A stretch of DNA of 64,000 nt, taken from positions 47,860-111,859 of the forward strand of contig CAXXGL010000013.1 of the NCBI GenBank assembly GCA_963676555.2, in the 5' to 3' direction. Source of the DNA: Geopsychrobacteraceae bacterium (lineage in GTDB: Bacteria; Desulfobacterota; Desulfuromonadia; Desulfuromonadales; Geopsychrobacteraceae). The notes beneath the pieces are model-generated. The model did not search any database, was not told where the DNA came from, and worked only from the letters and a program-made list of their open reading frames with translations. Below, one piece after another: positions 1-64,000 of the stretch. Both the position numbers and the translations under genes were made by a program. The stretch's first letter is position 1. Every line of letters begins with the position of its first letter.

Positions 1-33
1 GATACAAAGATTCGATCGACTGATGAGGGAGAA

Positions 34-2763
34 TTGATGGGTAAGGTAAGAGTGTACGAACTCGCAAAAAAAATGGGACTCGAAAATAAAGAGTTGCTGG
101 AGAAGCTCACCGCTGCCGGGATAGAAGCGGCTTCGCATTCGAGTTCCTTGAGCGAAGAGGATGTACAGAAATTTGAAACTTTTCTCAATCCTCCTGAAGA
201 GAAAATCGAGGAAGCCAGAATCAAGCCGGGCTTGATCCGCCGGCGCAGAACCGTGGTGCGGAAACCGGTTGAAGAGCCTGAAGCGGCTCCCGCTGAAGCC
301 TCTGCGGCGGATGAAGGCGCCGAGCAACCAGCGGTGGAAAGCGTTGCTTCCGAACCGCCGGTCGAGAAACCTGCTCCGGCGGTCGAGGTTCCCAGTCCCG
401 CGCCGGAAGAGGAAGCCGCGGAAGTTCATGCCGCGGCCGAGGTGGAGACGGAGGCAAAAGCCGCCGTTGCGCCTGATCCGGTTGCTGAAGCGGCCGAAGA
501 AAGCGTTATGGAGACGCCCCAAGAGCCTGAGGCGGCAACTCCTGCGCCGCAGGAGGAGAAAAAACGCGAGAAGAAACCGGTGGTCGAAAAGGCGACCGGC
601 GACCGGGCAAAAATCCTCGGTCGGGTTGAATTACCCCGGACTCAACAGCACCAAAAAGGAACGCGGCACGAACGCGGAGCGAACGGTGACCGGGCCACCC
701 GCCCGGGCAGAAACGACAAAGCGGCGAAGCCGGCGGTCCGGGGGCGCAAACGTGTTGACGTCGCTCCCCCCGTTGCACCGATGGAACATCCGTTGCCGGA
801 AAAAGAGAGCAGAGGCGGCAAAAAGCGGAAAAAAGGCCGGCGTGGCGAAGGCGATTTCGATGAGCAGGACGGTCGCGTTTCGAGGCGCGGCAGGCGGGTT
901 GAAATCTTCGAGCCGAACCGTGCGGGGCAAAAGAAAAAGCGTGGCGGGAAACAGTCCAAGCAGTCCAAACAGACGGAAGTGACGATCAGCAAAGCGATTA
1001 AACGCATCATCCGCATCAGCGATTCGATTACGGTCGGCGAACTGGCCAAACGCATGGGTGTCAAAGCCAACGAATTGATCGCCGAGCTGATGCGCCAGGG
1101 CAGCATGGTGACCATCAACCACCCTCTGGATTACGAATCGGCGGCCATTCTCGCTGCAGAGTTCAATTACGAAGTTGAGAATGTCGCTTTTGATGAGGAA
1201 ACCATTCTCGAAGTCGAGCCGGGCAAAGAAAAAGAAGATCAGGCTGAGGACCTGGAAACCCGGCCTCCGGTCGTCACCATCATGGGGCACGTTGATCATG
1301 GTAAGACCAGCCTGCTCGACGCTATTCGGGAAGCCAATGTTACCGCCGGTGAAGCCGGAGGGATTACGCAGCATATCGGGGCCTACGACGTTGAGCTGGA
1401 AGGAAAGAAAATAACCTTCCTCGATACTCCCGGGCATGAGGCGTTTACGGCGATGCGGGCACGCGGCGCCGGCGTGACCGATATTGTCATTCTGGTGGTC
1501 GCTGCGGACGACGGCGTCATGCCGCAGACCAAAGAGGCCATTAATCACTCGAAAGCAGCCGGTGTGCCGATTATCGTCGCGATCAACAAAATCGACAAGG
1601 CTGATGCCAATCCGGATCGGGTGAAACAGGAATTGACCGAGTTTGAACTGGTCCCTGAGGATTGGGGCGGCGATACGATCTTCGTCGAGGTTTCGGCGAA
1701 ACAGCACACCAATCTGGACACCCTGCTCGAAATGATTCTGCTGCAGGCCGAAGTCATGGAACTGCAGGCGAACCCGAACAAACGGGCCAAAGGTTCGATC
1801 GTCGAAGCCAGACTCGACAAGGGGCGCGGCCCGGTAGCGACCGTCCTGGTCCAGGACGGGACCCTTAAAATCGGCGATGCCATTGTCGCCGGGCTGCATT
1901 ACGGGCGCGTGCGTTCCATGGTGAATGCCGGCGGTGAACAAGTGCAGCAGGCCGGTCCTTCATTCCCGGTGGAAGTTACGGGGCTGGGCGGAGTGCCGGA
2001 CGCAGGCGAGACCTTTCACGCGGTCGAAAACGAAAAGGCGGCCAAGGAAGTCTCCCAGCATCGTCAGTCGAAACAGCGGGAGATCGATCTGGCCAAGAGC
2101 AGCAAGGTTTCCCTGGATCAACTGTTTGCCAAGATGCAGGAGGGCGTGGTCGAGGAACTGGCCGTCATCATCAAGGCCGACGTCCAGGGTTCCGTCGAAG
2201 CGGTACGCGATGCACTGGAAAAACTTTCGACCGATTCCTGCCGGCTCAACGTCATCCATACCGGTGTCGGGGGCATTTCGGAAAGCGATGTCACCCTGGC
2301 GACGGCGTCCAATGCCATCGTTCTCGGCTTCAATGTCCGCCCCGAAGTCAAGGCCAAGGCGCTGGCGGAAGCGGAGCAGGTCGATATTCGCCTGTACAGC
2401 GTCATCTACGATGCCGTTAACGATATTCACGACGCCATGGAAGGATTGCTGGCTCCGACCCTGAAAGAAAAAGAGCTCGGGCGCGTCGAAGTGCGCGAAA
2501 CCTTCCACGTTTCGCGGGTCGGAACCATTGCCGGCTGTTACGTGCTTGACGGCAGAATCGTTCGTAATGCCCAGGTCCGCCTGGTACGCGACAATGTGGT
2601 TGTCTGGGAAGGCAAACTGAACTCGCTCAAACGGTTCAAAGATGACGTCAAGGAAGTCAACAGCGGCTATGAATGCGGTATCGGTCTGGAGAACTACAAC
2701 GATATCAAGGTCGGCGATATCATCGAAGCTTTTGAAATGGAAGAGGTCAAAACCGAACTCTAG
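34..2763 (+). CDS. infB: translation initiation factor IF-2
   Basis: 909-aa ORF with GTPase motifs [13 protein letters not shown] and NKID. The Ala/Pro/Glu-rich then Lys/Arg-rich N-terminal linker is typical of IF-2. TTG at 34 is followed by ATG at 37 with GAGGGAG upstream, so 37 is the likelier start. Confidence 0.97.
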
Positions 2764-2778
2764 GCAGGGACGAAAGCC

Positions 2779-3081
2779 ATGGTCGTTGGTGTCGCGCGGC
2801 TTGATGTCCGGCTCTTCGCGGTGCATTCCCTGAAACAGAAACGGTCCCGGATCAGGCGGTTGTTAAACCGACTGCGCACGCAATACCCCCTGTCGGTTGC
2901 CGAGGTCGGTCTGCAGGATATGCTTCAGCGCGCTTTGATCGGCGCAAGTATGTGCGCCGGGAACCGACAGCTGGTGGAATCGGTATTCAGACAGATGGAA
3001 AAAGAGCTGGAAACTGCTGTGGAAGTTCAGCTGGTGACGCTGGATTTCGAATATCTGCACTATGGAGAAGATATCGCGTGA
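2779..3081 (+). CDS. DUF503 (YlxP-like) protein
   Basis: 100-aa ORF between infB and rbfA, the conserved position of DUF503 genes. The sequence pattern (VHSLKQKRS...AEVG.QD) fits that family as I recall it. Confidence 0.7.
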   Translation: MVVGVARLDVRLFAVHSLKQKRSRIRRLLNRLRTQYPLSVAEVGLQDMLQRALIGASMCAGNRQLVESVFRQMEKELETAVEVQLVTLDFEYLHYGEDIA

Positions 3082-3443
3082 GCGAATTTCGTCCTGAAAA
3101 AGTTGCTGAGCAAATTCACAAAGAAGTGACGCAATTATTAATGTTCAGCATTAAAGATCCGCGGGTTGCCGCCGTCACCGTTACCGGGGTGAAAGTGGCG
3201 CGCGATATCGGCAGTGCCAGGATTTACTTCACGGTTGCCGATGCGGACGATCGCAAAGACGCTGAACGCGGCCTGAAAAGCGCGACGCCGTACCTCCGGC
3301 GTGAATTGGGCCGGGTCATGCAGTTGCGGTTTGTGCCGGCGTTGAGATTCCAGTATGACGAATCCATCGTCAACGGCCGTAAGATTGACGAGCTGTTACG
3401 CCAGGTTCAGGATGATTTGAATGATAAAACAGCAGATAGCTGA
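3078..3443 (+). CDS. rbfA: ribosome-binding factor A
   Basis: RbfA-like sequence (KDPRV..VTVTGVKVARDIGSARIYF). The ORF-track start at 2952 lies inside the upstream gene. GTG at 3078 overlaps the upstream stop (GTGA) and gives a normal-length protein. Confidence 0.9.
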   Translation: MSEFRPEKVAEQIHKEVTQLLMFSIKDPRVAAVTVTGVKVARDIGSARIYFTVADADDRKDAERGLKSATPYLRRELGRVMQLRFVPALRFQYDESIVNGRKIDELLRQVQDDLNDKTADS

Positions 3444-4371
3444 ACAGATCCGCACCCATCACTCCTTCCTTATTGTCGCTCATGAAAACCCCGACGGCGA
3501 TGCTGTCGGGTCCACCCTGGGCCTGGCATTGGCGTTGATGGAAATGGGCAAGGAAGTGACGGCTTACAATTCCGACGGGGTTCCGGAAACCATGCGTTTC
3601 CTGCCGCAAAGCAGGTTGATCCGGTCGCGGATTCCCGCTGCTGCGCGTTACGATGTGGTTTTTGTCCTCGATTCCGGCGACCTTGAACGCTGTGGTTTGC
3701 CGGTTCTGGATCTAAGCGACACACTGATCAATATCGATCATCACCCCCACTCCTCGTTCGGCGATCTCTGTTATCTTGACACCGAGGCCAGTGCCACGGC
3801 TGTTTTGATTTATCGCCTGCTGCAGGAATGTCGCCATCCCATCAGCCTCGCGGTAGCGAAAGCCCTTTATCTCGGGATTCTCTCCGACACCGGTTCGTTC
3901 CGCTATTCCAGCGCCAACCAGGAAGCTTTCGCCATCTCCGGCGAGTTGATCGCTCTGGGCATCGACCCCTGGGAGACGGCCAGCAACCTGTATGAAAGCT
4001 ATGCGCCGCAACGAATGCGTTTACTCGGTCTTGTTCTGCCGACGCTGGAAATATCCGCCTGCGGCCGTTATGCCAGCATGGTGATGCAGCGGGAGGACTT
4101 GCGACAAGCGGAAGCGTTGGAAGAGCATGCCGACGGCTTTGTCAACTATCCGCGCGCCGTACGCGGTGTTGAGGTCGCGGTGTTTTTCAGCCAGCGTGCC
4201 GCAGAGCAGTATAAAATCAGTTTCCGCTCACGCGGTGCCGTCGATGTCGGAAACCTGTCGCGACAGCTTGGTGGAGGAGGGCACCACAATGCCGCTGGAG
4301 CACTGATTTCGGCCCCGTTGCCACAGGTTAAAAAACTGGTTTTCCAGAAACTCGATCAGCTGCTCAGTTAA
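3421..4371 (+). CDS. DHH/DHHA1 phosphoesterase (NrnA-like oligoribonuclease/pAp phosphatase)
   Basis: 316 aa with DGDAVGS, NIDHH and GGGGH motifs. It occupies the conserved position between rbfA and truB. Confidence 0.85.
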   Translation: MIKQQIAEQIRTHHSFLIVAHENPDGDAVGSTLGLALALMEMGKEVTAYNSDGVPETMRFLPQSRLIRSRIPAAARYDVVFVLDSGDLERCGLPVLDLSDTLINIDHHPHSSFGDLCYLDTEASATAVLIYRLLQECRHPISLAVAKALYLGILSDTGSFRYSSANQEAFAISGELIALGIDPWETASNLYESYAPQRMRLLGLVLPTLEISACGRYASMVMQREDLRQAEALEEHADGFVNYPRAVRGVEVAVFFSQRAAEQYKISFRSRGAVDVGNLSRQLGGGGHHNAAGALISAPLPQVKKLVFQKLDQLLS

Positions 4372-4373
4372 CA

Positions 4374-5270
4374 GTGCACGGTCTCTTTCTTATCGATAAG
4401 CCTTCCGGCATGACGTCGCATGATGTTGTCCGCCGGGTCAGAAAGCTGGCGGGAACACGTAAAGTCGGTCACGCCGGTACTCTCGACCCTCTGGCAACCG
4501 GGGTTTTGCCGGTTGCCGTCGGACAGGGGACGAAGATTCTCCAGTTTCTCTTCAGCGATGATAAAAGCTATCGGGCCACATTACGTCTGGGAGCCGTAAC
4601 CGACACCTATGACAGTCAGGGGGCCCTGATCGAGGAAAAACCCGTGCCGGTTTTCACCCGGACCGAAATCGAGGCGGCCTGCGACCGTTTTCGCGGTGAG
4701 ATAGAGCAGCTTCCACCAATCTATTCAGCTCTCAAACAGAATGGTGTGCCGCTTTACAAACTCGCCCGCCAGGGAAAAGAAATCATCCGCCGGCCCCGCC
4801 GGGTGGTGATAGCGCGGTTGGAAATTTTGGCCCTGGATCAGGACCGGCTGACCATTGAAGTCGATTGCAGCAAAGGCACTTATATCCGCTCTCTGGCCCA
4901 TGATCTGGGGGCGGTTTTAGGCTGCGGTGCGCATTTGTGCGCTTTGCGCCGGCTGCGCAGCGGGGATTTCCTTTTAAACGAATGCCGTTCCCTGGACGAA
5001 CTGCAGCAATTGAGCGATCCCGCCGGCGCCTTGCATTCCATCAGTACGGCGTTGCGGCGCTATCCCCGACTGGAACTGACGGAACAGGCGGTCACGGAAC
5101 TCAAGTACGGAATCCCGCCGCGCGCAGTAAGCCACGGTGATCTCCGGCCGGGGACTCTGGTGTGTCTGGCCCATGCCGATGAAGTGGTTGCCATGGCCCG
5201 TTACGCACCGGACAGGGAAAAAGAAAAAAGAGCTGATTTCGAGCTTGCACGGGTCTTTGTAAGTTATTAG
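4374..5270 (+). CDS. truB: tRNA pseudouridine(55) synthase
   Basis: 298 aa with a GTG start. Has the catalytic motif GHAGTLDPLATGVL and a PUA-like C-terminus. Confidence 0.93.
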   Translation: MHGLFLIDKPSGMTSHDVVRRVRKLAGTRKVGHAGTLDPLATGVLPVAVGQGTKILQFLFSDDKSYRATLRLGAVTDTYDSQGALIEEKPVPVFTRTEIEAACDRFRGEIEQLPPIYSALKQNGVPLYKLARQGKEIIRRPRRVVIARLEILALDQDRLTIEVDCSKGTYIRSLAHDLGAVLGCGAHLCALRRLRSGDFLLNECRSLDELQQLSDPAGALHSISTALRRYPRLELTEQAVTELKYGIPPRAVSHGDLRPGTLVCLAHADEVVAMARYAPDREKEKRADFELARVFVSY

Positions 5271-5287
5271 AAAAAGACAGTTTAATC

Positions 5288-5318
5288 TTTACAGAAACAT
5301 TTGAACTGTGGTAGAAAT
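5288..5318 (+). promoter_or_regulatory. candidate sigma70 promoter of rpsO
   Basis: TTTACA (5288-5293), 18-nt spacer, TGgTAGAAAT extended -10 (TAGAAA 5312-5317), about 70 nt upstream of rpsO. Sequence match only. Confidence 0.35.
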
Positions 5319-5389
5319 CGCAGCCTACGCAAATGTCATCAGACAGCCACGCCACTGGCTTTTAGTTGAATAAACAAAAGGAGAATGAA

Positions 5390-5656
5390 GTGCTCGGCAC
5401 AGAACGCAAACAAGAAATCATCAACCAGTACAAACGTCATGAAGGGGACACCGGTTCTCCTGAGGTGCAAATCGCTCTGCTGACGGAGCGTATCACTTAT
5501 CTGACGGAACATTTCAAAACCCACAAGAAGGACCACCATTCCCGCCGGGGGCTGTTGAAAATGGTTGGCCAGCGTCGCCGTCTGCTTGATTATCTGATCA
5601 AGCAGGACATCGAACGCTACCGGGCGATCATTAAGTCTTTAGGCCTGCGTCGGTAA
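5390..5656 (+). CDS. rpsO: 30S ribosomal protein S15
   Basis: Conserved S15 sequence ([36 protein letters not shown]). GTG at 5390 follows AAAGGAGAA and gives the usual length of about 88 aa. The ORF-track start is 5366. Confidence 0.93.
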
Positions 5657-5663
5657 TAAAGAG

Positions 5664-5697
5664 AGCAGCATGCGTAATAGGCATGCTGCTTTTGTCT
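5664..5697 (+). terminator. rho-independent terminator/attenuator after rpsO
   Basis: Perfect 10-bp stem AGCAGCATGC / GCATGCTGCT with a 7-nt loop, followed by TTTTGTCTTT. Confidence 0.7.
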
Positions 5698-5826
5698 TTC
5701 CATCAAGGAAGCTGCGGAGGCTGTCCGGAGAGAATTTCCGATGCCGGATCGGAGATTGTCTCAGGCCATCCTCCTGTAGCTGTTCATCAATCGGGCCCCG
5801 GAAGTCCGGGACCACACTGAAGGAGT

Positions 5827-7935
5827 ATGAAGAAAATGGCCTATCATCAGGTTGAAATCGATTTCAACGGTCAGCCTTTGACCATTGAAACCGGCAAGGT
5901 CGCCCGTCAGGCCGACGGCGCGGTTATCGTGACTTATGGGGGGACGAAAGTGCTTTGCACCGTCGTTTCCGCCAAGACTGTGCGTGAGGGGCAGGGTTTC
6001 TTTCCCCTGACCGTTAACTATGCAGAGAAATTTTATGCCAGTGGCAAAATTCCCGGCTCCTTTTTCCGCCGCGAACGCGGGGCCACTGAGCGGGAAACTC
6101 TGATCTGTCGCCTTATTGATCGGCCGATGCGGCCGCTGTTCCCCAAAGGTTACATGTTCGAGACCCAGATCATGCCGTCGGTGATTTCCGCCGACCTGGT
6201 CAATGATCCCGACACCCTGGCCATGGTGGCCGCTTCGGCTTGCGTATCCATCTCGGATATTCCCTTTGCCGGTCCCATCGCCGCCGTTCGGGTCGGCCGT
6301 GTCGACGGTGAGTTGGTTGCCAATCCGACCAACGAGCAGATCGAGCAGAGCGATGTCGAAATCGTCATTTCGGGTTCCAAAGACGCCGTCATGATGGTTG
6401 AAGGTGAAGCCCGTTTTCTTTCCGAAGACGAGATGCTCGAAGCGATTTTTTTCGGCCATCAGGCGCTCCAGCCGCTCATCAGCCTGCAGGAGGAACTGGC
6501 TGCTTTGGTCGGCAAGGAAAAACGTGAATTCGTTGTGCCCGAGGTAGATACCGTTCTGGCGGAGAAAGTCACCGAACTGGTCGAAGCGAAAGTTATCGAA
6601 GCCTTTAAAATCAAAGTCAAACAGGACCGCTATGCAGCTCTGGCCGGGATTCGCGACCAGGTTCAGTCGGAGCTGGCGGAAAGCTGCCCCGAGCGAAGCG
6701 AAGAGATATCCGCCATTTTGGGTGGCATTGAAAAGACCGTGGTGCGCCGTATGGTGACCCGGGATGGGGTCCGGATTGACGGTCGCGACAAGAAAACCAT
6801 CCGCCCGATCAGTTGCGAGATCGGCGTTTTGCCGCGTGCCCACGGCAGCGCCCTGTTTACGCGCGGCGAGACCCAGGCTCTGGTCACCGCGACCCTGGGC
6901 ACCGGGGTTGACGAGCAGCGCATGGACAATGTGCAGGGCATGGAATTCAAAAAATTCATGCTGCACTATAATTTCCCGCCTTTCTGCGTTGGCGAGACCA
7001 GCATGCGATTGTTCCCCGGACGGCGTGAAATCGGTCACGGTTTTCTGGCCGAACGCAGTGCGTCGCAGATTTTACCCAGCCATGACGACTTTCCCTACAC
7101 GATCCGGGTGGTGTCCGATATCCTCGAATCCAACGGCTCTTCATCCATGGCTTCCGTGTGCGGCGCCTCCCTGGCATTGATGGATGCCGGCGTCCCTGTC
7201 AGCGGCCCCCTTGCCGGTATCGCCATGGGCCTGATCAAGGAGGACGACAACGTCGCCGTGCTGTCCGATATCCTCGGCGATGAAGATCACCTCGGCGATA
7301 TGGATTTCAAAGTGACCGGTTCGGCCACCGGCATCACCGCCCTGCAGATGGATATCAAGATTACCGGAGTGACCAAGGAGATCATGCAACAGGCTCTGGA
7401 GCAGGCTCGCGAAGGGCGGATTCATATCCTCGGCGAAATGGCCAAAGCGATCGCCGAGCCGCGTCCCGAACTGTCCGAATACGCACCGCAGATCACCAGC
7501 ATCAAGGTCAAACCGGATCAGGTGCGGACGGTCATCGGTTCCGGGGGCAAGAATGTTCGCGGCATTATCGATGCGACCGGCTGCGCCATCGATATCGAAG
7601 ATGACGGCACCATCAAAATCGCCTCCAGCGACGGCGCCGCGGCGAAAGAGGCGATTAAGATGATTCGCAACCTGACCCAGGAGCCGGAAGTCGATAAGCT
7701 GTATATGGGCACGGTCAAGAAAATCATGGAATTCGGCGCGTTCGTCGAAATCTTTCCCGGAACGGACGGTCTGGTTCATGTCTCGGAACTGGCCAAGGAG
7801 CGGGTGCGAAATGTCAGCGACGTGCTGAAAGAAGGGGATCAGGTTCTGGTTAAATGCATCGGCATCGACCGTCAGGGTAAAATCAAATTGTCGCGCAAGG
7901 CGGCATTGGGAATGGAGTTGCCCGAAGAGGATTGA
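5827..7935 (+). CDS. pnp: polyribonucleotide nucleotidyltransferase (PNPase)
   Basis: 702 aa with two RNase PH-like domains, then KH and S1 (FGAFVEI) domains. Classic rpsO-pnp synteny. Confidence 0.97.
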
Positions 7936-7961
7936 TCCGCTGCGGCAGCTTATGTTCAACC

Positions 7962-7995
7962 GGGCCGGTGAAAGAATATTTCCCGGCCCTTTTTC
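7962..7995 (+). terminator. rho-independent terminator after pnp
   Basis: Stem GGGCCGG / CCGGCCC with a 14-nt loop, followed by TTTTT. Confidence 0.55.
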
Positions 7996-8011
7996 ATAAC
8001 AAGGCCGGCTT

Positions 8012-8461
8012 ATGTTGAAACCGAAGATTGAAATTCTAAAGCTGCACCAGGACGCCAAAATTCCCCGCTACATGACCGAACTGGCCGCCGGGATGGATAT
8101 CTGCGCTTTACTGGAAAAACCCCTTGTCCTGTCGCCCGGGGAACGTTGCCTGGTGCCGACCGGCCTTGCTTTCGCCATTCCCGAGGGCTTTGAGATCCAG
8201 GTGCGACCGCGCTCCGGATTGGCGGTCAATCACGGGATCACCCTGGTCAACGCCCCCGGCACCATCGACGCCGATTACCGCGGCGAGGTCAGGATCATTC
8301 TCATCAACCTGGGACAGAAGGATTTTGTCATCCAATCGGGCGACCGCATCGCCCAGCTAATTGTCGCTCCCGTCTGTCAGGCGGCTCTGCACGAGGTTGA
8401 AAATTTGAGCGCGACAACCCGCGGCAGCGGCGGGTTCGGCCATACCGGGCACGAAGGCTGA
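8012..8461 (+). CDS. dut: dUTP diphosphatase
   Basis: 149 aa with dUTPase motifs ([27 protein letters not shown]). Confidence 0.93.
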
Positions 8462-8463
8462 AG

Positions 8464-8733
8464 ATGAAGGACAACGACCCTCAGGAACTGCTCGAATTCC
8501 CCTGCTGCTATGAGTTCAAGGCCGTCGGTCCGGCCGGCGACCCGTTTCGCCTGGGAATCGTTGCCGCGGTGGCCAAACATGCCGATTTTCCGGGCGACGC
8601 CGTCAGGTTCAGGCCGAGCGGGCGGGGAACCTACCAGTCGGTATCGGTTCTCGTCACCCTGTATAATTTTCAACAACTGACTGATATCTATGCGGAAATG
8701 AAAAAAACTCCCGAGCTGAAAATATTGCTTTAA
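8464..8733 (+). CDS. DUF493 (YbeD-like) protein
   Basis: 89 aa. The N-terminal FPC.YEFK.VG pattern is typical of the UPF0250/YbeD family. Confidence 0.7.
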   Translation: MKDNDPQELLEFPCCYEFKAVGPAGDPFRLGIVAAVAKHADFPGDAVRFRPSGRGTYQSVSVLVTLYNFQQLTDIYAEMKKTPELKILL

Positions 8734-8788
8734 AAGCCGCTTGCGGCTAAAATAAAGCAGTTTTTTCAGATTCAGGAGTTTTTATCCA

Positions 8789-9400
8789 ATGTTTATTTCG
8801 ATCAATTCCCAAAACCCGCAACCGCGACTGGTTCGGCAGGTGGTCGATTGCCTGCAACAGGGCGGCGTCATCATTTACCCCACCGACACGACTTACGGCA
8901 TCGGCTGCGATATTTTCAACCGTAAAGGGGTAAAAAAAATTTTTCAGATCAAGCAGCGTGACCGGCGTAAGCCTTTCTCTTTTATCTGCAGTGATCTTGC
9001 GGAAATATCGATCTATGCCCAGGTGAGCAATTTTGCCTTCAAGATCATGAAACGCCATCTGCCGGGGGCCTACACCTTTGTCCTTGAGGCGACAAAGATC
9101 GTTCCCGATTCACTCAGCACCAAACAGAAAACCGTTGGCGTCAGAATTCCGGATAATGCGATCTGCCGGGCGATCGTCGAGGAGCTCGGGCACCCTCTGG
9201 TGACCACCAGCGCCAACATTTCAGGCCAGACGACGCCTGAAGACCCGCGGGACATCAATGATCAAATGGGGCATCTGGTCGATTTCGTGATCGACGGAGG
9301 CATTTCCATCGACGAAGCCTCGACGGTGATCAGCCTGCTCGACGATCAGGTTGAAGTGTTGCGCCAGGGCGGCGGCGACACCTCGTGGATAGAGCGCTAA
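8789..9400 (+). CDS. tsaC: L-threonylcarbamoyladenylate synthase (YrdC/TsaC family)
   Basis: 203 aa YrdC-domain protein (YPTDTTYGIGC, TSANISG). Confidence 0.88.
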   Translation: MFISINSQNPQPRLVRQVVDCLQQGGVIIYPTDTTYGIGCDIFNRKGVKKIFQIKQRDRRKPFSFICSDLAEISIYAQVSNFAFKIMKRHLPGAYTFVLEATKIVPDSLSTKQKTVGVRIPDNAICRAIVEELGHPLVTTSANISGQTTPEDPRDINDQMGHLVDFVIDGGISIDEASTVISLLDDQVEVLRQGGGDTSWIER

Positions 9401-9460
9401 CCGCATTTGCCCCGCATCAAGTGGGCGGGCGTGGAGGTGCCGCTTCTTGCCGCTTCAGGT

Positions 9461-10528
9461 TTAGGTAAAGGTCAGCTTGCGTTCGAGATCCATGGAATTG
9501 GAGACCCGCTTGGCCTCTTTCATGGAGATGATGCCTTTTTTACACAGCTGGATCAGGTGCTGATCCATGGATTGCATCTGGTACTGAGCGCTGCCTTTCT
9601 CGATATGCCCTTCGATTTCATCCAGATTCCCGTCGCGAATACAGGCCTGAATGGTGGTGGTCGTCCGCATCACCTCGACAACCGGCAGAATGTTTTCCCC
9701 GCTTTTGTCTTCCACCAGCCGCAATGAAATAGTCGCCACCAGGATATCGGCCAGACGCTGACGAATGATTTCCTGGGTATCGGGCGGGAAATGCCCGATA
9801 ATCCGGTTGATGGTCGAAGTGGCGTTTTGCGTGTGCAGGGTCGAGAACACCAGATGCCCGGTTTCCGATGCCTTGATGCAGGCATCGATGGTTTCCAGAT
9901 CGCGCAACTCGCCGACCATGATGACGTCCGGATCCATGCGCAGGGAGGCTTTGAGCGCCGCACTGAAATCGGTGGTGTCGATTCCCACTTCACGCTGGAT
10001 GATGCAGCTTTTTTGTGAGGTAAAAAGAAATTCGATCGGGTCTTCGATGGTAATCATGTTGTAGGCGTATTTTTCATTCATGTAATTGAGCATCGAAGCC
10101 AGAGTCGTGGACTTGCCGTTGCCGGTCGGTCCGGTGACCAATACCAGTCCATTGGGCGCCTTGACGATTTCGGCCAGTACCGCAGGCAGTTTCAGCTCTT
10201 TGAAACCGCCGATCTCAGGGGGGATAACGCGCATGACGATGCCGATATTGCCGCGTTGCTTGAAGATGCTGACGCGAAAACGGCCGCTGTTGGACAATGA
10301 GTAGGAGGCATCGAATTCGGTAAAGTCCGGCGGCAGTTCGCGATTGTTGCCGGCCATAATCGTTTTGGCGATGAACTGGGTGTCCTGAGGCTTGAGACTG
10401 GCCAGTTTGGAGCGCAGGAGTTGTCCGTGCGCTCTGAAAAACGGCGGGTTGTCGACTTCGAAATGAACGTCGGAAACCCGCTTGGCAAAAGCGATCTCAA
10501 GGATCTGATGTAGTGTCTTGCTGTCCAT
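9461..10528 (-). CDS. pilT: type IV pilus twitching-motility ATPase PilT
   Basis: Walker A GPTGNGKST, Asp and His boxes, and a PilT-type C-terminus. ATG at 10528 (MDSKTLHQILE) is the likely start; the ORF track extends to 10567. Confidence 0.9.
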   Translation of the reverse strand: MDSKTLHQILEIAFAKRVSDVHFEVDNPPFFRAHGQLLRSKLASLKPQDTQFIAKTIMAGNNRELPPDFTEFDASYSLSNSGRFRVSIFKQRGNIGIVMRVIPPEIGGFKELKLPAVLAEIVKAPNGLVLVTGPTGNGKSTTLASMLNYMNEKYAYNMITIEDPIEFLFTSQKSCIIQREVGIDTTDFSAALKASLRMDPDVIMVGELRDLETIDACIKASETGHLVFSTLHTQNATSTINRIIGHFPPDTQEIIRQRLADILVATISLRLVEDKSGENILPVVEVMRTTTTIQACIRDGNLDEIEGHIEKGSAQYQMQSMDQHLIQLCKKGIISMKEAKRVSNSMDLERKLTFT

Positions 10529-10538
10529 GGCTTGCCCT

Positions 10539-12368
10539 CTAGTGAATAACGTCCGGCTGATTGGCATGATTCAATTGCTTGCGGAATAGCGCATTTTCCA
10601 TGGCAATCCCGGCCTGGCCGACAAAAAATTCCATAAAATCAAGCGATACCTGTTTGGCGCTGTTGCGACCGAAATCCGCATAAGTCAGAGTGATGATACG
10701 GTCATTGCTTTTCAGCGGCAGCAGCAGAAAAGTGGCGTCCTGCGGCGGCCCTATTTCCGGATACAGCAGATCGGCTAAAGAACTGTCGTCGGGTTGCCCC
10801 AGAAATGCTTTTCCCGATTGAATGACTTCTTTGAATTTGGAGTCACGGCGAATGGGGATCCTGAATTTCAGCGCTGCGGAGGGTCCGGCGTTTTTTTCGT
10901 CGCTGATGCCGATGCTCCGTTCGGCGATCAGTTCGGCTCTGTCCACGATCAGGGTCAGGCTGCGCTCAAAGGTTTCGCCGACGAATTGCAGCACCAGTTG
11001 CGAAATGTCCGGAGCTTTGCGCAACAGGCGCAAACCGGAAAGGCTGTTGCGCAGTTTGGCGAACTGATGGCGGCGTTCTTCGTTGAAGCAACTGCGGATA
11101 TAAGCTTGGAACGTATTGAGAAAATTGACCATGTCATCCGCGAATGTTGTCGCCCGTTCGGCAAAATAGGGCAGGGGGAACACCGCCCGGGCCCCGTCAT
11201 TCAGTGACTGCAATGAAAAAGTGAAATCCAGCGGCGAAGCAAGTTGCAGGATCGACATTTGCGGGTATTGAGCCATTTTCAAAGAACGAATTTCGAAAAT
11301 GGCATCTTTGCTGAAATCGTCAATATCCACCGTCGGCGGTCCGAAGACCAGGATCGGCTCAAGGTATTTATACAGCGCCCTATCGATCAGATTGTCCAGT
11401 TCATTGCGATTGGCGGTCACGAAAACCAGGATCCCTTCCTTTTTACACACTGTCATGATGGCATGCTGTAAAAATTGATCGCAGGTATAGACGATTACCG
11501 CCTGGGATTTGCTGGTGGCTGTCTGCATGCCGTCTTCGCCGAGGAAAGGCGTGGAAATATTGGCCAGGTAGCTGACCAGGATCTCCCTGTCGTCCGTGGG
11601 CAATTCGGACAGCGTGCCGGCGATCACCTGACGGTGAATTTCAGCCGGGTCAAAAGCCTCAAGCCCTTTGAATACATGCGGTTTTTTACGTTTGACCTTG
11701 TCCAGATCCGCGAGCCCGAGAATGTCTTCGGAAACGATGATCTCCGTTTTCTCCCCGCTTCCCTCCATGCGTTCATCGGCCGGCTCCGGTTGCCGTTCGA
11801 GCTGCTCCAGAGGCGGCTCTTCAAGCGGGTCTTCAGCGATTTCAATTTCCCCGGCATGCACTTTTTCGTCGAAAATGCGCAAGGCATCCATCAACACCAT
11901 TTGCGTGTCGAGACTGACGGTCTGTAACTGCTTGGGCAGATAGCGGTAATCGTCCGCGACATTGATTTCGTCGACATCAAGCGTAAAGATTCCCCGCGTC
12001 CAACTGATCATTTCAACAACCGTCATTTCGATCAACGTTTCGAGGGCTTTGAATGCCGCATCTTTGGACAGGCCGCAATGCTCGAGCAGGGTGGCGATCA
12101 GCGGTTTGCGGTCTGCTCCCGACAGCTTCTGAAGCGCCAGCGCCTTGTCCAGTTCGGCCGGGGTGATGATACGGCTTTCAAGCAGAATTTTACCGATTTT
12201 CAGACGCTCGCTCGAATGAGTCGCGCTGACGATATAACCGTTATTAAAGACCAGTTGCCCTTCGCCTTTACGACTGTAAACATTCAGCGTTCCGGATTTG
12301 CGCGTTGAATGTATCAGCTGAATAACATCAACAATCGGAAGGTGTTCGAGTTCGCCGGTTAAAGGCAT
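10539..12368 (-). CDS. DUF4388 (PATAN-like) N-terminal domain protein with C-terminal GAF-like domain
   Basis: 609 aa. The N-terminus (G.L...PI.DVIQLI..TRKSGTL) matches the DUF4388 pattern. The C-terminus (..GQAGIAMENA.LF) looks GAF-like. Sits immediately upstream of pilT on the same strand. Confidence 0.6.
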   Translation of the reverse strand: MPLTGELEHLPIVDVIQLIHSTRKSGTLNVYSRKGEGQLVFNNGYIVSATHSSERLKIGKILLESRIITPAELDKALALQKLSGADRKPLIATLLEHCGLSKDAAFKALETLIEMTVVEMISWTRGIFTLDVDEINVADDYRYLPKQLQTVSLDTQMVLMDALRIFDEKVHAGEIEIAEDPLEEPPLEQLERQPEPADERMEGSGEKTEIIVSEDILGLADLDKVKRKKPHVFKGLEAFDPAEIHRQVIAGTLSELPTDDREILVSYLANISTPFLGEDGMQTATSKSQAVIVYTCDQFLQHAIMTVCKKEGILVFVTANRNELDNLIDRALYKYLEPILVFGPPTVDIDDFSKDAIFEIRSLKMAQYPQMSILQLASPLDFTFSLQSLNDGARAVFPLPYFAERATTFADDMVNFLNTFQAYIRSCFNEERRHQFAKLRNSLSGLRLLRKAPDISQLVLQFVGETFERSLTLIVDRAELIAERSIGISDEKNAGPSAALKFRIPIRRDSKFKEVIQSGKAFLGQPDDSSLADLLYPEIGPPQDATFLLLPLKSNDRIITLTYADFGRNSAKQVSLDFMEFFVGQAGIAMENALFRKQLNHANQPDVIH

Positions 12369-12603
12369 TGATTTCAGGTCCTTTCAACTGATCAAACGGT
12401 AGAATTTGAAGCTATATACCGGGTCGGGCAGTTATGTGAGTAAAAACTAATATCCATTAAACTCAAAATTGATATCAGTTTCAAGTGAATTTAACATTTT
12501 TTTATAAAAATCTTGTTAATTAGATATAATTATACAGGTGTTATACCACGGAGGAAATAATCGATAACGATTCGTTTGGGAAAAGCAGGCCGGTGGAATT
12601 TTT

Positions 12604-12876
12604 TTGACAAGCTTTCTTTTCGGTATACAATGGCGCATCAGGCCTGTGATGATGTTTATAAAATCTGTAACCGGGAGTCGGATTGTCATGATGATTAAAG
12701 TGAATTCCAGAGAGTCGATTGAAATTGTTGAAAATGTCTTCGTCAATCGGATTAATGAAGAGGGCGGCAAGTATCTCAGCTGGGATGAATTGAGCGAAGC
12801 CCAGCAGCAGTGTTATACTCGGATGTGTGAAGAGATCAAGGCCGTTTATGCAAAATATAAGGATTGCGCGCACTGA
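12604..12876 (+). CDS. hypothetical small protein (probable start ATG 12688, 62 aa)
   Basis: ORF in an AT-rich intergenic islet. GGGAG lies 10 nt upstream of ATG 12688. No recognisable family. Confidence 0.35.
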   Translation: MTSFLFGIQWRIRPVMMFIKSVTGSRIVMMIKVNSRESIEIVENVFVNRINEEGGKYLSWDELSEAQQQCYTRMCEEIKAVYAKYKDCAH

Positions 12877-12894
12877 TAAAACTGCCGGGATATC

Positions 12895-13113
12895 GTGATT
12901 GCCTGTGGGAATGGAGTTAAGATGCTGAAAATAGAAACAGATACAGCTATGGTTGAAATAGCGCCGGGGTCGCACTTTTTTTTGAGCAGAGGCGATGGCG
13001 ATGATGACCGCATCCGTATTGCCTGGGAAGACCTGGATGCGACGGCCGTAGCGAACCTGAACCAGTTTGTCGCCATGATCGAAGGCTCACTGGCGGGCAT
13101 GTCGCAAAAATAA
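12895..13113 (+). CDS. hypothetical small acidic protein (probable start ATG 12922, 63 aa)
   Basis: ORF with GGAG upstream of ATG 12922. No recognisable family. Confidence 0.35.
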   Translation: MIACGNGVKMLKIETDTAMVEIAPGSHFFLSRGDGDDDRIRIAWEDLDATAVANLNQFVAMIEGSLAGMSQK

Positions 13114-13362
13114 GCCGCTGTTCGCTTTTTTCGGACCCACCCCAAAAAAGACCTGATTCGAGAGAGAGTTGGGTCTTTTTTTGTCTCTGCCGTTCACTCC
13201 GGCGCAAACCGAAGCCGCCGATCGACGTTAAAAAAGGGCAAAAAGAATGCTTTCCCGATATTAATATCGAGCCAATTTGTCATATTATAGCGTCATGCGT
13301 ATTTCCGACGAAGGCGACGGAAGTTCCCCGGGCACCTCAACAGAGAACATGGATCACGGCGA

Positions 13363-14577
13363 ATGGCCAATACTGCTACTAAAAAATCGACTGTATTTGT
13401 CCTGTTTGTTTTCGTCTGCCTGCTGGCGGGCGGAGTTTTCATGCTGCTGCGGCCGGCGCCGTCGACGGACCATCGCGGGACAGCGCAAGAACGCGGGAAA
13501 CAGGCGGTCCCCGTTGAAGTCATGCCGATCGAACAAGGCACGATCACGTTGAAACGAATCTTCAGCGGCGCACTCGAAGCCGGAGCCGAGTTCGTTGTCG
13601 CCCCCAAAGTTGCAGGCCGGGTAGAGCGCCTGAGCGTCGACATCTCGGACCGGGTAGAGCGCAATCAGGTCGTCGCTCAGCTCGACAACGCCGAATATGT
13701 CCAGGAGCTGGCCCAGGCGCGGGCAAATCTCGCCGTGGCGCGGGCAAACCTGATCGAAGCGCGCAACGCGCTGGGCATCGCGACGCGGGAGCTTGAACGC
13801 TTCAGGACCCTGCAACAGCGCGGGGTTGCTTCGGAGTCGCAATTCGATACCGTCAAGGCGGAACAACTGGCCAAAGAAGCCGAACTTGAAGTTGCCCGGG
13901 CTGAGGTACTCAGAGCCGAGGCGGCGGTCGAAACGGCACGAATCAGGCTCGGTTATACCGAAATTACCGCCGGCTGGTCCGGCGGGGAGGAGCGCCGCGT
14001 GGTATCTGAACGCTATGTCGATGAAGGGGAAACGGTGAGCGCCAACACCGCTTTGTTGCGGATTGTCGAACTCGATCCGATCACCGGTGTGGTTTTTGTC
14101 GCCGAACGCGACTATGCCCGTCTCAAACCAGGTCAGCAAATCGCCCTGGTCACGGATGCTTTTCCGGGAGAACAATTCAACGGCCGGATCGAGAGGATAG
14201 CGCCGGTCTTTAAACAGGCGACCAGGCAGGCCCGGGTTGAATTGAAGATTGACAATCCCGGCGAAAGGTTGAAACCGGGCATGTTCATCAGAGCCACCGT
14301 CGTGCTGGAACGCCGTGATCGGAGCGTTATCATTCCGGAGCAGGCACTGGTGAAGCGCAGTGATCGAACCGGTATTTTCGTCGTTTCCGAAGATGGCCGA
14401 TCAGTGCGCTGGCAGGAAGTCGAGGTCGGCATTCAGGACGGTGAACGGGTGCAAATCAACAATCTCAGGCTGACCGGGCGGGTGGTCACGCTGGGGCAGC
14501 AGTTGCTGGAAGACGGTTCCGCGATTTTCATCCCCGGAACTGCTGATCCGGCCCGCGCCGAGGGGGCCGCACTTTAA
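13363..14577 (+). CDS. RND efflux periplasmic adaptor (membrane fusion protein, HlyD family)
   Basis: 404 aa with an N-terminal TM anchor, coiled-coil hairpin and beta-barrel motifs. Its stop overlaps the start of the RND pump gene. Confidence 0.9.
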
Positions 14578-17500
14578 TGAACCTGCCCAAGTTCAGTGTT
14601 GATCGGCCGGTTTTCACCACCATGCTGACCCTGATCGTGGTGCTGCTCGGCATCTTTTCCCTGTCCCGGCTGAAAACCGATCTGCTGCCCGATATCGAAC
14701 TGCCGACCCTCACGATCCGCACTGAATACGAAGGCGCCAGCCCCGAAGTCATGGAGCGGCTGGTCACCCAGACTCTCGAAGAGATTGTCGCCACGGTGCC
14801 GGGCGTTGAGGATATGACATCGCAATCGTCTGAAGGCAACAGCACGGTACGCGTCACTTTTTCATGGGGCAACAACCTCGATGTCGTGGCTCAGGACGTC
14901 AGATCGATCCTGGAAAATGAAATCAACGAACTGCCGGACGATGTCATGCGGCCGCGGATCAGGAAATTTGATGTGGCCAGCTTCCCGGTCGTGATTCTGG
15001 GGATTGCCAGTACTCTTGATCCGGTGGAACTGACGGAACTGGTGGACAAGCAGGTGCGTTACCGTTTCGGCCGCCTGCCCGGGGTTGCCCAGGTTGACCT
15101 GTGGGGTGAATACAGCCGTGAAATCCGCGTTGAACTGAACCCGGATCGCGTCAAGGCACTGGGTCTGCCGCTCAATCAGGTGCTTGCGGCCATCCGCAAC
15201 GCCAACCTCGATCTGCCGACCGGCAAGATAGAGCAGGGACGTTACGAAGTCACTCTTCGCGCTCCGGCCGAATTCAGCAGCCTTGATCAGATTCGCAATA
15301 CCGTCATTTACCAACGCGAAGGCGCCGCCGTAACCCTCGGACAGGTTGCCCGGGTGCGCGACACCTACGAGAAAAAACAACGTATTGTCCGGGTTAACGG
15401 CGATCGCGGCCTGCGCGTGGCGATCCGCAAGCAGTCCGATGCCAATACCGTCGAGGTGGCTCAGGCGATTATCGGCGAGATCGACAAAATCAACCGCAGC
15501 CTGCCGCAGATCAGCATCATCCCGGTGATCAACCAGGGTAACTTCATTGAACGTTCGATCGCCAATGTGGCCCGCTCGGTCCTGTACGGCGGCGGGCTGT
15601 CGATTCTGGTTCTGCTTTTTTTCCTGCGTAATGTCCGCTCCACCTTTGTCATTTCTCTGGCGATACCGATTTCGGTGATCGCCACTTTCGCCATGATTTA
15701 CTTTGCCGGTTTCACTTTAAACCTGATGACTCTCGGCGGCCTGGCTCTCGGGGTGGGGATGATGGTCGACAGTTCCGTCGTCGTGCTGGAAAATATTTTC
15801 CGGCGGCGCATGGAGAATCACGAACCGGCGGTCACCGCCGCGGTTGCGGGGGCGGGCGAAGTCGGTCCGGCGATCGTCGCCAGCACCATCACCACCCTGG
15901 TCATTTTTCTGCCCCTGATTTTCGTGCGCGGGGTTGCCGGTCAACTGTTCAAGGAACTGGCTTTCGTGATCATTTTTTCGCTTGTCTGCTCGCTGCTGGT
16001 TTCGCTCAGCCTCCTGCCGATGCTTTCCTCGCGTCTGCTTAAAACCCCCGAACAGCTGCAGCACCGGCGTTTCCCCTGGATGGAACAGCTGATCAACCGT
16101 TCCGAAGCCATGTTCAGAGGGCTCGATCATCGTTATCGCCGGCTGCTCGCCCGGATTCTGCGGCATCGCCGGCTGACGGTCCTGGTTGCTTTCTGCCTGT
16201 TCGGTTCGAGCCTGCTGCTGGCGCCCCTGATCGGTTCCGAATACCTGCCGCCCAGTGACGAAGGGGAAGTGCGGGTCACCGGCGAGATGGAAATCGGCAC
16301 GCGTCTCGACCTGCTCGACCAGCAGGCCCGCAAACTCGAGGAAATCGTTTACCCGGCCGTTCCGGAGACGGTGTCATCGGTGATCAATGTCGGCTCTTCG
16401 GGCTGGCGGCCCGGGGATGCGGCTAAAACGGAAATCCGCCTGGCGTTGCAACCGGCGGCGCAGCGCGAACGCTCCAATGTCGAAATCGCTGCCGATCTGC
16501 GGCGGCTTTTAAACGGGCGGATTCCCGGCATGATTGTGCGGACCCGTGCTCCCCAGGGGCAGTTTCTGCTCGGGCGGCTCCTGGGCGGGGACGAGGGACT
16601 GACCGTTGAGATTCGCGGTTTCGACCTGCAGACCCTGGATCTTCTGGCCGTACGTGCGGCACGCAACTTGGAAGGAATTCCCGGCATTACCGATTTTGAA
16701 ATTTCGCAAAAGGCCGGAATTCCGCAACAGGAGATCAGCATCGACCGCGACAAAGTGGCCGACCTGGGCCTGAGCGTTCGCGACGTGACCGAAGCCCTGG
16801 AAACCGCCGTCGCCGGCTCCAAAGCCGGGGAATACCGCCGGGAGGGGAATTCTTATCGCATTTTCGTACAACTGCTGGATGTTGAAAAACGCTCGTTGGA
16901 CGAGATCCTGGACCTGACTCTGGCAACCGCCGCCGGCGAACAGGTGGCTTTACGTAACCTGGTGACCACCGCGGCCGGGCGCGGGCCGATCCAGATCGAT
17001 CGTAAAGATCAGCAACGGCTGGTCAGCATCCAGGCCAATGTCGCCGGGCGGGACATGGGCTCCGTCGCGGCCGATGTGCAGGCGCTGCTCGATCAGATTC
17101 CGCGCCCGGTGGGTTACGAACTTGCCGTGGGCGGCAATTTCACCGAACAGCAGAAGGCCTTCCGCGAACTGGGTGCGTCACTCATTCTGGCCCTGCTGCT
17201 GGTCTATATGGTGCTTGCCTGTCAGTACGAGTCGCTGCGCGATCCGATTGTCGTCATGGCGTCGGTTCCGGTCGCCGCAGTCGGCGTTCTGGTCGTGCTT
17301 TTCCTGACCGGAACCACGTTCAATCTGCAATCCTTTATCGGTTGCATCATGTTGTGCGGGATCGTGGTCAACGGCGCTATTCTGCTGGTCGATCAGGCGG
17401 GCAAACTGATTGCCGAAGGGCTGTCGGTGCAAGACGCCGTGATTGAAGCGGGACGGCGGCGCCTGCGGCCGATTCTGATGACCTCGTTGACGACCATGTT

Positions 17501-17666
17501 GGCCCTGTTGCCGCTGGCCATCGGCATCGGAGAAGGGGCCGATGCCCAGGCACCGCTGGCGCGTGCCGTCATCGGCGGACTGGCGGGATCGACGTTGATC
17601 ACCCTGGTTCTGATCCCGGCCGTTTATTCGCTTTTCCATCCGGAACGGCGCAGGGAGGATGCATAA
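14577..17666 (+). CDS. RND efflux permease (AcrB/CzcA family)
   Basis: 1029 aa. N-terminus [17 protein letters not shown], 12-TM architecture with two large periplasmic loops. Confidence 0.95.
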
Positions 17667-17671
17667 ATCAG

Positions 17672-19270
17672 ATGCGCGGGTTTTTTTCTGCCGGAATGGG
17701 CTTAGCCGTTTTTCTCCTGTGGACCTGTCTGTTCTCCGCCTGCGTGCCTTTGACCCGCCAGCGGGAACCGGCGGAGTTGACGATCGACAACCGCGGAGCA
17801 GTGCCGCTTACCCCGATTCGTTTTACCCTGGATTCCACGGTAATCGATCCGGGTCCGGCCGCGGTGGAAATCCCCGGCGAACTGTCGGTGGAGCAGGCGG
17901 TATTGCTGACTTTGCGGAATAATCGTGACCTGCGTGTTCAGCAATTGACGCCGGTCGTGACCGGAACCTTCGAACAGATCGAAAAAGGCGTCTTCGCCCC
18001 GGAGCTGGTTGCGGAGATCGGCTACAATAAAGAGAAAACCAGCGAGACCTCCCGCTCCAGCGGCACGCGATTCAATGTCGAAGCCACCGAAACCGTTGAA
18101 ACGGTCGGCGTCAATCAATATCTGCCGACCGGTACCTCGCTTGAGATCGCGCTCGAACACAGCCGCAACACTTCGAACCGGACCCCGGAGCAGGAGGAAA
18201 CCCTTTTGGGGCTGAGTTTGACCCAGGCGCTGCTGCGCGATTTCGGCCCCGCCGTCAACCTGGCCGGAGTCCGTCAGGCCGAACTCGACACTCTGGCCAG
18301 TATCGATGAATTACGCGGTTATACGGAAACTCTGGTTGCGACAACGGAAAAGGCCTACTGGCATTATGTCCTGGCCAAAGAAGAAATCGCTATTTTCGCG
18401 TCATCTCTGGACGTTGCCCAACAGCAGCTGGAAGATATCGAATTGCGCATCGAAGTCGGAATCCTGCCGGATATCGAAGCGGCAGCGGCGCGTACCGAAA
18501 AAGCGTTACGGGTACAGGCATTGATCGATGCCCGCAGTCAGCTCGAGGAGCGCCGTCTGCAGTTGCTCAGGCTGATCGGTCCGGACGACGGCAATCTGTT
18601 CGACAAAGAAATCGAATTGATCAGCGAACTTCGCCTGCGGGCGAAACCTGTCGCTGATCTGCATGAACGGATCCGGCTGGCGGAAAAATCACGCCCGGAT
18701 TTAAGCGAAGCCCGGCACCGACTGCGCCGCCGGAGCCTGGGAACCATGATCACCCGCAACGGCTTGCTGCCGCGCCTTGAGCTGTTCATCGCCCTCGATA
18801 AAACCGGCTTTGGCGCCCGTTTTTCAGATTCGGTCAGCCATCTGGATGACGACACCTACGATTTCAACGCCGGTCTTCGCCTGTCCCATTTTCTTGACAA
18901 CCGGGCGGCAAGGGCACGCAACCTGGCGGCGTTCGCCGGCCGCCAGCAGGCTTCTGAAGCGGTTGCCAATTTACGCCAACTGGTCGAACTCGACGTGCGT
19001 TTGGCGGTGAACGAAGTCGAACGTTCCCGGCAGCAGATAAGCGCCAGCCGGGAGACACGAATCGCTCAGGAGCAGACCCTGGCGGCGGAAAAGGAACGCT
19101 TCGACGTCGGCACCAGCACGGCGTTGGAAGTGGCGCAGGCGCAACGGGATCTGCTCAGCAGCCGGATCGCGGAAATCGAATCGATCGTCAACTACCGCAT
19201 GGCGTTGGTTGATCTCTACCTGGCCGAAGGGAGCCTGCTCGCACGACGCGGTATCGATGTGCTGCGCTGA
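17672..19270 (+). CDS. TolC-family outer membrane efflux protein
   Basis: 532 aa with a signal/lipobox-like N-terminus (LFSAC) and two OEP repeats. Third gene of the RND operon. Confidence 0.88.
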   Translation: MRGFFSAGMGLAVFLLWTCLFSACVPLTRQREPAELTIDNRGAVPLTPIRFTLDSTVIDPGPAAVEIPGELSVEQAVLLTLRNNRDLRVQQLTPVVTGTFEQIEKGVFAPELVAEIGYNKEKTSETSRSSGTRFNVEATETVETVGVNQYLPTGTSLEIALEHSRNTSNRTPEQEETLLGLSLTQALLRDFGPAVNLAGVRQAELDTLASIDELRGYTETLVATTEKAYWHYVLAKEEIAIFASSLDVAQQQLEDIELRIEVGILPDIEAAAARTEKALRVQALIDARSQLEERRLQLLRLIGPDDGNLFDKEIELISELRLRAKPVADLHERIRLAEKSRPDLSEARHRLRRRSLGTMITRNGLLPRLELFIALDKTGFGARFSDSVSHLDDDTYDFNAGLRLSHFLDNRAARARNLAAFAGRQQASEAVANLRQLVELDVRLAVNEVERSRQQISASRETRIAQEQTLAAEKERFDVGTSTALEVAQAQRDLLSSRIAEIESIVNYRMALVDLYLAEGSLLARRGIDVLR

Positions 19271-19377
19271 ATGCAAAGGATAAAGCTTATACCGTTGAGC
19301 GCGGTTTTATGGTACAAAGCTTCAACCTGTTATTGTGGATATGCTGAAAACTTTAGCTGGATAAAAGGAGACCGAGC

Positions 19378-19695
19378 ATGACATCCGGAGTTATAAACTA
19401 TGTTGAGCTTGTCAAAGGCATTTTGGAGCAGAGATTCGGCGAAAAGAACAAACTGTTCAATGATCCGATAACGACTTTGGAAATCTGCCTCTATATCATC
19501 AAAAGCGGAGTTGACGGGAACGATCGTCTTCATCCGGCCAGGGTGGAAGATCACAAGCTGGGCAAAGAACTTTTCCAGGCGCTTAATTTTTATATCAACA
19601 AGAGACATCAGGAAGCACGTAAAATCATCAACAAAATCATCGACCGGCCGCCGGAGATCAGCCTGGAGAAGCATCCCTCCAGTGAGGTCGGCTAA
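19378..19695 (+). CDS. hypothetical protein
   Basis: 105-aa ORF with a strong RBS (AAAGGAGA, 7 nt spacer). Preferred over the overlapping minus-strand ORF 19330-19674, which has no RBS and odd composition. Confidence 0.45.
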   Translation: MTSGVINYVELVKGILEQRFGEKNKLFNDPITTLEICLYIIKSGVDGNDRLHPARVEDHKLGKELFQALNFYINKRHQEARKIINKIIDRPPEISLEKHPSSEVG

Positions 19696-19822
19696 GCGCC
19701 TCTAACGCCGTCTGTCCCTTTTTGCAGTGCCGAACGCCCGTGAAATTTGCGGGTGCTTCGCTTTTGAGCGGGGTGCTGATCCAAGGTCAGGGGGCCGTTT
19801 CGAACCGCAGAGAAATCAGCAC

Positions 19823-19856
19823 AAAAAAACCGGTCACTTTCGTAACCGGTTTTTTT
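19823..19856. terminator. bidirectional rho-independent terminator
   Basis: AAAAAAACCGGT / ACCGGTTTTTTT arms around a 10-nt loop, with A and T tracts on both sides. Confidence 0.5.
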
Positions 19857-19925
19857 ATTTAATTTTGGAAATACCCCCCAATACCCCCAAAAAATGACGC
19901 TTGACCCTGACACCATTTTGGCACC

Positions 19926-19968
19926 ACAAAAAACAAAAGGGAAGTCAGATAACTATCTGATTTCCCTT
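19926..19968 (-). terminator. terminator downstream of tRNA-Leu
   Basis: 12-bp stem GGGAAGTCAGAT / ATCTGATTTCCC (one G-U pair) with a 4-nt loop. Followed on the minus strand by TTTTGTTTTTT. Confidence 0.55.
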
Positions 19969-19976
19969 ATATTTTT

Positions 19977-20067
<91 letters not shown>

Positions 20068-20105
20068 GGCTTGTATTTATACTGAATCGTTTCTCCGGCT
20101 GTCAA

Positions 20106-20405
20106 CTATTTTTCTGCCGGCTGTGCAGCCGGCTGTGTCGGCGCGGCAACGGTTCCGGGCATCACGGTTTTTGAACCCGGCGAACTGTAAAAATAGGCCA
20201 GGGAAAGGCTGGTCAACATGAAGATGACGGCTGCGCCGGCCGTTACTTTGCTCATGAAATTACCGCCGGTGGAACCGAACATGGCCTGACTGCCGCCGGC
20301 GCCGAATGATGCTCCGGCCTGTGCCCCTTTGCCCATCTGCAAAAGGACGATGACGATCAGGGCAATGGAGACGATTATATGTAATCCGATCAATACTGAG
20401 GTCAT
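20106..20405 (-). CDS. secG: preprotein translocase subunit SecG
   Basis: 99 aa, two TM segments, with the conserved LLQ.GKG.....FG motif. Followed by tRNA-Leu, as in many bacteria. Confidence 0.9.
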   Translation of the reverse strand: MTSVLIGLHIIVSIALIVIVLLQMGKGAQAGASFGAGGSQAMFGSTGGNFMSKVTAGAAVIFMLTSLSLAYFYSSPGSKTVMPGTVAAPTQPAAQPAEK

Positions 20406-20520
20406 GCGGAACTCTCCTTCAAGGGAATCTCTTTACAAGCGCTGAAAATTAACACAGTTCCCTTGATTTGCAAAGTGATTTCTGTGCCGAATCCGGGCCG
20501 GTGCTCCGTAACTGCTCAGG

Positions 20521-22233
20521 CTAATGAATATAGGCTTCGGTGACATAGCGTCGCATCATGATATGGGTGTTGAAATAGTAGGCGTTTTTGCCGATGGCGT
20601 TTTTCATTACCCGCAACCAGCCATCCCGGTCATTATAATAAAGCGGGATGATCGTGTGTTCCAATTTTTGATACATGTCCTCCAGATCCAGAGCGGCCCG
20701 TCCGGCCTCTTCGCCCACTTCCGCGGGCGGCGGGCCGATCGCCCAGCCGGTTACCCCTTCGATGTGGCCCTCGATCCACCAGCCGTCGAGCACACTGAAA
20801 TTGGGAACACCGTTAAGCGCCGCTTTCATGCCGCTGGTTCCCGAGGCCTCGAGCGGTCGCAGCGGGTTGTTGAGCCAGAGATCGACTCCCGGAATGAAGC
20901 GGGAGGCGGTGTCCATGTTGTAATTTTCAAGGTACACCAGGGAAATCCGGCCGTTAAGTTTTTCCGCGACCTGGATGATGTGCTGAATGACTTTTTTTCC
21001 TTCGTTGTCATGCGGATGCGCCTTGCCGCCGAAGACGAACTGCAGCTTGCCCGACCCGATCCGGATGAGGCGTTCGAGATCGCTGAAAATCAGATCGCCG
21101 CGCTTGTAAGTGGCGGCCCGGCGGGCGAAGCCGATGGTCAGCAGCTCGGGGTCGAGGTCGACTCCGGTTTGTTCCCGGACATACTGGAAAAAAAGAGCTT
21201 TCGCTCCATAATGGGCATCCCAGACCTCCGCATCGGAAATATTGTCGACCCGGACCAGCAGCTCCGGCTCATTGGCCCAGCCGGGAAGGTATTTGTCGAA
21301 CAGGTTGACGAAAAAGGGGGAACACCAGGTGAAAGGGTGGATGCCGTTGGTAATCGCATGGATTTCGAAGCCCGGGAAAAGATCCTGGGAGACTTCTCCA
21401 TGGCGCTTGGCCACGCCGTTGATGAATTTGCTCAGGTTCATTGCCAGCACGGTCGTGTTCAGTTCCTCCCGGCCGGCGATTCCCTTGAGCATATTGATCG
21501 GGATTTCGGCGGGCATGATCCGCTCCACCATGTCGTACGGAAAGCGGTCGTGACCGGCCGGGACCGGCGTGTGGGTGGTAAAGACACATTGTTCGCTGAC
21601 CCGGCCGGCAGCCAGGGCGTCAAAATTACCCGGTGGCTGTTCCAGGGGGATGCGCACGCTGTTGAGCAGTTCCAGCGTCAGCAGGCTCGCGTGCCCTTCA
21701 TTCATGTGGTATTTCATGATGGAGAAGTTAAACGCGCGCAGGAGTCTGGCGCCGCCGATTCCCAGGATGATTTCCTGTTTCAGCCTGATTTCCCGATCGC
21801 CGCCGTAAAGATGGTCGGTAAGCATGCGGTCGCGATCATCATTCCCGGGAATGTCGGTATCGAGGAACAAGACCGGCACTTCACCGCCGCTGGGGCTTTT
21901 GACGCGATAGAGCCAGGCCTGAATCTTGACATCCCGTTGCTCGATGGGCACCATGGCTTTCTGAGGTAAAAGCGTCATATACCGTTCCGGCTTCCAGTCG
22001 ACGGACTGCTCTTGCTGCCAGCCGTCGGGGCCGAAGCGCTGCCGGAAATAGCCCTTGCGGTAGAGCAGGGTGACCGCAACCATGGGAATCTTCAGGTCGG
22101 CCGCGCTTTTGATGGTATCCCCGGCCAGGACTCCGAGTCCGCCGCTGTAGGTGGGGATTTCAGCGGTCAAACCGATTTCCATGGAAAAGTAGGCGATGCG
22201 TTCTTGCTGGATATAAATTTTACAGTTTCCCAT
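20521..22233 (-). CDS. glgP: alpha-glucan phosphorylase (GT35, GlgP/MalP family)
   Basis: Alpha-glucan phosphorylase family sequence (YFSMEIG...GGLGVLAGD, TNGVH-like, SGTSGMKAALNG). ATG at 22233 is preceded by AAGGAG. The ORF-track N-terminal extension to 22413 is not supported. Confidence 0.9.
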   Translation of the reverse strand: MGNCKIYIQQERIAYFSMEIGLTAEIPTYSGGLGVLAGDTIKSAADLKIPMVAVTLLYRKGYFRQRFGPDGWQQEQSVDWKPERYMTLLPQKAMVPIEQRDVKIQAWLYRVKSPSGGEVPVLFLDTDIPGNDDRDRMLTDHLYGGDREIRLKQEIILGIGGARLLRAFNFSIMKYHMNEGHASLLTLELLNSVRIPLEQPPGNFDALAAGRVSEQCVFTTHTPVPAGHDRFPYDMVERIMPAEIPINMLKGIAGREELNTTVLAMNLSKFINGVAKRHGEVSQDLFPGFEIHAITNGIHPFTWCSPFFVNLFDKYLPGWANEPELLVRVDNISDAEVWDAHYGAKALFFQYVREQTGVDLDPELLTIGFARRAATYKRGDLIFSDLERLIRIGSGKLQFVFGGKAHPHDNEGKKVIQHIIQVAEKLNGRISLVYLENYNMDTASRFIPGVDLWLNNPLRPLEASGTSGMKAALNGVPNFSVLDGWWIEGHIEGVTGWAIGPPPAEVGEEAGRAALDLEDMYQKLEHTIIPLYYNDRDGWLRVMKNAIGKNAYYFNTHIMMRRYVTEAYIH

Positions 22234-22366
22234 AGGAACTCCTTGTGTCCGATTGTCATCCGCTATACAAACAGGATAGCAGATTGGAGGGAGATCAGAA
22301 GCCGTTATTCCTGTCACTATCCGCACCAGGCGGCCGGGAAACCGCAATCGCTGACGGCTGAAGAAA

Positions 22367-24787
22367 ATGGAAAGGAAAAAAATGGGACAAACACCGGAAC
22401 GTCGGGGAGACAATTACTTCTTTCATTTGTTCAACGGAATCGCCGATGCGGTCTTTCTCTCCGAACGACTGGATGAGGGCAAACCGGGTGGTTATGTCGA
22501 AGTCAATGATGTCGCCTGCGCTTTGCTCGGGTACCGGCGGGAAGAATTGCTGGACCTGTCGCCGGTTGAGCTGAATCGGATCGCCAGTACCGAACCGGAT
22601 AACTTCGCCACAGTTCTGAATGAAATTGAAGCGCACGGGAAAGCCCTGTTCAAGACGGAACTGAAGCATCGGGACGGGTACTGGATACCGGTAGAAATCA
22701 GCAGCCAGGTTTTTGAGTTGGACGGCAGGACGGTTTATTTTTCCGTCGCGCGTGATATCACTCTGCGGGAGAGATATGAATCCGCCATAAAAACCCTGGT
22801 CCGCAGTACAGTCGGCCTGACCGGGCAGGAATGCCTTGAAGAAATCGTCCGGAATCTCTGCCAGTGGCTCCATGTCGAAGGTGCGGCAATCGCCCTTTTG
22901 CAAGGGGACCGTCTACAGATCAAGGCCGACCATTATGAAGGTTCGCAGCGGGAAGAGCCGCAGGCTTTCCCTTGTCACGATTCTCCTTTTGCGGATGTGA
23001 TCCGCGGCGCGGTTAAAATCTATCAGGAACATGCCGGCGCGAATTTCAGAACTCCCGTCTTCGGCCGCTTAAACCATGCGGCCGGTTTTATCGCCTGCCC
23101 CATGACCGGTCATCAGGGCCAGACGCTGGGAGTTATCTATGCCTTTTCCAGCCAACCCCTGCCGCCCGTCCCCCATGTGGAAGAGTTGATGTCCGTTATC
23201 GCATCCCGTGCCGCGGCCGAATGTGAACGCATGCACTATGTGCGTGAACTGTCGCGCAATGAGGAAATGCTCAGAACCCTGTTCAACTCGACTGCGGAAG
23301 CGATTGTCGGCATCGACATGCTCGGAAAAGTTGTTTTTTGCAACCCCACGGCGGGAAAAATCCTCGGCTATCCGCAGGAGAACGATCTGATCGGTCAGTG
23401 TTTCTGGCAATTGGTCAGTCCTTCCCTGGGCGGCGTCCCCTTGGGAATCGACCATGCCGAGTGCCCTTTCATCAGTTTTATCGCCGAACAGGGTATTGTC
23501 AGCAACGAGGACAGTTTTTTTACCCACCGTGACGGACGCCAAATCCCGGTCGAGTACTGGGGGCATCCGATGCGCAGAGATAATCAGTTAGTCGGCGGTG
23601 TCGTGACCTTTATCGACGTGTCGCGCAGGAAGACTTTGGAAAAACAACTGCAGCATTCGCAAAGGATGGAAGCCATCGGGACTTTGACCGGTGGCATCGC
23701 GCACGATTTCAACAATATCCTTACGGTTATTTCCGGCTATGTCGGTTTGCTGCAGTCCCAGTACGGCGATCATCCGAAGCTGGTCGCCAAAATTCGCAAA
23801 ATTGCCGAGGCTGCCGAGCGTGGTTCGAAGTTGACCCACGGTCTTTTGGCTTACAGCCGGAAAAAAAGCGAACCCTCAACGCCGGTCGACTTGAACCGAC
23901 TGGTTCTCAACGTCCAGGATCTTTTCGGCCGGATGATCGGCGAATCCATTCAAAAACGCTTAACTCTGTGTGCCGAGGAACTGGTCGCTCTGGCCGATCC
24001 GTCGCAGTTGGAGCAGGTGCTGGTGAATCTGGCGACCAACGCCCGGGATGCCATGCCTTCAGGCGGCACCCTGACCATGAAAACGGAAAAAACGGTAATC
24101 GATCGGGCGTTCTGCCGGATGCACGGCTATGGTGAGCCGGGCGAGTATGCGCTGATTACCGTGGCCGATACCGGGGTCGGTATCCCCAGGGAGATTCAGC
24201 AAAAAATCTTCGATCCCTTCTTTACCACCAAGGATACCGGTAAAGGTACGGGGCTGGGTCTGGCTATGGCCTGGGGGATCGTCAAGCAGCACCGGGGTTA
24301 CATACGGGTCGAGAGCAGCCCCGGCGAAGGGTCGCGCCTTAAAATCTACCTGCCGTTGACCAGCCAGGCGCCGGTGGCCGAAATCAATGCCCTGACCGGC
24401 GAGTTACCGGGCGGGGACGAAACCATCCTGCTGGTCGAGGACGACCCGCTGGTGCGCGAATCAACCCATAGCATTCTGGCCGCGGTGGGTTACCATGTCA
24501 TGACCAGCGATTGTGCCGAATCGGCCTTGAAAATCATTGCCCGGCAGGATGCCGACCTGAGGCTCGTTCTCTCTGATGTGGTCATGCCCGGGATGAAAGG
24601 CCCTGAATTTTATCAGGAGATCAGAAAGACGACCTCTGTTCCCGTTGTTTTCATGAGCGGCTACACCTTTGATTCGCTACGCGAACAGGGGCTGGTCAGG
24701 GAAGGAGCGATATTATTGAACAAGCCGATCCAGCCCTTGGTTCTATTGACCAAAATTCGCCGGTTACTGGACGCCCCGGCGGCTTAA
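22367..24787 (+). CDS. PAS/GAF sensor hybrid histidine kinase with C-terminal receiver
   Basis: 806 aa with PAS-like repeats, H-box HDFNNIL, N/G boxes (NLATNARDAM, DTGVGI, GTGLGL) and a REC domain (LLVEDD...SDVVMPGM...K). Confidence 0.9.
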   Translation: MERKKMGQTPERRGDNYFFHLFNGIADAVFLSERLDEGKPGGYVEVNDVACALLGYRREELLDLSPVELNRIASTEPDNFATVLNEIEAHGKALFKTELKHRDGYWIPVEISSQVFELDGRTVYFSVARDITLRERYESAIKTLVRSTVGLTGQECLEEIVRNLCQWLHVEGAAIALLQGDRLQIKADHYEGSQREEPQAFPCHDSPFADVIRGAVKIYQEHAGANFRTPVFGRLNHAAGFIACPMTGHQGQTLGVIYAFSSQPLPPVPHVEELMSVIASRAAAECERMHYVRELSRNEEMLRTLFNSTAEAIVGIDMLGKVVFCNPTAGKILGYPQENDLIGQCFWQLVSPSLGGVPLGIDHAECPFISFIAEQGIVSNEDSFFTHRDGRQIPVEYWGHPMRRDNQLVGGVVTFIDVSRRKTLEKQLQHSQRMEAIGTLTGGIAHDFNNILTVISGYVGLLQSQYGDHPKLVAKIRKIAEAAERGSKLTHGLLAYSRKKSEPSTPVDLNRLVLNVQDLFGRMIGESIQKRLTLCAEELVALADPSQLEQVLVNLATNARDAMPSGGTLTMKTEKTVIDRAFCRMHGYGEPGEYALITVADTGVGIPREIQQKIFDPFFTTKDTGKGTGLGLAMAWGIVKQHRGYIRVESSPGEGSRLKIYLPLTSQAPVAEINALTGELPGGDETILLVEDDPLVRESTHSILAAVGYHVMTSDCAESALKIIARQDADLRLVLSDVVMPGMKGPEFYQEIRKTTSVPVVFMSGYTFDSLREQGLVREGAILLNKPIQPLVLLTKIRRLLDAPAA

Positions 24788-24796
24788 ATACAAAAA

Positions 24797-24825
24797 GGAA
24801 TCCCCCGGCTTTGCCGGGGGATTCC
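24797..24825. terminator. GC-rich hairpin terminator between convergent genes
   Basis: 13-bp perfect stem GGAATCCCCCGGC / GCCGGGGGATTCC with a 3-nt loop. The T-tract is good only on the minus strand (TTTTTG). Confidence 0.45.
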
Positions 24826-24880
24826 AAAAGTTTGACGGTTACGGGCATGTGAGCCCCCGAGATACGACAATTTTCCTTTT

Positions 24881-24963
24881 CCGTCACTCTCGCGCAGGCG
24901 GGAGTACGGAAGCGCCTGGTCAGGCAACAGATCTGTGGATTCCCGCCTGCGCGGGAATGACGG
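24881..24963. repeat. inverted pair of REP-like palindromic units
   Basis: CCGTCACTCTCGCGCAGGCGGGAGTACGG (24881-24909) and the reverse complement of CCGTCATTCCCGCGCAGGCGGGAATCC (24937-24963). Each unit is itself a hairpin. A third copy lies at 62866-62893. Confidence 0.55.
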
Positions 24964-25022
24964 CAAGACCTGTGTTTGATTTTGAAGATTGTGTTAAAGC
25001 CCCCGGTTTGACCGGAGGATAC

Positions 25023-25757
25023 TTACTTTGAGCCGTTCTTAGCAGGCAAAAAAGGGTTTAAAAAACCGAAGGTCGGCATTGCCGCCATTGTTTTGCCCAG
25101 CTGTTTCGCTTTCTCTTCGTCAGTTCCTTCGACCTCATTCAAAACGAACAGAAGTTCCTCGGCGGTCATGACGGCAAGGGTGTGCGGCAGCGCCTCTTCA
25201 GCTGAAGTCTTTAACACCGGCATTTTGTTGATGATATACCCGGCGGCGGAAAGATCCATCTGTTTGGCCGCAAACAGGGACAACAGGGTATGATTGACAA
25301 CCCCGTCACAAGGCGAGCAGACGAAGATGAGCGGCAGATTCAACCGGGCGGCATAATCCGCCAGCAACAGCCCGCCGACGATCGGAACCATCAGTCCCGG
25401 GCCCCCGTCAATGATGGTAAAATCATTCTTTTCAATTATATTTTCGGCAGTTTTAATCAGGGAGTTAAAATCGATCTTAACTTTTTCCCGTGTGGCCGCA
25501 ACCGCAGGGTCCAACCGGCTTTTAAAGCGATAAGGCGTTATCTGTTCATCCGGCAATTCCGATTGCGCGACCCGCCGCAGCAGCCTCCCCGCCGGGCCGA
25601 GAGTCTGCCCCGCCTCCACTCCAAGTTCAAACGGACAATGGACACCCGTTTGGTAGTTTGCTTCACGGCAGATCGAAGCCAGCGCGGCAGCAACCAGGGT
25701 GGTACCGACCCGAGGATTGATGCCGACAACTAAAAAACCTTTTTTTCCACTTTGCAT
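25023..25757 (-). CDS. BioD-like (dethiobiotin synthetase / CobQ-fold) protein with non-canonical P-loop
   Basis: ATG at 25757 is preceded by AAGAGG, giving 244 aa. The overall pattern resembles dethiobiotin synthase-like NTPases, but the Walker A position reads GINPRVGTT (no Lys). Confidence 0.5.
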   Translation of the reverse strand: MQSGKKGFLVVGINPRVGTTLVAAALASICREANYQTGVHCPFELGVEAGQTLGPAGRLLRRVAQSELPDEQITPYRFKSRLDPAVAATREKVKIDFNSLIKTAENIIEKNDFTIIDGGPGLMVPIVGGLLLADYAARLNLPLIFVCSPCDGVVNHTLLSLFAAKQMDLSAAGYIINKMPVLKTSAEEALPHTLAVMTAEELLFVLNEVEGTDEEKAKQLGKTMAAMPTFGFLNPFLPAKNGSK

Positions 25758-26112
25758 TGTCCCATATACCTCTTTAGAAATATTTTTTCTTTCAATGATG
25801 AACTCACCGCTCAATCCTTTTTGCGCAGCATTGACGCCGGCGGGGGAGGTGATTTTCCTCCGCGGAGTATAAAACGTAACGGCATGGATGCCAATTGTCG
25901 ACCTATAATTTATTTCTTTTTGAATAAATCCAACGGGACGCGGTTTGCGCGGATCGCATCGCGGCGAGAATAATCCGGAACTGAACAATTGTGATTGAGC
26001 GCATAAATAGTAGCGTTCATACCTTATCTGGATTACCATTTCGTGGTCAAATCATCTCATATGGGGTTGACAGGCACCCGATTGAGTGCTAAAACGCGAT
26101 TTTAAAATAACG

Positions 26113-26688
26113 ATGGAGCAGAGCAAAATGGTTAAAAAGCTGATTGGTCGCAAACTCAAATCCTCACGTTTGAAACGCGATAAAACCATCCAGGAACTGG
26201 CCGAGATGTCTCGAGTATCGTCGAACATGATCTCCAGGATTGAACGGGGGTTGACCATTCCATCGGTTGAAATCCTGATGAAATTGGCCGATGCTCTGGG
26301 CTTGAGCCTGAGTTACTTCGTCGAAGAGGCCGAGCAGAGCGGAACCGTTGTTTTCACTCCCGCAGGCCAGGGGGATCCGATTTTCTTTTTTGAAGACAAG
26401 CACCGGATCAGCAGTCTTACGCAAGGCTTGCGCGATCCCGGTTTTTCGGTTTTTGTCGACACCCTCGAACCGTTCTGCGACAGCGGCGAGGGGGGCATGG
26501 TTCACACCGGAGAAGAGTTTGCCATGGTTCTTGACGGCCGCCTGCACTTTGTCATTGCGGGGGAGGAGTACCAACTGGAGAAAGGCGACTCTGTCGGATT
26601 CAAAGCCTCGCTGCCGCACAGCTGGAAGAACAACAGCGATGAACAGGCCAGAATTCTGTGGATCGTGTCACCGCCGCCGAATGTCTGA
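26113..26688 (+). CDS. XRE-family HTH regulator with C-terminal cupin domain
   Basis: HTH_3 pattern (IGRKLKSSRLKRDKTIQELAEMSRVSSNMISRIERG) plus cupin_2 (H.GEE...G......GDS..F....PH...N). Alternative start at ATG 26128. Confidence 0.85.
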   Translation: MEQSKMVKKLIGRKLKSSRLKRDKTIQELAEMSRVSSNMISRIERGLTIPSVEILMKLADALGLSLSYFVEEAEQSGTVVFTPAGQGDPIFFFEDKHRISSLTQGLRDPGFSVFVDTLEPFCDSGEGGMVHTGEEFAMVLDGRLHFVIAGEEYQLEKGDSVGFKASLPHSWKNNSDEQARILWIVSPPPNV

Positions 26689-26723
26689 GGTAACGGCATT
26701 GTTTCAATGGAGCTGTAAATATC

Positions 26724-27290
26724 ATGCAAATTAAAAAGATAGTTGGGAAGAAGCTGAAAGAGATCCGTCTGAAACAGGATATGACCATCCAGATCCTGGC
26801 GGAAAAATCACAGGTCTCGTCAAACATGATCTCCAGGATCGAGCGTGGCCTGACCATTCCGTCGGTGGAAATCCTGATGCGCCTGGCCACGGTTTTCGAC
26901 AAAAGCATCAATTATTTTGTCGAAGATGTGTCGACTTCACATGAAGTGGTTTACCGTCGTCCCGGCGAACGCGACACAACGGTCTATGACGATGAATACA
27001 ACATGCACACGGAGTCCTTCACTTCGGGCCTGCGCGATCCGCAGTTCATGTCTTTTTATTGCACTGTTCCAAGAGGGGGACAGAGCGGGGAACAGGACAT
27101 GTATCATCCCGGCGATGAGTTGATTTATCTGCTTGAAGGGCGGATTCGCATCACCATCGTGGACGATGTTTATACCCTTGAACCCGGCGACAGCATCTGT
27201 TTCAAATCCCATCTGCCGCATCGTTGGGAGAATATCGGCAGCGGCGACGCCAAGGTGATCTGGACCTTATCGCCATTCACCATCATTTGA
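26724..27290 (+). CDS. XRE-family HTH regulator with cupin domain (tandem paralogue)
   Basis: 188 aa with the same architecture as the upstream gene. The block SSNMISRIERGLTIPSVEILM is identical in both. Confidence 0.85.
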   Translation: MQIKKIVGKKLKEIRLKQDMTIQILAEKSQVSSNMISRIERGLTIPSVEILMRLATVFDKSINYFVEDVSTSHEVVYRRPGERDTTVYDDEYNMHTESFTSGLRDPQFMSFYCTVPRGGQSGEQDMYHPGDELIYLLEGRIRITIVDDVYTLEPGDSICFKSHLPHRWENIGSGDAKVIWTLSPFTII

Positions 27291-27332
27291 TAATTTCAGG
27301 CAGCCAACTGCTTGAAATTTTTGTCGTTACGG

Positions 27333-27361
27333 TTGACTTCTGGGGGTCATTGTGTATAAAT
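27333..27361 (+). promoter_or_regulatory. candidate sigma70 promoter of ihfB
   Basis: TTGACT (27333-27338), 16-nt spacer, TATAAAT (27355-27361), 37 nt upstream of the ATG. Confidence 0.4.
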
Positions 27362-27397
27362 GTAAACTCTTTCCTTTGCAGCCTTGAAGGGGGTTAT

Positions 27398-27673
27398 ATG
27401 AACAAGTCCGAGCTTGTTGAGGCACTGTCCATCAATAAAAACCTGACCTACAAAAAAGCCGAACAGATCGTGAATCTTATCTTTGACGCCATGTCGCAAG
27501 CGCTCATCGATAATGATCGGATTGAAATCAGAGGGTTTGGCAGCTTCATGGTGAAAGATTACAAAGCCTATATGGGACGCAATCCGAAAACCGGTGAAAT
27601 TATCCAGGTTGAAGAGAAAAAATTACCTTTTTTCAAGGTTGGTAAAGAGTTGCGGGAGCGTGTCGATAGTTGA
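27398..27673 (+). CDS. ihfB: integration host factor subunit beta (HU/IHF family)
   Basis: 91 aa: MNKSELVEAL...RIEIRGFGSF...GRNPKTGE...FKVGKELRERV. ATG at 27398; the ORF-track start at 27224 is an upstream extension. Confidence 0.85.
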   Translation: MNKSELVEALSINKNLTYKKAEQIVNLIFDAMSQALIDNDRIEIRGFGSFMVKDYKAYMGRNPKTGEIIQVEEKKLPFFKVGKELRERVDS

Positions 27674-27709
27674 AAACGGAAAAAACATGTCTTCCGCAAG
27701 CCGTTTTTC

Positions 27710-27742
27710 AGACCCGTTCATCAAGATGAATGGGTCTTTTTA
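27710..27742 (+). terminator. rho-independent terminator after ihfB
   Basis: 12-bp stem AGACCCGTTCAT / ATGAATGGGTCT (one G-U pair), loop CAAG, then TTTTT. Confidence 0.7.
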
Positions 27743-27915
27743 ATTTATCCCCGAATCCCTGCACGGCTCGCCGGACGCCGGTACCCGTTGCCGGAGTCGA
27801 CCGTTTAAAGCATACTATGGGTGCACCTGCTGTTTTTTGACAACCCTTATTCACGACAAATATTTGTATTTCTTTAGCGGGCCATATGCTGAGCCCGGTT
27901 GGAACGAGATTCACA

Positions 27916-28422
27916 ATGTTGCATATTTACAAAGGGATAACCCCGAAATTGGCCGACAGTGTTTTTCGTGTCGGTTCCGCTGAAATTATCGGCGATGTTG
28001 AAATCGGTGCGGAAACAAGTGTCTGGTTCAATGTCGTTATCCGCGGCGATGTCAATTTCATTCGTATCGGCGAACGCAGCAATATCCAAGACGGCTCGGT
28101 CATTCATGTCACACATGAAAAATATCCGACTCTGATCGGCGACGACGTCACCATCGGGCACAATGTTACCCTGCACGGTTGCACCATCGGCCATCGTTGC
28201 CTGATCGGCATGGGGGCTGTGGTTATGGATAATGCCGTGGTCGAAGATGACGCCATGGTTGCCGCCGGGGCGCTGGTCGCACCGGGAACCCGTGTGCCGT
28301 CCGGGACTCTCTATGCGGGTTTTCCGGCGCAATACAAACGCCATCTTTCCGCCGACGAGATTGCCGGTTTGAAGCAATCCGCCGGGAATTACCTGAGCTA
28401 TGTCGAAAGCTATAAAAATTAG
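27916..28422 (+). CDS. gamma-carbonic-anhydrase-like hexapeptide-repeat protein (YrdA/PaaY family)
   Basis: Starts MLHIYKGITPKL. Left-handed beta-helix hexapeptide repeats with conserved His residues (IHV..., HNVTLHGC). Confidence 0.85.
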   Translation: MLHIYKGITPKLADSVFRVGSAEIIGDVEIGAETSVWFNVVIRGDVNFIRIGERSNIQDGSVIHVTHEKYPTLIGDDVTIGHNVTLHGCTIGHRCLIGMGAVVMDNAVVEDDAMVAAGALVAPGTRVPSGTLYAGFPAQYKRHLSADEIAGLKQSAGNYLSYVESYKN

Positions 28423-28452
28423 AATTCTACCGCTATTCAAAGGGCTTCTGCC

Positions 28453-28923
28453 GTGAACAAGAACGATCTGAGTGAATTGGCCGACAGCCCGATTTTCAAG
28501 GGCCTGGCATTAAAGGAAATCGAGTTCCTCAGCCGCTTTTTCGTCCCCCACAAGGTCGACGCCGGGAAAACACTCTTTGTGGAAAACATGCCGGGCGAGT
28601 CCCTGTACCTGATCAGGCAGGGAAGCATCAGAATCTCCCAGATGCTGAGTGAAAATGACGAGCAGGTTCTTGTGGTGCTGGGGCCGGGCGAGGTTTTCGG
28701 CGAACTGGCCGTTATTGACGGCGCTGCGCGCGCCACCTCGGCCCGGGTTGCGGAAGAGGCTCTTCTTTACGCTCTGAAACGGAAAAGTTTCATGTCTCTT
28801 GCCAGCGAGAACCCGCGCCTCGGTATGCAGCTGACGCTGAATATCGCCAGAACGTTAAGTTCCAGAATGCGCCTGGCCAAAAAAGAGTATCGCACCATGC
28901 TGACAACCCTTTCAAAGCTATAA
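28453..28923 (+). CDS. cyclic-nucleotide-binding domain protein (no HTH)
   Basis: 156 aa with a GTG start. cNMP-binding pattern (FGELA.IDG..R.A.A). Too short to carry a Crp-type DNA-binding domain. Confidence 0.8.
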   Translation: MNKNDLSELADSPIFKGLALKEIEFLSRFFVPHKVDAGKTLFVENMPGESLYLIRQGSIRISQMLSENDEQVLVVLGPGEVFGELAVIDGAARATSARVAEEALLYALKRKSFMSLASENPRLGMQLTLNIARTLSSRMRLAKKEYRTMLTTLSKL

Positions 28924-29112
28924 CACCCTGAAAATATTACTTTTGAACAATTTTAAAAAAGGAAAAACAAACTCTTTGCGGCGGTTTTTTTACTTGAGAA
29001 ATCTTTGATCGCATTATAGTATGCGCGCGGAAAAACGGAGGACTATACCCCATATTCTTCCGTTTTTTTATGAGCGTTGTGTTAGTTTTTTTGCGCCAGG
29101 GGCGAAGAGTTC

Positions 29113-30801
29113 ATGTCTGCACTGATCAATCAGCAATTGATTTTCGGTCTTTTGGGCGGTCTGGGGATGTTTCTTTTCGGCATGAAGATCATGTCGGAAG
29201 GCCTGCAGAAAATCGCCGGCGACCGCATGAGAAAAATCCTTTCCGCGCTGACAAGCAATCGACTCATAGGCACCCTGGTCGGCATTGCCGTAACGGCCAT
29301 CATTCAGTCATCGAGCGCCACGACCGTCATGGTCGTCGGTTTCGTCAATGCCGGTCTGCTCTCCCTGGTGCAGTCGATCGGGGTGGTGCTGGGCGCCAAT
29401 ATCGGCACGACCATCACCGCCCAGCTGATCGCTTTTAAGATCACCAAATTCGCCTTGCCGGCCATCGGCCTGGGCACCGGGTTAAAACTCTTCAGCAAAA
29501 ATAAAAAATACGTTTATATCGGTGAGATCATTCTGGGTTTCGGTTTGCTTTTTTTCGGCCTGTCGACCATGAAGCACGCCTTCAACCCGCTTAAAGCCAG
29601 TGAGGATTTTCGCCACCTGTTTTTACTGGTGGGCGATTATAAACTGCTCGGGATTTTGATCGGTGCCCTGTTGACCATTATCGTGCAAAGCAGCAGTGCA
29701 ACCATCGGCATTACCATCGCCCTGGCCAGTACCGGGCTGATCTCTTTTGAAGCCAGCGTGGCCTTGATCCTGGGGGAAAATATCGGGACCACGGTGACGG
29801 CCAACCTGGCCGCAATCGGGACCAACCTGGCGGCACGACGAACGGCTTTTTCGCACTTTCTTTTCAATGTCCTCGGCGTGCTCTACATGTTGCTCCTGTT
29901 TCCATTTTTCCTCAAATTCATTTCATACATAACTCCCGGGGACGCCGATTTTATTGTCCAGACTCAGGCCCAGGCGGAAAGCTATGCCACAGCCATCGGC
30001 GACAAGCCCTACATTGCCCGCCATATCGCCAACACCCATACCCTGTTCAACATCATCAATACGCTGATCTTTCTGCCCTTGATCGGGATCTTGGCCAAGG
30101 TGTCCACACTGCTGATTCGCGGTGATGAAGACCTGGAGACCCTGCAGGTCAAATTTATTGACGATCGGGTTTTGAATACGCCTCCCGTCGCTATCGGCCA
30201 GGCTCGGCGCGAAACCAAGCGCATGGCCATGATCGCCATGGAGATGCTTGAAGAAACCAATCTTTTTCTGGAAGACGGCGATTACAAACGCATTCGCTCT
30301 CTTGAGAAGAAAGAGGAACTGGTTGACATCCTGCAGCGTGAAATCATGGATTTTCTGGTCAAGCTTTCACAGCGATCGATTTCCACGGAGACATCGAAAG
30401 CGATCGGCTCGCTGATGAATATGGTCAACGACCTTGAGCGGATCGGCGATCATTGCGAAAATCTATGGGAACTGGGTTTACGTAAAATCGAAGAGAAAAT
30501 TGTTTTTTCCCATACCGGCGAAAACGAAGTGTCCAGCATAGCGGAAAAAACCGGCGAATTTTTACATTTCGTCATTGATGCCATGGAAAAAGAAGATAAA
30601 ACGATCGGCCCACAAGCCATTGAATATGAAGATACGATCGATGAACTCGAGGAATCTTTGCGCATGAACCATATCGCCCGCCTGAACACCGGCGAGTGCG
30701 CTGTGCAACCGGGGCTGGTTTTTATCGATATGTTGCACAGCTACGAGAAAATCGGCGATCACACCTTCAATGTCTCCGAGGCGGTCCAGGGTCAAAAATA
30801 G
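29113..30801 (+). CDS. Na+/phosphate cotransporter family protein with PhoU-like C-terminal domain
   Basis: 562 aa with duplicated QSSSAT motifs in the membrane domain and C-terminal PhoU-like repeats (ERIGDHCEN, EKIGDHTFN). Confidence 0.9.
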   Translation: MSALINQQLIFGLLGGLGMFLFGMKIMSEGLQKIAGDRMRKILSALTSNRLIGTLVGIAVTAIIQSSSATTVMVVGFVNAGLLSLVQSIGVVLGANIGTTITAQLIAFKITKFALPAIGLGTGLKLFSKNKKYVYIGEIILGFGLLFFGLSTMKHAFNPLKASEDFRHLFLLVGDYKLLGILIGALLTIIVQSSSATIGITIALASTGLISFEASVALILGENIGTTVTANLAAIGTNLAARRTAFSHFLFNVLGVLYMLLLFPFFLKFISYITPGDADFIVQTQAQAESYATAIGDKPYIARHIANTHTLFNIINTLIFLPLIGILAKVSTLLIRGDEDLETLQVKFIDDRVLNTPPVAIGQARRETKRMAMIAMEMLEETNLFLEDGDYKRIRSLEKKEELVDILQREIMDFLVKLSQRSISTETSKAIGSLMNMVNDLERIGDHCENLWELGLRKIEEKIVFSHTGENEVSSIAEKTGEFLHFVIDAMEKEDKTIGPQAIEYEDTIDELEESLRMNHIARLNTGECAVQPGLVFIDMLHSYEKIGDHTFNVSEAVQGQK

Positions 30802-31712
30802 TGTATGCCGCACTCGATATCGGCAGCAATACGCTTCGTATGCTGGTGGGGGAATGCCGGGATCAGGGCATCGTTCCACTGTTCTGCGAACGCCGCATGA
30901 CCCGCCTTGCCGGAGCGCTGACCGATGATCAGGGGTTTGCCGTTGCCGGCATGGAGAGAACTCTTGCCGCGCTCGTCGAGTTTGCCTCTCTGCTTCCCGC
31001 ACACGACATCTGCCGGATTCGGGCCGTCGGTACTGCGGCCTTCCGCCGGGCGCGTAATCGCCGGCTCTTTGTCGATCGCATTGAACGGGAGAGCGGTTTC
31101 AAGGTCGAAATCATCAGTGGTGACGAAGAGGCGCAACTGATGGCCGACGGGGTTCTTTCCGTGCTGCGGCCGCGACCGCAGGAGGCGGTCATCTTCGACA
31201 TCGGCGGCGGCAGTACGGAGTTCGTCTACCTGGTCGGCGGCCGCATCCGTTTGCAGCAAAGCTATCCCCTCGGCGTGGTTCGGCTGAGTGAGGAATGGCC
31301 CGATGTGAAGCAGCGGCAGCAGGCCGTTGCCGAGATGGTTGGCGCTTTCGGGGAAAAGCTGCGCCGGCAAAACTCAAGTCTTCAGTCCTGCCGGTTGATC
31401 GGGACCGCCGGAACCATGACGACTCTGGCGGCTATCGATCTGCGCATGGACACCTACGATGCGAACCGGATCAATGACCACTGCTTAACCGCATCCTGGT
31501 TGACATCATTACAGGCGCAATTTGCGTCCATTCCGGCGGCACAGCGTGAACAGGCGGCCGGCATGGAAGCCGGCCGCGGAGATATCATCATGCCCGGGCT
31601 GGAAATTGCCCTGGAACTGCTGAAAGAATTTCAACTCAACAAGATTCGAATTGCTGATTCCGGACTGCTGGAGGGGGTCCTGCTTGATCTGTGTCGGGCG
31701 GGAGGCGCCTGA
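30801..31712 (+). CDS. Ppx/GppA-family phosphatase
   Basis: GTG at 30801 overlaps the upstream stop. N-terminal ALDIGSNTLRMLV and DIGGGSTE actin-fold ATPase motifs. Confidence 0.85.
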   Translation: MYAALDIGSNTLRMLVGECRDQGIVPLFCERRMTRLAGALTDDQGFAVAGMERTLAALVEFASLLPAHDICRIRAVGTAAFRRARNRRLFVDRIERESGFKVEIISGDEEAQLMADGVLSVLRPRPQEAVIFDIGGGSTEFVYLVGGRIRLQQSYPLGVVRLSEEWPDVKQRQQAVAEMVGAFGEKLRRQNSSLQSCRLIGTAGTMTTLAAIDLRMDTYDANRINDHCLTASWLTSLQAQFASIPAAQREQAAGMEAGRGDIIMPGLEIALELLKEFQLNKIRIADSGLLEGVLLDLCRAGGA

Positions 31713-31826
31713 AGTTTACCGGGCCTCGCCAATTGACAGAGTTCCGGTGATTATCTATTATTCCGTGACTCTTTTTCCTGTCAGTTGAATACTGTCCAAT
31801 CGTCTATGCACAGATAAAGGATTCCT

Positions 31827-33584
31827 ATGAACAAACTTCTGCTTTCCGGCAATGAAGCCATTGCGCGCGGCGCCTATGAGGCCGGAGCCCTGGTTGCTTG
31901 CGCGTATCCCGGCACTCCGAGCACGGAAATATTGGAAAACATAACCCGCTATGAAGAAATAGACGCCTCCTGGGCGCCGAATGAAAAAGTCGCGCTCGAA
32001 GTCGGCATCGGGGCCTGTTTCGGCGGCGCCCGGGCACTGGTGGCCATGAAACATGTCGGCGTCAATGTTGCCGCCGACCCGCTGTTCACTCTGTCCTATA
32101 CCGGGGTCAGGGGAGGGCTGGTGCTGGTGACTGCCGATGATCCGGAACTGCATTCGTCGCAGAACGAACAGGATAACCGCAATTACGCAAAATTCGCCAA
32201 GGTTCCCATGTTCGAACCGGCGGACAGCCAGGAGGCTCTGGATTTTACCAAACTGGCATTCGAAGTCAGCGAAAAGTTCGATACGCCGGTTTTTCTCCGC
32301 AGCACGACCCGCATTTCGCACTCCAAATCCGTGGTCGAGCCGGCAGAGCGCCGAAGCGATCTGCCGCAACCGAAACTTGAACGCAATCCGGCAAAACTGG
32401 TTATGTTGCCCGGCAACGCCCGCAAGCGCCATGTCGCCGTCGAACAGCGCATTCTGGACTTGGAAGAGTGGTCGGCGCAGCAGCCGTTCAACCGGATTGA
32501 AAAGAACCAGGGGCGGGTCGGAGTCATTACCTCCGGCGTTTCTTACCACTATGTAAAAGAAGTCCTGCCCGATGCGGACATCCTGAAAATCGGAATGATT
32601 TATCCGTTGCCGAAATCCCTGATTCGCGAATTTGCGGGCCAATATGAGCAACTCTATGTGGTCGAGGAACTCGATCCCTTCATCGAGGAGCAAGTCAGGG
32701 CCATGGGAATCGAAGTGTCCGGCAAGGATAAGCTTTCGATCTGTGGCGAACTGACCCCCGGCCGCCTTAAACAGGCGCTGTTCGCTACGGAGGTGCCGCA
32801 CGAAGATGTTTCCCCCGCATTACCGCAACGGCCGCCGAATATGTGCCCCGGCTGTCCGCACCGCGGTGTCTTTATGGAACTGAACCGGGCCAAAGCCTAT
32901 GTCACCGGTGATATCGGCTGTTATACCCTCGGCTTCATGCCGCCGCTGTCAGCTATGGATACCTGTGTCTGCATGGGGGCGAGCCTCGGAAATGCCACGG
33001 GTATCAGCAAAGTTCTGAGTGCGGAGGAACAGCGCAAGGTTGTTGCCGTGATCGGGGATTCCACTTTTCTGCATACCGGAATCAACGGTTTGATGGATAT
33101 GGTTTACAATCGATCGGCGGCCACGGTTATCATTCTCGACAACCGTATCACCGCGATGACCGGACGGCAGGAAAACCCGACTTCGGGCTATACCCTGGCG
33201 GAACAGGAAACCTACCGGGTCGACATGGAACAGCTTTGTCGTGCCGTGGGGGTTCAGCATATCAAGGTGATCGACCCTTACGATATCGCCCTGACGCGCA
33301 AAACCATCCGTGAAGAGATGGCACGCCCCGAAGTTTCGGTGATCATTACCTCGCGACCCTGTATGCTGGTGGCGCGCGACAATCTCGAGCGGCGCACGCC
33401 GTTGTTTGTCGACCACGACAAATGCACCGGCTGCCAGGCCTGTCTGCGCCTCGGTTGTCCGGCGATCACCTGGGATGCGGAAAACAAGAAGTCGAATATA
33501 GATAAAATCATCTGTACCGGCTGCAAGGTCTGCCAGCAGACCTGCGGATTCGGCGCGTTCCTGGAATATGGTGAAAATTCATGA
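31827..33584 (+). CDS. iorA: indolepyruvate:ferredoxin oxidoreductase subunit alpha
   Basis: 585 aa with a TPP-binding region and two C-terminal 4Fe-4S motifs (CTGCQACLRLGCP, CTGCKVCQQTC). Confidence 0.9.
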   Translation: MNKLLLSGNEAIARGAYEAGALVACAYPGTPSTEILENITRYEEIDASWAPNEKVALEVGIGACFGGARALVAMKHVGVNVAADPLFTLSYTGVRGGLVLVTADDPELHSSQNEQDNRNYAKFAKVPMFEPADSQEALDFTKLAFEVSEKFDTPVFLRSTTRISHSKSVVEPAERRSDLPQPKLERNPAKLVMLPGNARKRHVAVEQRILDLEEWSAQQPFNRIEKNQGRVGVITSGVSYHYVKEVLPDADILKIGMIYPLPKSLIREFAGQYEQLYVVEELDPFIEEQVRAMGIEVSGKDKLSICGELTPGRLKQALFATEVPHEDVSPALPQRPPNMCPGCPHRGVFMELNRAKAYVTGDIGCYTLGFMPPLSAMDTCVCMGASLGNATGISKVLSAEEQRKVVAVIGDSTFLHTGINGLMDMVYNRSAATVIILDNRITAMTGRQENPTSGYTLAEQETYRVDMEQLCRAVGVQHIKVIDPYDIALTRKTIREEMARPEVSVIITSRPCMLVARDNLERRTPLFVDHDKCTGCQACLRLGCPAITWDAENKKSNIDKIICTGCKVCQQTCGFGAFLEYGENS

Positions 33585-34159
33585 ACAGGGTAAAAAACAT
33601 ACAGTTGGTCGGGGTTGGGGGCCAGGGAATTCTGCTTGCCAGCGAAGTTCTGTCCGAGGTCATGCTGCTGGCCGGACTTGATGTGAAAAAAAATGAAATT
33701 CACGGTATGTCGCAGCGGGGCGGTAGCGTGGTGTCGCATGTGCGCTATGGCGACAAGGTCTATTCGGCTATTATTCCGGAAGGCGAAGTCGATATTCTCT
33801 TCAGCTTTGAGGTCCTTGAAACCTGGCGTTATCTGCCTTTAGTGCGCGAAAACGGGCAAATCATCATCAACAACTGGAAAATCGCACCGCCGGCGGTTGC
33901 CCTAGGCAAACAACAATACCCGGCCGATTTGACGGAAAAGATCCGACAGCGATTCCCCAATACGCAGGTTGTCAACGGGCTTGATCTGGCGCTGAAGGCC
34001 GGCAACGCCAAAACCGTCAATACCGCGCTGCTGGGTGCTCTGTCCAATGTCCTGGAATTTGACCGCGAAATCTGGCTGACCGCATTGAAAAAAATGATCC
34101 CGGAACGTCTTTTGGATGTCAATTTGAAGGCTTTTGCATTGGGATGTCAGGTGAAATAA
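33581..34159 (+). CDS. iorB: indolepyruvate:ferredoxin oxidoreductase subunit beta
   Basis: 192 aa with the VGGQGILLAS motif of the 2-oxoacid:ferredoxin oxidoreductase gamma-type domain. Overlaps iorA by 4 nt. Confidence 0.9.
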   Translation: MNRVKNIQLVGVGGQGILLASEVLSEVMLLAGLDVKKNEIHGMSQRGGSVVSHVRYGDKVYSAIIPEGEVDILFSFEVLETWRYLPLVRENGQIIINNWKIAPPAVALGKQQYPADLTEKIRQRFPNTQVVNGLDLALKAGNAKTVNTALLGALSNVLEFDREIWLTALKKMIPERLLDVNLKAFALGCQVK

Positions 34160-34190
34160 GCGAGGCTGCATCCCCCCTGGGAGGTAACAG

Positions 34191-35501
34191 ATGATCTGGA
34201 ATGATGATTTTGAAACTCTGCCGCGCGAAGCGATCGAGTCACTGCAACTCAAACGCCTGCAGCAGACAGTTGAGCGGGTCTACGCCACGGTTCCGTTTTA
34301 TCGTCAGGCTTTCGACCGGAGCGGTTTGCAACCGGCCGACATCAGGCACCTTGACGATTTGCGCAGGTTGCCTTTTACGCTGAAACAGGACATGCGGGAC
34401 AATTATCCCTATGGCCTTTTCGCCGTTCCCCTGGAACAGATTGTCCGCATCCATGCTTCTTCAGGGACGACCGGCAAGCCGACCGTGGTTGGCTACAGCA
34501 GGCGCGATATCGAAACCTGGACCGAGTTGATGGCGCGTTCTTTCACTGCCGCCGGAGCGAATAAGGGGGATGTGATCCACAACGCCTACGGCTACGGCCT
34601 GTTCACCGGCGGGCTGGGCGCCCACTACGGGGCCGAGCGCATCGGTGCGTCGGTTATCCCCATGTCGGGTGGAAATACGAAGAAACAGTTGATGATCATG
34701 CAGGATTTCGGCTCAACGGTTCTGACCTGTACCCCGTCTTACAGCCTTTATCTGGCCGAAGCCGCGGCGGAGGAGGGGATCGACATCCGGAAACTCAAGC
34801 TTAAAGTCGGTATTCTCGGCGCCGAGCCCTGGAGCGAGAAAATGCGCCAGGAAATCGAAGAAAACCTCAACATTAAGGCCATCGACATTTACGGCCTGTC
34901 CGAAATCCTCGGTCCCGGAGTCGGCATCGAATGCATCGAGGCGCAGAAAGGCCTGCATATCTGGGAGGATCATTTCATCCCGGAAATTATCGACCCGGAA
35001 ACCGGCGAAGTGCTGCCTGACGGCGAAAGGGGAGAACTGGTTCTCACCACAATTACCAAGGAGGGGATACCGCTGATCCGCTACCGGACACGGGATATTA
35101 CCCGTTTGACCAGGGAGCCCTGCATCTGCGGCCGGACCCACGCCCGCATCGAACGTTTGAGCGGGCGCAGCGACGATATGCTGATCATCCGCGGCGTCAA
35201 TGTCTTCCCGAGTCAGATCGAATCGGTGCTGTTCAGCATCGAGGGCGTCGAACCGCACTACCAGCTGATCGTCGAGCGTGAAGGGAATCTTGACACCCTC
35301 GAAATTCAGGTCGAGGTCAACGAACAGACATTCTCCGACGAAATCAAAGTGCTGCAGGGCTTGTCGAATAAAATCAGAAAAGAGATCAAGGATCTCCTTG
35401 GTGTCACCTGCATTGTCCGTCTGGTCGAACCGAAAAGCATCAGCCGCAGCGAAGGAAAGGCCAAGCGGGTGATCGACAACCGCCGGCAGAACCCTGCATA
35501 A
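34191..35501 (+). CDS. phenylacetate--CoA ligase family protein
   Basis: 436 aa, PaaK-type adenylate-forming enzyme ([24 protein letters not shown]). Confidence 0.9.
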
Positions 35502-35512
35502 AGGAGGCAAAC

Positions 35513-35944
35513 ATGAAAGTTGAACAGATTTCGATCTTTATCGAAAACAAGTCGGGTCGTTTAGCGGAAGTCTGTGGCGTTCTCGGCCAAGCGGGCGTTA
35601 ATATCCGTGCCTTGTCGCTGGCCGACACATCCGATTTCGGCATATTGCGTCTGATCGTCCAGGATAGCGAAAAAGCCCTCAAGGTTTTGCGCGATCATAA
35701 GTTCACTGTCAGCAAGACCGATGTCATCGGGGTTGCGGTTCCGGACAGCCCGGGGGGGCTTTCGGGCATTCTTCAGATACTCGATAAACACAACGTCAAT
35801 GTCGAGTACATGTATGCCTTCGTTGAACGCTCTGGAGACAACGCGGTGATTATTTTCCGTTTTGACGATGTCGATGAAGCGATCGATGCGCTGACGAACA
35901 ATGGCGTCAAAATTCTGGAGAGCAAAAAAATTACGTCAATTTAA
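35513..35944 (+). CDS. ACT domain-containing protein
   Basis: 143 aa with two ACT-like repeats (ISIFIENKSGRLAEV..., VAVPDSPGGLSGIL...). Confidence 0.85.
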   Translation: MKVEQISIFIENKSGRLAEVCGVLGQAGVNIRALSLADTSDFGILRLIVQDSEKALKVLRDHKFTVSKTDVIGVAVPDSPGGLSGILQILDKHNVNVEYMYAFVERSGDNAVIIFRFDDVDEAIDALTNNGVKILESKKITSI

Positions 35945-36002
35945 AAAAATTTCCATATTAAGTTGAATAGTTAGAACATTTTCTGAAAGTAATACATTAA
36001 TC

Positions 36003-37316
36003 ATGAACCAAGCAATGAACATCTGGAGCAGGAAGGATGAGTGCCAACCGCGCGAAAAGATTCGCGACCTGCAATTGGAACGTCTGCAGCAAACTTTAAA
36101 ACTGGTTGCCGAACAGGTGCCTTGTTACCAAAAGAAGTTCAAGGATTGCGGCTTTTCCCATGAGGACGTCAAAGAACTTCACGATCTGCAACATCTGCCG
36201 TTCACCACCAAAGAAGACCTGCGTCTGAATTATCCTTACGGCATGTTTGCCGTGCCCATGCGGGACGTGGTCAGGATTCATTCTTCTTCCGGAACCACAG
36301 GCAAGCCGACGGTCGTCGGCTATACCAAAAAAGATATTGCAATCTGGACGGAACTGGTTGCGCGTTTTATGACGGCGGCGGGAGTGACCAACGAGGATAT
36401 TGTTCATATTGCCTTCGGTTATGGCCTGTTCACCGGGGCATTCGGCCTGCATTACGGCTCTGAAGCCATCGGCGCGTCGGTCATTCCGATCTCCGGGGGC
36501 AATACCGATAAACAGTTGATGATCATGCAGGATTATCGTTCCTCCGCATTGGTCTGCACACCGTCTTACGGACTCACTTTGGCGGATCGAATGGAAAAGC
36601 AGGGGATTGATCCGCACTCCCTGGCTTTGCGTGTCGGCTTGTTCGGCGGGGAGCCCTGGAGTGAACAGATGCGGTTCGAGCTGGAAAATCGCCTGGGGAT
36701 CATCGCCACGGATAATTACGGCCTCTCCGAAGTGATGGGGCCCGGCGTGGCGGGAGAGTGTCTGTGCAAATGCGGGATGCACCTGGCGGAAGATCATTTT
36801 TATGCAGAAATCATCGACCCGGACAGCGGTGAAGTTCTGCCGGAAGGTTCGGTCGGCGAACTGGTGTTGACCAGCCTGACCAAGCAGGCGTTCCCGATGA
36901 TTCGCTACCGCACCCGGGATATCACCCGAATTCACTATGAAACCTGTGATTGCGGCCGGACACTGGCGAGAATGGATAAGACGCGCGGACGCAGCGACGA
37001 CATGCTGATCATCAAAGGAGTCAACGTTTTCCCGACCCAGGTCGAAGAGGTGCTGTTCCAGATCGAAGGCTGCGAGCCGCATTATCAACTGATCGTCGAC
37101 CGGGTTGACAACGCCGATACCTTAGAAGTTAATGTCGAAGTCAATGAACGGATCTTTTTTGACGAGATGAAACACCAGCGCGAGTTTGTCGTCTCCGCCG
37201 AAAAGCGTCTGGCGTCGGTGCTGGGGGTCAGCGCCAAGGTCAAACTGGTCGAACCCTCCAGCATGAAACGTCACGAAGGTAAAGCCGTACGCGTGATCGA
37301 TCGGCGCAAGATATAA
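36003..37316 (+). CDS. phenylacetate--CoA ligase family protein (paralogue)
   Basis: 437 aa with the same motifs as 34191-35501 and clearly paralogous along the whole length. Confidence 0.9.
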   Translation: MNQAMNIWSRKDECQPREKIRDLQLERLQQTLKLVAEQVPCYQKKFKDCGFSHEDVKELHDLQHLPFTTKEDLRLNYPYGMFAVPMRDVVRIHSSSGTTGKPTVVGYTKKDIAIWTELVARFMTAAGVTNEDIVHIAFGYGLFTGAFGLHYGSEAIGASVIPISGGNTDKQLMIMQDYRSSALVCTPSYGLTLADRMEKQGIDPHSLALRVGLFGGEPWSEQMRFELENRLGIIATDNYGLSEVMGPGVAGECLCKCGMHLAEDHFYAEIIDPDSGEVLPEGSVGELVLTSLTKQAFPMIRYRTRDITRIHYETCDCGRTLARMDKTRGRSDDMLIIKGVNVFPTQVEEVLFQIEGCEPHYQLIVDRVDNADTLEVNVEVNERIFFDEMKHQREFVVSAEKRLASVLGVSAKVKLVEPSSMKRHEGKAVRVIDRRKI

Positions 37317-37386
37317 GGGAGTAAAGGCATTAATCCTTGACAACCCGATTTGAATAATTGATAATTCGCGGCGCTGTTCAAAAAAG

Positions 37387-37463
37387 CGGGATGTGGCGCA
37401 GTCTGGTAGCGCACTTGACTGGGGGTCAAGGGGCCGGAGGTTCAAATCCTCTCATCCCGACCA
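37387..37463 (+). tRNA. tRNA-Pro (anticodon GGG)
   Basis: 77-nt cloverleaf read by hand. Acceptor CGGGATG/CATCCCG; D-arm GCGCAGTCTGGTAGCGC; anticodon stem CTTGA/TCAAG with loop CTGGGGG; T-loop TTCAAAT; encoded CCA. Confidence 0.9.
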
Positions 37464-37473
37464 GATGATTTAA

Positions 37474-37507
37474 AAGCCGACTTCGAATAAACGAAGTCGG
37501 CTTTTTT
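37474..37507 (+). terminator. rho-independent terminator after tRNA-Pro
   Basis: 12-bp perfect stem AAGCCGACTTCG / CGAAGTCGGCTT, loop AATAAA, then TTTTGTTTTG. Confidence 0.75.
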
Positions 37508-37570
37508 GTTTTGTGTTTTCAGTCTTGCTCTCGAGACGGTTTGAGATACGGGACTGGACAAGGATGCTGC

Positions 37571-37969
37571 TCAAGACTGTTTTCCCGAGGTCGGCCAATA
37601 CGACCGGGCCGGCCGGCAGGAGCCACAGGGATGATTCACTTCCCGGAGATCGGCGCCGATCCGCTTAATCGCCTGATTACGGTTTAAACCTTCAGCGGTG
37701 TAGCGATCGAACCGTTCAACGATGTAGCGGTAGTAGTCCTGCTGATTGGCTTCGCACTGTTCATTGAACTTAAGGGCTTCGGCGGCAGCCTGAAACTTGG
37801 CGAGGCGAGTTCGACTGTTGACGGAGGCGACCAGACCGCAGAGGGAATCGAGGATCCGGGCGAAATGAAGAAAGTGTTCAGTCGGCAGCGTGACAGTGAC
37901 TTGAACCTGATCGTCATCGAGAGGGGTAACTTTGAGAGTATCTTGGAGATAATGAAACAGCGAGGTCAT
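37571..37969 (-). CDS. hypothetical protein (orphan ORF between tRNA-Pro and dif)
   Basis: 132-aa ORF with no recognisable family. Its start codon lies 34 nt from the dif-like site. Confidence 0.4.
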   Translation of the reverse strand: MTSLFHYLQDTLKVTPLDDDQVQVTVTLPTEHFLHFARILDSLCGLVASVNSRTRLAKFQAAAEALKFNEQCEANQQDYYRYIVERFDRYTAEGLNRNQAIKRIGADLREVNHPCGSCRPARSYWPTSGKQS

Positions 37970-38002
37970 GGAGAGACCCCGCCGCCGGGAGATACAAAAC
38001 TA

Positions 38003-38030
38003 ACGTCGCATAATATATATTATGTCAACT
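38003..38030. other. dif: dif-like XerC/XerD recombination site (left junction of the element)
   Basis: ACGTCGCATAA-TATATA-TTATGTCAACT. Compare E. coli dif GGTGCGCATAA-TGTATA-TTATGTTAAAT: the inner 7 nt of the XerC arm and 9 of 11 nt of the XerD arm match. Positions 38012-38037 are repeated exactly at 48408-48433. Confidence 0.65.
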
Positions 38031-38122
38031 AAAATATTGTACGGCTAAACAGTCAGATAAGCGGCTATACGTTTTTAAAGGATAATCCCTTTTAAACTCA
38101 TCCCGCTTTACTGTCAAGCAAA

Positions 38123-39664
38123 TTAGTAGACTATCCGCAGTTCTCCGGTTGATGTTTTATAAACGTTGCCGCCTTCGGCCCCGCCAGCTATGGCCTCCGC
38201 ATTGTCGGCATAGGTCGGAATTCTCAATTTAAAAACACCCTGCGCCATTTCCCCTTCACCTTCAAACCGGAACCAGTCCCCATATCCACGCAGCACCCGA
38301 TAAGGACTATCAGCGCCGCCCGAAAGATAAATCCCATCCCCGGCGATTCTCACCCGTGGATAAACTTCCCCTTCCGGATTTATTGTCGCATCATAGAGCC
38401 CCTTTGTCGGGTAATAAACGTCAAGCGCCCCCCTATCGTCCAACTCTGAATATATCGCCCCTGTTGTATTGTCCTGCATTGATATTGCAGCCATGCTCGA
38501 CGTTCCCGGCAGCCCAACCGTCAGCGAATCATTCAATGTTTGCCCTTTGAAATTTCCAATATTTGCAGCAAAATCGTTTACCGCGAACTGGTTTTCATAG
38601 CCGCCAATAATAATATTCCTAGAATTACTTATGCTTGTAGACTCATCGTTTAGATCAGAGACAATCGACGGAATAACCCCGTAACCACCCAAGACCAAAT
38701 TCTGACCACTCCCCGCCAAAAACTCAAGGATCGGCCCCGATTCGAAACGACAATTCAGGAAAACATTTTGTGCCCACCTGACAGAAAAAGCCTTTTCCGC
38801 CGCACCTTCCATATTAATCCCAATGAATGTGTTACCGTTGCCGATTTCCGACAGATCGAGCGAAACAGAACCAACCCCGCCCAAGCCGCTATCATTCTTA
38901 ATCAAACCACCGATGAAAGTATTTTGATTTACCCACCCGTGAACCGAATTTGATGTATCAGGCGATGTAAATTTAATGCCGACTTTATTATTGCGGACAT
39001 ACTCAATATTAAACGTGTTGTCCGTGAACCCGGCAGAAACCCCATCATCGTCCGACCCGTAAAGCCTGACCCCGGTATGAAAATTTTCAGCCGATATATT
39101 AAATGTCGAATAGCGCTGATTAACCAGCAGGATACCGACAGAGGTCGAGTCTGTAGAATCCCACTCCAGCGCCGTTTTTTTAACCCGTATCACATGTTGA
39201 CAGATAACCGGCATTCTATCCGGCCCCGCTTCCGTTGCAGTTGTCAGACTACTTTCTACCTTGACCGCAACGCCATTCCCAGAGTAAAGCAACCGCGACC
39301 CATGCCCAAGGCGAAAACTAACACCCTGCGGCACTGTGACCGTGGTCGAGCCAATATAATAATCATGTTCCGGATTACTGGTTACAACCCTGTGACCCGA
39401 AGACAGCGCCGCTGCGATAGCCGCCGAATCATCTGTGATACCATCCCCGACAGCCCCGGCTGAGTCAATAGAATAGGCTTCGGGCAGGTAAGCACTGACA
39501 GTTCCAGAGCGCCCCGGTACGCCGATCATATCAGACCCAAGCCCGGCGTCGTTTGACATAAGTTGGCCGCGATTGACCCCGCCGAACCATGATGCAGAAA
39601 AAGCCGGGCCAGCCAGACCCGGCACGAACGCCAACAGAATAAAAAGTGTTTTAAAGAATCTCAT
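38123..39664 (-). CDS. secreted right-handed beta-helix (pectate-lyase-fold) protein; candidate spike/depolymerase
   Basis: 513 aa. Sec-type signal peptide MRFFKTLFILLAFVPGLAGPAFSA. The GDGITDDSAAIAAAL motif is typical of pectate_lyase_3/tailspike-like beta-helices, and the protein is rich in Gly/Asn/Ser beta-rich repeats. Confidence 0.7.
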   Translation of the reverse strand: MRFFKTLFILLAFVPGLAGPAFSASWFGGVNRGQLMSNDAGLGSDMIGVPGRSGTVSAYLPEAYSIDSAGAVGDGITDDSAAIAAALSSGHRVVTSNPEHDYYIGSTTVTVPQGVSFRLGHGSRLLYSGNGVAVKVESSLTTATEAGPDRMPVICQHVIRVKKTALEWDSTDSTSVGILLVNQRYSTFNISAENFHTGVRLYGSDDDGVSAGFTDNTFNIEYVRNNKVGIKFTSPDTSNSVHGWVNQNTFIGGLIKNDSGLGGVGSVSLDLSEIGNGNTFIGINMEGAAEKAFSVRWAQNVFLNCRFESGPILEFLAGSGQNLVLGGYGVIPSIVSDLNDESTSISNSRNIIIGGYENQFAVNDFAANIGNFKGQTLNDSLTVGLPGTSSMAAISMQDNTTGAIYSELDDRGALDVYYPTKGLYDATINPEGEVYPRVRIAGDGIYLSGGADSPYRVLRGYGDWFRFEGEGEMAQGVFKLRIPTYADNAEAIAGGAEGGNVYKTSTGELRIVY

Positions 39665-39670
39665 ATTTCC

Positions 39671-39835
39671 TCACTCAGAACCGCCGATTTTGAAATGATT
39701 CGGGCACAGTCGCAGTTCATCTTTCAATGTTGTTATTTCGGTTTCGTGCTTCCAAACCTTATGCACGATCCACGCAAATGCCCCGGTCTGCACAGATAGC
39801 AGAGCGGCAATAATAACAAGAAGAAATTCAAGCAT
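39671..39835 (-). CDS. small membrane protein (54 aa, not in ORF track)
   Basis: Hand-translated as MLEFLLVIIAALLSVQTGAFAWIVHKVWKHETEITTLKDELRLCPNHFKIGGSE. Its ATG overlaps the upstream stop (TGATG). It ends 6 nt before the next gene, whose RBS is GAGGAAAT. Confidence 0.45.
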   Translation of the reverse strand: MLEFLLVIIAALLSVQTGAFAWIVHKVWKHETEITTLKDELRLCPNHFKIGGSE

Positions 39836-40050
39836 CAGGCATCCTCATAATCAGGAATATTGAATATCCCCCGGAGCGCCTTCAAAACAGGAAGCATGGC
39901 ATCGTCAACCCTGCTATCGGACTCGGAAATCTTTTCCTCAATGATATCTATCAGTCCGTCAAGCCAGCGCTTTATTTGCTCATCCGGAAATGCCATAAGC
40001 AGAGCGTTGACGATGGAAGGAAGGATCATTTCAATAATTTTTGCTTTCAT
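39835..40050 (-). CDS. hypothetical acidic protein (71 aa)
   Basis: ORF with RBS AAAGGGGAG, preceded by a 100-bp AT-rich gap containing a promoter-like TTTACA-N18-TTATTA on the minus strand. Confidence 0.5.
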   Translation of the reverse strand: MKAKIIEMILPSIVNALLMAFPDEQIKRWLDGLIDIIEEKISESDSRVDDAMLPVLKALRGIFNIPDYEDA

Positions 40051-40151
40051 TGCACTCCCCTTTGTTAGAATAGTTAAATTTTTGTTCGTAAAAAAATGAT
40101 AATAAAAACAATCAGTTATGACCTGTAAAAAAGTTAAGATCCTGGTCGCAA

Positions 40152-40406
40152 CTAATCACCATAAATAGAACCTGTGTGAAACAGGTCATACATGTCAGCT
40201 CCGAATGATTCATCAGAGCCTGAAAGCCCTTTCCAGAGTCCGTCAAAGGCGCGATTTGCAATATTGTTTTCACTGGTCGGATTCAAAGCGCCGTCCGGTT
40301 CCGTGAACTCTGCGGCAACCTTCTTAATATTGCGCTGCTGCCACCAGATCAGACCGGCCCCGGCTGCGACCATGACAAGAACCGCTCTATAATCAATATT
40401 GATCAT
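40152..40406 (-). CDS. small membrane protein (84 aa, N-terminal TM)
   Basis: TM segment AVLVMVAAGAGLIWW. The start overlaps the SLT gene stop by 4 nt. Confidence 0.55.
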   Translation of the reverse strand: MINIDYRAVLVMVAAGAGLIWWQQRNIKKVAAEFTEPDGALNPTSENNIANRAFDGLWKGLSGSDESFGADMYDLFHTGSIYGD

Positions 40407-40879
40407 GTCAACCCCACATCTTTTGAAATATCGGAAACATAAGCGACCGTTTCAGCGGGCCATGACCGGCCCCGCTCAACATTTCCGATTCCGAAGTTAT
40501 ACGCAGCAAGCGCAAGCCGCCATGAGCCGAGACGCCCGAACAACCAACGGAGATAGCGCCCCGTCGCATCAATCGACTGATAAGGATCAAGCGGATCAAT
40601 GCCGTAATCCGCCGCTGTTCCAGGCATGAATTGCATTAATCCGAGCGCACCCGCTTGAGAAACCGCCGCCGGATCGTATCGGCTTTCTTGATAAGCGATA
40701 CGAGAAAGCAAACCGGCAGGGAGACTATAACGCTCTTCGGCCTGTTGAAATGCAGCGTCATACTGTTGCCCCGCTGCTGGCGTTGACCAGGCCGACTGAG
40801 GTTTTAACAGCAGATATAAGGCAAACGCCGCCGGAGCTACCCACTTTACCGCCCACTCTCTGAAGTCCTTTTCCTTCAT
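40403..40879 (-). CDS. lytic transglycosylase (SLT domain)
   Basis: 158 aa with an N-terminal hydrophobic segment. SLT motifs: YQESRYDP (catalytic Glu-Ser), GLMQFMP and AAYNFG. Confidence 0.85.
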   Translation of the reverse strand: MKEKDFREWAVKWVAPAAFALYLLLKPQSAWSTPAAGQQYDAAFQQAEERYSLPAGLLSRIAYQESRYDPAAVSQAGALGLMQFMPGTAADYGIDPLDPYQSIDATGRYLRWLFGRLGSWRLALAAYNFGIGNVERGRSWPAETVAYVSDISKDVGLT

Positions 40880-41448
40880 ACCTTCAGCACCGTTATTGCG
40901 ACATCAATAGCCGCCGCTGCCGGGTTGTAGACATAGATCGCCCCGCCGGTTTTAATGACCGCTTCTGAATAGGGATTCAAGGGCTTGCCCCTTTTGTCCC
41001 CAGTGTTTATGTCACCTATCCGCAGCTTTTCAGCGGATAGGTTTTCTATCAGGACTTCAATAGCGTTTGCATGACCGGCATAGACCAGCGTTGTCCCTGC
41101 TGCCGCGCACGACACATCCGCCGCCGTTTCGACCGTCAAGGATCGTTCAACCGGAGCGGTCAGGTTGGCAATTTCAATATCGTCAATATTGATCTGCCCG
41201 TTTGAGCTGTAAGCCTGGATCGTCTGAGCACTGGCCGTTTCTATCTGAAACGACATGGGCCGCTCATCAAAACCGGCAAAGAAGGTAAAACGCTTGTCCA
41301 CGTTTTCCGCCCTGCCGAGGATTGTGTTTTGAGGCCCTAATATTGTCAGCGTTACCGGATAGTCAGGCTTTTTGAGTACCAGCGACCGAGCGCCTAAAAT
41401 CTTCATGCTCTGACCGGCTGTCAGTGCTTGCGTGTGAGTATTAATCAT
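40876..41448 (-). CDS. beta-rich virion protein candidate (vertex/penton-like)
   Basis: 190 aa from ATG 41448, which overlaps the upstream stop (ATGA). No TM; composition rich in beta-strand formers. Function is inferred from position only. Confidence 0.5.
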   Translation of the reverse strand: MINTHTQALTAGQSMKILGARSLVLKKPDYPVTLTILGPQNTILGRAENVDKRFTFFAGFDERPMSFQIETASAQTIQAYSSNGQINIDDIEIANLTAPVERSLTVETAADVSCAAAGTTLVYAGHANAIEVLIENLSAEKLRIGDINTGDKRGKPLNPYSEAVIKTGGAIYVYNPAAAAIDVAITVLKV

Positions 41449-41840
41449 CCGTTTGCCCTCCAAATCCAGAGCGCGACAACACCGAGAACCCCGGCCCCTA
41501 TTGCAAGTTTCTGATAATCGACCGCGCCATTTGCCGTTTGAAATGCGGTCTGGATCGCGGCACCGGTGCGCTGGATTGCTTCGCTTGCGCTTTCCGCGAG
41601 TTGCTCCCTGTAATCCGCTGTTTCCCGCGTGCGGTTTTCTTCGATCTGTTCAGCAAAGCCGACAACGGTATCAAAGTTTTCTCCGCTTTCCTCGATTGCG
41701 ACCCGCGCAAGATCAAAAGCCCCTGGGTCAACCAGGGTATTATCAGAGCCATAAATAGCCACGGCCCCATTATCAGCACCCTGGGTAACGGTCGTTAGAT
41801 TTGTTGTGCTCTTCGATTTTGAACTTGAAAAAAGGCCCAT
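41445..41840 (-). CDS. C-tail-anchored membrane protein (131 aa)
   Basis: Ser/Thr-rich N-terminus, an acidic middle and a single C-terminal TM (LAIGAGVLGVVALWIW). Confidence 0.55.
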   Translation of the reverse strand: MGLFSSSKSKSTTNLTTVTQGADNGAVAIYGSDNTLVDPGAFDLARVAIEESGENFDTVVGFAEQIEENRTRETADYREQLAESASEAIQRTGAAIQTAFQTANGAVDYQKLAIGAGVLGVVALWIWRANG

Positions 41841-41844
41841 AGCT

Positions 41845-42027
41845 TCACCGCCTTCTCAATAACAGAATGACAACCACAACCCCGGCAAACAGAACGACAT
41901 TGTTCACCGCCTTAACAGGGCTCGTGTCACCATCGAAATATATAGAACCTCCGTGAACCGTTCCGCCATATGCCGAGCTTTCAGCATTAGCGGCAGAACT
42001 CAAAGAAGGCAAAATAGGAACGCCCAT
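41845..42027 (-). CDS. small C-tail-anchored membrane protein (60 aa)
   Basis: C-terminal TM VVLFAGVVVVILLL followed by RRR. Lies 4 nt upstream of the next gene. Confidence 0.5.
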   Translation of the reverse strand: MGVPILPSLSSAANAESSAYGGTVHGGSIYFDGDTSPVKAVNNVVLFAGVVVVILLLRRR

Positions 42028-42040
42028 AACCGACCCCCCC

Positions 42041-42367
42041 CTATTTCAACAGTTTCAACAGAACCGCAGTACCGAGCGCCCCGGCTGAGACATAAAGTGC
42101 CGTCTTGTTCAGTTGCAGCCCCCACAGATTGACCACACCTACCGGGGCCGGTTGACCGGCAGGAACAACGCCAGCAGCCGCAGTATCAGCGCCAGCAGCC
42201 GCCGGAGCCTTTTCGACCGGATCAGTGCCGAATTTATCCTCAGCCCAGAGAGTTCCGACCGTTCGCCCCAGGTCAAAGGCCGTATCGGAAAGTTTATTCA
42301 ACCAGCTTGAAAAGCCGCCGCCGCTTTGATTCGCTTCCGCCGCCGCCAGATTTGCAATATCTCCCAT
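42041..42367 (-). CDS. C-tail-anchored membrane protein (108 aa)
   Basis: Ala/Gly/Pro-rich linker and a C-terminal TM (ALYVSAGALGTAVLLKLL). RBS AGGGAAAAGAA upstream. Confidence 0.55.
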   Translation of the reverse strand: MGDIANLAAAEANQSGGGFSSWLNKLSDTAFDLGRTVGTLWAEDKFGTDPVEKAPAAAGADTAAAGVVPAGQPAPVGVVNLWGLQLNKTALYVSAGALGTAVLLKLLK

Positions 42368-42447
42368 TGTTCTTTTCCCTTCTGATAATAAAAAAGGGGC
42401 CGGGCCTATGCCCTAGCCCCTTTTCAGGTTGTTATTTTTCGTTACTG

Positions 42448-43254
42448 CTACAGTTGCGACAGCCGTGCATAGTATTCTGCAATGGTATTGACAACGCCGG
42501 TTGCTCCGACCGTCAATTCAAACTGCAGGCTTTGAGCATTGCCATTGTTGATCACCCGTTTCATATCACCGTTAACCACGGGGTCATAAACAAAGTGTCC
42601 GTTCTGCGCGGCCATGTCGCGTTCCTCCTGGAGAAACTGAGCGACAGTAACTGGAATTTGATCAAAAATAGCCAAGCCGTTTTTCTTGACGGTCAGTTCA
42701 GTCGGAGAGCCGCCAAAAAAATGAACCCGCTTGATATAGTTGTCAGTGCCAGGGCCATGCGGCAGGACAATCGGAAACTTTCCGGTCGAAGAAAAGTTGT
42801 TACCCTGGGGAATCATGGCCAGAATTCGGGTTTCTTCGGTCAGCGCTTGCGCCTCCGAGATTTCCGCATAACCAACCAGAGTCGGAGCGGTTGCCCCGGC
42901 GATAGTGACTTCAACGGTAAAGCTGGTCACGCCCTGCGCTGTCGGGATCGCCCCGGCATTCATCCCGGCGAGATTCGCAGCAATTTGTGCCGGTTCGGTG
43001 AAGTCGAGCGAGATATAACCCGCATCGTCAGGAATGCCCCGGTATTTGTTGATTGTGTCAAGCTGTGATCCGGTCAGATCGTAAAAGATTTTTCCGTTCA
43101 GCTTGCAGACGATCCGCGAAAGCATGGCCTTTGTCAGAGCAGTTCCTCCGAGCGCCAGAATGATCCGGTGATAGGTCGGCCCGAGTTCACATTCATGGAC
43201 CGCAGTACCAGCGGCAACCACATTCTGAAAAGGAAGCATTTTTTTTGTCAGCAT
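42448..43254 (-). CDS. major capsid protein candidate (PM2 P2-like, jelly-roll)
   Basis: 268 aa, no TM, beta-rich. It is the largest soluble protein of the structural block. Its length and N-terminal pattern (F.NV.AG......L..G.TY..I.L) resemble PM2 P2 as I recall it; not verified by search. Confidence 0.55.
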   Translation of the reverse strand: MLTKKMLPFQNVVAAGTAVHECELGPTYHRIILALGGTALTKAMLSRIVCKLNGKIFYDLTGSQLDTINKYRGIPDDAGYISLDFTEPAQIAANLAGMNAGAIPTAQGVTSFTVEVTIAGATAPTLVGYAEISEAQALTEETRILAMIPQGNNFSSTGKFPIVLPHGPGTDNYIKRVHFFGGSPTELTVKKNGLAIFDQIPVTVAQFLQEERDMAAQNGHFVYDPVVNGDMKRVINNGNAQSLQFELTVGATGVVNTIAEYYARLSQL

Positions 43255-43288
43255 GTCAGTCCCCTTTAATCAACAACGTCAATCAACA

Positions 43289-43450
43289 ATGTCAGCGGCT
43301 TTTTTTGCCATATCGCCAACAGTACCGCCGACAGCGTTACCACCAGCACGAAGCCCCCAGCCAACCAGACCGCCGACCGCGAGAGTCAGCACAGCCGTTG
43401 CCACAAATTTTGTGTCCAGAGTTACCCCGAAAAGTTTCATTTTTCGCCCC
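43289..43450 (-). CDS. small membrane protein (53 aa, not in ORF track)
   Basis: Hand-translated as MKLFGVTLDTKFVATAVLTLAVGGLVGWGLRAGGNAVGGTVGDMAKKAADIVD. RBS AAAGGGG upstream; one TM. Confidence 0.45.
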
Positions 43451-43505
43451 TTTGAAAGTCAGTTTACAAAATGATTATTTAAAACTGCCTAACCAGATAC
43501 AACAA

Positions 43506-43534
43506 AGCCGGAGCATTTACAATATGCCCCGGCT
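43506..43534 (-). terminator. hairpin between early and structural modules
   Basis: Minus strand reads AGCCGGGGCAT-ATTGTAA-ATGCTCCGGCT (one G-U pair), followed by TTGTTGT. The U-tract is weak. Confidence 0.35.
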
Positions 43535-43562
43535 ATTTTCAGCTCTACGTCAATACAGATCG

Positions 43563-43733
43563 TTATTTTTTAAATCTTTCAGCGTCCAGGCGTGACCATA
43601 CGCATTGCCTCGAAACGAAAATCCCGTACCTCAATTCAAGCCGATTTTTTATCTGTGTTGCGGTCAAATTATATTCCTTTTGAGCTTCCAACATTTCCGA
43701 CCAGACGTCATCAGGTATAACCTTATCAGCCAT
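43563..43733 (-). CDS. small HTH-like protein (56 aa, not in ORF track)
   Basis: Hand-translated as MADKVIPDDVWSEMLEAQKEYNLTATQIKNRLELRYGIFVSRQCVWSRLDAERFKK. The segment LTATQIKNRL..GI.VSRQCVWSRL looks like a helix-turn-helix. The ATG lies 4 nt after the upstream stop. Confidence 0.45.
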   Translation of the reverse strand: MADKVIPDDVWSEMLEAQKEYNLTATQIKNRLELRYGIFVSRQCVWSRLDAERFKK

Positions 43734-43736
43734 TGT

Positions 43737-44000
43737 TCACCCCTCCCGAAGCAAGGTTACATTTTCAATTTTGATCTGTTCCGGCAGGATCAAGCCGTCT
43801 GTCAGGTCTGAAAACTTCTGTCTTGCATTGACTGCTGCTGATTCCTGATTTTTCGCGAAAATTCCAATGGTTTTATGCAGCTTCTTAAATCTCATTCTCA
43901 CATCATATAAGTGCATCTGAGTCGTCCCTTCTCCGGCGATAAAGCCGAAAGAAAACCCGCCGAAAAGACCAGATTTCACAGCGGCTGTAATCTCCCTCAA
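43737..44000 (-). CDS. hypothetical protein (87 aa from TTG; 59 aa if ATG 43916)
   Basis: ORF-track ORF with a Gly-rich hydrophobic N-terminal stretch. The start codon is uncertain. Confidence 0.4.
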   Translation of the reverse strand: MREITAAVKSGLFGGFSFGFIAGEGTTQMHLYDVRMRFKKLHKTIGIFAKNQESAAVNARQKFSDLTDGLILPEQIKIENVTLLREG

Positions 44001-44039
44001 TCAGCCAGTAAAAGCCGAACGGTAGTCTTTGCCAGATCA

Positions 44040-44564
44040 TCAAAACGCCCTGTCCTTTGTCACCTTGCCGAATGACGGCACATAGAAAAACTGTCCCTGT
44101 TCAAGCTGCGGAACATCATCAATATATGGCTTCAAATCCGGGAAAGATCGCGCCAGCTCTCTGGCATCCTCCGAACCCTGGCGGAAAATAAAAAGGTTGC
44201 TGCACTGTTCGCGGATCGTCTTGTCAAGCATGGCCCCGCGCTGAGTGATAAAAAATGCTTGATGCCCTAATCCCCGGTGCATGGTTGCAATTTTCCGCAC
44301 AGCCCCGGCATGGGCACCGACCGTTTCCCCTGATTCATCCAGGACAAGCAAACAATCGGTTTCAGCTTCGGCCACTTCCAGAAATTCGGCAGGATCGCCG
44401 GTGATAAAATCAGCCAGAAAGCCGGGGTCAATCTTCGGATCGAGCACCAGGATTTTTTTATATTTCCCCGACCGGCGGAAGTGATCACGAATCAAGCGCT
44501 TAACTATTGCGCTTTTTCCGGTGTCGGTTTTTCCTGTGACCAGGGTATGAACGCCGCTTTTCAT
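44040..44564 (-). CDS. small P-loop ATPase (candidate genome-packaging ATPase, FtsK/HerA- or Zot-like)
   Basis: 174 aa, no TM. Walker A VTGKTDTGKS; Walker B LLVLDESGE. Confidence 0.75.
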   Translation of the reverse strand: MKSGVHTLVTGKTDTGKSAIVKRLIRDHFRRSGKYKKILVLDPKIDPGFLADFITGDPAEFLEVAEAETDCLLVLDESGETVGAHAGAVRKIATMHRGLGHQAFFITQRGAMLDKTIREQCSNLFIFRQGSEDARELARSFPDLKPYIDDVPQLEQGQFFYVPSFGKVTKDRAF

Positions 44565-44706
44565 TTTTTCTTTCCCCTCTTGCTTGCCTTTTTTCGCGTT
44601 CTACCTGTTGGCGTCTTAGTCACCCTTCCATCTGGCTGCAAATACATTCCACATTTTTCACACTTACATTATCCCGGACGATAAACCCACAAATGACGGC
44701 ACTTTT

Positions 44707-45618
44707 TCATTCCTGCGCCCCCTGCTCTTTTTCCTGCTCCGGCTTTTCCGCTGTGCGTTTGCCGGAAAGCCAGCCTTTTAACCGATGCCAGCGAATGCCT
44801 ACCCACTCCCAAAAAGACTGGCGGCGTTCCGGTCTGTCAGGATGAAAAACGATAACGCCGGTTGTGGTCAGCAGACCGCCGAAAAAGATCGCTTCCGGTG
44901 ATAACCTGGGGCCGCCGCCGCGCTTGATCATCATTTCAACCCCGCTTGCTTCAATCAGGTCATAGACTTTGACTTTGAACTGTCCTTGTCCAATCTCGTA
45001 ATTCATGACCTCTTTGACGGCCTTTTCCCCTGATACCTGTGACATAATTGCAGAGTGACCTGCAAGAATCGCTTTTGTGGTCAGGATTGCTTTTTGCTGG
45101 ATTGCGGCGGCTTCCGCTTCCGCGCTGGCCTGTACCTGCTCCGCCGCATCTGCATTATCAACCTTCTGCTGAATATTCGGCGGACGCTTCGGAAGTTTTT
45201 TACGGTCAGAAGCTTTTGCGGATCTCTTCAGCTTCCAAAAGCCCCGCGCTGTTTTCGGCGGAATGCCGGTTTTCGGATCAGCTTTATTTTCACAATAGTC
45301 CGGATGCCAATAACAGCCTGAGCTGTCTTTCAGAAAGCGCCAATCCTGCCCCGCTTCTGCTGCGGTTTTCTGATCCTGTTCAATTGTGCGTTTTTCCTGC
45401 GTAGCTTTGACGAAATGATCCTGTTTTTCCGGTTTTGCGTCTTCCAAACTTCTGGCTATTTCTTCTATGTGATCATCAGCCCCGGCAATTTCTTTTTCTT
45501 CAGGTAAGATAGGATCAGCCGCCGGTGGTTTTTCTTCCGGCGGCTGATTTTCGGAATGTTGCTTTTCGGTCGGTTCTTTTGTTTCAGGCGGGATGTTTTG
45601 ATCTTCTGACTTGTCCAC
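44707..45618 (-). CDS. Pro/Glu/Lys-rich low-complexity protein with C-terminal TM
   Basis: GTG 45618 is preceded by GGAGGT; the ORF-track start is 45669. The N-terminal half looks disordered (PPETKEPTEKQ..PPEEKPP), there is an Ala/Glu/Gln coiled region, and a TM AIFFGGLLTTTGVIVF. Confidence 0.55.
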   Translation of the reverse strand: MDKSEDQNIPPETKEPTEKQHSENQPPEEKPPAADPILPEEKEIAGADDHIEEIARSLEDAKPEKQDHFVKATQEKRTIEQDQKTAAEAGQDWRFLKDSSGCYWHPDYCENKADPKTGIPPKTARGFWKLKRSAKASDRKKLPKRPPNIQQKVDNADAAEQVQASAEAEAAAIQQKAILTTKAILAGHSAIMSQVSGEKAVKEVMNYEIGQGQFKVKVYDLIEASGVEMMIKRGGGPRLSPEAIFFGGLLTTTGVIVFHPDRPERRQSFWEWVGIRWHRLKGWLSGKRTAEKPEQEKEQGAQE

Positions 45619-45688
45619 TTTATGACCTCCGGTTGAAATAGCTACCAAATAGTAACTATCGTTTAGCACTTGACGCCGGTCAGGTCAA

Positions 45689-45719
45689 TATCAATGTGAC
45701 ATATTATGTCACATTGATA
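45689..45719. repeat. 31-bp perfect palindrome
   Basis: TATCAATGTGACATA-T-TATGTCACATTGATA, with 15-bp arms checked base by base. It overlaps the stop codon of the 45709-45915 ORF and lies about 70 nt upstream of the next gene. Confidence 0.95.
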
Positions 45720-45915
45720 AATCAGCCATGATCTGAAAGAGCAATCGGTTTGCTTGATCCAGTTCCATGTTGATGATTGTCACCCGCCCCGCGCCGTCAG
45801 TCGGGAGCATTTTTGAATGGTCGTTTGCATTCCGTAAAACGGACATGACATGGATAAGCTGATCGCGCAAATAGCCTTTAGTGATTTGTTTCTGCTGGGT
45901 TTCGTTGTGTGACAT
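45709..45915 (-). CDS. hypothetical protein (68 aa)
   Basis: ATG 45915 is preceded by AAAGGGA; the ORF track extends to 45942. No recognisable family. Confidence 0.45.
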   Translation of the reverse strand: MSHNETQQKQITKGYLRDQLIHVMSVLRNANDHSKMLPTDGAGRVTIINMELDQANRLLFQIMADLSM

Positions 45916-46119
45916 AAAAAATCCCTTTTCTAATGTTTTCAATAGGTTATCTATGATAAAGCATGTTTATGTTTGCGGAGCGTCAAGGCTGCATAAATCG
46001 GCGGATTCTGCTGCTGTTGCGTTGATTTTCCGCGCCCGCCAAAGATTAAAAACCTTTTCAGATTGAAAAAATTACTGTAAATTTTGCTGAAACTTTCACC
46101 CAAACCGCAGGAGGGAAAA

Positions 46120-46452
46120 TTGAAATATTCTGTATTGTTATTTGTTGCCGTCTTATTTCTTTCTGGATGTGCAAAACCGATTGTCATGCCAAGAGAGGGA
46201 AATGTGTACTCTTCAACCTTCACCGACAAAGACGCACAAACCGCAGTCAAAAAGGCGCTGAAGGGCGCTGAAGAAACCTGCAAAGAACAGGACAAAAGAC
46301 ACATAGTCATTGAAAGCGAACTGAACGGCGTACAGATCGAGCATGATTCCTTTACTAAGGTTGTCGCAGACACCACGCTCAACACTATGGCAGCTATCGG
46401 TCTTGATTTCCGTTCCGACAAAACAGCGAATATTCTTTTCAGGTGCGAATAG
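46120..46452 (+). CDS. lipoprotein (only plus-strand gene in the element)
   Basis: TTG 46120 is preceded by GGAGGGAAAA. Signal peptide with lipobox: MKYSVLLFVAVLFLSG-C. The mature part is about 90 aa. Confidence 0.6.
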   Translation: MKYSVLLFVAVLFLSGCAKPIVMPREGNVYSSTFTDKDAQTAVKKALKGAEETCKEQDKRHIVIESELNGVQIEHDSFTKVVADTTLNTMAAIGLDFRSDKTANILFRCE

Positions 46453-46458
46453 ATCACA

Positions 46459-47643
46459 TCATCCCCCGATCAATGCCAAATCCGGCATTTTCCACCGTTC
46501 AAAGACTCCCGGCGCCAATAGTTCCGGGAGTTCTTTTTTGCTGCAAAAGATCACCCCGGCGCTTTGATATTCAGACATTTTTGACAGGTAAAAAGAGTTT
46601 TTCCCCCAGGTCCGCAAACGGTAAATGAACGCTTGCCATACGTCCCGCCGATCAGTGAAGATCGTCTTGCCCTGGACAAGTTCAAGCGGATTTTTAAGTC
46701 TTTGCTTCTGATTATCCTGACCGGCGATAATTCCCCAAATCCGCCCCGCTTTGATGCCTTCAACCTCGAAAGTTTTCCCCAGGTACTTTCCGAGATATGA
46801 AAAAAGCTTTCCCGTGGCCCCGCCGTATGCCACCAGCGCATTTGTTCCGGCTTTCAGGTGCTTGTCATCACCGGAGCCAACCACGTTAAACCAGGAGCCG
46901 GAAAGCCAGCGGCGGAAGCTGTTAACCCGCTGAACCCCCTTGAACAGAATCAGACAATGAAAATGCGGAATCCAGGCACCCTTAAACCGGCCTGATTTCC
47001 GCTGGACTATTTCCATTTTCCACAGCAGACCGGAAAAGTTTTTCAACCTGCGGAGCCGCTTTCCGAATGTATCCAGGTCGCGCTTGATCAGTTTCCAGGA
47101 AAATTCATATTTTTCCCGCTTCCACCAGGCCGGAAACCAGCGCATTCCCGGCTGTGTGAAGTTGATTGTTTTCTGAGGATCGACCGCCGGGGCATCATCC
47201 GAATAAGTCAGAGTGCAGAACATCGACCGCGCCGCGGGCGATCGCTTGCCGCTGGCGCTGTACTTGTCAAAGTCAAAGCTCATCAGAACATCCATTAAGC
47301 GCTTTCGGCTATTTTTGGAAAAACCGACCACCTCCGACCGCCCCCCGCCGCCGGTCGCTTTGCCGGTTCCCTTCGGCTGTTCTTTTTTAAATGCTATTCC
47401 ACCGGGCAGAACTTCAATACAGGATCGCAAAGGGCGATTTTCTACCCTTTGCGACCATTCCAAGGATTCAATTTCAGGACAGGCCACAATCCCCCCGCCG
47501 CTGCGGTGAAATATGTGACCACCAACAAGCCCCGCCGCGCGGCGGCGTCTAAAATCACGCCAACGGGCGGAACGGCGAATTTTCAGCCAGTCCCGCCGCG
47601 CCCATTCTTCGACCGTTTCCCCTGGCCGGATCGCCGCTGTCAT
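46459..47643 (-). CDS. HUH rolling-circle replication initiator (Rep)
   Basis: 394 aa. Motif I FCTLTY; motif II PHFHCLI (HUH); motif III FSYLGKYLGK (Y..KY). The N-terminus is basic. Confidence 0.8.
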   Translation of the reverse strand: MTAAIRPGETVEEWARRDWLKIRRSARWRDFRRRRAAGLVGGHIFHRSGGGIVACPEIESLEWSQRVENRPLRSCIEVLPGGIAFKKEQPKGTGKATGGGGRSEVVGFSKNSRKRLMDVLMSFDFDKYSASGKRSPAARSMFCTLTYSDDAPAVDPQKTINFTQPGMRWFPAWWKREKYEFSWKLIKRDLDTFGKRLRRLKNFSGLLWKMEIVQRKSGRFKGAWIPHFHCLILFKGVQRVNSFRRWLSGSWFNVVGSGDDKHLKAGTNALVAYGGATGKLFSYLGKYLGKTFEVEGIKAGRIWGIIAGQDNQKQRLKNPLELVQGKTIFTDRRDVWQAFIYRLRTWGKNSFYLSKMSEYQSAGVIFCSKKELPELLAPGVFERWKMPDLALIGG

Positions 47644-47754
47644 GACGCAACCGGCTTAAATTCGATACCCTTCAAACCTTCAAGCCGCCTCATTTTTTTC
47701 TCTCACCCTCTGAGACAATCCCAAGGCATTTCCCATCAACAATCACCCGATATT

Positions 47755-47985
47755 TCATGACCGCCCCCCCAACCCCGGAACATAAACACAATGAACAAGT
47801 TCCAGCTCAGAATCACCCTCATTAATCCTCTTGACTATGAATGAAGAAGATGTACACGAACACTTAACTATTGGGGAAAATCCACCCTTAATAAAAACAG
47901 AGTGAGTAGACATTCTCTGACCACATCTAGGGCATAGAATAATTTCACCGCGATAGCGACAAACCAAGTCTATGAACATAACCAT
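47755..47985 (-). CDS. zinc-ribbon protein (76 aa)
   Basis: CPRCG ... C.C cysteine pairs. Its stop overlaps the next micro-ORF start (ATGA). Confidence 0.5.
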   Translation of the reverse strand: MVMFIDLVCRYRGEIILCPRCGQRMSTHSVFIKGGFSPIVKCSCTSSSFIVKRINEGDSELELVHCVYVPGLGGRS

Positions 47986-47994
47986 GGTTGCCCC

Positions 47995-48255
47995 CTACTG
48001 TATTTCTACTGTCTCAAATCGTTGCAGCCGCCCGTAAACTTCAGCAACCGCGCATTGAAGCCGTCCCCTTGTTCTCATTCTTTTTAGTGGCAATTGGTGG
48101 GTTTTTCTGTTCTGTTCTTCGTTGAATTTTGAAAGGAATGAATCAGATAGTTTAATTATCTGATCTAGTGACATGCGCCGCACGAGATCAACGGCGTGTT
48201 GATAAGACCTATCTTGATTGAACGCTGATAAAAATGCTTTCCTTCTTTCGTTCAT
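47995..48255 (-). CDS. hypothetical basic protein (86 aa), first gene of the element's minus-strand array
   Basis: ORF-track ORF with no TM and no recognisable family. Confidence 0.45.
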   Translation of the reverse strand: MNERRKAFLSAFNQDRSYQHAVDLVRRMSLDQIIKLSDSFLSKFNEEQNRKTHQLPLKRMRTRGRLQCAVAEVYGRLQRFETVEIQ

Positions 48256-48340
48256 GGTGGCTCACTTTCTGGCAAACGCCGGAAAGTATAACCGCCCAAT
48301 CTGACTTATGTCTGAATATTTAAATGTTTAATCATTACGC

Positions 48341-48370
48341 AAAAAAAAGCGGCTCTAATTATAGAGCCGC
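48341..48370 (-). terminator. strong rho-independent terminator just inside the right junction
   Basis: Minus strand reads GCGGCTCT-ATAATT-AGAGCCGC followed by TTTTTTTT. It lies between the dif-like site and the first phage gene, downstream of host qor. Confidence 0.7.
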
Positions 48371-48398
48371 AGATAAACTAGTGTAATGACTAACTTTT

Positions 48399-48426
48399 TC
48401 ACCGTGCAATATATATTATGTCAACT
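48399..48426. other. dif-like site with degenerate XerC arm (right junction)
   Basis: TCACCGTGCAA-TATATA-TTATGTCAACT. The spacer and XerD arm are identical to the left copy, but the XerC arm is poorly conserved. Confidence 0.55.
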
Positions 48427-48460
48427 AAAATATCTGGCTGGATAATATTTCAAGGTGTCA

Positions 48461-49423
48461 CTATGGAATCAACACTATTTTTCCATTGACCCCTGCCTGC
48501 ATGACCAATTCATGTGCTTCAGCCGCCTTGGCCAGCGGCAGCTGGGAATGAATCACCGGATGGTAGCGTCCGCGACTCAACCCGGCATAGATGGCGGCAT
48601 GAATTTGCGTCAGTTGCGCCTGTGTTGTGTTGAATAAAGACATCCCCATGATGGTTGAGTTTTTCCCCATGCTTTCGCGCGGATCGATTTCAATGCTGCC
48701 GCGACTGCCGATCACGACGACTCTGCCGAATCGACTCAACAGTTTAAGGTCATTGCCTAAATTGACATTGGCCAGCATTTCGAGAATCAGATCAACGCCG
48801 TCTCCGAAGGTCAATTCATCCACCGCAGCCAGATAGTTTTCTTCATTATGATTCAATGCGGCGAACGCCCCTTGCTTTTTTATCAGCTCAATTCCTTGTT
48901 CGGTTCCGGCTGTCCCGATAACCTGCATGCCTTTCGATCCGGCGATCTGAACCGCAGCCAGGCCGACACCGCCGCTGGCGCCATGAATCAGCACGGTTTC
49001 GCCCGGCATGGCGTGAGCACGATAATTGAGAGCGTAAAAAGCCGTGCTGTACGGCACTCCCAGTGCCGCACCGGCAGTAAAATCAATATTGTCCGGCAAC
49101 CGATAAACCTGATCTTCGGTGCAGACGATTGCTTCTGCGTAACACCCCGATAAGCTTTTGAAATTATAGACCCTGTCTCCTGTTTTGAACTTTCGTACCG
49201 CACTCCCTGCTGCGGTTACGATTCCGGCGGCATCGAATCCCGGAATATAGGGCAAATCCGGCTGTGCCGGATAAACACCGGATCGGATATAGGTGTCAAC
49301 GGGATTGACACCGATCGCTTCAACCTGGATTTTTACCTGTTTTTCCTCGGGTTCCCGACTCCCGACTTTGCGTAACTGCAACACTTCCGGGCCGCCGAAT
49401 GTCTCAACTTGTATTGCTTTCAT
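48461..49423 (-). CDS. qor: NADPH:quinone oxidoreductase (zeta-crystallin-like MDR)
   Basis: 320 aa. N-terminus MKAIQVETFGGPEVLQL; nucleotide-binding GASGGVG. Confidence 0.88.
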   Translation of the reverse strand: MKAIQVETFGGPEVLQLRKVGSREPEEKQVKIQVEAIGVNPVDTYIRSGVYPAQPDLPYIPGFDAAGIVTAAGSAVRKFKTGDRVYNFKSLSGCYAEAIVCTEDQVYRLPDNIDFTAGAALGVPYSTAFYALNYRAHAMPGETVLIHGASGGVGLAAVQIAGSKGMQVIGTAGTEQGIELIKKQGAFAALNHNEENYLAAVDELTFGDGVDLILEMLANVNLGNDLKLLSRFGRVVVIGSRGSIEIDPRESMGKNSTIMGMSLFNTTQAQLTQIHAAIYAGLSRGRYHPVIHSQLPLAKAAEAHELVMQAGVNGKIVLIP

Positions 49424-49486
49424 GTCTCAGACTCCTGTCTGCAAAGCGGAATAAGATATTGTGACCCTGTATATTTTTTAAGTATA

Positions 49487-51649
49487 TCAGCCGATGCCCG
49501 CCAATTCCAAACGTCCTCCCCAGCGTCGCTGCAGTTCGAGTTTAACGCTTGCGGCCGCGGGAGTTTTTAATTGATTGGTGGCCTTGACGAATTCAAAAGC
49601 TTCCCTCCGTGCCGTTTCGAGGAGAGAAAGATCTTTCACCAGATTGGCGATGCGCAAATCGGGCAGCCCGGCTTGCCGGGTCCCAAGGAAATCACCTGGC
49701 CCGCGAATTTCAAGGTCCGCTTCCGCAATGCGAAAACCGTCTTCGGTTTCGGTCATGACTTTGAGCCGCTTTCTCGCATCGTCACTGATGTTTTCGGACG
49801 GCACGAGAATACAATAGCTTTTGTCCGTCCCCCGTCCGACTCTGCCGCGTAACTGGTGAAGTTGGGACAATCCGAACCGATCTGCGTGTTCGATGGCCAT
49901 CAGGGTGGCATTGGGCACATCGACACCGACTTCGATCACCGTGGTTGCAACCAGAAGCTGGATCTCACCGGCACGGAACCGTTGCATGATCTGTTCTTTT
50001 TCCTCCGCCTTGAGGCGACCATGCAGCAAAGCGACAGTGAACTCGGGGAAAATCTCGGCGGCATAAATCCCGGCGGCTTCAGTGGCTGCTTTTAAGTCGA
50101 TTTTTTCCGATTCTTCCACGAGAGGATAAACTATATAGGCCTGCCGGCCGGCATTGATCTCTCGTCTGATCAGTGCATACAGTTGCTGATTTTGCCCGGA
50201 ACGATAGCAGTAAGTTTTGACCGGGTGCCTTCCCGGCGGCAACTGGTCGATGACCGAAACCGACAGATCGCCATACAGAGTCATGGACAGAGTCCGCGGG
50301 ATAGGTGTTGCGGTCATCACCAGGATATCGGGATTCACGCCTTTGTGCTTGAGCAGTGCCCGTTGCTGCACACCGAAGCGATGCTGTTCGTCAATGATTC
50401 CCAGACCCAGCCGATGGAACTCCACACCTTCCTGCAAAACGGCATGGGTTCCGACGATCAGGTCGATGTCACCCCGGCTGATTGCCAGATAGGTTTCCCG
50501 CTTGTGCTTTGCCGACATGCCGCCGGTCAGCAAAGCGGCGTTAAGATCCAGCTTCGACAACCATTTTTCGAATGTGCGAAAGTGCTGTTCGGCCAGGATT
50601 TCCGTCGGCGCGACAACCGCAACCTGGTAACGGTTCTCGATCGCAATCAGCCCCGCCATCAATGCCACCAGGGTTTTCCCACTGCCGACATCACCTTGCA
50701 GCAGGCGATGCATCGGGTGCGGAGCCAGCATGTCGCGCTTGATTTCGCCCAGGACCCGCTTTTGCGCCTCGGTCAACCTGAAGGGAAGCATTTTGTTCAA
50801 CGGAATCGTATATTTATGCTTAAAGCAAAAGGCTGTCCCCTGCTCCAGCCGCACCCCTGCCCTTTTCAACGCCAGGCCCAGTTCGAGATAGAAAAACTCA
50901 TCGAAAACCAGAGTGTCTCGCGCCCGGTTGCGACCGTTGAGCAATGCCTTCATATCGGTTTCGTCTTCCGGCCAATGGACCTGTCTGAAAGCCGCGCTTC
51001 TTTCCAGCAGATGATATTTTTCTTGGACCTGTTCCGGCAGGGTTTCCTGAATCTTCTCGCCGTAAGTGCCGACCAGGGCGAACCAGATCTTGCGCATTTG
51101 TTTTTGTGAAAGGCCTTCGGTCAACGGATAGACCGGAAGAATGCGGCCGAAATTGAGCGGGTCGGAATCGCGCAGTTGCCGCTCATCCGCGTCTGCACCG
51201 ATTAGTTCGGATTCGGGGTGATGAATTTCCCGGCCGGTGGAGAATTGTTTGACTTCACCGATGAAAATGGCTTTCTGCCCGATGGGAAAGCGTTTTTTCA
51301 GCCAGTTTTTATAATAACGAAACCATTTCAGCGAAATTTTACCGGTATCGTCACCGACAATAATCTCATAAATTCGCTTCCGCTTTATACTGGTGACGCT
51401 TTCTCCGGTTGCCAGGACCGTGGCGATGAAAATTTGTTGCCGGCCGGGAACCAGTTGGCTGACGGTTTTGAACCGGCGCCGGTCTTCATACCTGGCGGGC
51501 AAGTGAAACAGGGCGTCTTCAAGGGTAATGAGGCCCAGTTTCCTGAGTTTGGTCAGAACTTTCGGGCCGACTCCGGGAAGCAGCTGGAGTGAAGCATTGA
51601 GAGGAGTGGAACGCTGTGCATCCTGACTGCCGCCCATTCTTCCGCTCAA
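49487..51649 (-). CDS. recG: ATP-dependent DNA helicase RecG
   Basis: Wedge domain plus SF2 helicase motifs (GDVGSGKT, DEQHRFG, TATPIPRT). 51649 is a TTG; ATG 51637 is an alternative start. Confidence 0.93.
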   Translation of the reverse strand: MSGRMGGSQDAQRSTPLNASLQLLPGVGPKVLTKLRKLGLITLEDALFHLPARYEDRRRFKTVSQLVPGRQQIFIATVLATGESVTSIKRKRIYEIIVGDDTGKISLKWFRYYKNWLKKRFPIGQKAIFIGEVKQFSTGREIHHPESELIGADADERQLRDSDPLNFGRILPVYPLTEGLSQKQMRKIWFALVGTYGEKIQETLPEQVQEKYHLLERSAAFRQVHWPEDETDMKALLNGRNRARDTLVFDEFFYLELGLALKRAGVRLEQGTAFCFKHKYTIPLNKMLPFRLTEAQKRVLGEIKRDMLAPHPMHRLLQGDVGSGKTLVALMAGLIAIENRYQVAVVAPTEILAEQHFRTFEKWLSKLDLNAALLTGGMSAKHKRETYLAISRGDIDLIVGTHAVLQEGVEFHRLGLGIIDEQHRFGVQQRALLKHKGVNPDILVMTATPIPRTLSMTLYGDLSVSVIDQLPPGRHPVKTYCYRSGQNQQLYALIRREINAGRQAYIVYPLVEESEKIDLKAATEAAGIYAAEIFPEFTVALLHGRLKAEEKEQIMQRFRAGEIQLLVATTVIEVGVDVPNATLMAIEHADRFGLSQLHQLRGRVGRGTDKSYCILVPSENISDDARKRLKVMTETEDGFRIAEADLEIRGPGDFLGTRQAGLPDLRIANLVKDLSLLETARREAFEFVKATNQLKTPAAASVKLELQRRWGGRLELAGIG

Positions 51650-51849
51650 TCGGCGAACATGGAGTTCAGTGCAGTCAGAATTTCATCGACATCCAGGCCA
51701 TGAGCCCGGGCGCCCTGGGCAATCGATTCCGTTGTCGCGCCAAGACAGCCGACACACCCGAGATGGAACTGCTCCAGGACTTTGGCGCTTTCCGGATAGA
51801 GTTGCAGAATTTCATAAAAGGTCATGTCTTTGGTTATTTTTTTCCCCAT
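51646..51849 (-). CDS. DUF1858-type small redox protein
   Basis: 67 aa from ATG 51849 (RBS GGGAGG). Pattern MTF.EIL..YPE....L...HL.C.GC fits DUF1858 / hybrid-cluster-associated disulfide proteins. Confidence 0.6.
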   Translation of the reverse strand: MGKKITKDMTFYEILQLYPESAKVLEQFHLGCVGCLGATTESIAQGARAHGLDVDEILTALNSMFAD

Positions 51850-51961
51850 GATATCCTCCCGCAACCTGAAAAGGCAATGGTTCCCGATCTCTTGTCCGTA
51901 ACCAACATCTTGCGTCGGTCAATACCATGGGATTGTCCCAGAAGAATGGGATAAAAGCAAG

Positions 51962-51991
51962 AAAAACAGGGCGTTGTCTACAACAACGCCC
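51962..51991 (-). terminator. rho-independent terminator after greA
   Basis: Minus strand reads GGGCGTTGT-TGTAG-ACAACGCCC followed by TGTTTTTC. Confidence 0.65.
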
Positions 51992-52012
51992 GGTCGTAAA
52001 GGCGGGAGGGAT

Positions 52013-52489
52013 TCAACTGTATTCGATATTGGTGATTTCGTAGACTTTAACCCCGGAAGGGACATTGATTGTGACTTCTTCATCAACGCAATGACCGATC
52101 AGCGATCTGCCGACGGGGGACGAGATGGAAATTTTACCGATTTTGATATCGGCTTCATCTTCGCCGACAATCTGATAGGTCACTTCCTTTTCAGTATCGA
52201 CGTCGAAAAGCGTCACTTTCGCCCCGAAAACGATCTTGTCGCTTTTGATGGTCGTCGGGTCGATAACCTGGGCCGTGGCTATTTTGTGGTTCAACTCTTT
52301 AATCCGTCCCTCGATAAAGCCCTGACGGTCTTTAGCCGCATCGTATTCGGCATTTTCGGAGAGATCACCGTGACTGCGGGCCTCAGCAATGTCCTGTACG
52401 ACCTTCGGCCGTTCAACCCGGGTCAGGTGTTTTAACTCTTCCTGCAGGCGCTGATACCCTTGGGCGGTCATGGGAACTGATTCGTTCAT
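52013..52489 (-). CDS. greA: transcription elongation factor GreA
   Basis: 158 aa with the conserved GDLSENAEYDAAK motif and an FKBP-like C-terminal domain. Confidence 0.93.
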   Translation of the reverse strand: MNESVPMTAQGYQRLQEELKHLTRVERPKVVQDIAEARSHGDLSENAEYDAAKDRQGFIEGRIKELNHKIATAQVIDPTTIKSDKIVFGAKVTLFDVDTEKEVTYQIVGEDEADIKIGKISISSPVGRSLIGHCVDEEVTINVPSGVKVYEITNIEYS

Positions 52490-52503
52490 TGCCTAAACTC
52501 CTT

Positions 52504-52534
52504 AAAAAAACAGCGGGCGGGAAAAACCCGCCCA
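52504..52534 (-). terminator. rho-independent terminator after carB
   Basis: Minus strand reads GGGCGGG-TTTTT-CCCGCCC followed by GCTGTTTTTTT. Confidence 0.7.
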
Positions 52535-52560
52535 CTGAGTCGATATTTTTTTCAAGCTGT

Positions 52561-55500
52561 TTAAAAAAGTGAATAATACTCTTGTAACGGCTTTACGTCA
52601 AGGGTTTCTCTCAGCATGGCCAGTATCCCGTCCGTTCCGGCTTTAATCCCGGCGACAGTGGTAAAATAAGCGATCTCATGCATGATGACCGAGCGTCTGA
52701 TGGAATAGGAATCGGTAATCGACTGCGCTCCTTGCGTGGTGTTGAAAACCATCTGGATTTGCCGGCTGGTGATGGCATCGACACAATGGGGACGCCCTTC
52801 TTTGACCTTGTTGATTCTTTCCGCGGCAATCCCGTGTTCATTCAGGAAAGCGGCTGTACCGCCGGTGGCGACAATGGAAAAACCCGCCTTCACAAGTTTG
52901 CGCACCGGGTCGAGGATCTCGGTTTTATCCGCGTCCTTGACGCTGATGAAAATCCTGCCTTCGCGCGGTAATTTGACCCCGGCCGCCAGTTGTGATTTGG
53001 CATAAGCGTTGCCGAAATCGGCATCAAGCGCCATAACTTCACCGGTCGATTTCATCTCCGGACCCAGCAGCGTATCCACACCCGGAAATTTGACGAACGG
53101 GAAAACCGCTTCCTTGACCGACATGTAGGCAGGAACGATGTCGCCGGAAACGCCCAGTGCGTTCAGGGTTTTCCCGGCCATGACTTCGGCGGCGATTTTT
53201 GCCAGAGAGCGCCCGGTCGCCTTGGATACAAAAGGGACGGTCCGGCTGGCGCGCGGGTTGACCTCCAGCAGGTAAATCGTATTGTCTTTTATCGCGTATT
53301 GAATATTCATCAGGCCGACAACTTTCAGCTCCAGAGCCAAAGCGATCGTTTGCCTGCGAATTTCCGCGACAAGCTCCTCACCGAGCGAGAATGGCGGCAG
53401 AACGCAGGCGGAGTCGCCCGAGTGAATGCCGGCCTCCTCGATATGTTGCATGATTCCGCCGATAACCACATCCTGCCCGTCAGCCAGGGCATCGACATCG
53501 ATCTCGATTGCGTTTTGCAGGAATTTATCCACCAGTACCGGGTGCTCCGGCGACGCCTCGACCGCATACTTCATGTAGTCACGCAAGCGTTCGACATCGT
53601 AAACGATTTCCATGGCCCGACCGCCGAGAACGTATGACGGCCGCACCACCACCGGATAACCGATGCGCTCGGCAATGCGTTCCGCTTCGTCAAAAGCCCG
53701 GGCAATGCCGTTTTCAGGCTGTTTTAAGTTGAGTTTGTTCAATAACGCTTGGAAGCGTTCGCGGTCTTCCGCCCGGTCAATGGCGTCCGGCGAGGTTCCG
53801 ATGATCGGGACCCCGGCCGCTTCCAGCGCCACAGCCAGTTTCAACGGGGTCTGGCCGCCGTATTGAACGATAACCCCGCGGGGTTTTTCCGTAGCAGCGA
53901 TGGACAAAACGTCTTCCAGGGTCAGAGGTTCGAAATAGAGCCGGTCCGAAGTGTCGTAATCGGTGGAAACCGTTTCCGGGTTACAGTTGACCATAATGGT
54001 TTCGAAACCGGCATCAGACAGGGCGAATGCGCCGTGAACGCAGCAATAGTCGAACTCGATCCCCTGCCCGATCCGGTTCGGGCCGCCGCCCAGAATCATG
54101 ATTTTCGCCCGGTCCGTGGGTTGCGCTTCGCATTCTTCTTCATAGGTTGAATAAAGGTAAGGCGTATAAGCTTCAAATTCGGCGCCGCAGGTATCGACAC
54201 GCTTGTAGACCGGCCGGATATCCAACCGACCGCGCAGATCGCGCACCTGTTGTTCGTCGGTCTCCAACAGCGCCGCCAGCCTGCGGTCGGAAAACCCGTA
54301 TTGCTTGGCCTCCAGCAACAGGTCCCGGAACTCCGCGGAAGGCTGTTTGAACCGGCTCCGGTTAGCGATCAGTCTGGCTTCCATGGCGATGATTTGCGCA
54401 ATATTCGACAGGAACCAGGGGTCGATGCCGCTGAGCTGATAAATCCTGTCGATCCCGAAGCCGGCGCGTATGGCATCGGCCAGGTACCACAGGCGTTCCC
54501 AACTCGGCACCCGTAATTGCACCGTCAGGTTTTCTTCTTCGGCCGGAGTCAGTTCCGGATAGGACGCGCGGGGTTCGACAAACAGCCGGCTTTCGAAACC
54601 GTAAGAGCCGATTTCCAGCGAGCGTAGTGCTTTCTGCAGGCTTTCCTTGAACGTGCGGCCAATCGCCATAGCTTCGCCGACGGACTTCATCTGGGTGGTC
54701 AGGGTCGCGTCGGCCTGCGGAAATTTTTCGAAAGTAAACCGCGGGAGCTTGGTGACGACATAATCGATGGTCGGCTCAAAAGACGCCAGGGTTTCACGGG
54801 TAATGTCGTTTGCGATCTCGTCAAGGCGATAACCGACGGAAAGCTTCGCCGCTATTTTCGCAATTGGAAAACCGGTTGCTTTCGACGCCAGTGCCGACGA
54901 ACGCGAAACCCGGGGATTCATTTCGATGACCACCAGCCGTCCGTCCTGCGGATTGACGCCGAACTGGATATTGGAACCGCCGGTATCGACCCCGATCTCG
55001 CGGATGATTTTCAGCGCCGCATCGCGCAGGATCTGATATTCCTTGTCGGTCAGGGTTTGCGCCGGAGCGACCGTAATCGAATCCCCGGTATGCACGCCCA
55101 TAGCGTCGAAGTTTTCAATCGAGCAGATGATAACGACGTTGTCCGCCGTGTCGCGCATGACTTCCAGTTCGAATTCCTTCCAGCCGATCACCGATTCCTC
55201 AACCAGAATTTCATTCGTCGGCGAAGCTTCTATCCCGGCAATGGCCAGCCGCTCGTATTCTTTGCGATTATAGGCAATCCCGCCGCCGCTGCCGCCCAGC
55301 GTAAAGGAGGGGCGAATGATGGCCGGATAGCCGACATACTCAATCACCTCCATGGCCTCTTTGTAGCTGTGCGCGAGGCCGGACCGGGGAACATCGATAT
55401 TGATTCGCTCCATTGCCTGTTTGAACAGGGTGCGATCCTCCGCCTTTTTGATCGCCTGCAGTTTGGCACCGATCAATTCGACATCGTACTTCTCCAGAAC

Positions 55501-55818
55501 TCCGGATTCAGCGACCGATACGGCCGTATTGAGGGCGGTCTGGCCACCCAATGTCGGCAGAATGGCGTCCGGACGTTCTTTTTCGATGATTTTCGCCAGC
55601 ACTTCCGGGGTGACCGGTTCAATGTAAGTACGATCGGCAAAATCGGGATCGGTCATAATCGTTGCCGGATTCGAGTTGAGCAGGACAACCTCATAGCCCT
55701 CTTCCTTGAGTGCTTTGCAGGCCTGAGTGCCTGAATAATCGAATTCGCAGGCCTGTCCGATGACAATCGGGCCGGCACCGATAATCAAAATTTTTTTCAG
55801 ATCTTCACGTTTTGGCAT
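52561..55818 (-). CDS. carB: carbamoyl-phosphate synthase large subunit
   Basis: 1085 aa with duplicated ATP-grasp halves and an MGS-like C-terminal domain. The N-terminus ([33 protein letters not shown]) is highly conserved. Confidence 0.97.
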
Positions 55819-55876
55819 CCACTGTTTTCCTTCGGAATAATTCGTTCGAGATCGCAGATTCTCAGATCTTCACAAC

Positions 55877-57004
55877 CTATTTTTTATATTCTTTCATCAT
55901 CGCCACAAACCGCTCGAAAAGATATTGGGCATCGTGCGGACCGGGGGAAGCCTCGGGGTGATATTGAACCGAGAAAGCCGGAGTGGAACAATGCTGAATA
56001 CCTTCCACGGTCTGATCGTTCAGATTGACATGGGTGACTTTGATTTCATCCCCCAGAGTCGTCTCGTCCACGGCAAAGCCATGATTCTGGGCCGTGATCT
56101 CGACCTGGCGGCGCTGATGATCGAGCACCGGCTGATTGCCGCCGCGATGACCGAATTTGAGCTTGTAGGTTTTTCCGCCCAGGGCAATGGAAAGCAACTG
56201 ATGCCCGAGGCAGATGCCGAACACCGGAACTTTGCCGAGGAGTTGGCGAATATTGTCCTGCGCGTAGGTCAGAGGTTCGGGGTCGCCCGGTCCGTTGCTG
56301 AGAAAAACCCCGTCCGGTTTCATGGCCAGAACATCTGCTGCGGAAGTCTGGGCCGGCACTACGGTCAATTCACATCCGGCACTGATCAGGTTGCGCAGAA
56401 TATTTTTCTTGATGCCGAAATCATAAGCGATGACTTTGTACTTCGGCGGGTCGATATCCTCCCGTTGCGCATAGCCCCGGCCGAGGCTCCAGACCCCTTC
56501 CTGGGGGGCATAAGGCTCGCTGCAGGTCACTTCCCTGACCAGATCCCGGCCGACAATCGAAGGGGCGCGGCGCGCCTTTTCAACCAGGCTGTCGGGATCG
56601 GTATCCAGGGAAGAAATAATTCCGGTCTGTGCTCCGGCGGTACGGATATGACGCACCAGGGCTCGGGTGTCGACGCCTTCAATCGCCACAATGTTGTGCC
56701 GTTTGAGGTATTCGTCCAGACTGATCTCAGACCGGAAGTTGCTGGGAAATGGACAGGATTCCTTGACCACCAGCCCGGCCAGAAACGGTTTTTCGGATTC
56801 GACGTCCTCTGAATTGATTCCGTAATTGCCGATTTGAGGATAGGTCATGGTGACGATCTCTCCGTGATAGGAAGGATCGGTAAGAATTTCCTGATAGCCG
56901 GTCATACTGGTATTGAAAACCACTTCGCCGGTGACTTCACCTACGGCACCGAATGCCCGGCCGCTGAAATGCTTGCCGTCGGCAAGCGCCAACATTGCTT
57001 TCAT
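55877..57004 (-). CDS. carA: carbamoyl-phosphate synthase small (glutaminase) subunit
   Basis: 375 aa with a class-I glutamine amidotransferase triad (GICLGHQ, HGF). Confidence 0.95.
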
Positions 57005-57046
57005 AGCTTCCTCTGTTTTTTCAATAAGTTCTTTAACAATTTAATG

Positions 57047-58324
57047 CTAATCCCTGCTGAAAACGACATTTCCTGAAAGAATAGTCTTGACCGCATAACC
57101 TTTCATCGGCTGACCGATCCAAGGGCTGTTCTTGCTTTTTGACTGCAGCTTATCGGCTTCGACGATCCATTCCTTGTTCGGATTGATCAAGGCGATGTCC
57201 GCGACCGCGCCGATACCCAGTGTGCCGCGATCGATTCCCAGGATGGCCGCCGGCTTGCAGGTCATCAACGCGATCGCCTGCGCCAGGCTGAGCACCTTTT
57301 CCCCGACCAGTCTCAGGGTCAGAGGCAAGAGCGTTTCCAGGCCGATAATGCCGCTCATGGCAATGTCGAACTCGACATTTTTTTCGTCATAATGGTGCGG
57401 AGCATGATCGGTGGCAATGGCGTCGATGGTTCCGTCCACCAGTCCGGCCCGTACCGCCGCCACATCTTCCGCGCTGCGCAATGGCGGATTCATCTTCGCG
57501 TTGGTATTGTAACCCCGCACAGCTTCATCGGTGAGCATAAAATGGTGCGGCGTCGCCTCGCAGGAAACCCGGACTCCGCGCGCCTTGGCCCGGCGCACCA
57601 GTTCGACGCTACCCTTTGTGGAAACATGGCAGACATGCAGGCGACCGCCGGTGAATTCGGCAATCATGATGTCGCGGGCCGTGGCCGCGTCTTCGGCCAC
57701 CCAGGGAATGCCTTTCAGCCCGAGCTCGGTCGAAACCGGCCCTTCATTCATCGCTCCGCCCGCCGCCAGGCTCAGATCCTCGGCGTGGGAAAAGATCGGC
57801 GCATCGAAGGTGTCGGCATATTCCAGCGCCCGGCGCATCATTTCTCCGTCCCCGACCGGCAAACCGTCATCGGAAAAACCGACGCAGCCGCCCTCTTTCA
57901 ACTCGCCCATCTCCGTGAGAATTTCGCCTTTCATCCCCTGGGTTGCCGACCCGATGGGGAAAACATTGGCGCTGCCCTGCTGTTGCGCCTTGCTGATAAT
58001 GTACGTGGCGACGGACAGGTTGTCGATCACCGGTTTGGTGTTCGGCATGCAGGCCAGTGAGGTCACGCCCCCGGCGGCGGCCGCACGGGTGCCGCTGATA
58101 ATATCCTCTTTGTACTCCAGTCCCGGATCGCGCAAATGCACATGCATGTCAACCAGGCCCGGCGTCACCAGCAGCCCGGCGGCATTGACGACTTCAGCAT
58201 CGCCGGCATCGACATGCGCGGACAACTCGGCGATTTTTCCGTCAACGATCAGGAGATCGAGCTTCTCATCAATATTGTTTGCAGGATCGACAACACGTCC
58301 CGACTTGATAATCGTTCTCATCAT
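57047..58324 (-). CDS. pyrC: dihydroorotase
   Basis: 425 aa amidohydrolase (DMHVHLR, ATDHAPH). Confidence 0.93.
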
Positions 58325-58333
58325 TCCTCCCCT

Positions 58334-59281
58334 TTATTTTGGTGATCCGACCTGTTCAAGTTTGTCTCCGCCCGCCACCAGGTAAAGCAGCGCCATCCTG
58401 ACGGCGACGCCGTTTTCGACCTGATCGAGAATGACATTCCGGGGGCCGTCGGCAATGGATGACGGCAGTTCCACGCCGCGGTTGATCGGCCCCGGGTGCA
58501 TGACGATGGCGTCCTGCTTGGCCATGTTCAGCTTTTCTTCGCTCAAGGCGAAGTAATTCGAATACTCGCGCACCGAAGGGATAAGAGTCGCTCCCTGACG
58601 TTCGCGCTGAATCCGTAACATCATAACGCAATCCGCATCACGAACGGCGTCTTCGACGCTGCTGAAAACCGTACATCCCATTTTTTCCAGCCCCGGCGGC
58701 AACATGGTCCGCGGTCCGGCAACACACACGCGCGCGCCAAGCTTGGACAGACAATAGATATTGGAACGTACCACGCGGCTATGGGTGATGTCGCCGATGA
58801 TGGCGACCTTCAAGCCGTCGAACCCGCCTTTATGCTGACGGATGGTGAACGCGTCCAGCAGCGCCTGGCTGGGATGTTCGTGCATGCCGTCGCCGGCATT
58901 GATCACCGAACATTTCAGCCGCTGGGCCAGATAATCGCAGGCTCCTGAGGCGTTGTGCCGCATGACGATAATATCGGGATGCATGGCTTCGATGTTTTGC
59001 GCCGTATCCTCAAGGGTCTCCCCTTTGACGACCGACGACGAGGACGCGGTGATGTTGATCGTGTCCGCAGACAACCGTTTGCCGGCGATTTCGAAAGATG
59101 TTCTGGTCCGGGTGCTGGCCTCGAAAAAGAGATTGATGACCGTTTTCCCCCTGAGGGTCGGAACTTTTTTGATATCGCGGGTATTGATTTCCTTGAAGCT
59201 TACCGCCGTATCAAGGATGAAAGTGATCTCTTCGGCGGTTAAATTTTTGATCCCGAGGATATGTTTCGGATTATACGACAT
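58334..59281 (-). CDS. pyrB: aspartate carbamoyltransferase catalytic subunit
   Basis: 315 aa with motifs STRTR, HPSQ and HPGP. Confidence 0.95.
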
Positions 59282-59296
59282 GAACTGACCTCCACA

Positions 59297-59833
59297 TCAA
59301 GCTCTGATTAAAGTAACGGCTTGCGGAATATTCTCCGTGTTGAAATTCACCTTTATCTGCTCGTTTCGGGCCGTCGGCAGATTGCGCCCGATATAATCGG
59401 GCCGGATGGGCAGTTCCCGATGCCCGCGGTCAACCAGGATGGCAAGCTGAATGTTCCGGGGCCGACCGAGATCCATCACCGCATCCATGGCTGCTCTGAT
59501 GGTGCGGCCGGTGAACAGAACATCGTCAACCAGGACGATGTTTTTATCGCTGACCGAGAAACGGATATCGGTCTGGCCGACGGCGAGATTATTGCGCGAG
59601 GCCAGATCGTCCCGGTACATGGTCACATCGATCAACCCCAACGGGATGTCCTGGTTTTCGATGCGGACCAGCTTGCTGTGCAATTCAGTGGCCAGGTAGG
59701 CGCCACCGGTGCGAATTCCGATAACGACAAGGCCTTCCACCCCTTTGTTTTTTTCCACAATCTCATGGGCGATACGGGTTAACGCCCGGTTGATTCCGTC
59801 GGAATCGAGAATTTCGATCGTTTCTTCCGCCAT
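59297..59833 (-). CDS. pyrR: bifunctional pyr operon regulator / uracil phosphoribosyltransferase PyrR
   Basis: 178 aa with the PRTase motif VLVDDVLFTGRT. First gene of pyrR-pyrB-pyrC-carA-carB. Confidence 0.93.
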   Translation of the reverse strand: MAEETIEILDSDGINRALTRIAHEIVEKNKGVEGLVVIGIRTGGAYLATELHSKLVRIENQDIPLGLIDVTMYRDDLASRNNLAVGQTDIRFSVSDKNIVLVDDVLFTGRTIRAAMDAVMDLGRPRNIQLAILVDRGHRELPIRPDYIGRNLPTARNEQIKVNFNTENIPQAVTLIRA

Positions 59834-59857
59834 AGTGACCTCCCGAAAAAATCAGAC

Positions 59858-59960
59858 ATAAAAAAACACCTGTACAGGCTGTCTGCACAGGTGTTCTGGT
59901 GGATTTATCTGTGGTTGTATCATTATTGCCTTCCCTTGTCGACCTCTCGGATCAACTTAA
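59858..59960 (-). promoter_or_regulatory. PyrR-type transcription attenuator in the pyr leader
   Basis: The minus-strand RNA contains GAUCCGAGAGGUC (plus-strand 59941-59953), resembling the PyrR-binding UCCAGAGAGG core. Downstream is the hairpin AACACCUGUGCAG...CUGUACAGGUGUU plus UUUUUUU (59858-59895), just before the pyrR RBS. Confidence 0.6.
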
Positions 59961-60099
59961 AGGGGGATACGTTATTACTTAGATTAAAGGCAAGCTAACA
60001 GGCCGCAGGCGCAAAAGTCAACGGCGAAAACATTAAAGTCGGTTAGTGGCATTCTCGCCGTATTCTTTCGTTAAGTTCCGCCGTCCCATGGGCCAAGCC

Positions 60100-60765
60100 T
60101 TAATTGATCAGGCGGCCGATCCGCGAAAAACGAATTTTGTGGAGCAAGTCGGCTTTGGCATCCCAGGACCAGTATTTGATAAAGGCCAGGCCCTTGATTT
60201 TGGATTTGTCGACAAAACCCCAGAAGCGGCTGTCATAAGAAAAATCACGGTTGTCGCCCATAACGAAATAGTTGTTTTCCGGCACTTTGACCGGACCGAC
60301 GAAATCACGCGGGCTGGCGACCGCAGGGATTGTATCGGGGTCTTTATGCACTTCCTGGGGCACTGAAAACGGCTGACCGTTGACATAGACCTGCTTGGCC
60401 TTGACTTCGATCAGGTCCCCGGGCAGGCCGACGACGCGTTTAATGAAATCGCGACGTTTAAAGTAGGATTTATTGGCATCCTCGGGAAATTCGAACACGA
60501 TAACATCGCCCCGCTCCGGCTCGCGAATGGACAAATAGCGCTGGTCGGCAAAAGGAATCTTGGTGCCGTAGATAAATTTGTTGACCAGCAGGTGGTCGCC
60601 GATCAACAGCGTATCGAGCATGGAGCCGGAAGGGATTTTGAAAGCCTGGAAAAGAAAAGTCCGAATGATCAGCGCCAGGATAACGGCGACGATTAAAGCT
60701 TCTGACCATTCACGATACCAGGGTTTTGAGGTGGCGGTTTTGACTTTTTTCTTGAAGATACCCAT
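60100..60765 (-). CDS. lepB: signal peptidase I
   Basis: ATG 60765 gives 221 aa. Catalytic SGSM and K boxes (PSGSMLDTL, KRVVGLPGD, GDNRDFSYDSR). Directly downstream of lepA. Confidence 0.9.
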   Translation of the reverse strand: MGIFKKKVKTATSKPWYREWSEALIVAVILALIIRTFLFQAFKIPSGSMLDTLLIGDHLLVNKFIYGTKIPFADQRYLSIREPERGDVIVFEFPEDANKSYFKRRDFIKRVVGLPGDLIEVKAKQVYVNGQPFSVPQEVHKDPDTIPAVASPRDFVGPVKVPENNYFVMGDNRDFSYDSRFWGFVDKSKIKGLAFIKYWSWDAKADLLHKIRFSRIGRLIN

Positions 60766-60769
60766 ATGG

Positions 60770-62569
60770 TTACTCTTTGACCTTAAGAATTGCCAGGAAT
60801 GCTTCCTGGGGCAGTTCAACGCTGCCGACCTGTTTCATCCGTTTTTTTCCGGCTTTCTGCTTCTCCAACAGTTTACGTTTGCGGGTGATATCACCGCCAT
60901 AGCATTTTGCCGTCACATCTTTGCGCAACGCTTTGACGGTTGAACGGGCAATGACCTTATTGCCGATCGCTGCCTGAATAGCGACTTCGTACTGTTGCCG
61001 CGGAATGAACTCCTTCATTTTCGACACCAGCTCGCGCCCGCGAAACTGGGCTTTGTCCTGATGTACGATGAGGGACAGGGCATCGACGACATCGCCGTTG
61101 ATGAGCACATTGAGGCGCACCAACTTGCTGACCCGGAAGTCGAGATGTTCGTAGTCCAGTGACGCGTATCCCCGGGTAATCGACTTCAATCTGTCGAAAA
61201 AGTCAAGGACGATTTCGTTGAGCGGCAATTCATAGACCACCATCACCCGGTTGGCGGTCAGATATTTCAGTTCTCTCTGTACGCCGCGTTTTTCGATGCA
61301 GAGGTTGAGCACCGCCCCGACGAATTCGTTCGGCACATGGATGGACGCCAGGACAAAGGGCTCCTCAATCGTGTCGATATACTGAGCGTCGGGCAGCATG
61401 TTGGCGCTTTCGACTTCCAGCACCTCCCCTTTGGTCGTGGTCACGCGGTAAACGACCGTCGGTGCGGTCGTGATCAGTTCGACATCGAATTCACGTTCGA
61501 GGCGTTCCTGAATGATCTCCATATGCAGCAGACCGAGAAAACCGCAACGGAACCCGAACCCGAGGGCGAGTGAGTTCTCCGGCTCGAAAGAAAAAGCGGC
61601 ATCGTTCAGGCGTAATTTTTCCAGCGCGTCCCTTAAGGCGTCATAATCGGCCGCATCAACGGGATAGAGGCCGGAAAACACCATGGGTTTGACCTCCTGA
61701 TACCCGGACAACGGCTCAGCCGCCGGGTGGTGAAAGTGGGTTATGGTATCGCCGACCTTGGCATCTTCAACCACTTTGATGCCGGCAATCAGAAACCCCA
61801 CTTCACCGGCGCTCAGCTGCGGAAGCTCGAGGGGATGGGGGCTGAAAGCGCCGACTTTCTGCACTTCATAAACGCCTCCCGTGGCCATCAGGCGGATCTT
61901 GTCGCCTTTTTTAACCACTCCGTCGACAACCCTGATCAGGACGATGACACCCTGGTAGGAGTCGTACCAGGAATCGAAAGTCAGAGCTTTCAAGGCCGCC
62001 CGAGGATCGCCTTTGGGAGCGGGAACCTTTTCTACCACGGCTTCGAGAATCGCCTCGACGCCGATCCCTTCCTTGGCACTGGCCAGGATCGCATCGCTGG
62101 TGTCGATACCGATGATTTCTTCGATCTCTTCCTTGATGCGCTCCGGTTCGGCGCTCGGCAGGTCGATTTTATTGATCACCGGAAAAACTTCCAGATCCTG
62201 GTCGATCGCCATGTAAACATTGGCCAGAGTCTGGGCTTCGACCCCCTGTGCGGCATCGACAACCAGCAGTGCTCCCTCGCAGGCCGACAGCGAACGGCTG
62301 ACTTCGTAGGAAAAATCGACGTGTCCGGGCGTGTCGATCAAATTAAGAATATAATCCTGACCGTCCGCGGCAGTGTACTGCAACCGTACCGCCTGCGCCT
62401 TGATGGTAATGCCGCGCTCCTTCTCGAGCTCCATCCGGTCCAGATACTGGTCCGACTTTTCGCGCTCGGTCAGCGCACCGGTGGCCTCCAGCAGGCGGTC
62501 GGCCAGGGTCGACTTGCCGTGATCGATGTGCGCGATTATGGAAAAATTGCGGATATTTTGCTGATTCAT
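60770..62569 (-). CDS. lepA: elongation factor 4 (LepA)
   Basis: 599 aa GTPase ([18 protein letters not shown]) with the LepA C-terminal domain. Confidence 0.96.
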
Positions 62570-62865
62570 GCGCGTATTGGTCTCAATAAAGTTAGGCGGT
62601 AAAAATTTAACCTGTTTTTATAATCCGGTTTGCATCGATTTGTAAAGCCGATAACGGGCATTTCCCCGCCCGGGTACCGGGACACCGGCTTCCCCGTCAA
62701 CCGCGAACCCCGCACAACGGCGGAAGTCCAGCGGAATTCGGCTGTGCAGCGGTTGCGAGCGGAAAACCCGCGGGCCGGGCAAAAACTCTGTTCATCGACA
62801 TAACCTGCCGGAAAAATACTGTTTATTATTGCTCCGGTGAATAAACAGTGAAAAAAATGTCCGGC

Positions 62866-62893
62866 ACGTCATTCCCGCGAAGGCGGGAATTTA
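62866..62893. repeat. REP-like palindromic unit (third copy)
   Basis: ACGTCATTCCCGCGAAGGCGGGAATTTA. Same family as the units at 24881-24963; the internal hairpin is ATTCCCGC/GCGGGAAT. Confidence 0.5.
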
Positions 62894-62952
62894 TAGATAC
62901 TTTGTGAGGATTTTTTACGCGCAGATAAATTGATTGTCGGAAAGCAAGCCTC

Positions 62953-62982
62953 TTGTTAAAAACAAAGCGGCTATGGTATAAG
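62953..62982 (+). promoter_or_regulatory. candidate sigma70 promoter
   Basis: TTGTTA (62953-62958), 18-nt spacer, TGgTATAAG extended -10 (TATAAG 62977-62982), 50 nt upstream of the 63032 ORF. Confidence 0.35.
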
Positions 62983-63031
62983 CACAATTCTGTGATTACA
63001 ATGACTTTTTTCCGTCACGGAGTGATATCTC

Positions 63032-63196
63032 ATGGAACGATCGGATCGTTCTAAAAAGGAGCCGGTTGAAATAATCTGTCCTAAATGTCGTCGTACGGAA
63101 ATTATTTATCTGCCGGTCGACGATCTTCCCCTCTGCCCCGAATGCAATACCCGCATGTTATTAGCCGAGCTTTTGGATGAAGGTAAATCGTACTGA
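63032..63196 (+). CDS. zinc-ribbon micro-protein (54 aa, not in ORF track)
   Basis: Hand-translated as MERSDRSKKEPVEIICPKCRRTEIIYLPVDDLPLCPECNTRMLLAELLDEGKSY. Two CxxC pairs; GGAG lies 9 nt upstream. Confidence 0.4.
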   Translation: MERSDRSKKEPVEIICPKCRRTEIIYLPVDDLPLCPECNTRMLLAELLDEGKSY

Positions 63197-63258
63197 TATG
63201 TGTTAACCGCCGACAGTGTCGGCCACCCTACCCTTTTTACCTGTATGGAGGAATTACA

Positions 63259-64000
63259 ATGAAACATGCAAAACTGATCCTTGCCTGTCTTTTGGCCCTC
63301 TGTGTGATTTTGCCCGGGATCGCCGGCGCCGACACTCTGGATGAGATTCTTGATCGCGGATCCCTGCGCGTGGGGATGGAGCCGGGCTACATGCCTTTCG
63401 AAATGACCAACACCAGGGGGGAAATCATCGGGTTCGACGTTGACATGATGAAGCGCGCCGCCAAGGCCATGGGCGTGAAGCTGGAATTGGTGAGCACGGC
63501 CTGGGACGGTATCATTCCGGGATTGCTGACCAAGAAATACGATATTATTGCCAGCGGCATGACCCTGACTCAGGAAAGAAACCTCAAGGTGGCTTTTGCC
63601 GAGCCTTATATCGTTATCGGCCAGAGCATTTTGATCAAAAAGGAACTCGCCGGTGAAATCAAGTCCTACAAAGACCTGAACTACTCCAAATACAAGGTTG
63701 CCTCCAAGCTGGGAACCACCGGTGAACAGGCCACCAAGCGGATGATCCCGAAGTGTACCTATATTTCCTTTGAAACCGAGCAGGAAGGCGTTATGGACCT
63801 GGTCAACGGCAAAATCGACGCTTTCGTTTACGACCTCCCCTATCAGGAACTGGCTTACAAGCAGAAAGGTGAAGGCAAACTGATACTGCTGGACAAGCCC
63901 TTCACCTATGAGCCGCTCGCCTGGGCGATCCGCCACGGCAACCCCAAGCTCCTGAACTGGCTGAACAACTTCATGACGCAGGTCAAGAACGACGGCACCT
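63259..64000 (+). CDS. amino-acid ABC transporter substrate-binding protein (partial, runs off the window)
   Basis: ATG 63259 follows GGAGGAA. Signal peptide MKHAKLILACLLALCVILPGIAGA, then type-3 SBP motifs (LRVGMEPGYMPFE, GFDVD, WDGIIPGL..KYDII.SGMT). It has no stop in the window, so the ORF track shows only the antisense shadow ORF. Confidence 0.85.
   Translation, partial: MKHAKLILACLLALCVILPGIAGADTLDEILDRGSLRVGMEPGYMPFEMTNTRGEIIGFDVDMMKRAAKAMGVKLELVSTAWDGIIPGLLTKKYDIIASGMTLTQERNLKVAFAEPYIVIGQSILIKKELAGEIKSYKDLNYSKYKVASKLGTTGEQATKRMIPKCTYISFETEQEGVMDLVNGKIDAFVYDLPYQELAYKQKGEGKLILLDKPFTYEPLAWAIRHGNPKLLNWLNNFMTQVKNDGT

What the first reader, a model, noticed from the sequence alone, without database searches (positions are those of the whole stretch)
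38003..48433. Integrase-less 10.4-kb prophage bounded by dif-like sites, with a corticovirus (PM2)-like gene set
Two identical 26-bp direct repeats (AATATATATTATGTCAACTAAAATAT at 38012-38037 and 48408-48433) bracket 10.4 kb that is visibly more AT-rich than the flanks. The interval holds about 20 tightly packed, often ATGA-overlapping minus-strand genes and no integrase, recombinase or transposase. Each repeat lies in a 28-bp sequence with dif architecture: 11-bp arm, 6-bp TATATA spacer, 11-bp arm TTATGTCAACT. The left copy has a good XerC-type arm and the right copy a degenerate one, which is the signature of IMEX elements that hijack host XerCD. The genes comprise an HUH rolling-circle Rep, a Zn-ribbon protein, a 174-aa P-loop ATPase, a 268-aa beta-rich capsid candidate, a run of small tail-anchored membrane proteins, an SLT lytic transglycosylase and a beta-helix protein. 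There is no portal, large terminase, tail or tape measure. Genome size, Rep type and module order fit tailless, internal-membrane corticoviruses (PM2-like). To my knowledge these are described mainly from aerobic aquatic proteobacteria, so a dif-borne, integrase-less relative in an anaerobe-type Desulfuromonadales-like chromosome would be unusual. I cannot verify novelty without searches.
Basis: partly seen in the sequence, partly recalled or inferred. Interest (0 to 1): 0.9.

Follow-up and report, generated by a model that had tools for sequence, protein, structure and literature searches.

The report
PM2-like tailless prophage inserted at dif
This is a 10.4-kb prophage of a tailless, membrane-containing PM2-like phage that has no integrase and sits in the chromosome's dimer-resolution site (dif) of a Desulfuromonadales bacterium; it is a clear example, but this kind of element was described in other bacteria in 2022-2023.

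Summary
An exact 26-mer occurs only at 38012-38037 and 48408-48433. Each copy lies in a 28-bp dif-type site: attL is ACGTCGCATAA-TATATA-TTATGTCAACT and attR is TCACCGTGCAA-TATATA-TTATGTCAACT. Together they bracket 10,396 bp of lower-GC DNA. The site lies where GC skew and gene orientation switch, as expected at a replication terminus. Related Desulfuromonadales contigs carry a single dif next to the same qor gene, with nothing inserted.

The gene set is PM2-like:
- The 268-aa protein matches Pfam P2_N and P2_C (about 1e-31). Its AlphaFold model superposes on the PM2 P2 crystal structure (TM 0.87).
- The 174-aa ATPase resembles PM2 P9 and HerA.
- The Rep carries the three HUH motifs.
- Gene order is collinear with PM2.
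- No recombinase is encoded.

Close relatives exist as about 11-kb circular contigs with a dif-like attP at the matching position. A sister prophage with a different Rep sits at the same dif.

- dif/XerCD-type integration of integrase-less membrane-containing phages has already been proposed for NO16, Jorvik and PhiCjT23.
- A Desulfuromonadales PM2-like contig is already listed in a published supplementary table.

Verdict: new member of a known kind, modest interest.

The parts
38003..38030 (+). attL, the complete dif site: ACGTCGCATAA (XerC-type arm, chromosomal) - TATATA - TTATGTCAACT (XerD-type arm)
   Evidence: The XerC arm is identical to that of the single dif in the empty site of L028 and to the canonical site of L001.
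48399..48426 (+). attR, the hybrid site: TCACCGTGCAA (degenerate, phage-derived XerC-side arm) - TATATA - TTATGTCAACT (chromosomal XerD arm)
   Evidence: The XerC arm matches E. coli dif at only 4 of 11 positions.
38012..38037 (+). Left copy of the exact 26-bp direct repeat
48408..48433 (+). Right copy of the exact 26-bp direct repeat
48349..48370 (-). Intrinsic-terminator-like hairpin followed by a T8 run, between attR and the first early gene. The best promoter-like match (48387..48358) overlaps it. In the circular form it would lie just downstream of the late operon and attP.
   Evidence: Similar hairpins sit next to the dif-like sites of L001, L002 and L030.
47995..48255 (-). 86-aa first early gene. 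It may be a regulator; this rests only on its position next to attP, like Jorvik gp1.
   Evidence: Conserved in L001 and L030 at about 35% identity. No family hit.
47755..47985 (-). 76-aa protein with a CxxC pair, possibly a Zn ribbon
   Evidence: Only weak Pfam hits. A homologue exists in L001.
46459..47643 (-). 394-aa HUH rolling-circle replication initiator with motifs FxTLTY, PHFHC and YLGKYLGK
   Evidence: 1741 homologues. Motif columns are invariant. All 40 aligned family members hit PF23343 REP_ORF2-G2P, best 9.5e-17. The window protein itself scores 1.7e-4, below the Pfam cut-off.
46084..46452 (+). 122-aa lipoprotein-like ORF (signal sequence ending LSGC), the only gene on the opposite strand. 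It may be a prophage-expressed accessory gene (inference).
   Evidence: A homologue lies on the opposite strand in L002 as well (35% identity, E 1e-12).
45709..45942 (-). 77-aa protein, unknown function
   Evidence: no hits.
44707..45669 (-). 320-aa conserved protein of the morphogenetic module, function unknown
   Evidence: 36-52% identical homologues at the same position in L001, L002 and L030. No family hit.
44040..44564 (-). 174-aa P-loop ATPase of FtsK/HerA type, the PM2 P9-like packaging ATPase
   Evidence: BLASTP to PM2 P9: 24% identity over 185 aa, E 5e-5. PDB HerA 4e-4. phrog_2666 2e-14. Weak Pfam Zot, DUF87 and FtsK hits.
43563..44000 (-). Two small genes of 87 aa and 56 aa, unknown function; the 56-aa protein has a weak HTH hit
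43506..43534 (-). Terminator-like hairpin separating the Rep/ATPase block from the capsid block
43279..43440 (-). 53-aa single-TM protein immediately upstream of the capsid gene, the position of PM2 P7
42448..43254 (-). 268-aa major capsid protein with a double jelly roll, PM2 P2 family
41445..42367 (-). Three small virion-membrane-type proteins: 108 aa (PM2 P3 position), 60 aa with a C-terminal TM (P8-like, 30% identity, E 1e-4), and 131 aa (gp-j/P10 position)
40876..41448 (-). 190-aa protein with two beta-sandwich domains, a candidate vertex (penton/spike-base) protein at the PM2 P1 / Jorvik gp14 position
   Evidence: AlphaFold pLDDT 73.6. BFVD hits: an autolykivirus 187-aa protein at 2.4e-7, PR4 spike at 3e-4, PRD1 penton P31 at 1.3e-2. 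PDB hits are weak. The assignment is inconclusive.
40403..40879 (-). 158-aa lytic transglycosylase (SLT) with an N-terminal signal-like segment
   Evidence: Pfam SLT 2e-25. It has the same position as the experimentally validated Jorvik gp15 Slt.
39671..40406 (-). Three small proteins of 84, 71 and 54 aa. By a Kyte-Doolittle scan the 54-aa protein has a clear hydrophobic segment and the 71-aa protein a borderline one. They may be holin or membrane proteins (inference).
38123..39664 (-). 513-aa beta-helix (pectate-lyase-like) protein. It has a conserved N-terminal anchor motif and a variable C-terminal part. It is the probable host-recognition or depolymerase protein (inference).
   Evidence: Weak Pfam PF12708 hit and phrog 'tail fiber' 5.6e-7. 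Only the N-terminal 40-60 aa are conserved in L001, L002 and L030, whose counterparts carry Pect-lyase or Beta_helix hits.

Best explanation
The interval 38003-48426 is an apparently intact temperate prophage of a tailless, internal-membrane, double-jelly-roll phage. It belongs with the order Vinavirales and is PM2-like but only distantly related to PM2. Its host is a Desulfuromonadales bacterium.

Proposed free form. The phage genome is a 10,396-bp circle. Its attP has the form degenerate XerC-side arm - TATATA - perfect XerD arm. It lies between the end of the late operon and a terminator/early-promoter region.

Proposed integration. The phage encodes no recombinase. The host XerC/XerD recombinases pair attP with the chromosomal dif and exchange strands in the identical TATATA central region. 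This leaves a complete dif (attL: chromosomal XerC arm plus phage XerD arm) and a hybrid site (attR). Chromosome dimer resolution is therefore preserved.

Proposed lytic cycle. Recombination between attL and attR would release the circle. An HUH Rep then starts rolling-circle replication. A P9-like FtsK/HerA ATPase packages DNA into a P2-type capsid lined by a membrane containing small TM proteins. An SLT transglycosylase and a beta-helix protein serve cell-wall passage and host recognition.

Shown here: the site architecture, the empty site in relatives, terminus-type composition at the site, the capsid fold, the family assignments of ATPase, Rep and SLT, absence of a recombinase gene, and circular relatives with a syntenic attP.

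Inferred: XerCD dependence, excision, virion membrane, DNA form, and the roles of the small proteins, the 190-aa protein and the 513-aa protein.
For: Sites:
- The 26-mer pair is exact and unique in the window.
- attL and attR have 11-6-11 dif architecture.

Terminus context:
- The cumulative GC skew peaks at about 38 kb.
- Mean GC skew is +0.038 to the left and -0.023 to the right (p = 1e-4).
- Coding strand is 76% plus to the left and 100% minus to the right.

Empty site:
- L026 and L027 (MAG Desulfuromonadales GCA_016937895.1) have one dif, GTGTCGCATAA TATATA TTATGTAAACT, between the qor gene and the homologue of the 132-aa gene.
- L028 (uncultured Desulfuromusa) has ACGTCGCATAA TATATA TTATGTAAACT next to qor.

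Sister prophage: L001 (capsid protein 82% identical) lies at the same site, between a canonical and a degenerate dif 11.45 kb apart. It has a different Rep (Rep_trans), so the Rep is not the integrase.

Free forms of relatives:
- L002 and L003 are circularly permuted 10,983-bp contigs with a 30-nt terminal overlap. They carry a dif-like site at the same intergenic position.
- L030 joins the phage late end to the phage early end across a dif-like site.

Capsid: Pfam P2_N/P2_C about 1e-31; PDB profile hits 9t9v at 2.7e-28 and 2vvf at 1.4e-11; AlphaFold pLDDT 90.2 with top hit 2vvf_A at TM 0.87 and rmsd 2.2 A, followed by STIV, PBCV-1 and PRD1 capsid proteins.

ATPase. Rep motifs and family. SLT.

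Gene order is collinear with PM2 and Jorvik.

No recombinase domain was found in any of the 20 ORFs. No XerD-like ORF was found in the window.

Host is Desulfuromonadales by RecG.

Most betaproteobacterial relatives are also flanked by dif-like pairs 10.4-12.2 kb apart.
Against: - No experiment or read-level evidence shows excision, a circular form or particles for this particular element. The 26-mer scans found no attP or attB of this strain.
- XerC and XerD of the host are not in the window, so their presence is assumed.
- The 18 bp to the right of the central region (XerD arm plus 7 bp) are identical in attL and attR. This requires the phage attP to mimic the host site perfectly, or later homogenisation.
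- No repressor or lysogeny regulator could be identified.
- The vertex and receptor-binding assignments are weak.
- The window Rep scores below the Pfam cut-off on its own.
- The search for recombinases outside the prophage used a single-sequence XerD query with no positive control.
Confidence: 0.8

Rival explanations
1. The element is a cryptic or domesticated PM2-like prophage. It entered through dif but no longer excises or makes particles, and it is simply carried at the terminus.
For: - There is no direct evidence of activity, and no attP or attB of this strain in public contigs.
- No recognisable repressor or regulator was found.
- attR has a poor XerC arm, which in some elements that integrate through XerCD stabilises the insertion (background knowledge).
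- L001 shows that decayed remnants do accumulate at this site.
Against: - All 20 ORFs are intact and tightly packed.
- The whole morphogenetic module is collinear with relatives that occur as circular contigs of about 11 kb.
- The two sites share an identical central region and XerD arm, so they remain recombination-competent in principle.
Confidence: 0.13
2. Integration is carried out by an element-encoded function rather than by host XerCD. Candidates are the HUH Rep acting as a site-specific nuclease/ligase, or an unrecognised recombinase among the hypothetical proteins. The dif resemblance would then only define the target.
For: - HUH enzymes can mediate integration in other systems (background knowledge).
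- Several ORFs have no assignable function.
- In marine Vibrio, tailless prophages at dif often carry integrases, and the mechanism was left open (PMC11630473).
Against: - L001 and L030 use an unrelated Rep (Rep_trans) yet have the same type of junctions, and L001 is at the same dif.
- No recombinase domain was found in any ORF.
- In L030 the hybrid site differs from the phage-phage junction site only in the XerD arm, as expected for a crossover at the central region, which is the hallmark of Xer recombination. In the window the two sites differ only in the XerC arm.
Confidence: 0.05
3. The element is an ssDNA membrane-containing phage of the FLiP/PhiCjT23 (Finnlakeviridae) type rather than a dsDNA corticovirus-like phage.
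For: - The Rep belongs to a Pfam family (PF23343, named for the ORF2 and G2P replication proteins) that I associate with ssDNA phages (background knowledge).
- PhiCjT23-like prophages are also flanked by dif sites (PMC9719478).
- The element encodes an SLT, as I recall FLiP does (background knowledge).
Against: - A P9-like FtsK/HerA packaging ATPase is present. As far as I know such an ATPase is typical of dsDNA members and not reported for FLiP.
- The capsid protein's best structural match is PM2 P2 at TM 0.87. No Finnlakeviridae capsid protein appears among the top 50 hits.
- PM2 itself replicates dsDNA with a rolling-circle Rep (annotation).
- Gene order matches PM2.
Confidence: 0.02

Closest known systems
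Pseudoalteromonas phage PM2 (Corticoviridae, Vinavirales)
   Same: - Genome size: 10.4 kb here, 10.08 kb in PM2.
- P2-type double-jelly-roll capsid protein of the same length (268 vs 269 aa; model TM 0.87 to 2vvf).
- P9-like ATPase and a P8-like membrane protein.
- A rolling-circle Rep.
- The same gene order: Rep, ATPase, small TM protein, capsid protein, membrane proteins, vertex protein.
   Different: - Sequence identity is very low: capsid protein 22%, ATPase 24%.
- The Rep is much shorter (394 vs 634 aa) and belongs to the PF23343 family.
- This element encodes an SLT and a 513-aa beta-helix protein. The PM2 record annotates none, and the PM2 proteome is reported to lack a recognisable endolysin (PMC1950889).
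- The ATPase is shorter (174 vs 218 aa).
- PM2 is known only as a lytic phage, whereas this element is integrated.
Vibrio phage NO16 and NO16-like prophages (proposed 'Asemoviridae')
   Same: Non-tailed, PM2-related temperate phages whose integration was proposed, from dif-like sites, to use host XerCD (PMC9966536). This is the same lifestyle and the same proposed mechanism.
   Different: - Gammaproteobacterial (Vibrio) hosts.
- NO16 did not appear among capsid tblastn hits at E 1e-3.
- Here there is additional context: an empty site, terminus-type skew and the composition of the hybrid sites.
Rhodobacter phage Jorvik
   Same: - Circular dsDNA membrane-containing phage with no integrase.
- attP and attB resemble dif, and XerCD use was proposed.
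- The late-operon order is the same: capsid protein, P3, P8, P10, P1, Slt (PMC10589892).
   Different: - No BLASTP-detectable similarity to the corresponding proteins.
- Jorvik's attB lies inside the cbbII operon, not at a demonstrated terminus dif.
- The replicase type and operon layout differ.
Elements that integrate by exploiting Xer recombination (IMEX): CTXphi, VGJphi, TLCphi, gonococcal genetic island
   Same: No self-encoded integrase, insertion at the chromosomal dif, one complete and one degenerate dif-like site after integration, and a complete dif regenerated at one end.
   Different: - The classical examples are filamentous ssDNA phages, satellites or genomic islands, not icosahedral membrane-containing phages.
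- Which Xer protein catalyses the first exchange here is unknown.
- Here the degenerate arm is the XerC arm, whereas (from background knowledge) TLCphi lacks the XerD arm.
PM2-like prophages of Betaproteobacteria (Krupovic & Bamford 2007; NCBI name 'major capsid protein P2')
   Same: These are the nearest cellular-genome relatives by capsid protein (38-48% identity). They are of similar size, and most are flanked by dif-like pairs 10.4-12.2 kb apart.
   Different: - Apart from the capsid protein and SLT, their proteins are not detectably similar by BLASTP.
- The hosts belong to a different phylum.
- Some have the opposite attP design, with a degenerate XerD arm.
Autolykiviridae (Vibrio phages 1.249.A, 1.020.O and others)
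   Same: They are the best hits among isolated phages for the capsid protein (about 26% identity). The 190-aa vertex-candidate protein has its best structural match in an autolykivirus protein.
   Different: From background knowledge and the Jorvik paper (PMC10589892), autolykiviruses are lytic and differ from corticoviruses, which have circular genomes; I recall their genomes as linear with a protein-primed polymerase. This element has an HUH Rep and dif-type integration.

Membership tests
Vinavirales / PM2-like (corticovirus-like) phages | [quoted passage not shown] | tested here: met
   Pfam P2_N 2.1e-31 and P2_C 5.9e-32, both above cut-off. Profile hit to PDB 2vvf at 1.4e-11. AlphaFold model pLDDT 90.2, Foldseek 2vvf_A at E 3.5e-22, TM 0.87.
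Vinavirales / PM2-like (corticovirus-like) phages | FtsK/HerA-superfamily packaging ATPase (P9) encoded close to the capsid gene | tested here: met
   The 174-aa Walker A/B protein lies about 800 bp upstream of the capsid gene. BLASTP to PM2 P9 gives E 5e-5, PDB HerA 4e-4, and phrog_2666 2e-14. The evidence is of moderate strength.
Vinavirales / PM2-like (corticovirus-like) phages | Circular dsDNA genome of about 9-12 kb | tested here: inconclusive
   The unit length between sites is 10,396 bp. The relative L002/L003 is a circularly permuted 10,983-bp contig, and L030 contains a circular or tandem junction. The form and strandedness of this element's own DNA were not observable.
Vinavirales / PM2-like (corticovirus-like) phages | Internal lipid membrane containing small virus-encoded membrane proteins | not testable with these tools
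   Only indirect evidence. Single-TM or tail-anchored small proteins flank the capsid gene (53 aa and 60 aa), and the 60-aa protein resembles PM2 P8 (E 1e-4).
Vinavirales / PM2-like (corticovirus-like) phages | Absence of the tailed-phage module (portal, HK97-type capsid protein, terminase, tail) | tested here: met
   Pfam and PHROG scans of all ORFs gave none of these. The 'terminase' and 'tail fiber' PHROG labels fall on the P9-like ATPase and the beta-helix protein only.
Corticoviridae in the strict sense (genus Corticovirus) | Close relationship to PM2 across the proteome, including the P12 Rep and P1 spike | tested here: not met
   Only the capsid protein (22% identity), the ATPase (24%) and P8 are detectable. 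P12 is marginal (E 0.14) and P1 gives no hit. I therefore file the element at order level, not in this family.
Elements that integrate by exploiting Xer recombination (IMEX) | No element-encoded integrase or recombinase | tested here: met
   All 20 ORFs were scanned with Pfam at E <= 0.1 and none hit a recombinase. phmmer with E. coli XerD found nothing in the window (no positive control).
Elements that integrate by exploiting Xer recombination (IMEX) | Flanked by two dif-like 28-bp sites in direct orientation, one a complete dif | tested here: met
Elements that integrate by exploiting Xer recombination (IMEX) | The target is the chromosomal dif at the replication terminus, and related genomes have a single dif there | tested here: met
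   GC skew and coding strand switch at the site. Empty sites occur in L026, L027 and L028. A whole-genome check for uniqueness was not possible.
Elements that integrate by exploiting Xer recombination (IMEX) | Integration and/or excision depend on host XerC and XerD | not testable with these tools
   This needs genetics or biochemistry. The host xerC and xerD genes are not in the window.
HUH rolling-circle Rep superfamily | Motif 1 (FxTLT), motif 2 (HUH) and motif 3 (catalytic Tyr, here YxxKY) | tested here: met
   T146, H227, H229 and Y283 are invariant, and F142 and Y287 nearly invariant, in a 40-sequence alignment. All 40 members match PF23343, and some match Phage_GPA, RepSA or Helitron_like_N.
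Jorvik-like phages | Sequence-detectable homology of the core proteins to Jorvik | tested here: not met
   BLASTP of all window proteins against Jorvik proteins gave no hit between corresponding proteins at E <= 0.05; the two weak hits were between non-corresponding proteins. Only the gene order is shared.
Finnlakeviridae (FLiP / PhiCjT23) | ssDNA genome, and a FLiP-type capsid protein as nearest structural relative | tested here: not met
   The nearest structure is PM2 P2, and a packaging ATPase is present. The DNA type itself is not testable here.

The most novel reading that the evidence does not exclude
The window element, its metagenomic relatives (about 390 capsid-protein clusters, many on 10-12-kb contigs) and the betaproteobacterial 'P2' prophages may together form an uncharacterised, family-level lineage of Vinavirales. 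The capsid protein is at most 26% identical to that of any isolated phage.

In this reading, lysogeny in the lineage is generally based on dif/XerCD, and the lineage has evolved two opposite attP designs. One keeps a perfect XerD arm with a degenerate XerC arm (this element, Burkholderiaceae, Sulfuricella). The other keeps a perfect XerC arm with a degenerate XerD arm (Oxalobacteraceae). This would imply two different ways of exploiting Xer within one virus group. It would also extend the group to strictly anaerobic Desulfuromonadales.
Probability: 0.35. Interest if true: 0.45.

Novelty: new member of a known kind. Interest (0 to 1): 0.3.

Why it matters
The locus gives an unusually complete in-silico picture of how an icosahedral, membrane-containing phage can become a prophage without an integrase. 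Within one clade it provides:
- attL and attR in the window;
- an empty attB in sister genomes;
- attP in circular relatives;
- replication modules that differ between elements at the same site.

This supports the XerCD hypothesis that was proposed, but not proven, for NO16 and Jorvik. It also places such phages in anaerobic, metal- and sulfur-reducing Desulfuromonadales, where very few phages are characterised.

In practical terms, standard prophage finders keyed to integrases and tailed-phage genes will miss elements like this one. Any insertion at dif also bears on chromosome dimer resolution. The finding does not introduce a new principle.

Tried and rejected
- Exact-protein look-ups of the window's capsid protein gave no stored contig, although the protein is in the collection. 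The source genome could therefore not be named.
- The host was instead placed by RecG similarity.
- The genome-contig scan did not return the source genome itself.
- The 26-mer scan of viral contigs found nothing. The metagenome scan found only the dif of another bacterium in an unrelated context (Kdo-transferase neighbour). It found no attP or attB of this strain.
- BLASTP against Jorvik proteins found no hit between corresponding proteins.
- A sequence search of the Rep against the PDB, alone or as a profile, found nothing meaningful.
- The fold search for the 190-aa protein against the PDB returned only generic cupin and jelly-roll hits with TM below 0.4. The BFVD search was more suggestive but still weak. 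I do not claim a penton fold.
- NCBIfam added nothing beyond SLT.
- PHROG and Pfam scans of the ten small ORFs gave no usable hits.
- The Vibrio prophage I fetched as a positive control for integrase detection turned out to have no integrase. The XerD phmmer scan therefore remains uncontrolled.
- I considered and rejected a tRNA-Pro integration site. The tRNA at 37387-37463 lies 540 bp away, is intact, and is not part of the repeat.
- I considered and rejected a transposon target-site duplication, because there is no transposase and the repeat is a dif.
- I treat the qor gene next to the site here and next to Jorvik's attB as coincidence.

Full report
**Observation**

The exact 26-mer AATATATATTATGTCAACTAAAATAT occurs on the + strand at 38012-38037 and 48408-48433. 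It occurs nowhere else in the window, even with three mismatches allowed, and none is expected by chance.

Read in context, each copy is part of a 28-bp site with an 11-6-11 layout:
- 38003-38030: ACGTCGCATAA TATATA TTATGTCAACT.
- 48399-48426: TCACCGTGCAA TATATA TTATGTCAACT.

I compared them with the E. coli dif sequence GGTGCGCATAA TGTATA TTATGTTAAAT (established knowledge). The left site matches at 21 of 28 positions, with 7 of 11 in the XerC arm and 9 of 11 in the XerD arm. The right site keeps the XerD arm and the spacer but matches only 4 of 11 in the XerC arm.

The 10,396 bp between equivalent points has 49.1% GC, against 54-55% on either side. The interval contains 19 closely packed minus-strand genes and one plus-strand ORF.

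**Is the site a real chromosomal dif?**

Three lines of evidence say yes.

1. The cumulative GC skew of the window peaks at about 38 kb. Mean skew is +0.038 to the left and -0.023 to the right (Mann-Whitney p = 1e-4). Long ORFs are 76% plus-strand on the left and 100% minus-strand on the right. This is the convergence expected at a replication terminus.

2. Related genomes have an unoccupied site.
   - RecG places the host in Desulfuromonadales, at about 70-72% identity to Desulfuromusa and other Desulfuromonadales MAGs and 67% to Malonomonas.
   - In L026 and L027 (GCA_016937895.1) the same recG-qor genes are followed by one dif, GTGTCGCATAA TATATA TTATGTAAACT. Next comes the homologue of the 132-aa gene that flanks the window's left site.
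   - In L028 (uncultured Desulfuromusa, 374-kb contig) a single ACGTCGCATAA TATATA TTATGTAAACT follows qor.

3. The 26-mer also occurs once in three metagenome contigs, within ACGTCTGATAA TATATA TTATGTCAACT AAAATAT, in an unrelated gene context. One of these contigs, L034, shows nucleotide similarity to the window. The extended sequence is therefore probably this clade's dif, not a dispersed repeat.

**What lies between the sites**

- Capsid protein. The 268-aa protein (42448-43254) matches Pfam P2_N (2.1e-31) and P2_C (5.9e-32), the two halves of the PM2 coat protein. A profile of 35 homologues hits PDB 9t9v ('double jelly roll capsid protein', 2.7e-28) and PM2 P2 2vvf/2w0c (1.4e-11). An AlphaFold model (pLDDT 90.2, pTM 0.88) has 2vvf_A as its best Foldseek match (E 3.5e-22, TM 0.87, rmsd 2.2 A). 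The capsid proteins of STIV, PBCV-1, iridovirus and PRD1 follow.
- ATPase. The 174-aa Walker A/B protein aligns with PM2 P9 (24% over 185 residues, E 5e-5) and with HerA in the PDB (4e-4). It gives weak Zot, DUF87 and FtsK Pfam hits.
- Rep. The 394-aa protein has 1741 homologues. The conserved columns are FxTLT, HxH and YxxKY, the three HUH motifs. All 40 aligned members match PF23343, and some also match Phage_GPA, RepSA or Helitron_like_N.
- Lytic transglycosylase. The 158-aa protein is an SLT (2e-25).
- P8-like protein. The 60-aa tail-anchored protein resembles PM2 P8 (E 1e-4).

The gene order is Rep, ATPase, small TM protein, capsid protein, P3-size protein, P8-like protein, a 131-aa protein, a 190-aa protein, and SLT. 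This matches PM2 and the late operon of Jorvik.

The 190-aa protein models as two beta-sandwich domains (pLDDT 73.6). Its best structural neighbours are a 187-aa autolykivirus protein (2.4e-7), the PR4 spike and the PRD1 penton P31. PDB hits are generic. I therefore call it only a vertex-protein candidate.

The terminal 513-aa protein is weakly pectate-lyase-like. It shares only its first 40-60 residues with its counterparts in relatives. That pattern is typical of exchangeable host-recognition proteins, but the role is inferred.

No ORF hits an integrase, a serine recombinase or a transposase. A phmmer scan with E. coli XerD found nothing in the window (no positive control).

**Relatives and the integration model**

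- L001 (capsid protein 82% identical) is a prophage at the same chromosomal site. It lies between a canonical dif (ACGTCGCATAA TGTATA TTATGTAAACT) and a degenerate one (ATATATTATAA TAGATA TTATGTTAACT) 11.45 kb apart. Its morphogenetic module is collinear with the window's, but its Rep is of the unrelated Rep_trans family. The Rep therefore cannot be what determines integration at this site.
- L002 and L003 (capsid protein 59% identical) are circular permutations of one 10,983-bp contig with a 30-nt terminal overlap, so they represent a circular genome. It carries a dif-like site, TTACCATATAG GATATA TTACGTAAACT, in the same intergenic position: after the beta-helix gene and before a hairpin and the early genes.
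- L030 (capsid protein 84% identical) begins with 35 bp of foreign flank plus CTATCCGCTAA TCTATA TTATGTCAACT. It ends with the phage late end plus CTATCCGCTAA TCTATA TTATGTTAACT, followed by the same early-region sequence. One contig thus holds an attR-type junction and a phage-to-phage (circular or tandem) junction. The two junctions differ only in the XerD arm, as expected if crossover occurs at the central region.

These facts fit the standard scheme for elements that exploit Xer recombination. The chromosome carries C1-cr-D1 and the phage carries C2-cr-D2. Integration then gives C1-cr-D2 (attL, a complete dif), the prophage, and C2-cr-D1 (attR). XerCD dependence itself remains an inference.

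**Comparison with what is known**

- PM2-like prophages were shown to be widespread in 2007. Replication, lysis and integration modules were described as exchangeable, and XerC/D was mentioned as a precedent (PMC1950889).
- XerCD/dif-type integration has been explicitly proposed for the non-tailed vibriophage NO16 (PMC9966536).
- The same was proposed for the integrase-less Rhodobacter phage Jorvik, whose attP and attB resemble dif (PMC10589892).
- It was also proposed for the ssDNA membrane phage PhiCjT23, whose prophages are flanked by dif motifs (PMC9719478).
- Tailless prophages at Vibrio dif sites are reported too, though these regularly carry integrases (PMC11630473).
- Table S4 of the Jorvik paper lists 849 P2+P9 loci. 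They are mostly in Alpha-, Beta- and Gammaproteobacteria, but they include one 7.7-kb contig of 'Desulfuromonadales bacterium C00003093' and hits in Verrucomicrobia, Planctomycetes, Firmicutes and Nitrospirae.

The kind of element, the proposed mechanism and the host order are therefore all already on record.

What is new here is limited:
- a full-context example in Desulfuromonadales;
- a lineage whose capsid protein is only 22-26% identical to that of any isolated phage;
- the Rep swap between elements at the same dif.

I file the element under Vinavirales / PM2-like. I do not place it in Corticoviridae in the strict sense, because only three proteins are detectably related to PM2. I also file it as an element that integrates by exploiting Xer recombination, with the XerCD-dependence criterion untested.

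**A wider pattern seen in passing**

Among the 22 genome loci retrieved with the capsid profile, 21 are from Betaproteobacteria and one is from a MAG labelled Saccharibacteria. Most loci with enough flanking DNA show a pair of dif-like sites 10.4-12.2 kb apart around the capsid gene.
- In some, the shared half is the spacer plus XerD arm, as in the window.
- In others (L006, L016, L019, L020, L022; Oxalobacteraceae), the shared half is the XerC arm plus spacer, and the XerD arm of the inner site is degenerate.

I did not find this contrast described in the papers I read. It is an in-silico observation only.

**Verdict**

None of its stated refutation criteria was met. The claimed rarity is not supported, because precedents exist for the mechanism, the virus group and the host order. 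This is a well-documented new member of a known kind. Interest is modest (0.3). Its main value is as a clean comparative case for testing XerCD-dependent lysogeny in membrane-containing phages.

Noticed in passing
L005-L025 (genome loci, mostly Betaproteobacteria); e.g. L020 4348-4375 and 15898-15925; L013 4556 and 15804: P2-capsid prophages in these genomes are mostly flanked by dif-like pairs 10.4-12.2 kb apart, and two opposite designs occur. In one, the inner site has a degenerate XerC arm (Burkholderiaceae, Sulfuricella, and the window). In the other, it has a degenerate XerD arm (Oxalobacteraceae: L006, L016, L019, L020, L022). In the cases I oriented (the window and L020), the intact arm is the one next to the late-operon end.
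   Followed up: partly
L030 1-62 and 11416-11497: An 11.5-kb metagenome contig (capsid protein 84% identical) starts with a chromosome-phage hybrid site and ends with a phage-phage junction across a dif-like site, followed by the same early-region sequence. This indicates a tandem or circular form of a close relative. The two sites differ only at one base of the XerD arm. The same contig carries a PAPS_reduct gene.
   Followed up: partly
L001 1451-4116: A 2.6-kb segment lies between the sister prophage's degenerate dif and qor. It encodes a 106-aa protein and a 708-aa pectate-lyase/Peptidase_S74-like protein. It may be the decayed remnant of an earlier dif insertion, pushed outward by the newer one.
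   Followed up: no
window 46084-46452 (+): This is the only plus-strand ORF inside the prophage. It encodes a 122-aa lipoprotein-like protein with a signal sequence ending LSGC. It overlaps a spurious 168-aa minus-strand ORF and is conserved, again on the opposite strand, in the circular relative L002. It may be a prophage-expressed accessory or exclusion gene.
   Followed up: partly
window 38031-38037 and 48427-48433; L033 3074-3108: The seven bases beyond the XerD arm (AAAATAT) are identical in attL and attR, and also at the dif-like site in the unrelated contigs L033-L035. Empty sites in relatives read AAAATGT or CAAATAC. This clade's dif may therefore be conserved beyond the canonical 28 bp.
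   Followed up: partly
window 37571-37969 (-): A 132-aa protein with no family hit lies directly next to the XerC side of dif. It is conserved in that position in L001 and L026/L027 but not in L028.
   Followed up: no
window 34191-37316: Two paralogous phenylacetate-CoA-ligase-like AMP-binding genes (436 and 437 aa) flank an ACT-domain gene just upstream of tRNA-Pro. This is ordinary chromosomal context.
   Followed up: no
window 12001-13000: A local GC dip to 43.8% surrounds a 144-aa ORF (12541-12975, minus strand) with no Pfam hit. It lies next to a DUF4388 protein and a T2SSE-family ATPase.
   Followed up: no
PMC10589892 (Jorvik) compared with window 48461-49423: Jorvik's attB also lies next to an NAD(P)H:quinone oxidoreductase gene, as does the dif here. 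This is probably coincidence, since Jorvik-like attB locations are reported to vary.
   Followed up: no

Follow-up and report, generated by a model that had tools for sequence, protein, structure and literature searches.

Positions 38003–38030 of the window (the whole 64,000-nt stretch of Geopsychrobacteraceae DNA that was analysed) hold a 28-nt sequence at the left edge of a prophage, raising the question of whether this sequence is the chromosomal dif site of the host, whether the replication terminus lies there, and how the prophage makes use of it. A dif site is a 28-bp target on which XerC and XerD of the host act, once FtsK has activated them at the septum, to resolve dimers of the chromosome. 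The sequence is very probably the dif site of a Desulfuromusa-like (Desulfuromonadales) bacterium, placed at a local replichore junction and occupied by a 10.4-kb integrase-less PM2-like phage that has integrated as an IMEX (integrative mobile element exploiting Xer).

Sequence and conservation of the site

The sequence has an 11-6-11 layout with the inner inverted repeats CATAA/TTATG. Its parts and its nearest chromosomal neighbours are:

38003–38030, plus strand: predicted dif site and left junction of the prophage, ACGTCGCATAA-TATATA-TTATGTCAACT (whole 28-mer, ACGTCGCATAATATATATTATGTCAACT)
38003–38013: XerC arm, ACGTCGCATAA
38014–38019: centre, TATATA
38020–38030: XerD arm, TTATGTCAACT
37387–37463, plus strand: tRNA-Pro(GGG), the last plus-strand gene ahead of the site
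37571–37969, minus strand: ORF132 (132 aa), chromosomal, on the XerC side of the site and 33 nt away from it
48461–49423, minus strand: qor (quinone oxidoreductase; NCBIfam), the first chromosomal gene on the XerD side

The first-pass annotation had described the sequence as close to the proteobacterial dif consensus and had proposed an alignment to the dif of Geobacter, a comparison that came out in its favour. The published dif of G. sulfurreducens PCA (ACGTCCCATAAGATATATTATGTAAAGT; Carnoy & Roten 2009, PMC2731167), from the same order as the host, agreed with the 28-mer at 24 of 28 positions, compared to 21 for the best of 300 block-shuffled windows. Agreement with the E. coli dif was 21/28, a match that on its own is borderline because the shuffle maximum was also 21 (300 shuffles), and a search of the window with the E. 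coli dif at ≤3 mismatches returned no match because the site has seven mismatches. The 28-mer occurs as a single copy in the 64-kb window (shuffles expect 0), and the dif copies of the window consist of this one full site and one degenerate IMEX junction. The layout, the inner repeats and a position at a local GC-skew maximum are shared with the dif sites of E. coli and G. sulfurreducens, and the XerD arm is more conserved than the XerC arm, as in proteobacterial dif. Differences from the E. coli dif fall at XerC-arm positions 1–4, at XerD-arm positions 24 and 27, and in the centre, which is the palindromic TATATA in the window and the asymmetric TGTATA in E. coli. As a perfect palindrome, this centre (38014–38019) gives the site no direction, and only the outer bases of the arms set its polarity; the reverse strand still scores 19–20/28 against the dif references.

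Scanning a 22-nt core of the site against species-representative genomes returned nine loci, and the identical 28-mer (28/28) was present in three Desulfuromusa/Desulfuromonadales MAGs (L002, L003 and L006). Two of these, both Desulfuromusa MAGs, hold the site empty. L002 has the order ORF132, dif, qor-recG with nothing inserted and with the start of ORF132 kept beside dif, and in L003 dif is followed directly by qor and recG with the insert absent, so that qor directly abuts dif in relatives lacking the prophage. The window stretch 37932–38038 (ORF132 start and the site) maps to L002 4368–4262 and the stretch 48408–52706 (site, qor, recG, greA and the start of carB) maps to L002 4290–1, with 66–75% nucleotide identity between the flanks; both mapped stretches are adjacent in L002 and overlap in the single dif only. 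Because the 28-mer is kept, unoccupied and syntenic in L002 and L003, it is a chromosomal site, into which 10,396 bp have been inserted in the window, and the 28-mer at the left junction is identical to the empty-site dif of the relatives (28/28). The prediction, made from sequence, that 38003–38030 is an ordinary chromosomal dimer-resolution (dif) site is supported. In the third MAG, L006, the identical 28-mer occupies a non-syntenic locus beside lipid-metabolism genes, with four of the five neighbouring lipid-metabolism genes on the strand pointing toward it.

Several minor observations were made at these loci. The dif core lay ~10–65 nt from a contig end in several MAGs (L001, L003, L005 and L006), as expected if assembly graphs branch where strains with and without IMEXs mix. 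At the other loci, the flanks were mostly too short for a GC-skew flip around the 22-mer to be assessed with adequate power. Two core matches from one Clostridiaceae MAG (L004 and L008) were rejected as termini, as the skew was ~+0.25 on both sides with no flip; they carry A-rich ‘XerC arms’ and are probably unrelated sites, either AT-rich or from mobile elements. In the window, ORF132 had no family match in Pfam, PHROGs or NCBIfam. Just upstream of tRNA-Pro lie two paralogous phenylacetate-CoA ligase (PaaK-like) genes (34191–35501 and 36003–37316, plus strand), separated by a 143-aa ORF.

The inserted element and its borders

The inserted DNA carries viral genes, and its main features and junctions are:

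38031–48398, minus strand: PM2-like (corticovirus-like, double-jelly-roll [DJR]) prophage, GC 49%, nearly all genes on the minus strand
38123–39664, minus strand: putative spike/receptor-binding protein, pectate-lyase-like beta-helix, the terminal gene beside dif
40403–40879, minus strand: lytic transglycosylase (SLT domain; Pfam SLT, E = 2e-25)
42448–43254, minus strand: P2-type major capsid protein, double jelly roll (Pfam P2_N, E = 2e-31; P2_C, E = 6e-32)
44040–44564, minus strand: small P-loop packaging ATPase, Zot/FtsK-HerA-like (Pfam Zot, E = 3e-4; PHROG 2666, E = 2e-14)
46459–47643, minus strand: putative rolling-circle replication initiator (Rep), weak match (REP_ORF2-G2P, E = 2e-4; PHROGs 942 and 3419)
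47995–48255, minus strand: 86-aa ORF, the terminal gene at the prophage end opposite the spike
38012–38037, plus strand: left copy of the 26-nt repeat AATATATATTATGTCAACTAAAATAT, reaching 7 nt past the XerD arm
48408–48433, plus strand: right copy of the 26-nt repeat AATATATATTATGTCAACTAAAATAT
48399–48426, plus strand: second dif-like junction, TCACCGTGCAA-TATATA-TTATGTCAACT

By gene content the element may belong to the Corticoviridae (P2 capsid, packaging ATPase and rolling-circle Rep on a circular dsDNA genome of ~10 kb): its capsid matched strongly, its ATPase moderately and its Rep weakly. The gene at the Rep position in two related elements (L010 and L011, described below) carries Rep_trans. 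The spike gene matched PHROG 18162 (tail fibre, E = 6e-7) and, weakly, Pfam Pect-lyase, and a gene at the spike position is also present in the related elements L010, L011 and L012. For the 86-aa ORF there was no family at E ≤ 0.01 in Pfam or PHROGs, with noise only at E ≤ 1, and the ORF was not recognisable as XafT or as a repressor.

The Pfam scan covered 19 ORFs of the element, with the threshold relaxed to E ≤ 1 for 10 of them, and may miss small proteins that have diverged strongly. Families of integrases, transposases or recombinases were absent from the Pfam matches of these 19 and from the PHROGs matches of the 10 ORFs scanned there. Nor did a DUF3653 (XafT) or HTH domain appear in the 19, even at E ≤ 1 for the 10 scanned to that level. 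As a viral P2-capsid insert in which no integrase was found and which is bounded by dif and a dif-like site, the element is therefore read as a PM2-like prophage integrated as an IMEX. The possibility that ORF132 or one of the small terminal ORFs has a XafT-like role was considered and set aside, as no DUF3653 domain was found. Integrase-mediated integration at tRNA-Pro was also rejected, the tRNA being intact, 540 bp away and outside the insert.

The sole convincing plus-strand ORF of the prophage (46084–46452, 122 aa) adjoins Rep and has a lipoprotein-type signal (…FLSGC); an ORF at the same position and orientation (6524–6880) occurs in the circular relative L011. Judged by these sequence features, it may be a superinfection-exclusion or accessory gene.

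The 26-nt direct repeat is perfect and defines a unit of 10,396 bp, which, with the empty site in L002 and L003, agrees with the earlier placement of the prophage exactly at dif. The right junction combines a perfect centre and XerD arm with a degenerate XerC arm, which is presumably phage-derived, and scores 18/28, the third-best dif match in the window. Identity between the junctions runs 7 nt (AAAATAT) past the XerD arm (38031–38037 = 48427–48433). This flank is not kept in other taxa, and dif flanks are reported to be highly variable; the 7-nt extension goes beyond what a crossover confined to the 6-bp centre accounts for. The related phage in L010 has a similar A-rich extension at both of its junctions (CAAAGAT and AAAAGAT).

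Skew, gene strands and polarised motifs around the site

The raw GC-skew profile of the window changes sign sharply at ~38 kb. In this raw form the switch is inflated by the prophage, which at −0.13 is much more strongly skewed than the chromosome (about ±0.03). On chromosomal sequence only, the two flanks are:

1–38002, plus strand: left replichore end, plus strand G-rich, skew +0.0385 (38.0 kb)
48434–64000, minus strand: right replichore end, plus-strand skew −0.0227 (15.6 kb), all genes on the minus strand

The flanks differed in skew (Mann–Whitney on 1-kb windows, p = 1e-4), and with the insert removed the cumulative G−C maximum and a two-segment likelihood changepoint both fell at position 37975, 28 nt from dif (2dLL = 23; support interval ~0.4 kb leftward and ~0.6 kb rightward). 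Among minus-strand genes, the skew of the plus strand was +0.054 on the left (7.9 kb pooled) and −0.023 on the right, a difference of 0.077 (z about 4), and because minus-strand genes differ in skew across the site the sign change is not a mere gene-strand artefact. Third-codon-position skew ran in the same direction, though weakly (right-hand versus lagging-strand genes, z about 1.9).

Genes on both sides tend to be oriented toward the site, as the first-pass annotation had claimed. Its count of 30 of 36 left-hand genes on the plus strand was too high, since about 22–23 of 33 were counted from a greedy ORF call with Pfam checks, and the real minus-strand genes on this side include those for a T2SSE ATPase, a DUF4388 protein, SecG, a phosphorylase, an AAA_26 protein and ORF132. 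Its statement that all 11 genes from qor to lepA are on the minus strand was matched by 11–12 of 12 genes from qor to beyond lepA, with the identities of infB, pnp, qor and lepA confirmed by NCBIfam.

The E. coli KOPS motif GGGNAGGG occurs on the left at 5989, 11169 and 32110, all on the plus strand and one inside a minus-strand gene, and on the right at 50855, 54062 and 63226, all on the minus strand. Polarity toward dif was complete (6/6, p ~ 0.03) for a motif that comes from E. coli, may not be the KOPS of this host, and is not over-represented (six found, nine expected); it is in keeping with a terminus and, with n = 6, is suggestive only. Overall, dif lies at a local replichore junction that is the probable terminus, a result resting on 54 kb of chromosomal sequence within a 128-kb contig of a draft assembly, and the earlier proposal that the window probably spans the terminus is sustained by the skew changepoint and by the gene-strand control. 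Co-location of dif with the skew maximum is textbook knowledge (PMC2731167) and a dif at the terminus is a standard feature; its confirmation here helps to orient the draft assembly and to fix the exact borders of the prophage.

Other readings of the 28-mer were weighed against this evidence. A chance AT-rich intergenic palindrome with no function would suit the central 17 nt (GCATAATATATATTATG), which are nearly palindromic and of low complexity, and the E. coli match of 21/28 that the best of 300 shuffles also reached, but the G. sulfurreducens match exceeds all shuffles, a mobile element targets the site exactly both in the window and in relatives, and the 28/28 identity in three other genomes, with flanks that are 66–75% identical or unrelated, effectively refutes coincidence, the probability of which is close to nil. 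It is also very improbable that the 28-mer is the attL core of the prophage, a dif look-alike serving a phage-specific recombinase while the true dif lies elsewhere. The site is indeed a prophage junction, its 26-nt repeat is longer than a Xer crossover needs, and some tailless Vibrio prophages at dif do carry integrases (PMC11630473); against this, the full 28-mer stands at the orthologous place in prophage-free relatives and again at the non-syntenic Desulfuromonadales locus of L006, agrees with a published dif at 24/28, and is flanked by housekeeping genes common to the empty loci, while the 19 element ORFs yielded no domain of an integrase, transposase or recombinase.

A further reading, improbable though less so than an attL core, accepts a genuine Xer site but takes the strand and skew switch to be local, the product of a past inversion or an operon boundary, with the terminus elsewhere. 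Only 54 kb of chromosome bear on the matter, the skew on the right is weak (−0.023), and gene orientation and skew are inseparable there because every gene on that side is on the minus strand. Set against these points are the changepoint 28 nt from dif, the opposite signs of skew in minus-strand genes to the left and right (difference 0.077, z about 4), and the 6/6 polarisation of GGGNAGGG toward the site. Further, in proteobacteria the distance between dif and the skew maximum is no more than a few kb to tens of kb (PMC2731167), and a related element sits at 47.5% of a closed Dechloromonas record. The reading of the site as dif at the replichore junction and probable terminus is retained below.

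Integration at dif and relationship to known elements

The attP reconstructed from the two junctions would be TCACCGTGCAA-TATATA-TTATGTCAACT, with the same centre and XerD arm as dif and a degenerate XerC arm. Xer-mediated exchange in the centre, presumably catalysed by the host XerCD, would link the XerC arm of the chromosome with the XerD arm of the phage, regenerating a perfect dif at the left junction and leaving a weak hybrid site at the right, beside qor. As the two centres are identical, both strand pairs should be exchangeable and the reaction reversible. By analogy with TLCphi and GGI (PMC9226527), the degenerate XerC arm would make the right junction a poor substrate, limiting FtsK-driven excision per division. 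The first-pass annotation had composed the functional dif of the left XerC arm, the spacer and the XerD arm, which is the composition found, and had made it dependent on excision, which is not the case: the left site is already a complete dif, so that dimers can be resolved with the prophage still in place.

In Vibrio and Neisseria, IMEXs have been studied in depth (PMC6744903, PMC9226527). Use of dif by tailless DJR phages was proposed in 2023 for NO16-like vibriophages (PMC9966536), and ‘dif-type DJR phages’ were catalogued in 2025 and described as IMEXs in Vibrio (PMC12715192). As dif-type DJR IMEXs were thus described in Vibrio in 2023–2025, the novelty here lies in a new member and a new host phylum: to the hosts of dif-targeting integrase-less PM2-like phages documented so far, Vibrio and Pseudoalteromonas, it adds an anaerobic member of the Desulfuromonadota. 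With the Vibrio/Pseudoalteromonas phages (NO16 ‘Asemoviridae’, PM2/Cr39582) the window element shares a length of ~10 kb, a P2-type capsid, the lack of an integrase, integration at dif and the regeneration of a canonical dif at one junction. PM2 and Cr39582 have a 17-bp one-armed attP made up of the XerD arm and centre (PMC12715192, PMC9966536), and the attP of the window element likewise shares only the XerD arm and centre with dif. The differences concern the host (Desulfuromonadota, compared to gammaproteobacterial hosts), the location of attP (flanked by the spike gene and the 86-aa ORF here, and by p15/xafT and p16/rstR in the Vibrio phages), the terminal genes (neither a p16/rstR repressor nor p15/xafT (DUF3653) was detected in the window element) and the att identity, which in the window element runs 7 nt past the XerD arm.

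Comparison with TLCphi and GGI (PMC6744903, PMC9226527) shows the same pairing of one canonical dif with one deviant dif-like site as a direct repeat, and the same full homology of the centres, which permits complete and reversible exchange; by the same analogy, the deviant arm is plausibly what shields the element against excision driven by FtsK. In the window it is the XerC arm that is degenerate, and in TLCphi and GGI the XerD arm, so the functional dif lies on the opposite side of the element, and no XafT was detected in the window. Like the XerC-first filamentous IMEXs CTXphi and VGJphi, the element apparently exploits host XerCD at dif and encodes no detected integrase, and in both cases successive integrations can build arrays (the L010 locus holds an element and a remnant). 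CTXphi and VGJphi are ssDNA inoviruses, whereas the window virus is presumably a dsDNA corticovirus-like phage; CTXphi integrates irreversibly through a folded ssDNA attP, whereas a conventional duplex attP with a centre identical to that of dif is presumed for the window element.

It is unlikely, though not far-fetched, that the element and its relatives in Desulfuromonadota and Betaproteobacteria form a distinct IMEX class using a novel Xer activation or direction. The traits that would set such a class apart are a DJR phage, an attP of XerD arm and centre, identity past the XerD arm, and neither XafT nor integrase; one of the small terminal ORFs might, for instance, encode a new activation factor, or the recognised sequence might reach beyond the 28 bp. 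On the preferred reading, of a dif-type phage integrated as an IMEX, the locus provides a clean attB/attL/attR set for studying Xer use without a recognisable XafT.

Homologues of the capsid protein number 393, and many of them lie on contigs of ~10–11 kb. A single-protein scan of viral contigs with the capsid found no relative, and tblastn against GenBank phages found Vibrio DJR phages only, which at about 25% capsid identity are too distant to be used for an att comparison. In L010 (Logan SRR26541471; capsid 82% identical to that of the window), positions 1450–15600 carry an array at the same locus: recG/qor, a remnant of 2.7 kb that includes a spike-like gene of 708 aa, a dif-like site (ATATATTATAA-TAGATA-TTATGTTAACT), an 11.4-kb PM2-like element and a full dif (ACGTCGCATAA-TGTATA-TTATGTAAACT). 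This order suggests that the array arose by successive integrations. L011 and L012 are circularly permuted contigs of 10,983 bp with a 30-nt terminal overlap, giving a 10,953-bp genome that was found in six samples (capsid 59% identical), and by their sequence they appear to be a free or episomal relative. Their candidate attP (TTACCATATAG-GATATA-TTACGTAAACT, ~4011, minus strand) falls between the spike gene and small ORFs, the position it has in the circularised window element.

The relatives further extend the dif-targeting PM2-like phages to Dechloromonas and Sulfuricella. A locus in a Sulfuricella MAG (L014) is arranged in the same way as the window. In Dechloromonas sp. HYN0024 (closed genome, CP031842.1; locus L013), an integrase-less related element lies at ~1.55 Mb, 47.5% of the 3.26-Mb record and its presumed terminus. 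This element is bounded by ATCGCGCATAA-TTTGTA-CTATTTGGACC (4503–4530 of the locus) and ACAGCGCATAA-TTTGTA-TTATGTAAAGT (15973–16000), the second of which agrees with the published D. aromatica dif at 23/28. Here the arrangement is the mirror image, with the XerD arm degenerate as in TLCphi and GGI, so that one capsid family includes both arrangements, a degenerate XerC arm or a degenerate XerD arm.

Follow-up and report, generated by a model that had tools for sequence, protein, structure and literature searches.

The gene block and its small ORFs

The window analysed here, a stretch of 64,000 nucleotides, contains a compact series of minus-strand genes flanked by two dif-like sites (Table 1). 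The gene order is ATPase, small transmembrane (TM) protein, capsid protein, two further TM proteins, P10-like protein, penton protein, lysin and a last TM protein. This order is collinear with those of PM2, NO16 and autolykivirus 1.249.A, and matches the conserved order described for Vinavirales (PMC9502842). All the ORFs listed in the initial annotation of positions 40152-43450 are present on the minus strand with the same coordinates and lengths, as are the three ATGA overlaps (41445-41448, 40876-40879 and 40403-40406, a gap of -4 each). The remaining junctions measure 4, 13, 24 and 80 nt, and the description of most genes as overlapping or 0-13 nt apart holds for five of the seven junctions.

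Each small protein indeed bears one hydrophobic segment (Kyte-Doolittle, 17-residue window, 1.66-2.72), and the hydrophobic N-terminus reported for the SLT protein was recovered as well (1.58). The statement that the helix sits mostly at the extreme C-terminus was slightly overstated: it is true of the proteins of 108, 60 and 131 aa, but the segment is N-terminal or central in those of 53, 84 and 54 aa. When these segments were subjected to a residue-shuffle test, p60 was the only clear-cut case (5/2000); p54, p131 and p84 gave 69/2000, 104/2000 and 125/2000 (roughly 3-6%), and the result was weak for p53 and p108, which are rich in Ala/Gly. Several of the segments combine a high Ala/Gly content with only moderate hydrophobicity. 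Conservation is stronger evidence for them than the shuffle test. Five of the seven small ORFs (p53, p108, p131, p84 and p71) are under purifying selection when compared with a sister prophage, L002, with dN/dS values of 0.13-0.28 and dS above 1, and these small ORFs are therefore real genes.

Table 1. Features of the element and its junctions, in window coordinates.
Feature	Position	Strand	Basis
Full chromosomal dif site (ACGTCGCATAA-TATATA-TTATGTCAACT), left prophage junction	38003..38030	+	family consensus match
p513, beta-helix (pectate-lyase-like) protein, signal-peptide-like N-terminus	38123..39664	-	Pfam, phrog, PDB
p54, small, N-terminal TM segment, candidate lysis factor or membrane protein	39671..39835	-	Kyte-Doolittle 2.25
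p71, small acidic protein, amphipathic/hydrophobic N-terminus	39835..40050	-	L002 counterpart
p84, N-terminal TM segment, PM2 P6 position	40152..40406	-	Kyte-Doolittle 1.66
SLT lytic transglycosylase, 158 aa, hydrophobic N-terminus	40403..40879	-	Pfam SLT 2.1e-25
p190, penton (vertex) base, two jelly-roll-like beta sandwiches	40876..41448	-	profile, PDB, model
p131, tail-anchored membrane protein, PM2 P10 homologue	41445..41840	-	family, hhalign, position
p60, C-terminal TM segment and basic tail, P4/P8 position	41845..42027	-	Kyte-Doolittle 2.72
p108, C-terminal TM segment, P3 position	42041..42367	-	Kyte-Doolittle 1.71
Double-jelly-roll major capsid protein, PM2 P2 type, 268 aa	42448..43254	-	Pfam and AF2 model
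p53, small membrane protein, P7 position	43279..43440	-	Kyte-Doolittle 1.94; between ATPase and capsid genes
p56, small soluble protein, possibly helix-turn-helix	43563..43733	-	weak HTH_Tnp_Tc3_2 match, 0.011
Genome-packaging ATPase (FtsK/HerA-type), PM2 P9 homologue	44040..44564	-	motifs, phrog, family
p320, Glu/Lys/Pro-rich, one hydrophobic segment, ORF h assembly factor position	44707..45669	-	position
Rolling-circle replication initiator (Rep), PM2 P12-related	46459..47643	-	Pfam and family profile
Right prophage junction: degenerate XerC arm, central region, XerD arm	48399..48433	+	direct repeat

Capsid, vertex, membrane and accessory proteins

The 268-aa protein is a major capsid protein with the double jelly roll of the PM2 type. 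Both Pfam P2_N (2.1e-31) and P2_C (5.9e-32) match it, and its AF2 model (pLDDT 89.7, pTM 0.88) finds PM2 P2 itself, 2vvf_A, as top PDB match (TM 0.88, rmsd 2.2 Å, E 1.4e-21). The initial annotation had left its capsid candidate hanging on the fold; the model does show a double jelly roll, one that overlays PM2 P2 almost completely. In sequence the protein is nested inside the large Vinavirales 'clade D', at 33-48% identity. It would form trimeric double-jelly-roll capsomers.

The 190-aa protein, already described as beta-rich, yields a confident all-beta model (pLDDT 90.8), and its identification as a penton base is supported by several matches: an autolykivirus 187-aa ORF found directly by phmmer (1.9e-10), an autolykivirus protein as top BFVD match (6.7e-12), residues 6-166 of PM2 P1 found with the family profile (8e-28), and PDB entry 9t9r, 'Penton base (GP14)' of NO16, matched by the same family (profile A3, 1.4e-10). 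The earlier suggestion of a penton-type single jelly roll was right about the role but not about the fold, which has two stacked jelly rolls and a flexible linker, the plan described for NO16 GP14 (PMC13552765). The protein would build a pentameric vertex base, with one jelly roll within the shell and the second protruding.

Among the small membrane proteins, p131 is related to the PM2 membrane protein P10: hhalign pairs it with P10 (gp j) over the N-terminal 44 columns (94% probability, E 1.2e-7), and the penton gene comes immediately after its own, an arrangement shared with PM2 and NO16. The family is present in 58 related loci, and the C-terminal end is hydrophobic in 61 of its 61 members. 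A C-terminally anchored ORF follows the capsid gene immediately in 57 of 63 related loci; p108 itself has homologues in L002 and L004 (dN/dS 0.28). The L002 counterpart of p60 (66 aa) has a like architecture but only 30% identity, and that of p53 is 58% identical (dN/dS 0.26), a hydrophobic small ORF occupying the p53 position in 38/59 loci. No sequence similarity was detected between p108, p60, p53 and p84 and PM2 P3, P4/P8, P7 and P6, respectively, so the roles of these four are assigned from position and architecture. We propose that p108, p60, p131 and p53 would be inserted in the host cytoplasmic membrane and taken into a capsid-enclosed vesicle, giving an internal-membrane virion.

Three small genes follow that of the lysin. 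The p84 family occurs in eight related loci (dN/dS 0.15); p71 is 73% identical to its L002 counterpart (dN/dS 0.13), and a family search with it returned no match; p54 has a 58-aa homologue at the equivalent place in a circular relative, L003, and a positional counterpart in L002 (33% identity, dN/dS 0.49). Because these three are placed where PM2 has P6 and P17/P18, they need not all be virion membrane proteins, and may be lysis factors instead; they would act as one or the other. The SLT gene is found where PM2 and NO16 encode their lysins (P5 and GP11), the motifs ES...GLMQ...AYNFG being visible in its product, and the enzyme would cut peptidoglycan during entry, exit or both. At the operon end, p513 is probably the spike, acting in receptor binding or as a depolymerase. 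It matches Pfam Pect-lyase_RHGA_epim weakly, phrog_18162 (tail fibre, 5.6e-7) and a beta-1,3-glucanase in the PDB (3e-7), and it shares the N-terminal motif GV(S/N)RGQL..GLG(A/S)DMIG with the spike-position proteins of L002 and L003, the C-terminal parts being different. Its Sec-signal-like leader is odd for a component of a virion assembled in the cytoplasm, and counts against this role.

Upstream, the ATPase has Walker A (GKTDTGKS) and Walker B (LLVLDE) motifs, matches phrog_2666 (2e-14) and belongs to a family of 67 loci that includes PM2 P9 (3.7e-29) and the autolykivirus ATPase; it would load DNA into the virion. The Rep matches Pfam REP_ORF2-G2P at 1.7e-4, under the family cut-off, and its family profile matches residues 307-440 of PM2 P12 (8e-53). 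Homologues of p320 were found only in L002, L003 and L004, which also keep p56. No similarity was detected between p320 and either PM2 gp h or the 40-member ORF-h family of betaproteobacterial prophages; an ORF-h-like assembly factor is thus not recognisable in the element, which counts against reading it as a phage of the PM2 lineage.

Integration at dif and nature of the element

The prophage is 10,396 bp long and the chromosomal dif site is its insertion point. A perfect 26-nt direct repeat (38012-38037 and 48408-48433) recurs at a spacing of 10,396, the XerD arm of the right junction being followed by 7 nt identical to the left site. The two junctions are the only dif-like matches in the host genome, and the cumulative GC skew peaks at the left one. 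Among 31 relatives searched, 26 matched the dif consensus, 25 of them once per genome and one twice; the reversed control gave 0 matches. Three relatives (L011, L014 and L015) show the site unoccupied, as p132-dif-ADH, and in a fourth (L013) dif adjoins ADH, with no p132 homologue detected. No recombinase family, and no integrase, was found among the searched ORFs of the element, and the host encodes XerC and XerD, both scoring over curated cut-offs. Because the element lacks a recombinase and is located in the host dif, the host XerC/XerD is most likely its route into and out of the chromosome. Circularly permuted contigs of 10,983 bp (L003 and L004) represent circular relatives; in these, a half-dif site resembling attP separates the spike gene from the regulators.

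Corticoviridae, Autolykiviridae and Asemoviridae form the core of Vinavirales, tailless phages with an internal membrane. The block at 40152-43450 is very probably the central part of the late operon, which encodes the virion, in a tailless temperate phage of this order, with a circular dsDNA genome of about 10.4 kb. The element is a new member of Vinavirales, the lineage of PM2, NO16 and the autolykiviruses, and sequence comparison places it in their uncultured betaproteobacterial-prophage clade. It is a known kind of virus, rarely met in its host group (Desulfuromonadales), and the host phylum is new for the clade. The proposal of a lipid-containing phage made in the initial annotation gains support from the collinearity with the Vinavirales core. 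Of the families compared there, Tectiviridae does not fit, because PolB is missing and the capsid protein is PM2-sized. An internal lipid membrane and virion membership of the small proteins are predicted from homology and architecture, and the prophage would presumably be inducible.

A cryptic, defective or domesticated remnant that makes virions no more, its small ORFs decaying, is an unlikely alternative to such a functional phage. The capsid family is very rare in the host lineage (1/233 genomes of the order and 1/401 of the phylum sample, about 630 altogether), and the L002 genome carries an apparent remnant of a second such element beside its prophage; yet the core genes are all intact, without stops, as are both junctions with their perfect repeat, the five small ORFs keep their low dN/dS, and near relatives are found in six assemblies as circular contigs of 10,983 bp, all complete.

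We also consider it quite improbable that most of the single-TM proteins are lysis proteins (holin, antiholin, spanin-like) with the SLT as endolysin, rather than structural. This would suit p84, p71 and p54, whose genes come after that of the SLT, in the place of P6 and the lysis factors P17/P18 of PM2, and the hydrophobic N-terminus of the SLT, which may serve as a signal or SAR anchor of the kind typical of endolysins that are exported. But p53, p108, p60 and p131 are placed among the ATPase, capsid and penton genes, at the very positions of the virion membrane proteins P7, P3, P4/P8 and P10 in PM2, NO16 and the autolykiviruses; p131 is homologous to P10, and the C-terminal anchor and basic tail are kept in 57/63 and 61/61 relatives. 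A peptidoglycan hydrolase is, moreover, a component of the virion in NO16 and PRD1 (PMC13552765). Far less credible is a double-jelly-roll virus devoid of internal membrane, whose hydrophobic proteins have a part in assembly or entry at the host membrane and nowhere else: the marginal segments of p53, p108 and p84 would allow it, but to our knowledge an internal membrane is present in all characterised Vinavirales that have such a capsid protein and gene order, PM2 (structure 2w0c) and NO16 (PMC13552765) among them, and the capsid model closely overlays PM2 P2, a protein that sits on a membrane.

Likeness to known Vinavirales

The Pseudoalteromonas phage PM2 (Corticoviridae) shares with the element a circular genome of about 10 kb, a P12-like rolling-circle Rep, a P9-like ATPase, a small TM gene preceding the capsid gene, capsid proteins of 268/269 aa and, after these, C-terminally anchored membrane proteins, a P10-like protein, a P1-like vertex protein, a lysin and small terminal genes. 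It differs in that capsid similarity is below tblastn/phmmer detection at 1e-3, the two proteins falling in separate clades. Also, P1 is longer, the vertex protein of the element corresponding to its first ~166 residues, without the distal receptor-binding domain. The lysin is P5 in PM2 and an SLT here, and the element has an extra, separate 513-aa beta-helix protein and lacks an ORF h homologue. PM2 is known as lytic, whereas the element is temperate and resides at dif.

The element also resembles the Vibrio phage NO16 (Asemoviridae), which is temperate, tailless, devoid of integrase and associated with dif-like sites; NO16 is proposed to integrate by way of XerCD (PMC9966536). Gene order and penton base family are common to both, and the capsid protein was matched at 1.1e-5. 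A GNAT gene is found in NO16, where a 235-aa CBM-type trimeric spike (GP13) is encoded immediately 3' of the penton gene; the element has no GNAT, its spike candidate is the beta-helix protein at the operon end, and its lysin is of another type. NO16 has a gammaproteobacterial host, and its capsid protein belongs to a separate clade.

Autolykiviridae (e.g. Vibrio phage 1.249.A) provide the best phage-database matches of the capsid protein (26% identity), together with direct matches to the ATPase (5e-30) and, at the penton position, to the 187-aa ORF. The ATPase, small ORFs, capsid and three TM proteins follow in the same order. In contrast to the integrated element with its rolling-circle Rep, these phages are lytic, and their genomes are linear and encode a protein-primed PolB and a terminal protein.

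The 'clade D' betaproteobacterial prophages (Yutin et al. 2022, PMC9502842) have ATPase, P10-like and penton families in common with the element. Their hosts are Betaproteobacteria, that of the element belongs to Desulfuromonadales (Thermodesulfobacteriota); the ORF-h family, present in 40 of their loci, is not recognisable here, and a T4-lysozyme-like lysin is reported for them (PMC9502842), as opposed to an SLT. Their mechanism of integration was stated to be unclear (PMC9502842). In 30/63 loci the start of the capsid gene is followed, 5.2-6.6 kb downstream, by a canonical dif site, and in 25 of these 30 a half-dif repeat is found 10.3-12 kb upstream.

Capsid protein and penton base

Our analysis supports reading the gene block as the virion module of a temperate, tailless, PM2-like phage with a predicted internal membrane. 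The 268-aa protein matches the Pfam families P2_N (2.1e-31) and P2_C (5.9e-32), one for each jelly roll of PM2's major capsid protein. An AlphaFold2 model built with 33 homologues (pLDDT 89.7, pTM 0.88) has PM2 P2 (2vvf_A) as its best PDB match, with a TM-score of 0.88, an rmsd of 2.2 Å and an E-value of 1.4e-21, followed by the capsid proteins of STIV, PBCV-1 and PRD1. The initial annotation had named a non-capsid fold of this protein as an outcome that would refute it; since profiles and model are both of PM2 P2 type, it passed that test. The element thus encodes the short (~265-aa) vertical double-jelly-roll capsid protein typical of Vinavirales. The connection to PM2 is visible only by profiles and fold: direct tblastn and phmmer comparisons with PM2 gave no match at 1e-3, and no NCBIfam model matches the capsid protein, the penton, the Rep or the small proteins.

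The 190-aa protein (p190) is the penton base, given its profile matches and a two-sandwich model in the plan of NO16 GP14. It directly matches a 187-aa ORF of autolykivirus 1.249.A (1.9e-10). A single-sequence PDB search returned only noise, and a family profile was needed: iterated over the ORFs of the fetched loci, it reaches residues 6-166 of the PM2 vertex protein P1 (8e-28), and built from 26 family members it finds in the PDB the "Penton base (GP14)" of NO16 (9t9r, 1.4e-10) and PM2 P1 (0.01). The penton-type role suggested for this protein is borne out by these matches, and the single jelly roll proposed with it gives way to two eight- to nine-stranded beta sandwiches (pLDDT 90.8), with a linker of low confidence (residues 94-100) between them. 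NO16 GP14 consists of one shell jelly roll, a flexible link and a second, protruding jelly roll (PMC13552765). The relative orientation of the two model domains is uncertain, and Foldseek with the whole model returned mostly bicupins and tandem cNMP-binding domains (TM 0.23-0.34), with PM2 P1 at rank 23 only. As the P1-type penton/spike protein characteristic of Vinavirales, p190 is the counterpart of PM2 P1's N-terminal half, without the distal receptor-binding domain of P1.

At the spike position, the 513-aa protein p513 is a beta-helix with a Sec-signal-like leader (MRFFKTLFILLAFVPGLAGPAFSA) followed by the motif GV(S/N)RGQL..GLG(A/S)DMIG. The motif is common to spike-position proteins of the sister prophage L002 and of the circular relative L003, whose C-terminal domains differ; the L003 homologue begins at the motif, without a leader. 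Judging from sequence, the motif looks like a virion-attachment adaptor, and a spike assembled in the cytoplasm would hardly be expected to carry such a leader. The vertex may be unlike that of PM2 and NO16 in pairing a penton base of two jelly rolls with a beta-helix depolymerase that has its own gene and a signal peptide.

Positions of features in the window and in related loci
Feature	Locus	Positions	Strand
132-aa gene, between tRNA-Pro and dif	window	37571-37969	-
Left copy of direct repeat	window	38012-38037	
p513	window	38123-39664	-
SLT enzyme (158 aa)	window	40403-40879	-
p190, penton base	window	40876-41448	-
Capsid protein (268 aa)	window	42448-43254	-
Hairpin in p56-p53 gap	window	43506-43534	-
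122-aa lipoprotein	window	46084-46452	+
Hairpin with T-run	window	48349-48370	-
Right copy of direct repeat	window	48408-48433	
106-aa ORF and 708-aa spike-like gene	L002	1450-4140	
Spike-position proteins with motif	L002	1954-4080; 13744-15453	
Spike-position protein with motif	L003	2352-3899	
Homologue of 132-aa gene with adjoining 300-aa Rep-like ORF	L014	136-1463	

Membrane proteins and other genes of the module

The ORFs listed in the initial annotation all exist on the minus strand and start with ATG, most of them behind purine-rich ribosome-binding sequences; its three ATGA overlaps are real, and the other junctions within the block measure 4, 13, 24 and 80 nt. Scanning by Kyte-Doolittle in 17-residue windows recovers the single hydrophobic segment described for each of the 53-, 108-, 60-, 131-, 84- and 54-aa proteins and the hydrophobic N-terminus of the SLT enzyme; p513 has an N-terminal segment too, and the scan found none in the 268-aa, 190-aa and ATPase proteins. 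The anchors had been described as mostly at the extreme C-terminus, which holds for three (108, 60 and 131 aa), the other three being N-terminal or central. When hydrophobic clustering was compared with shuffled sequences, the result was clear-cut for p60 only, stood at ~3-6% of shuffles for p54, p131 and p84, and was weak for p53 and p108, so that the case for the small genes being real rested on conservation. Against L002, whose capsid protein is 82% identical, dN/dS is 0.26 for p53, 0.28 for p108, 0.25 for p131, 0.15 for p84 and 0.13 for p71, with dS >1 for each; p60 and p54 keep their architecture with only ~30% identity left, and p54 has a 58-aa homologue in L003. Promoter and terminator consensus scans gave no excess over shuffled expectation.

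The p131 family, present in 58 of the fetched loci, carries a C-terminal hydrophobic segment within 12 residues of the end in 61/61 members, and hhalign links it to PM2 P10 (94%, E 1.2e-7) over an N-terminal motif only; its PDB matches are designed helical proteins only, a compositional effect. A P10-like membrane protein encoded upstream of the penton gene, as p131 is, is a Vinavirales trait. An ORF with a C-terminal anchor lies directly 3' of the capsid gene in 57/63 related loci, and p108, p60 and p53 fit the P3-, P8- and P7-like proteins flanking that gene in size, position and anchor type. The equivalence of p108, p60, p53 and p84 to P3, P4/P8, P7 and P6 is positional, with no sequence link: one 91% hhalign match to P8 spans the TM stretch only, P3 showed no sequence similarity (hhalign of the P3-position family being negative as well), and hhalign of p84 with P6/P5 was negative. 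PM2 encodes P6 and its lysis factors P17/P18 at the place taken here by p84, p71 and p54, some of which may act in lysis and not in the virion membrane. That membrane would be an internal lipid layer, as homology and the tail-anchored proteins suggest; virion composition and inducibility we likewise infer.

The SLT domain (Pfam, 2.1e-25) stands at the lysin place after the vertex gene and supplies the peptidoglycan hydrolase of Vinavirales, the type of which varies by host group (PMC9502842). Just upstream of the capsid gene, the FtsK/HerA-type (P9) packaging ATPase carries Walker A and B motifs; its family profile matches PM2 P9 (3.7e-29) and the autolykivirus ATPase matches directly (5e-30). 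Replication is assigned to a rolling-circle Rep, a relative of PM2 P12. The Vinavirales trait that we did not recognise is ORF h, the PRD1 P10-like assembly factor, upstream of the ATPase: the p320 family reached ~1% probability in hhalign against both PM2 gp h and a 40-member ORF-h family, the latter itself matching gp h at 96%. The factor may have been replaced, or may have diverged past detection.

Upstream of the capsid gene, the 122 nt that separate p56 from p53 contain a hairpin with an 11-bp stem, a possible attenuator or processing site setting off the p53-capsid transcript. The sole plus-strand gene of the element encodes a 122-aa lipoprotein (lipobox LSGC) that might serve superinfection exclusion or lysogenic conversion; the circular relatives L003 and L004 have homologues of it, as does the Noviherbaspirillum prophage L023.

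Integration at the chromosomal dif

A perfect 26-nt direct repeat encloses the 10,396 bp of the element, its left copy lying within ACGTCGCATAA-TATATA-TTATGTCAACT. The consensus CGTCGCATAA-TRTATA-TTATGTAAAC is matched in 26/31 related genomes (a single copy in 25, two in G007) and never in the reversed control; in the element's own genome, dif-like sites occur at the two prophage junctions only, and the cumulative GC skew has its maximum at the left one. Three relatives (L011, L014 and L015) show the empty arrangement p132-dif-ADH, and in L013 dif directly abuts the ADH gene, no p132 homologue being detected there. The left repeat site is the chromosomal dif. We rejected tRNA-Pro as the attachment site: what is repeated is dif, and ~540 nt separate the tRNA from the element.

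A search of 20 element ORFs, p54 not among them, turned up no recombinase family, and the genome encodes host XerD and XerC above curated cut-offs. Together with the dif-like flanks, this is the profile of an IMEX (integrative mobile element exploiting Xer), and the element presumably depends on Xer; attP on the excised circle would be of type TCACCGTGCAA-TATATA-TTATGTCAACT. L002 has a related prophage integrated at this site too, with a Rep of another kind (Rep_trans). The contigs L003 and L004, of 10,983 bp, are circularly permuted, and an attP-like half-dif separates their spike gene from the regulator genes. Of the 63 related loci, 30 have a canonical dif 5.2-6.6 kb downstream of the point where the capsid gene starts, and 25 of these 30 also have a half-dif repeat 10.3-12.0 kb upstream. 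Across the related loci (L020-L080), dif can have either orientation ('+' or '-') with respect to the phage genes, which points to two attP classes, the degenerate arm being that of XerD in one and that of XerC in the other. XerCD/dif integration has already been proposed for the tailless Vinavirales phage NO16 (PMC9966536), and the mechanism is therefore not new.

Some features around the junctions deserve mention in their own right. Between ADH and the inner dif-like site of the L002 prophage lie a 106-aa ORF and a spike-like gene whose 708-aa product resembles at its N-terminus the 569-aa spike of the resident prophage; from its sequence, this region looks like the remnant of a second dif-integrated element, in tandem with the resident one. 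A strong hairpin with a T-run (GCGGCTCTATAATTAGAGCCGC TTTTTTTT), found immediately within the right junction and downstream of the host ADH, could shield the prophage from host read-through, and L002 has a similar sequence at the equivalent place. The 132-aa gene has dif-adjoining homologues in at least five relatives; because in G003 (L014) a 300-aa ORF resembling the prophage Rep (1.7e-5) stands directly beside one of them, it may be the relic of an older dif-associated element and not a core host gene.

Relatives and comparison with known phages

At least 393 proteins in the collection belong to the capsid family, many of them encoded on ~10-12-kb contigs, and the 63 loci of the family in GTDB species genomes are nearly all betaproteobacterial. 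In the maximum-likelihood tree, the window's capsid falls in a 12-row subclade (96/96) whose other members are metagenomic contigs only, nested inside a betaproteobacterial prophage clade and far from PM2, NO16 and autolykivirus, which group together (100/99) outside the 80-row clade containing the window. The host is a Desulfuromonadales bacterium, whose RecG shares 70-72% identity with the Desulfuromusa, Malonomonas and Desulfuromonas proteins; the capsid family occurs in 1/233 genomes of the order and 1/401 sampled from the phylum, in both cases the window's own genome. The window's clade corresponds to "clade D" of Vinavirales, which has no cultured member (PMC9502842).

Other assignments fit less well. 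Against Corticoviridae sensu stricto (PM2, Cr39582), the capsid protein lies outside the PM2 group and gives no direct sequence match to P2. Autolykiviridae, whose ATPase and penton-like ORF are matched directly, have linear genomes; here no protein-primed PolB was found, the Rep is rolling-circle and the relatives are circular. Tectiviridae, which the initial annotation had offered as a comparison, are a poor one: PRD1 and PR772 P3 reach a TM-score of only 0.53-0.64 against the capsid model (0.88 for PM2), the capsid protein has 268 aa versus ~390 aa for the PRD1 P3 type, and no PolB was found, the family having linear genomes with inverted terminal repeats. An ssDNA FLiP-like virus is set aside by the packaging ATPase together with the PM2-type capsid protein. 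As to a tailed-phage module, no HK97 capsid, portal or terminase was found, and the preference for a lipid-phage-like gene set was, with the PM2-type capsid, well placed.

Tailless membrane-containing phages are under-sampled, and known Vinavirales come almost entirely from alpha-, beta- or gammaproteobacterial hosts. Finding an intact member in a Desulfuromonadales lineage that reduces metals and sulfur extends the range of hosts and provides a candidate inducible phage, a possible genetic tool for Desulfuromonadales. With the empty site in relatives, it is also a well-resolved case in favour of these integrase-less phages using the host dif/XerCD. Integration in clade D was called 'unclear' by Yutin et al. 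2022 (PMC9502842); our comparison of 63 related loci suggests that much of this large uncultured clade may consist of dif-integrating, XerCD-dependent tailless phages. Taking everything jointly, we lean slightly towards seeing here the first recognisable clade D phage in Thermodesulfobacteriota (Desulfuromonadales), within a XerCD/dif clade with two attP polarities and a distinct vertex.

The structural module confirms a known architecture and adds no new principle, the element being a new member of a known order, Vinavirales, and not a new kind of system. In PM2, the genes run P12 Rep, P13, P14, ORF h, P9 ATPase, P7 and P2 capsid, followed by P3, P4, P8, P10 (gp j), P1, P5, P6, k and l; autolykivirus 1.249.A and NO16 share this order, and so do the members of Vinavirales covered in the survey of Yutin et al. 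2022 (PMC9502842). In the window we find Rep, several small ORFs, p320, ATPase, p87, p56, p53 (TM) and capsid, then p108, p60 and p131 (all with a C-terminal TM), penton, SLT, p84 (TM), p71, p54 (TM) and p513. Its host lineage is unusual, and what is otherwise peculiar to this element is local: an SLT lysin, no recognisable ORF h, and a short two-jelly-roll penton with a separate beta-helix spike candidate.
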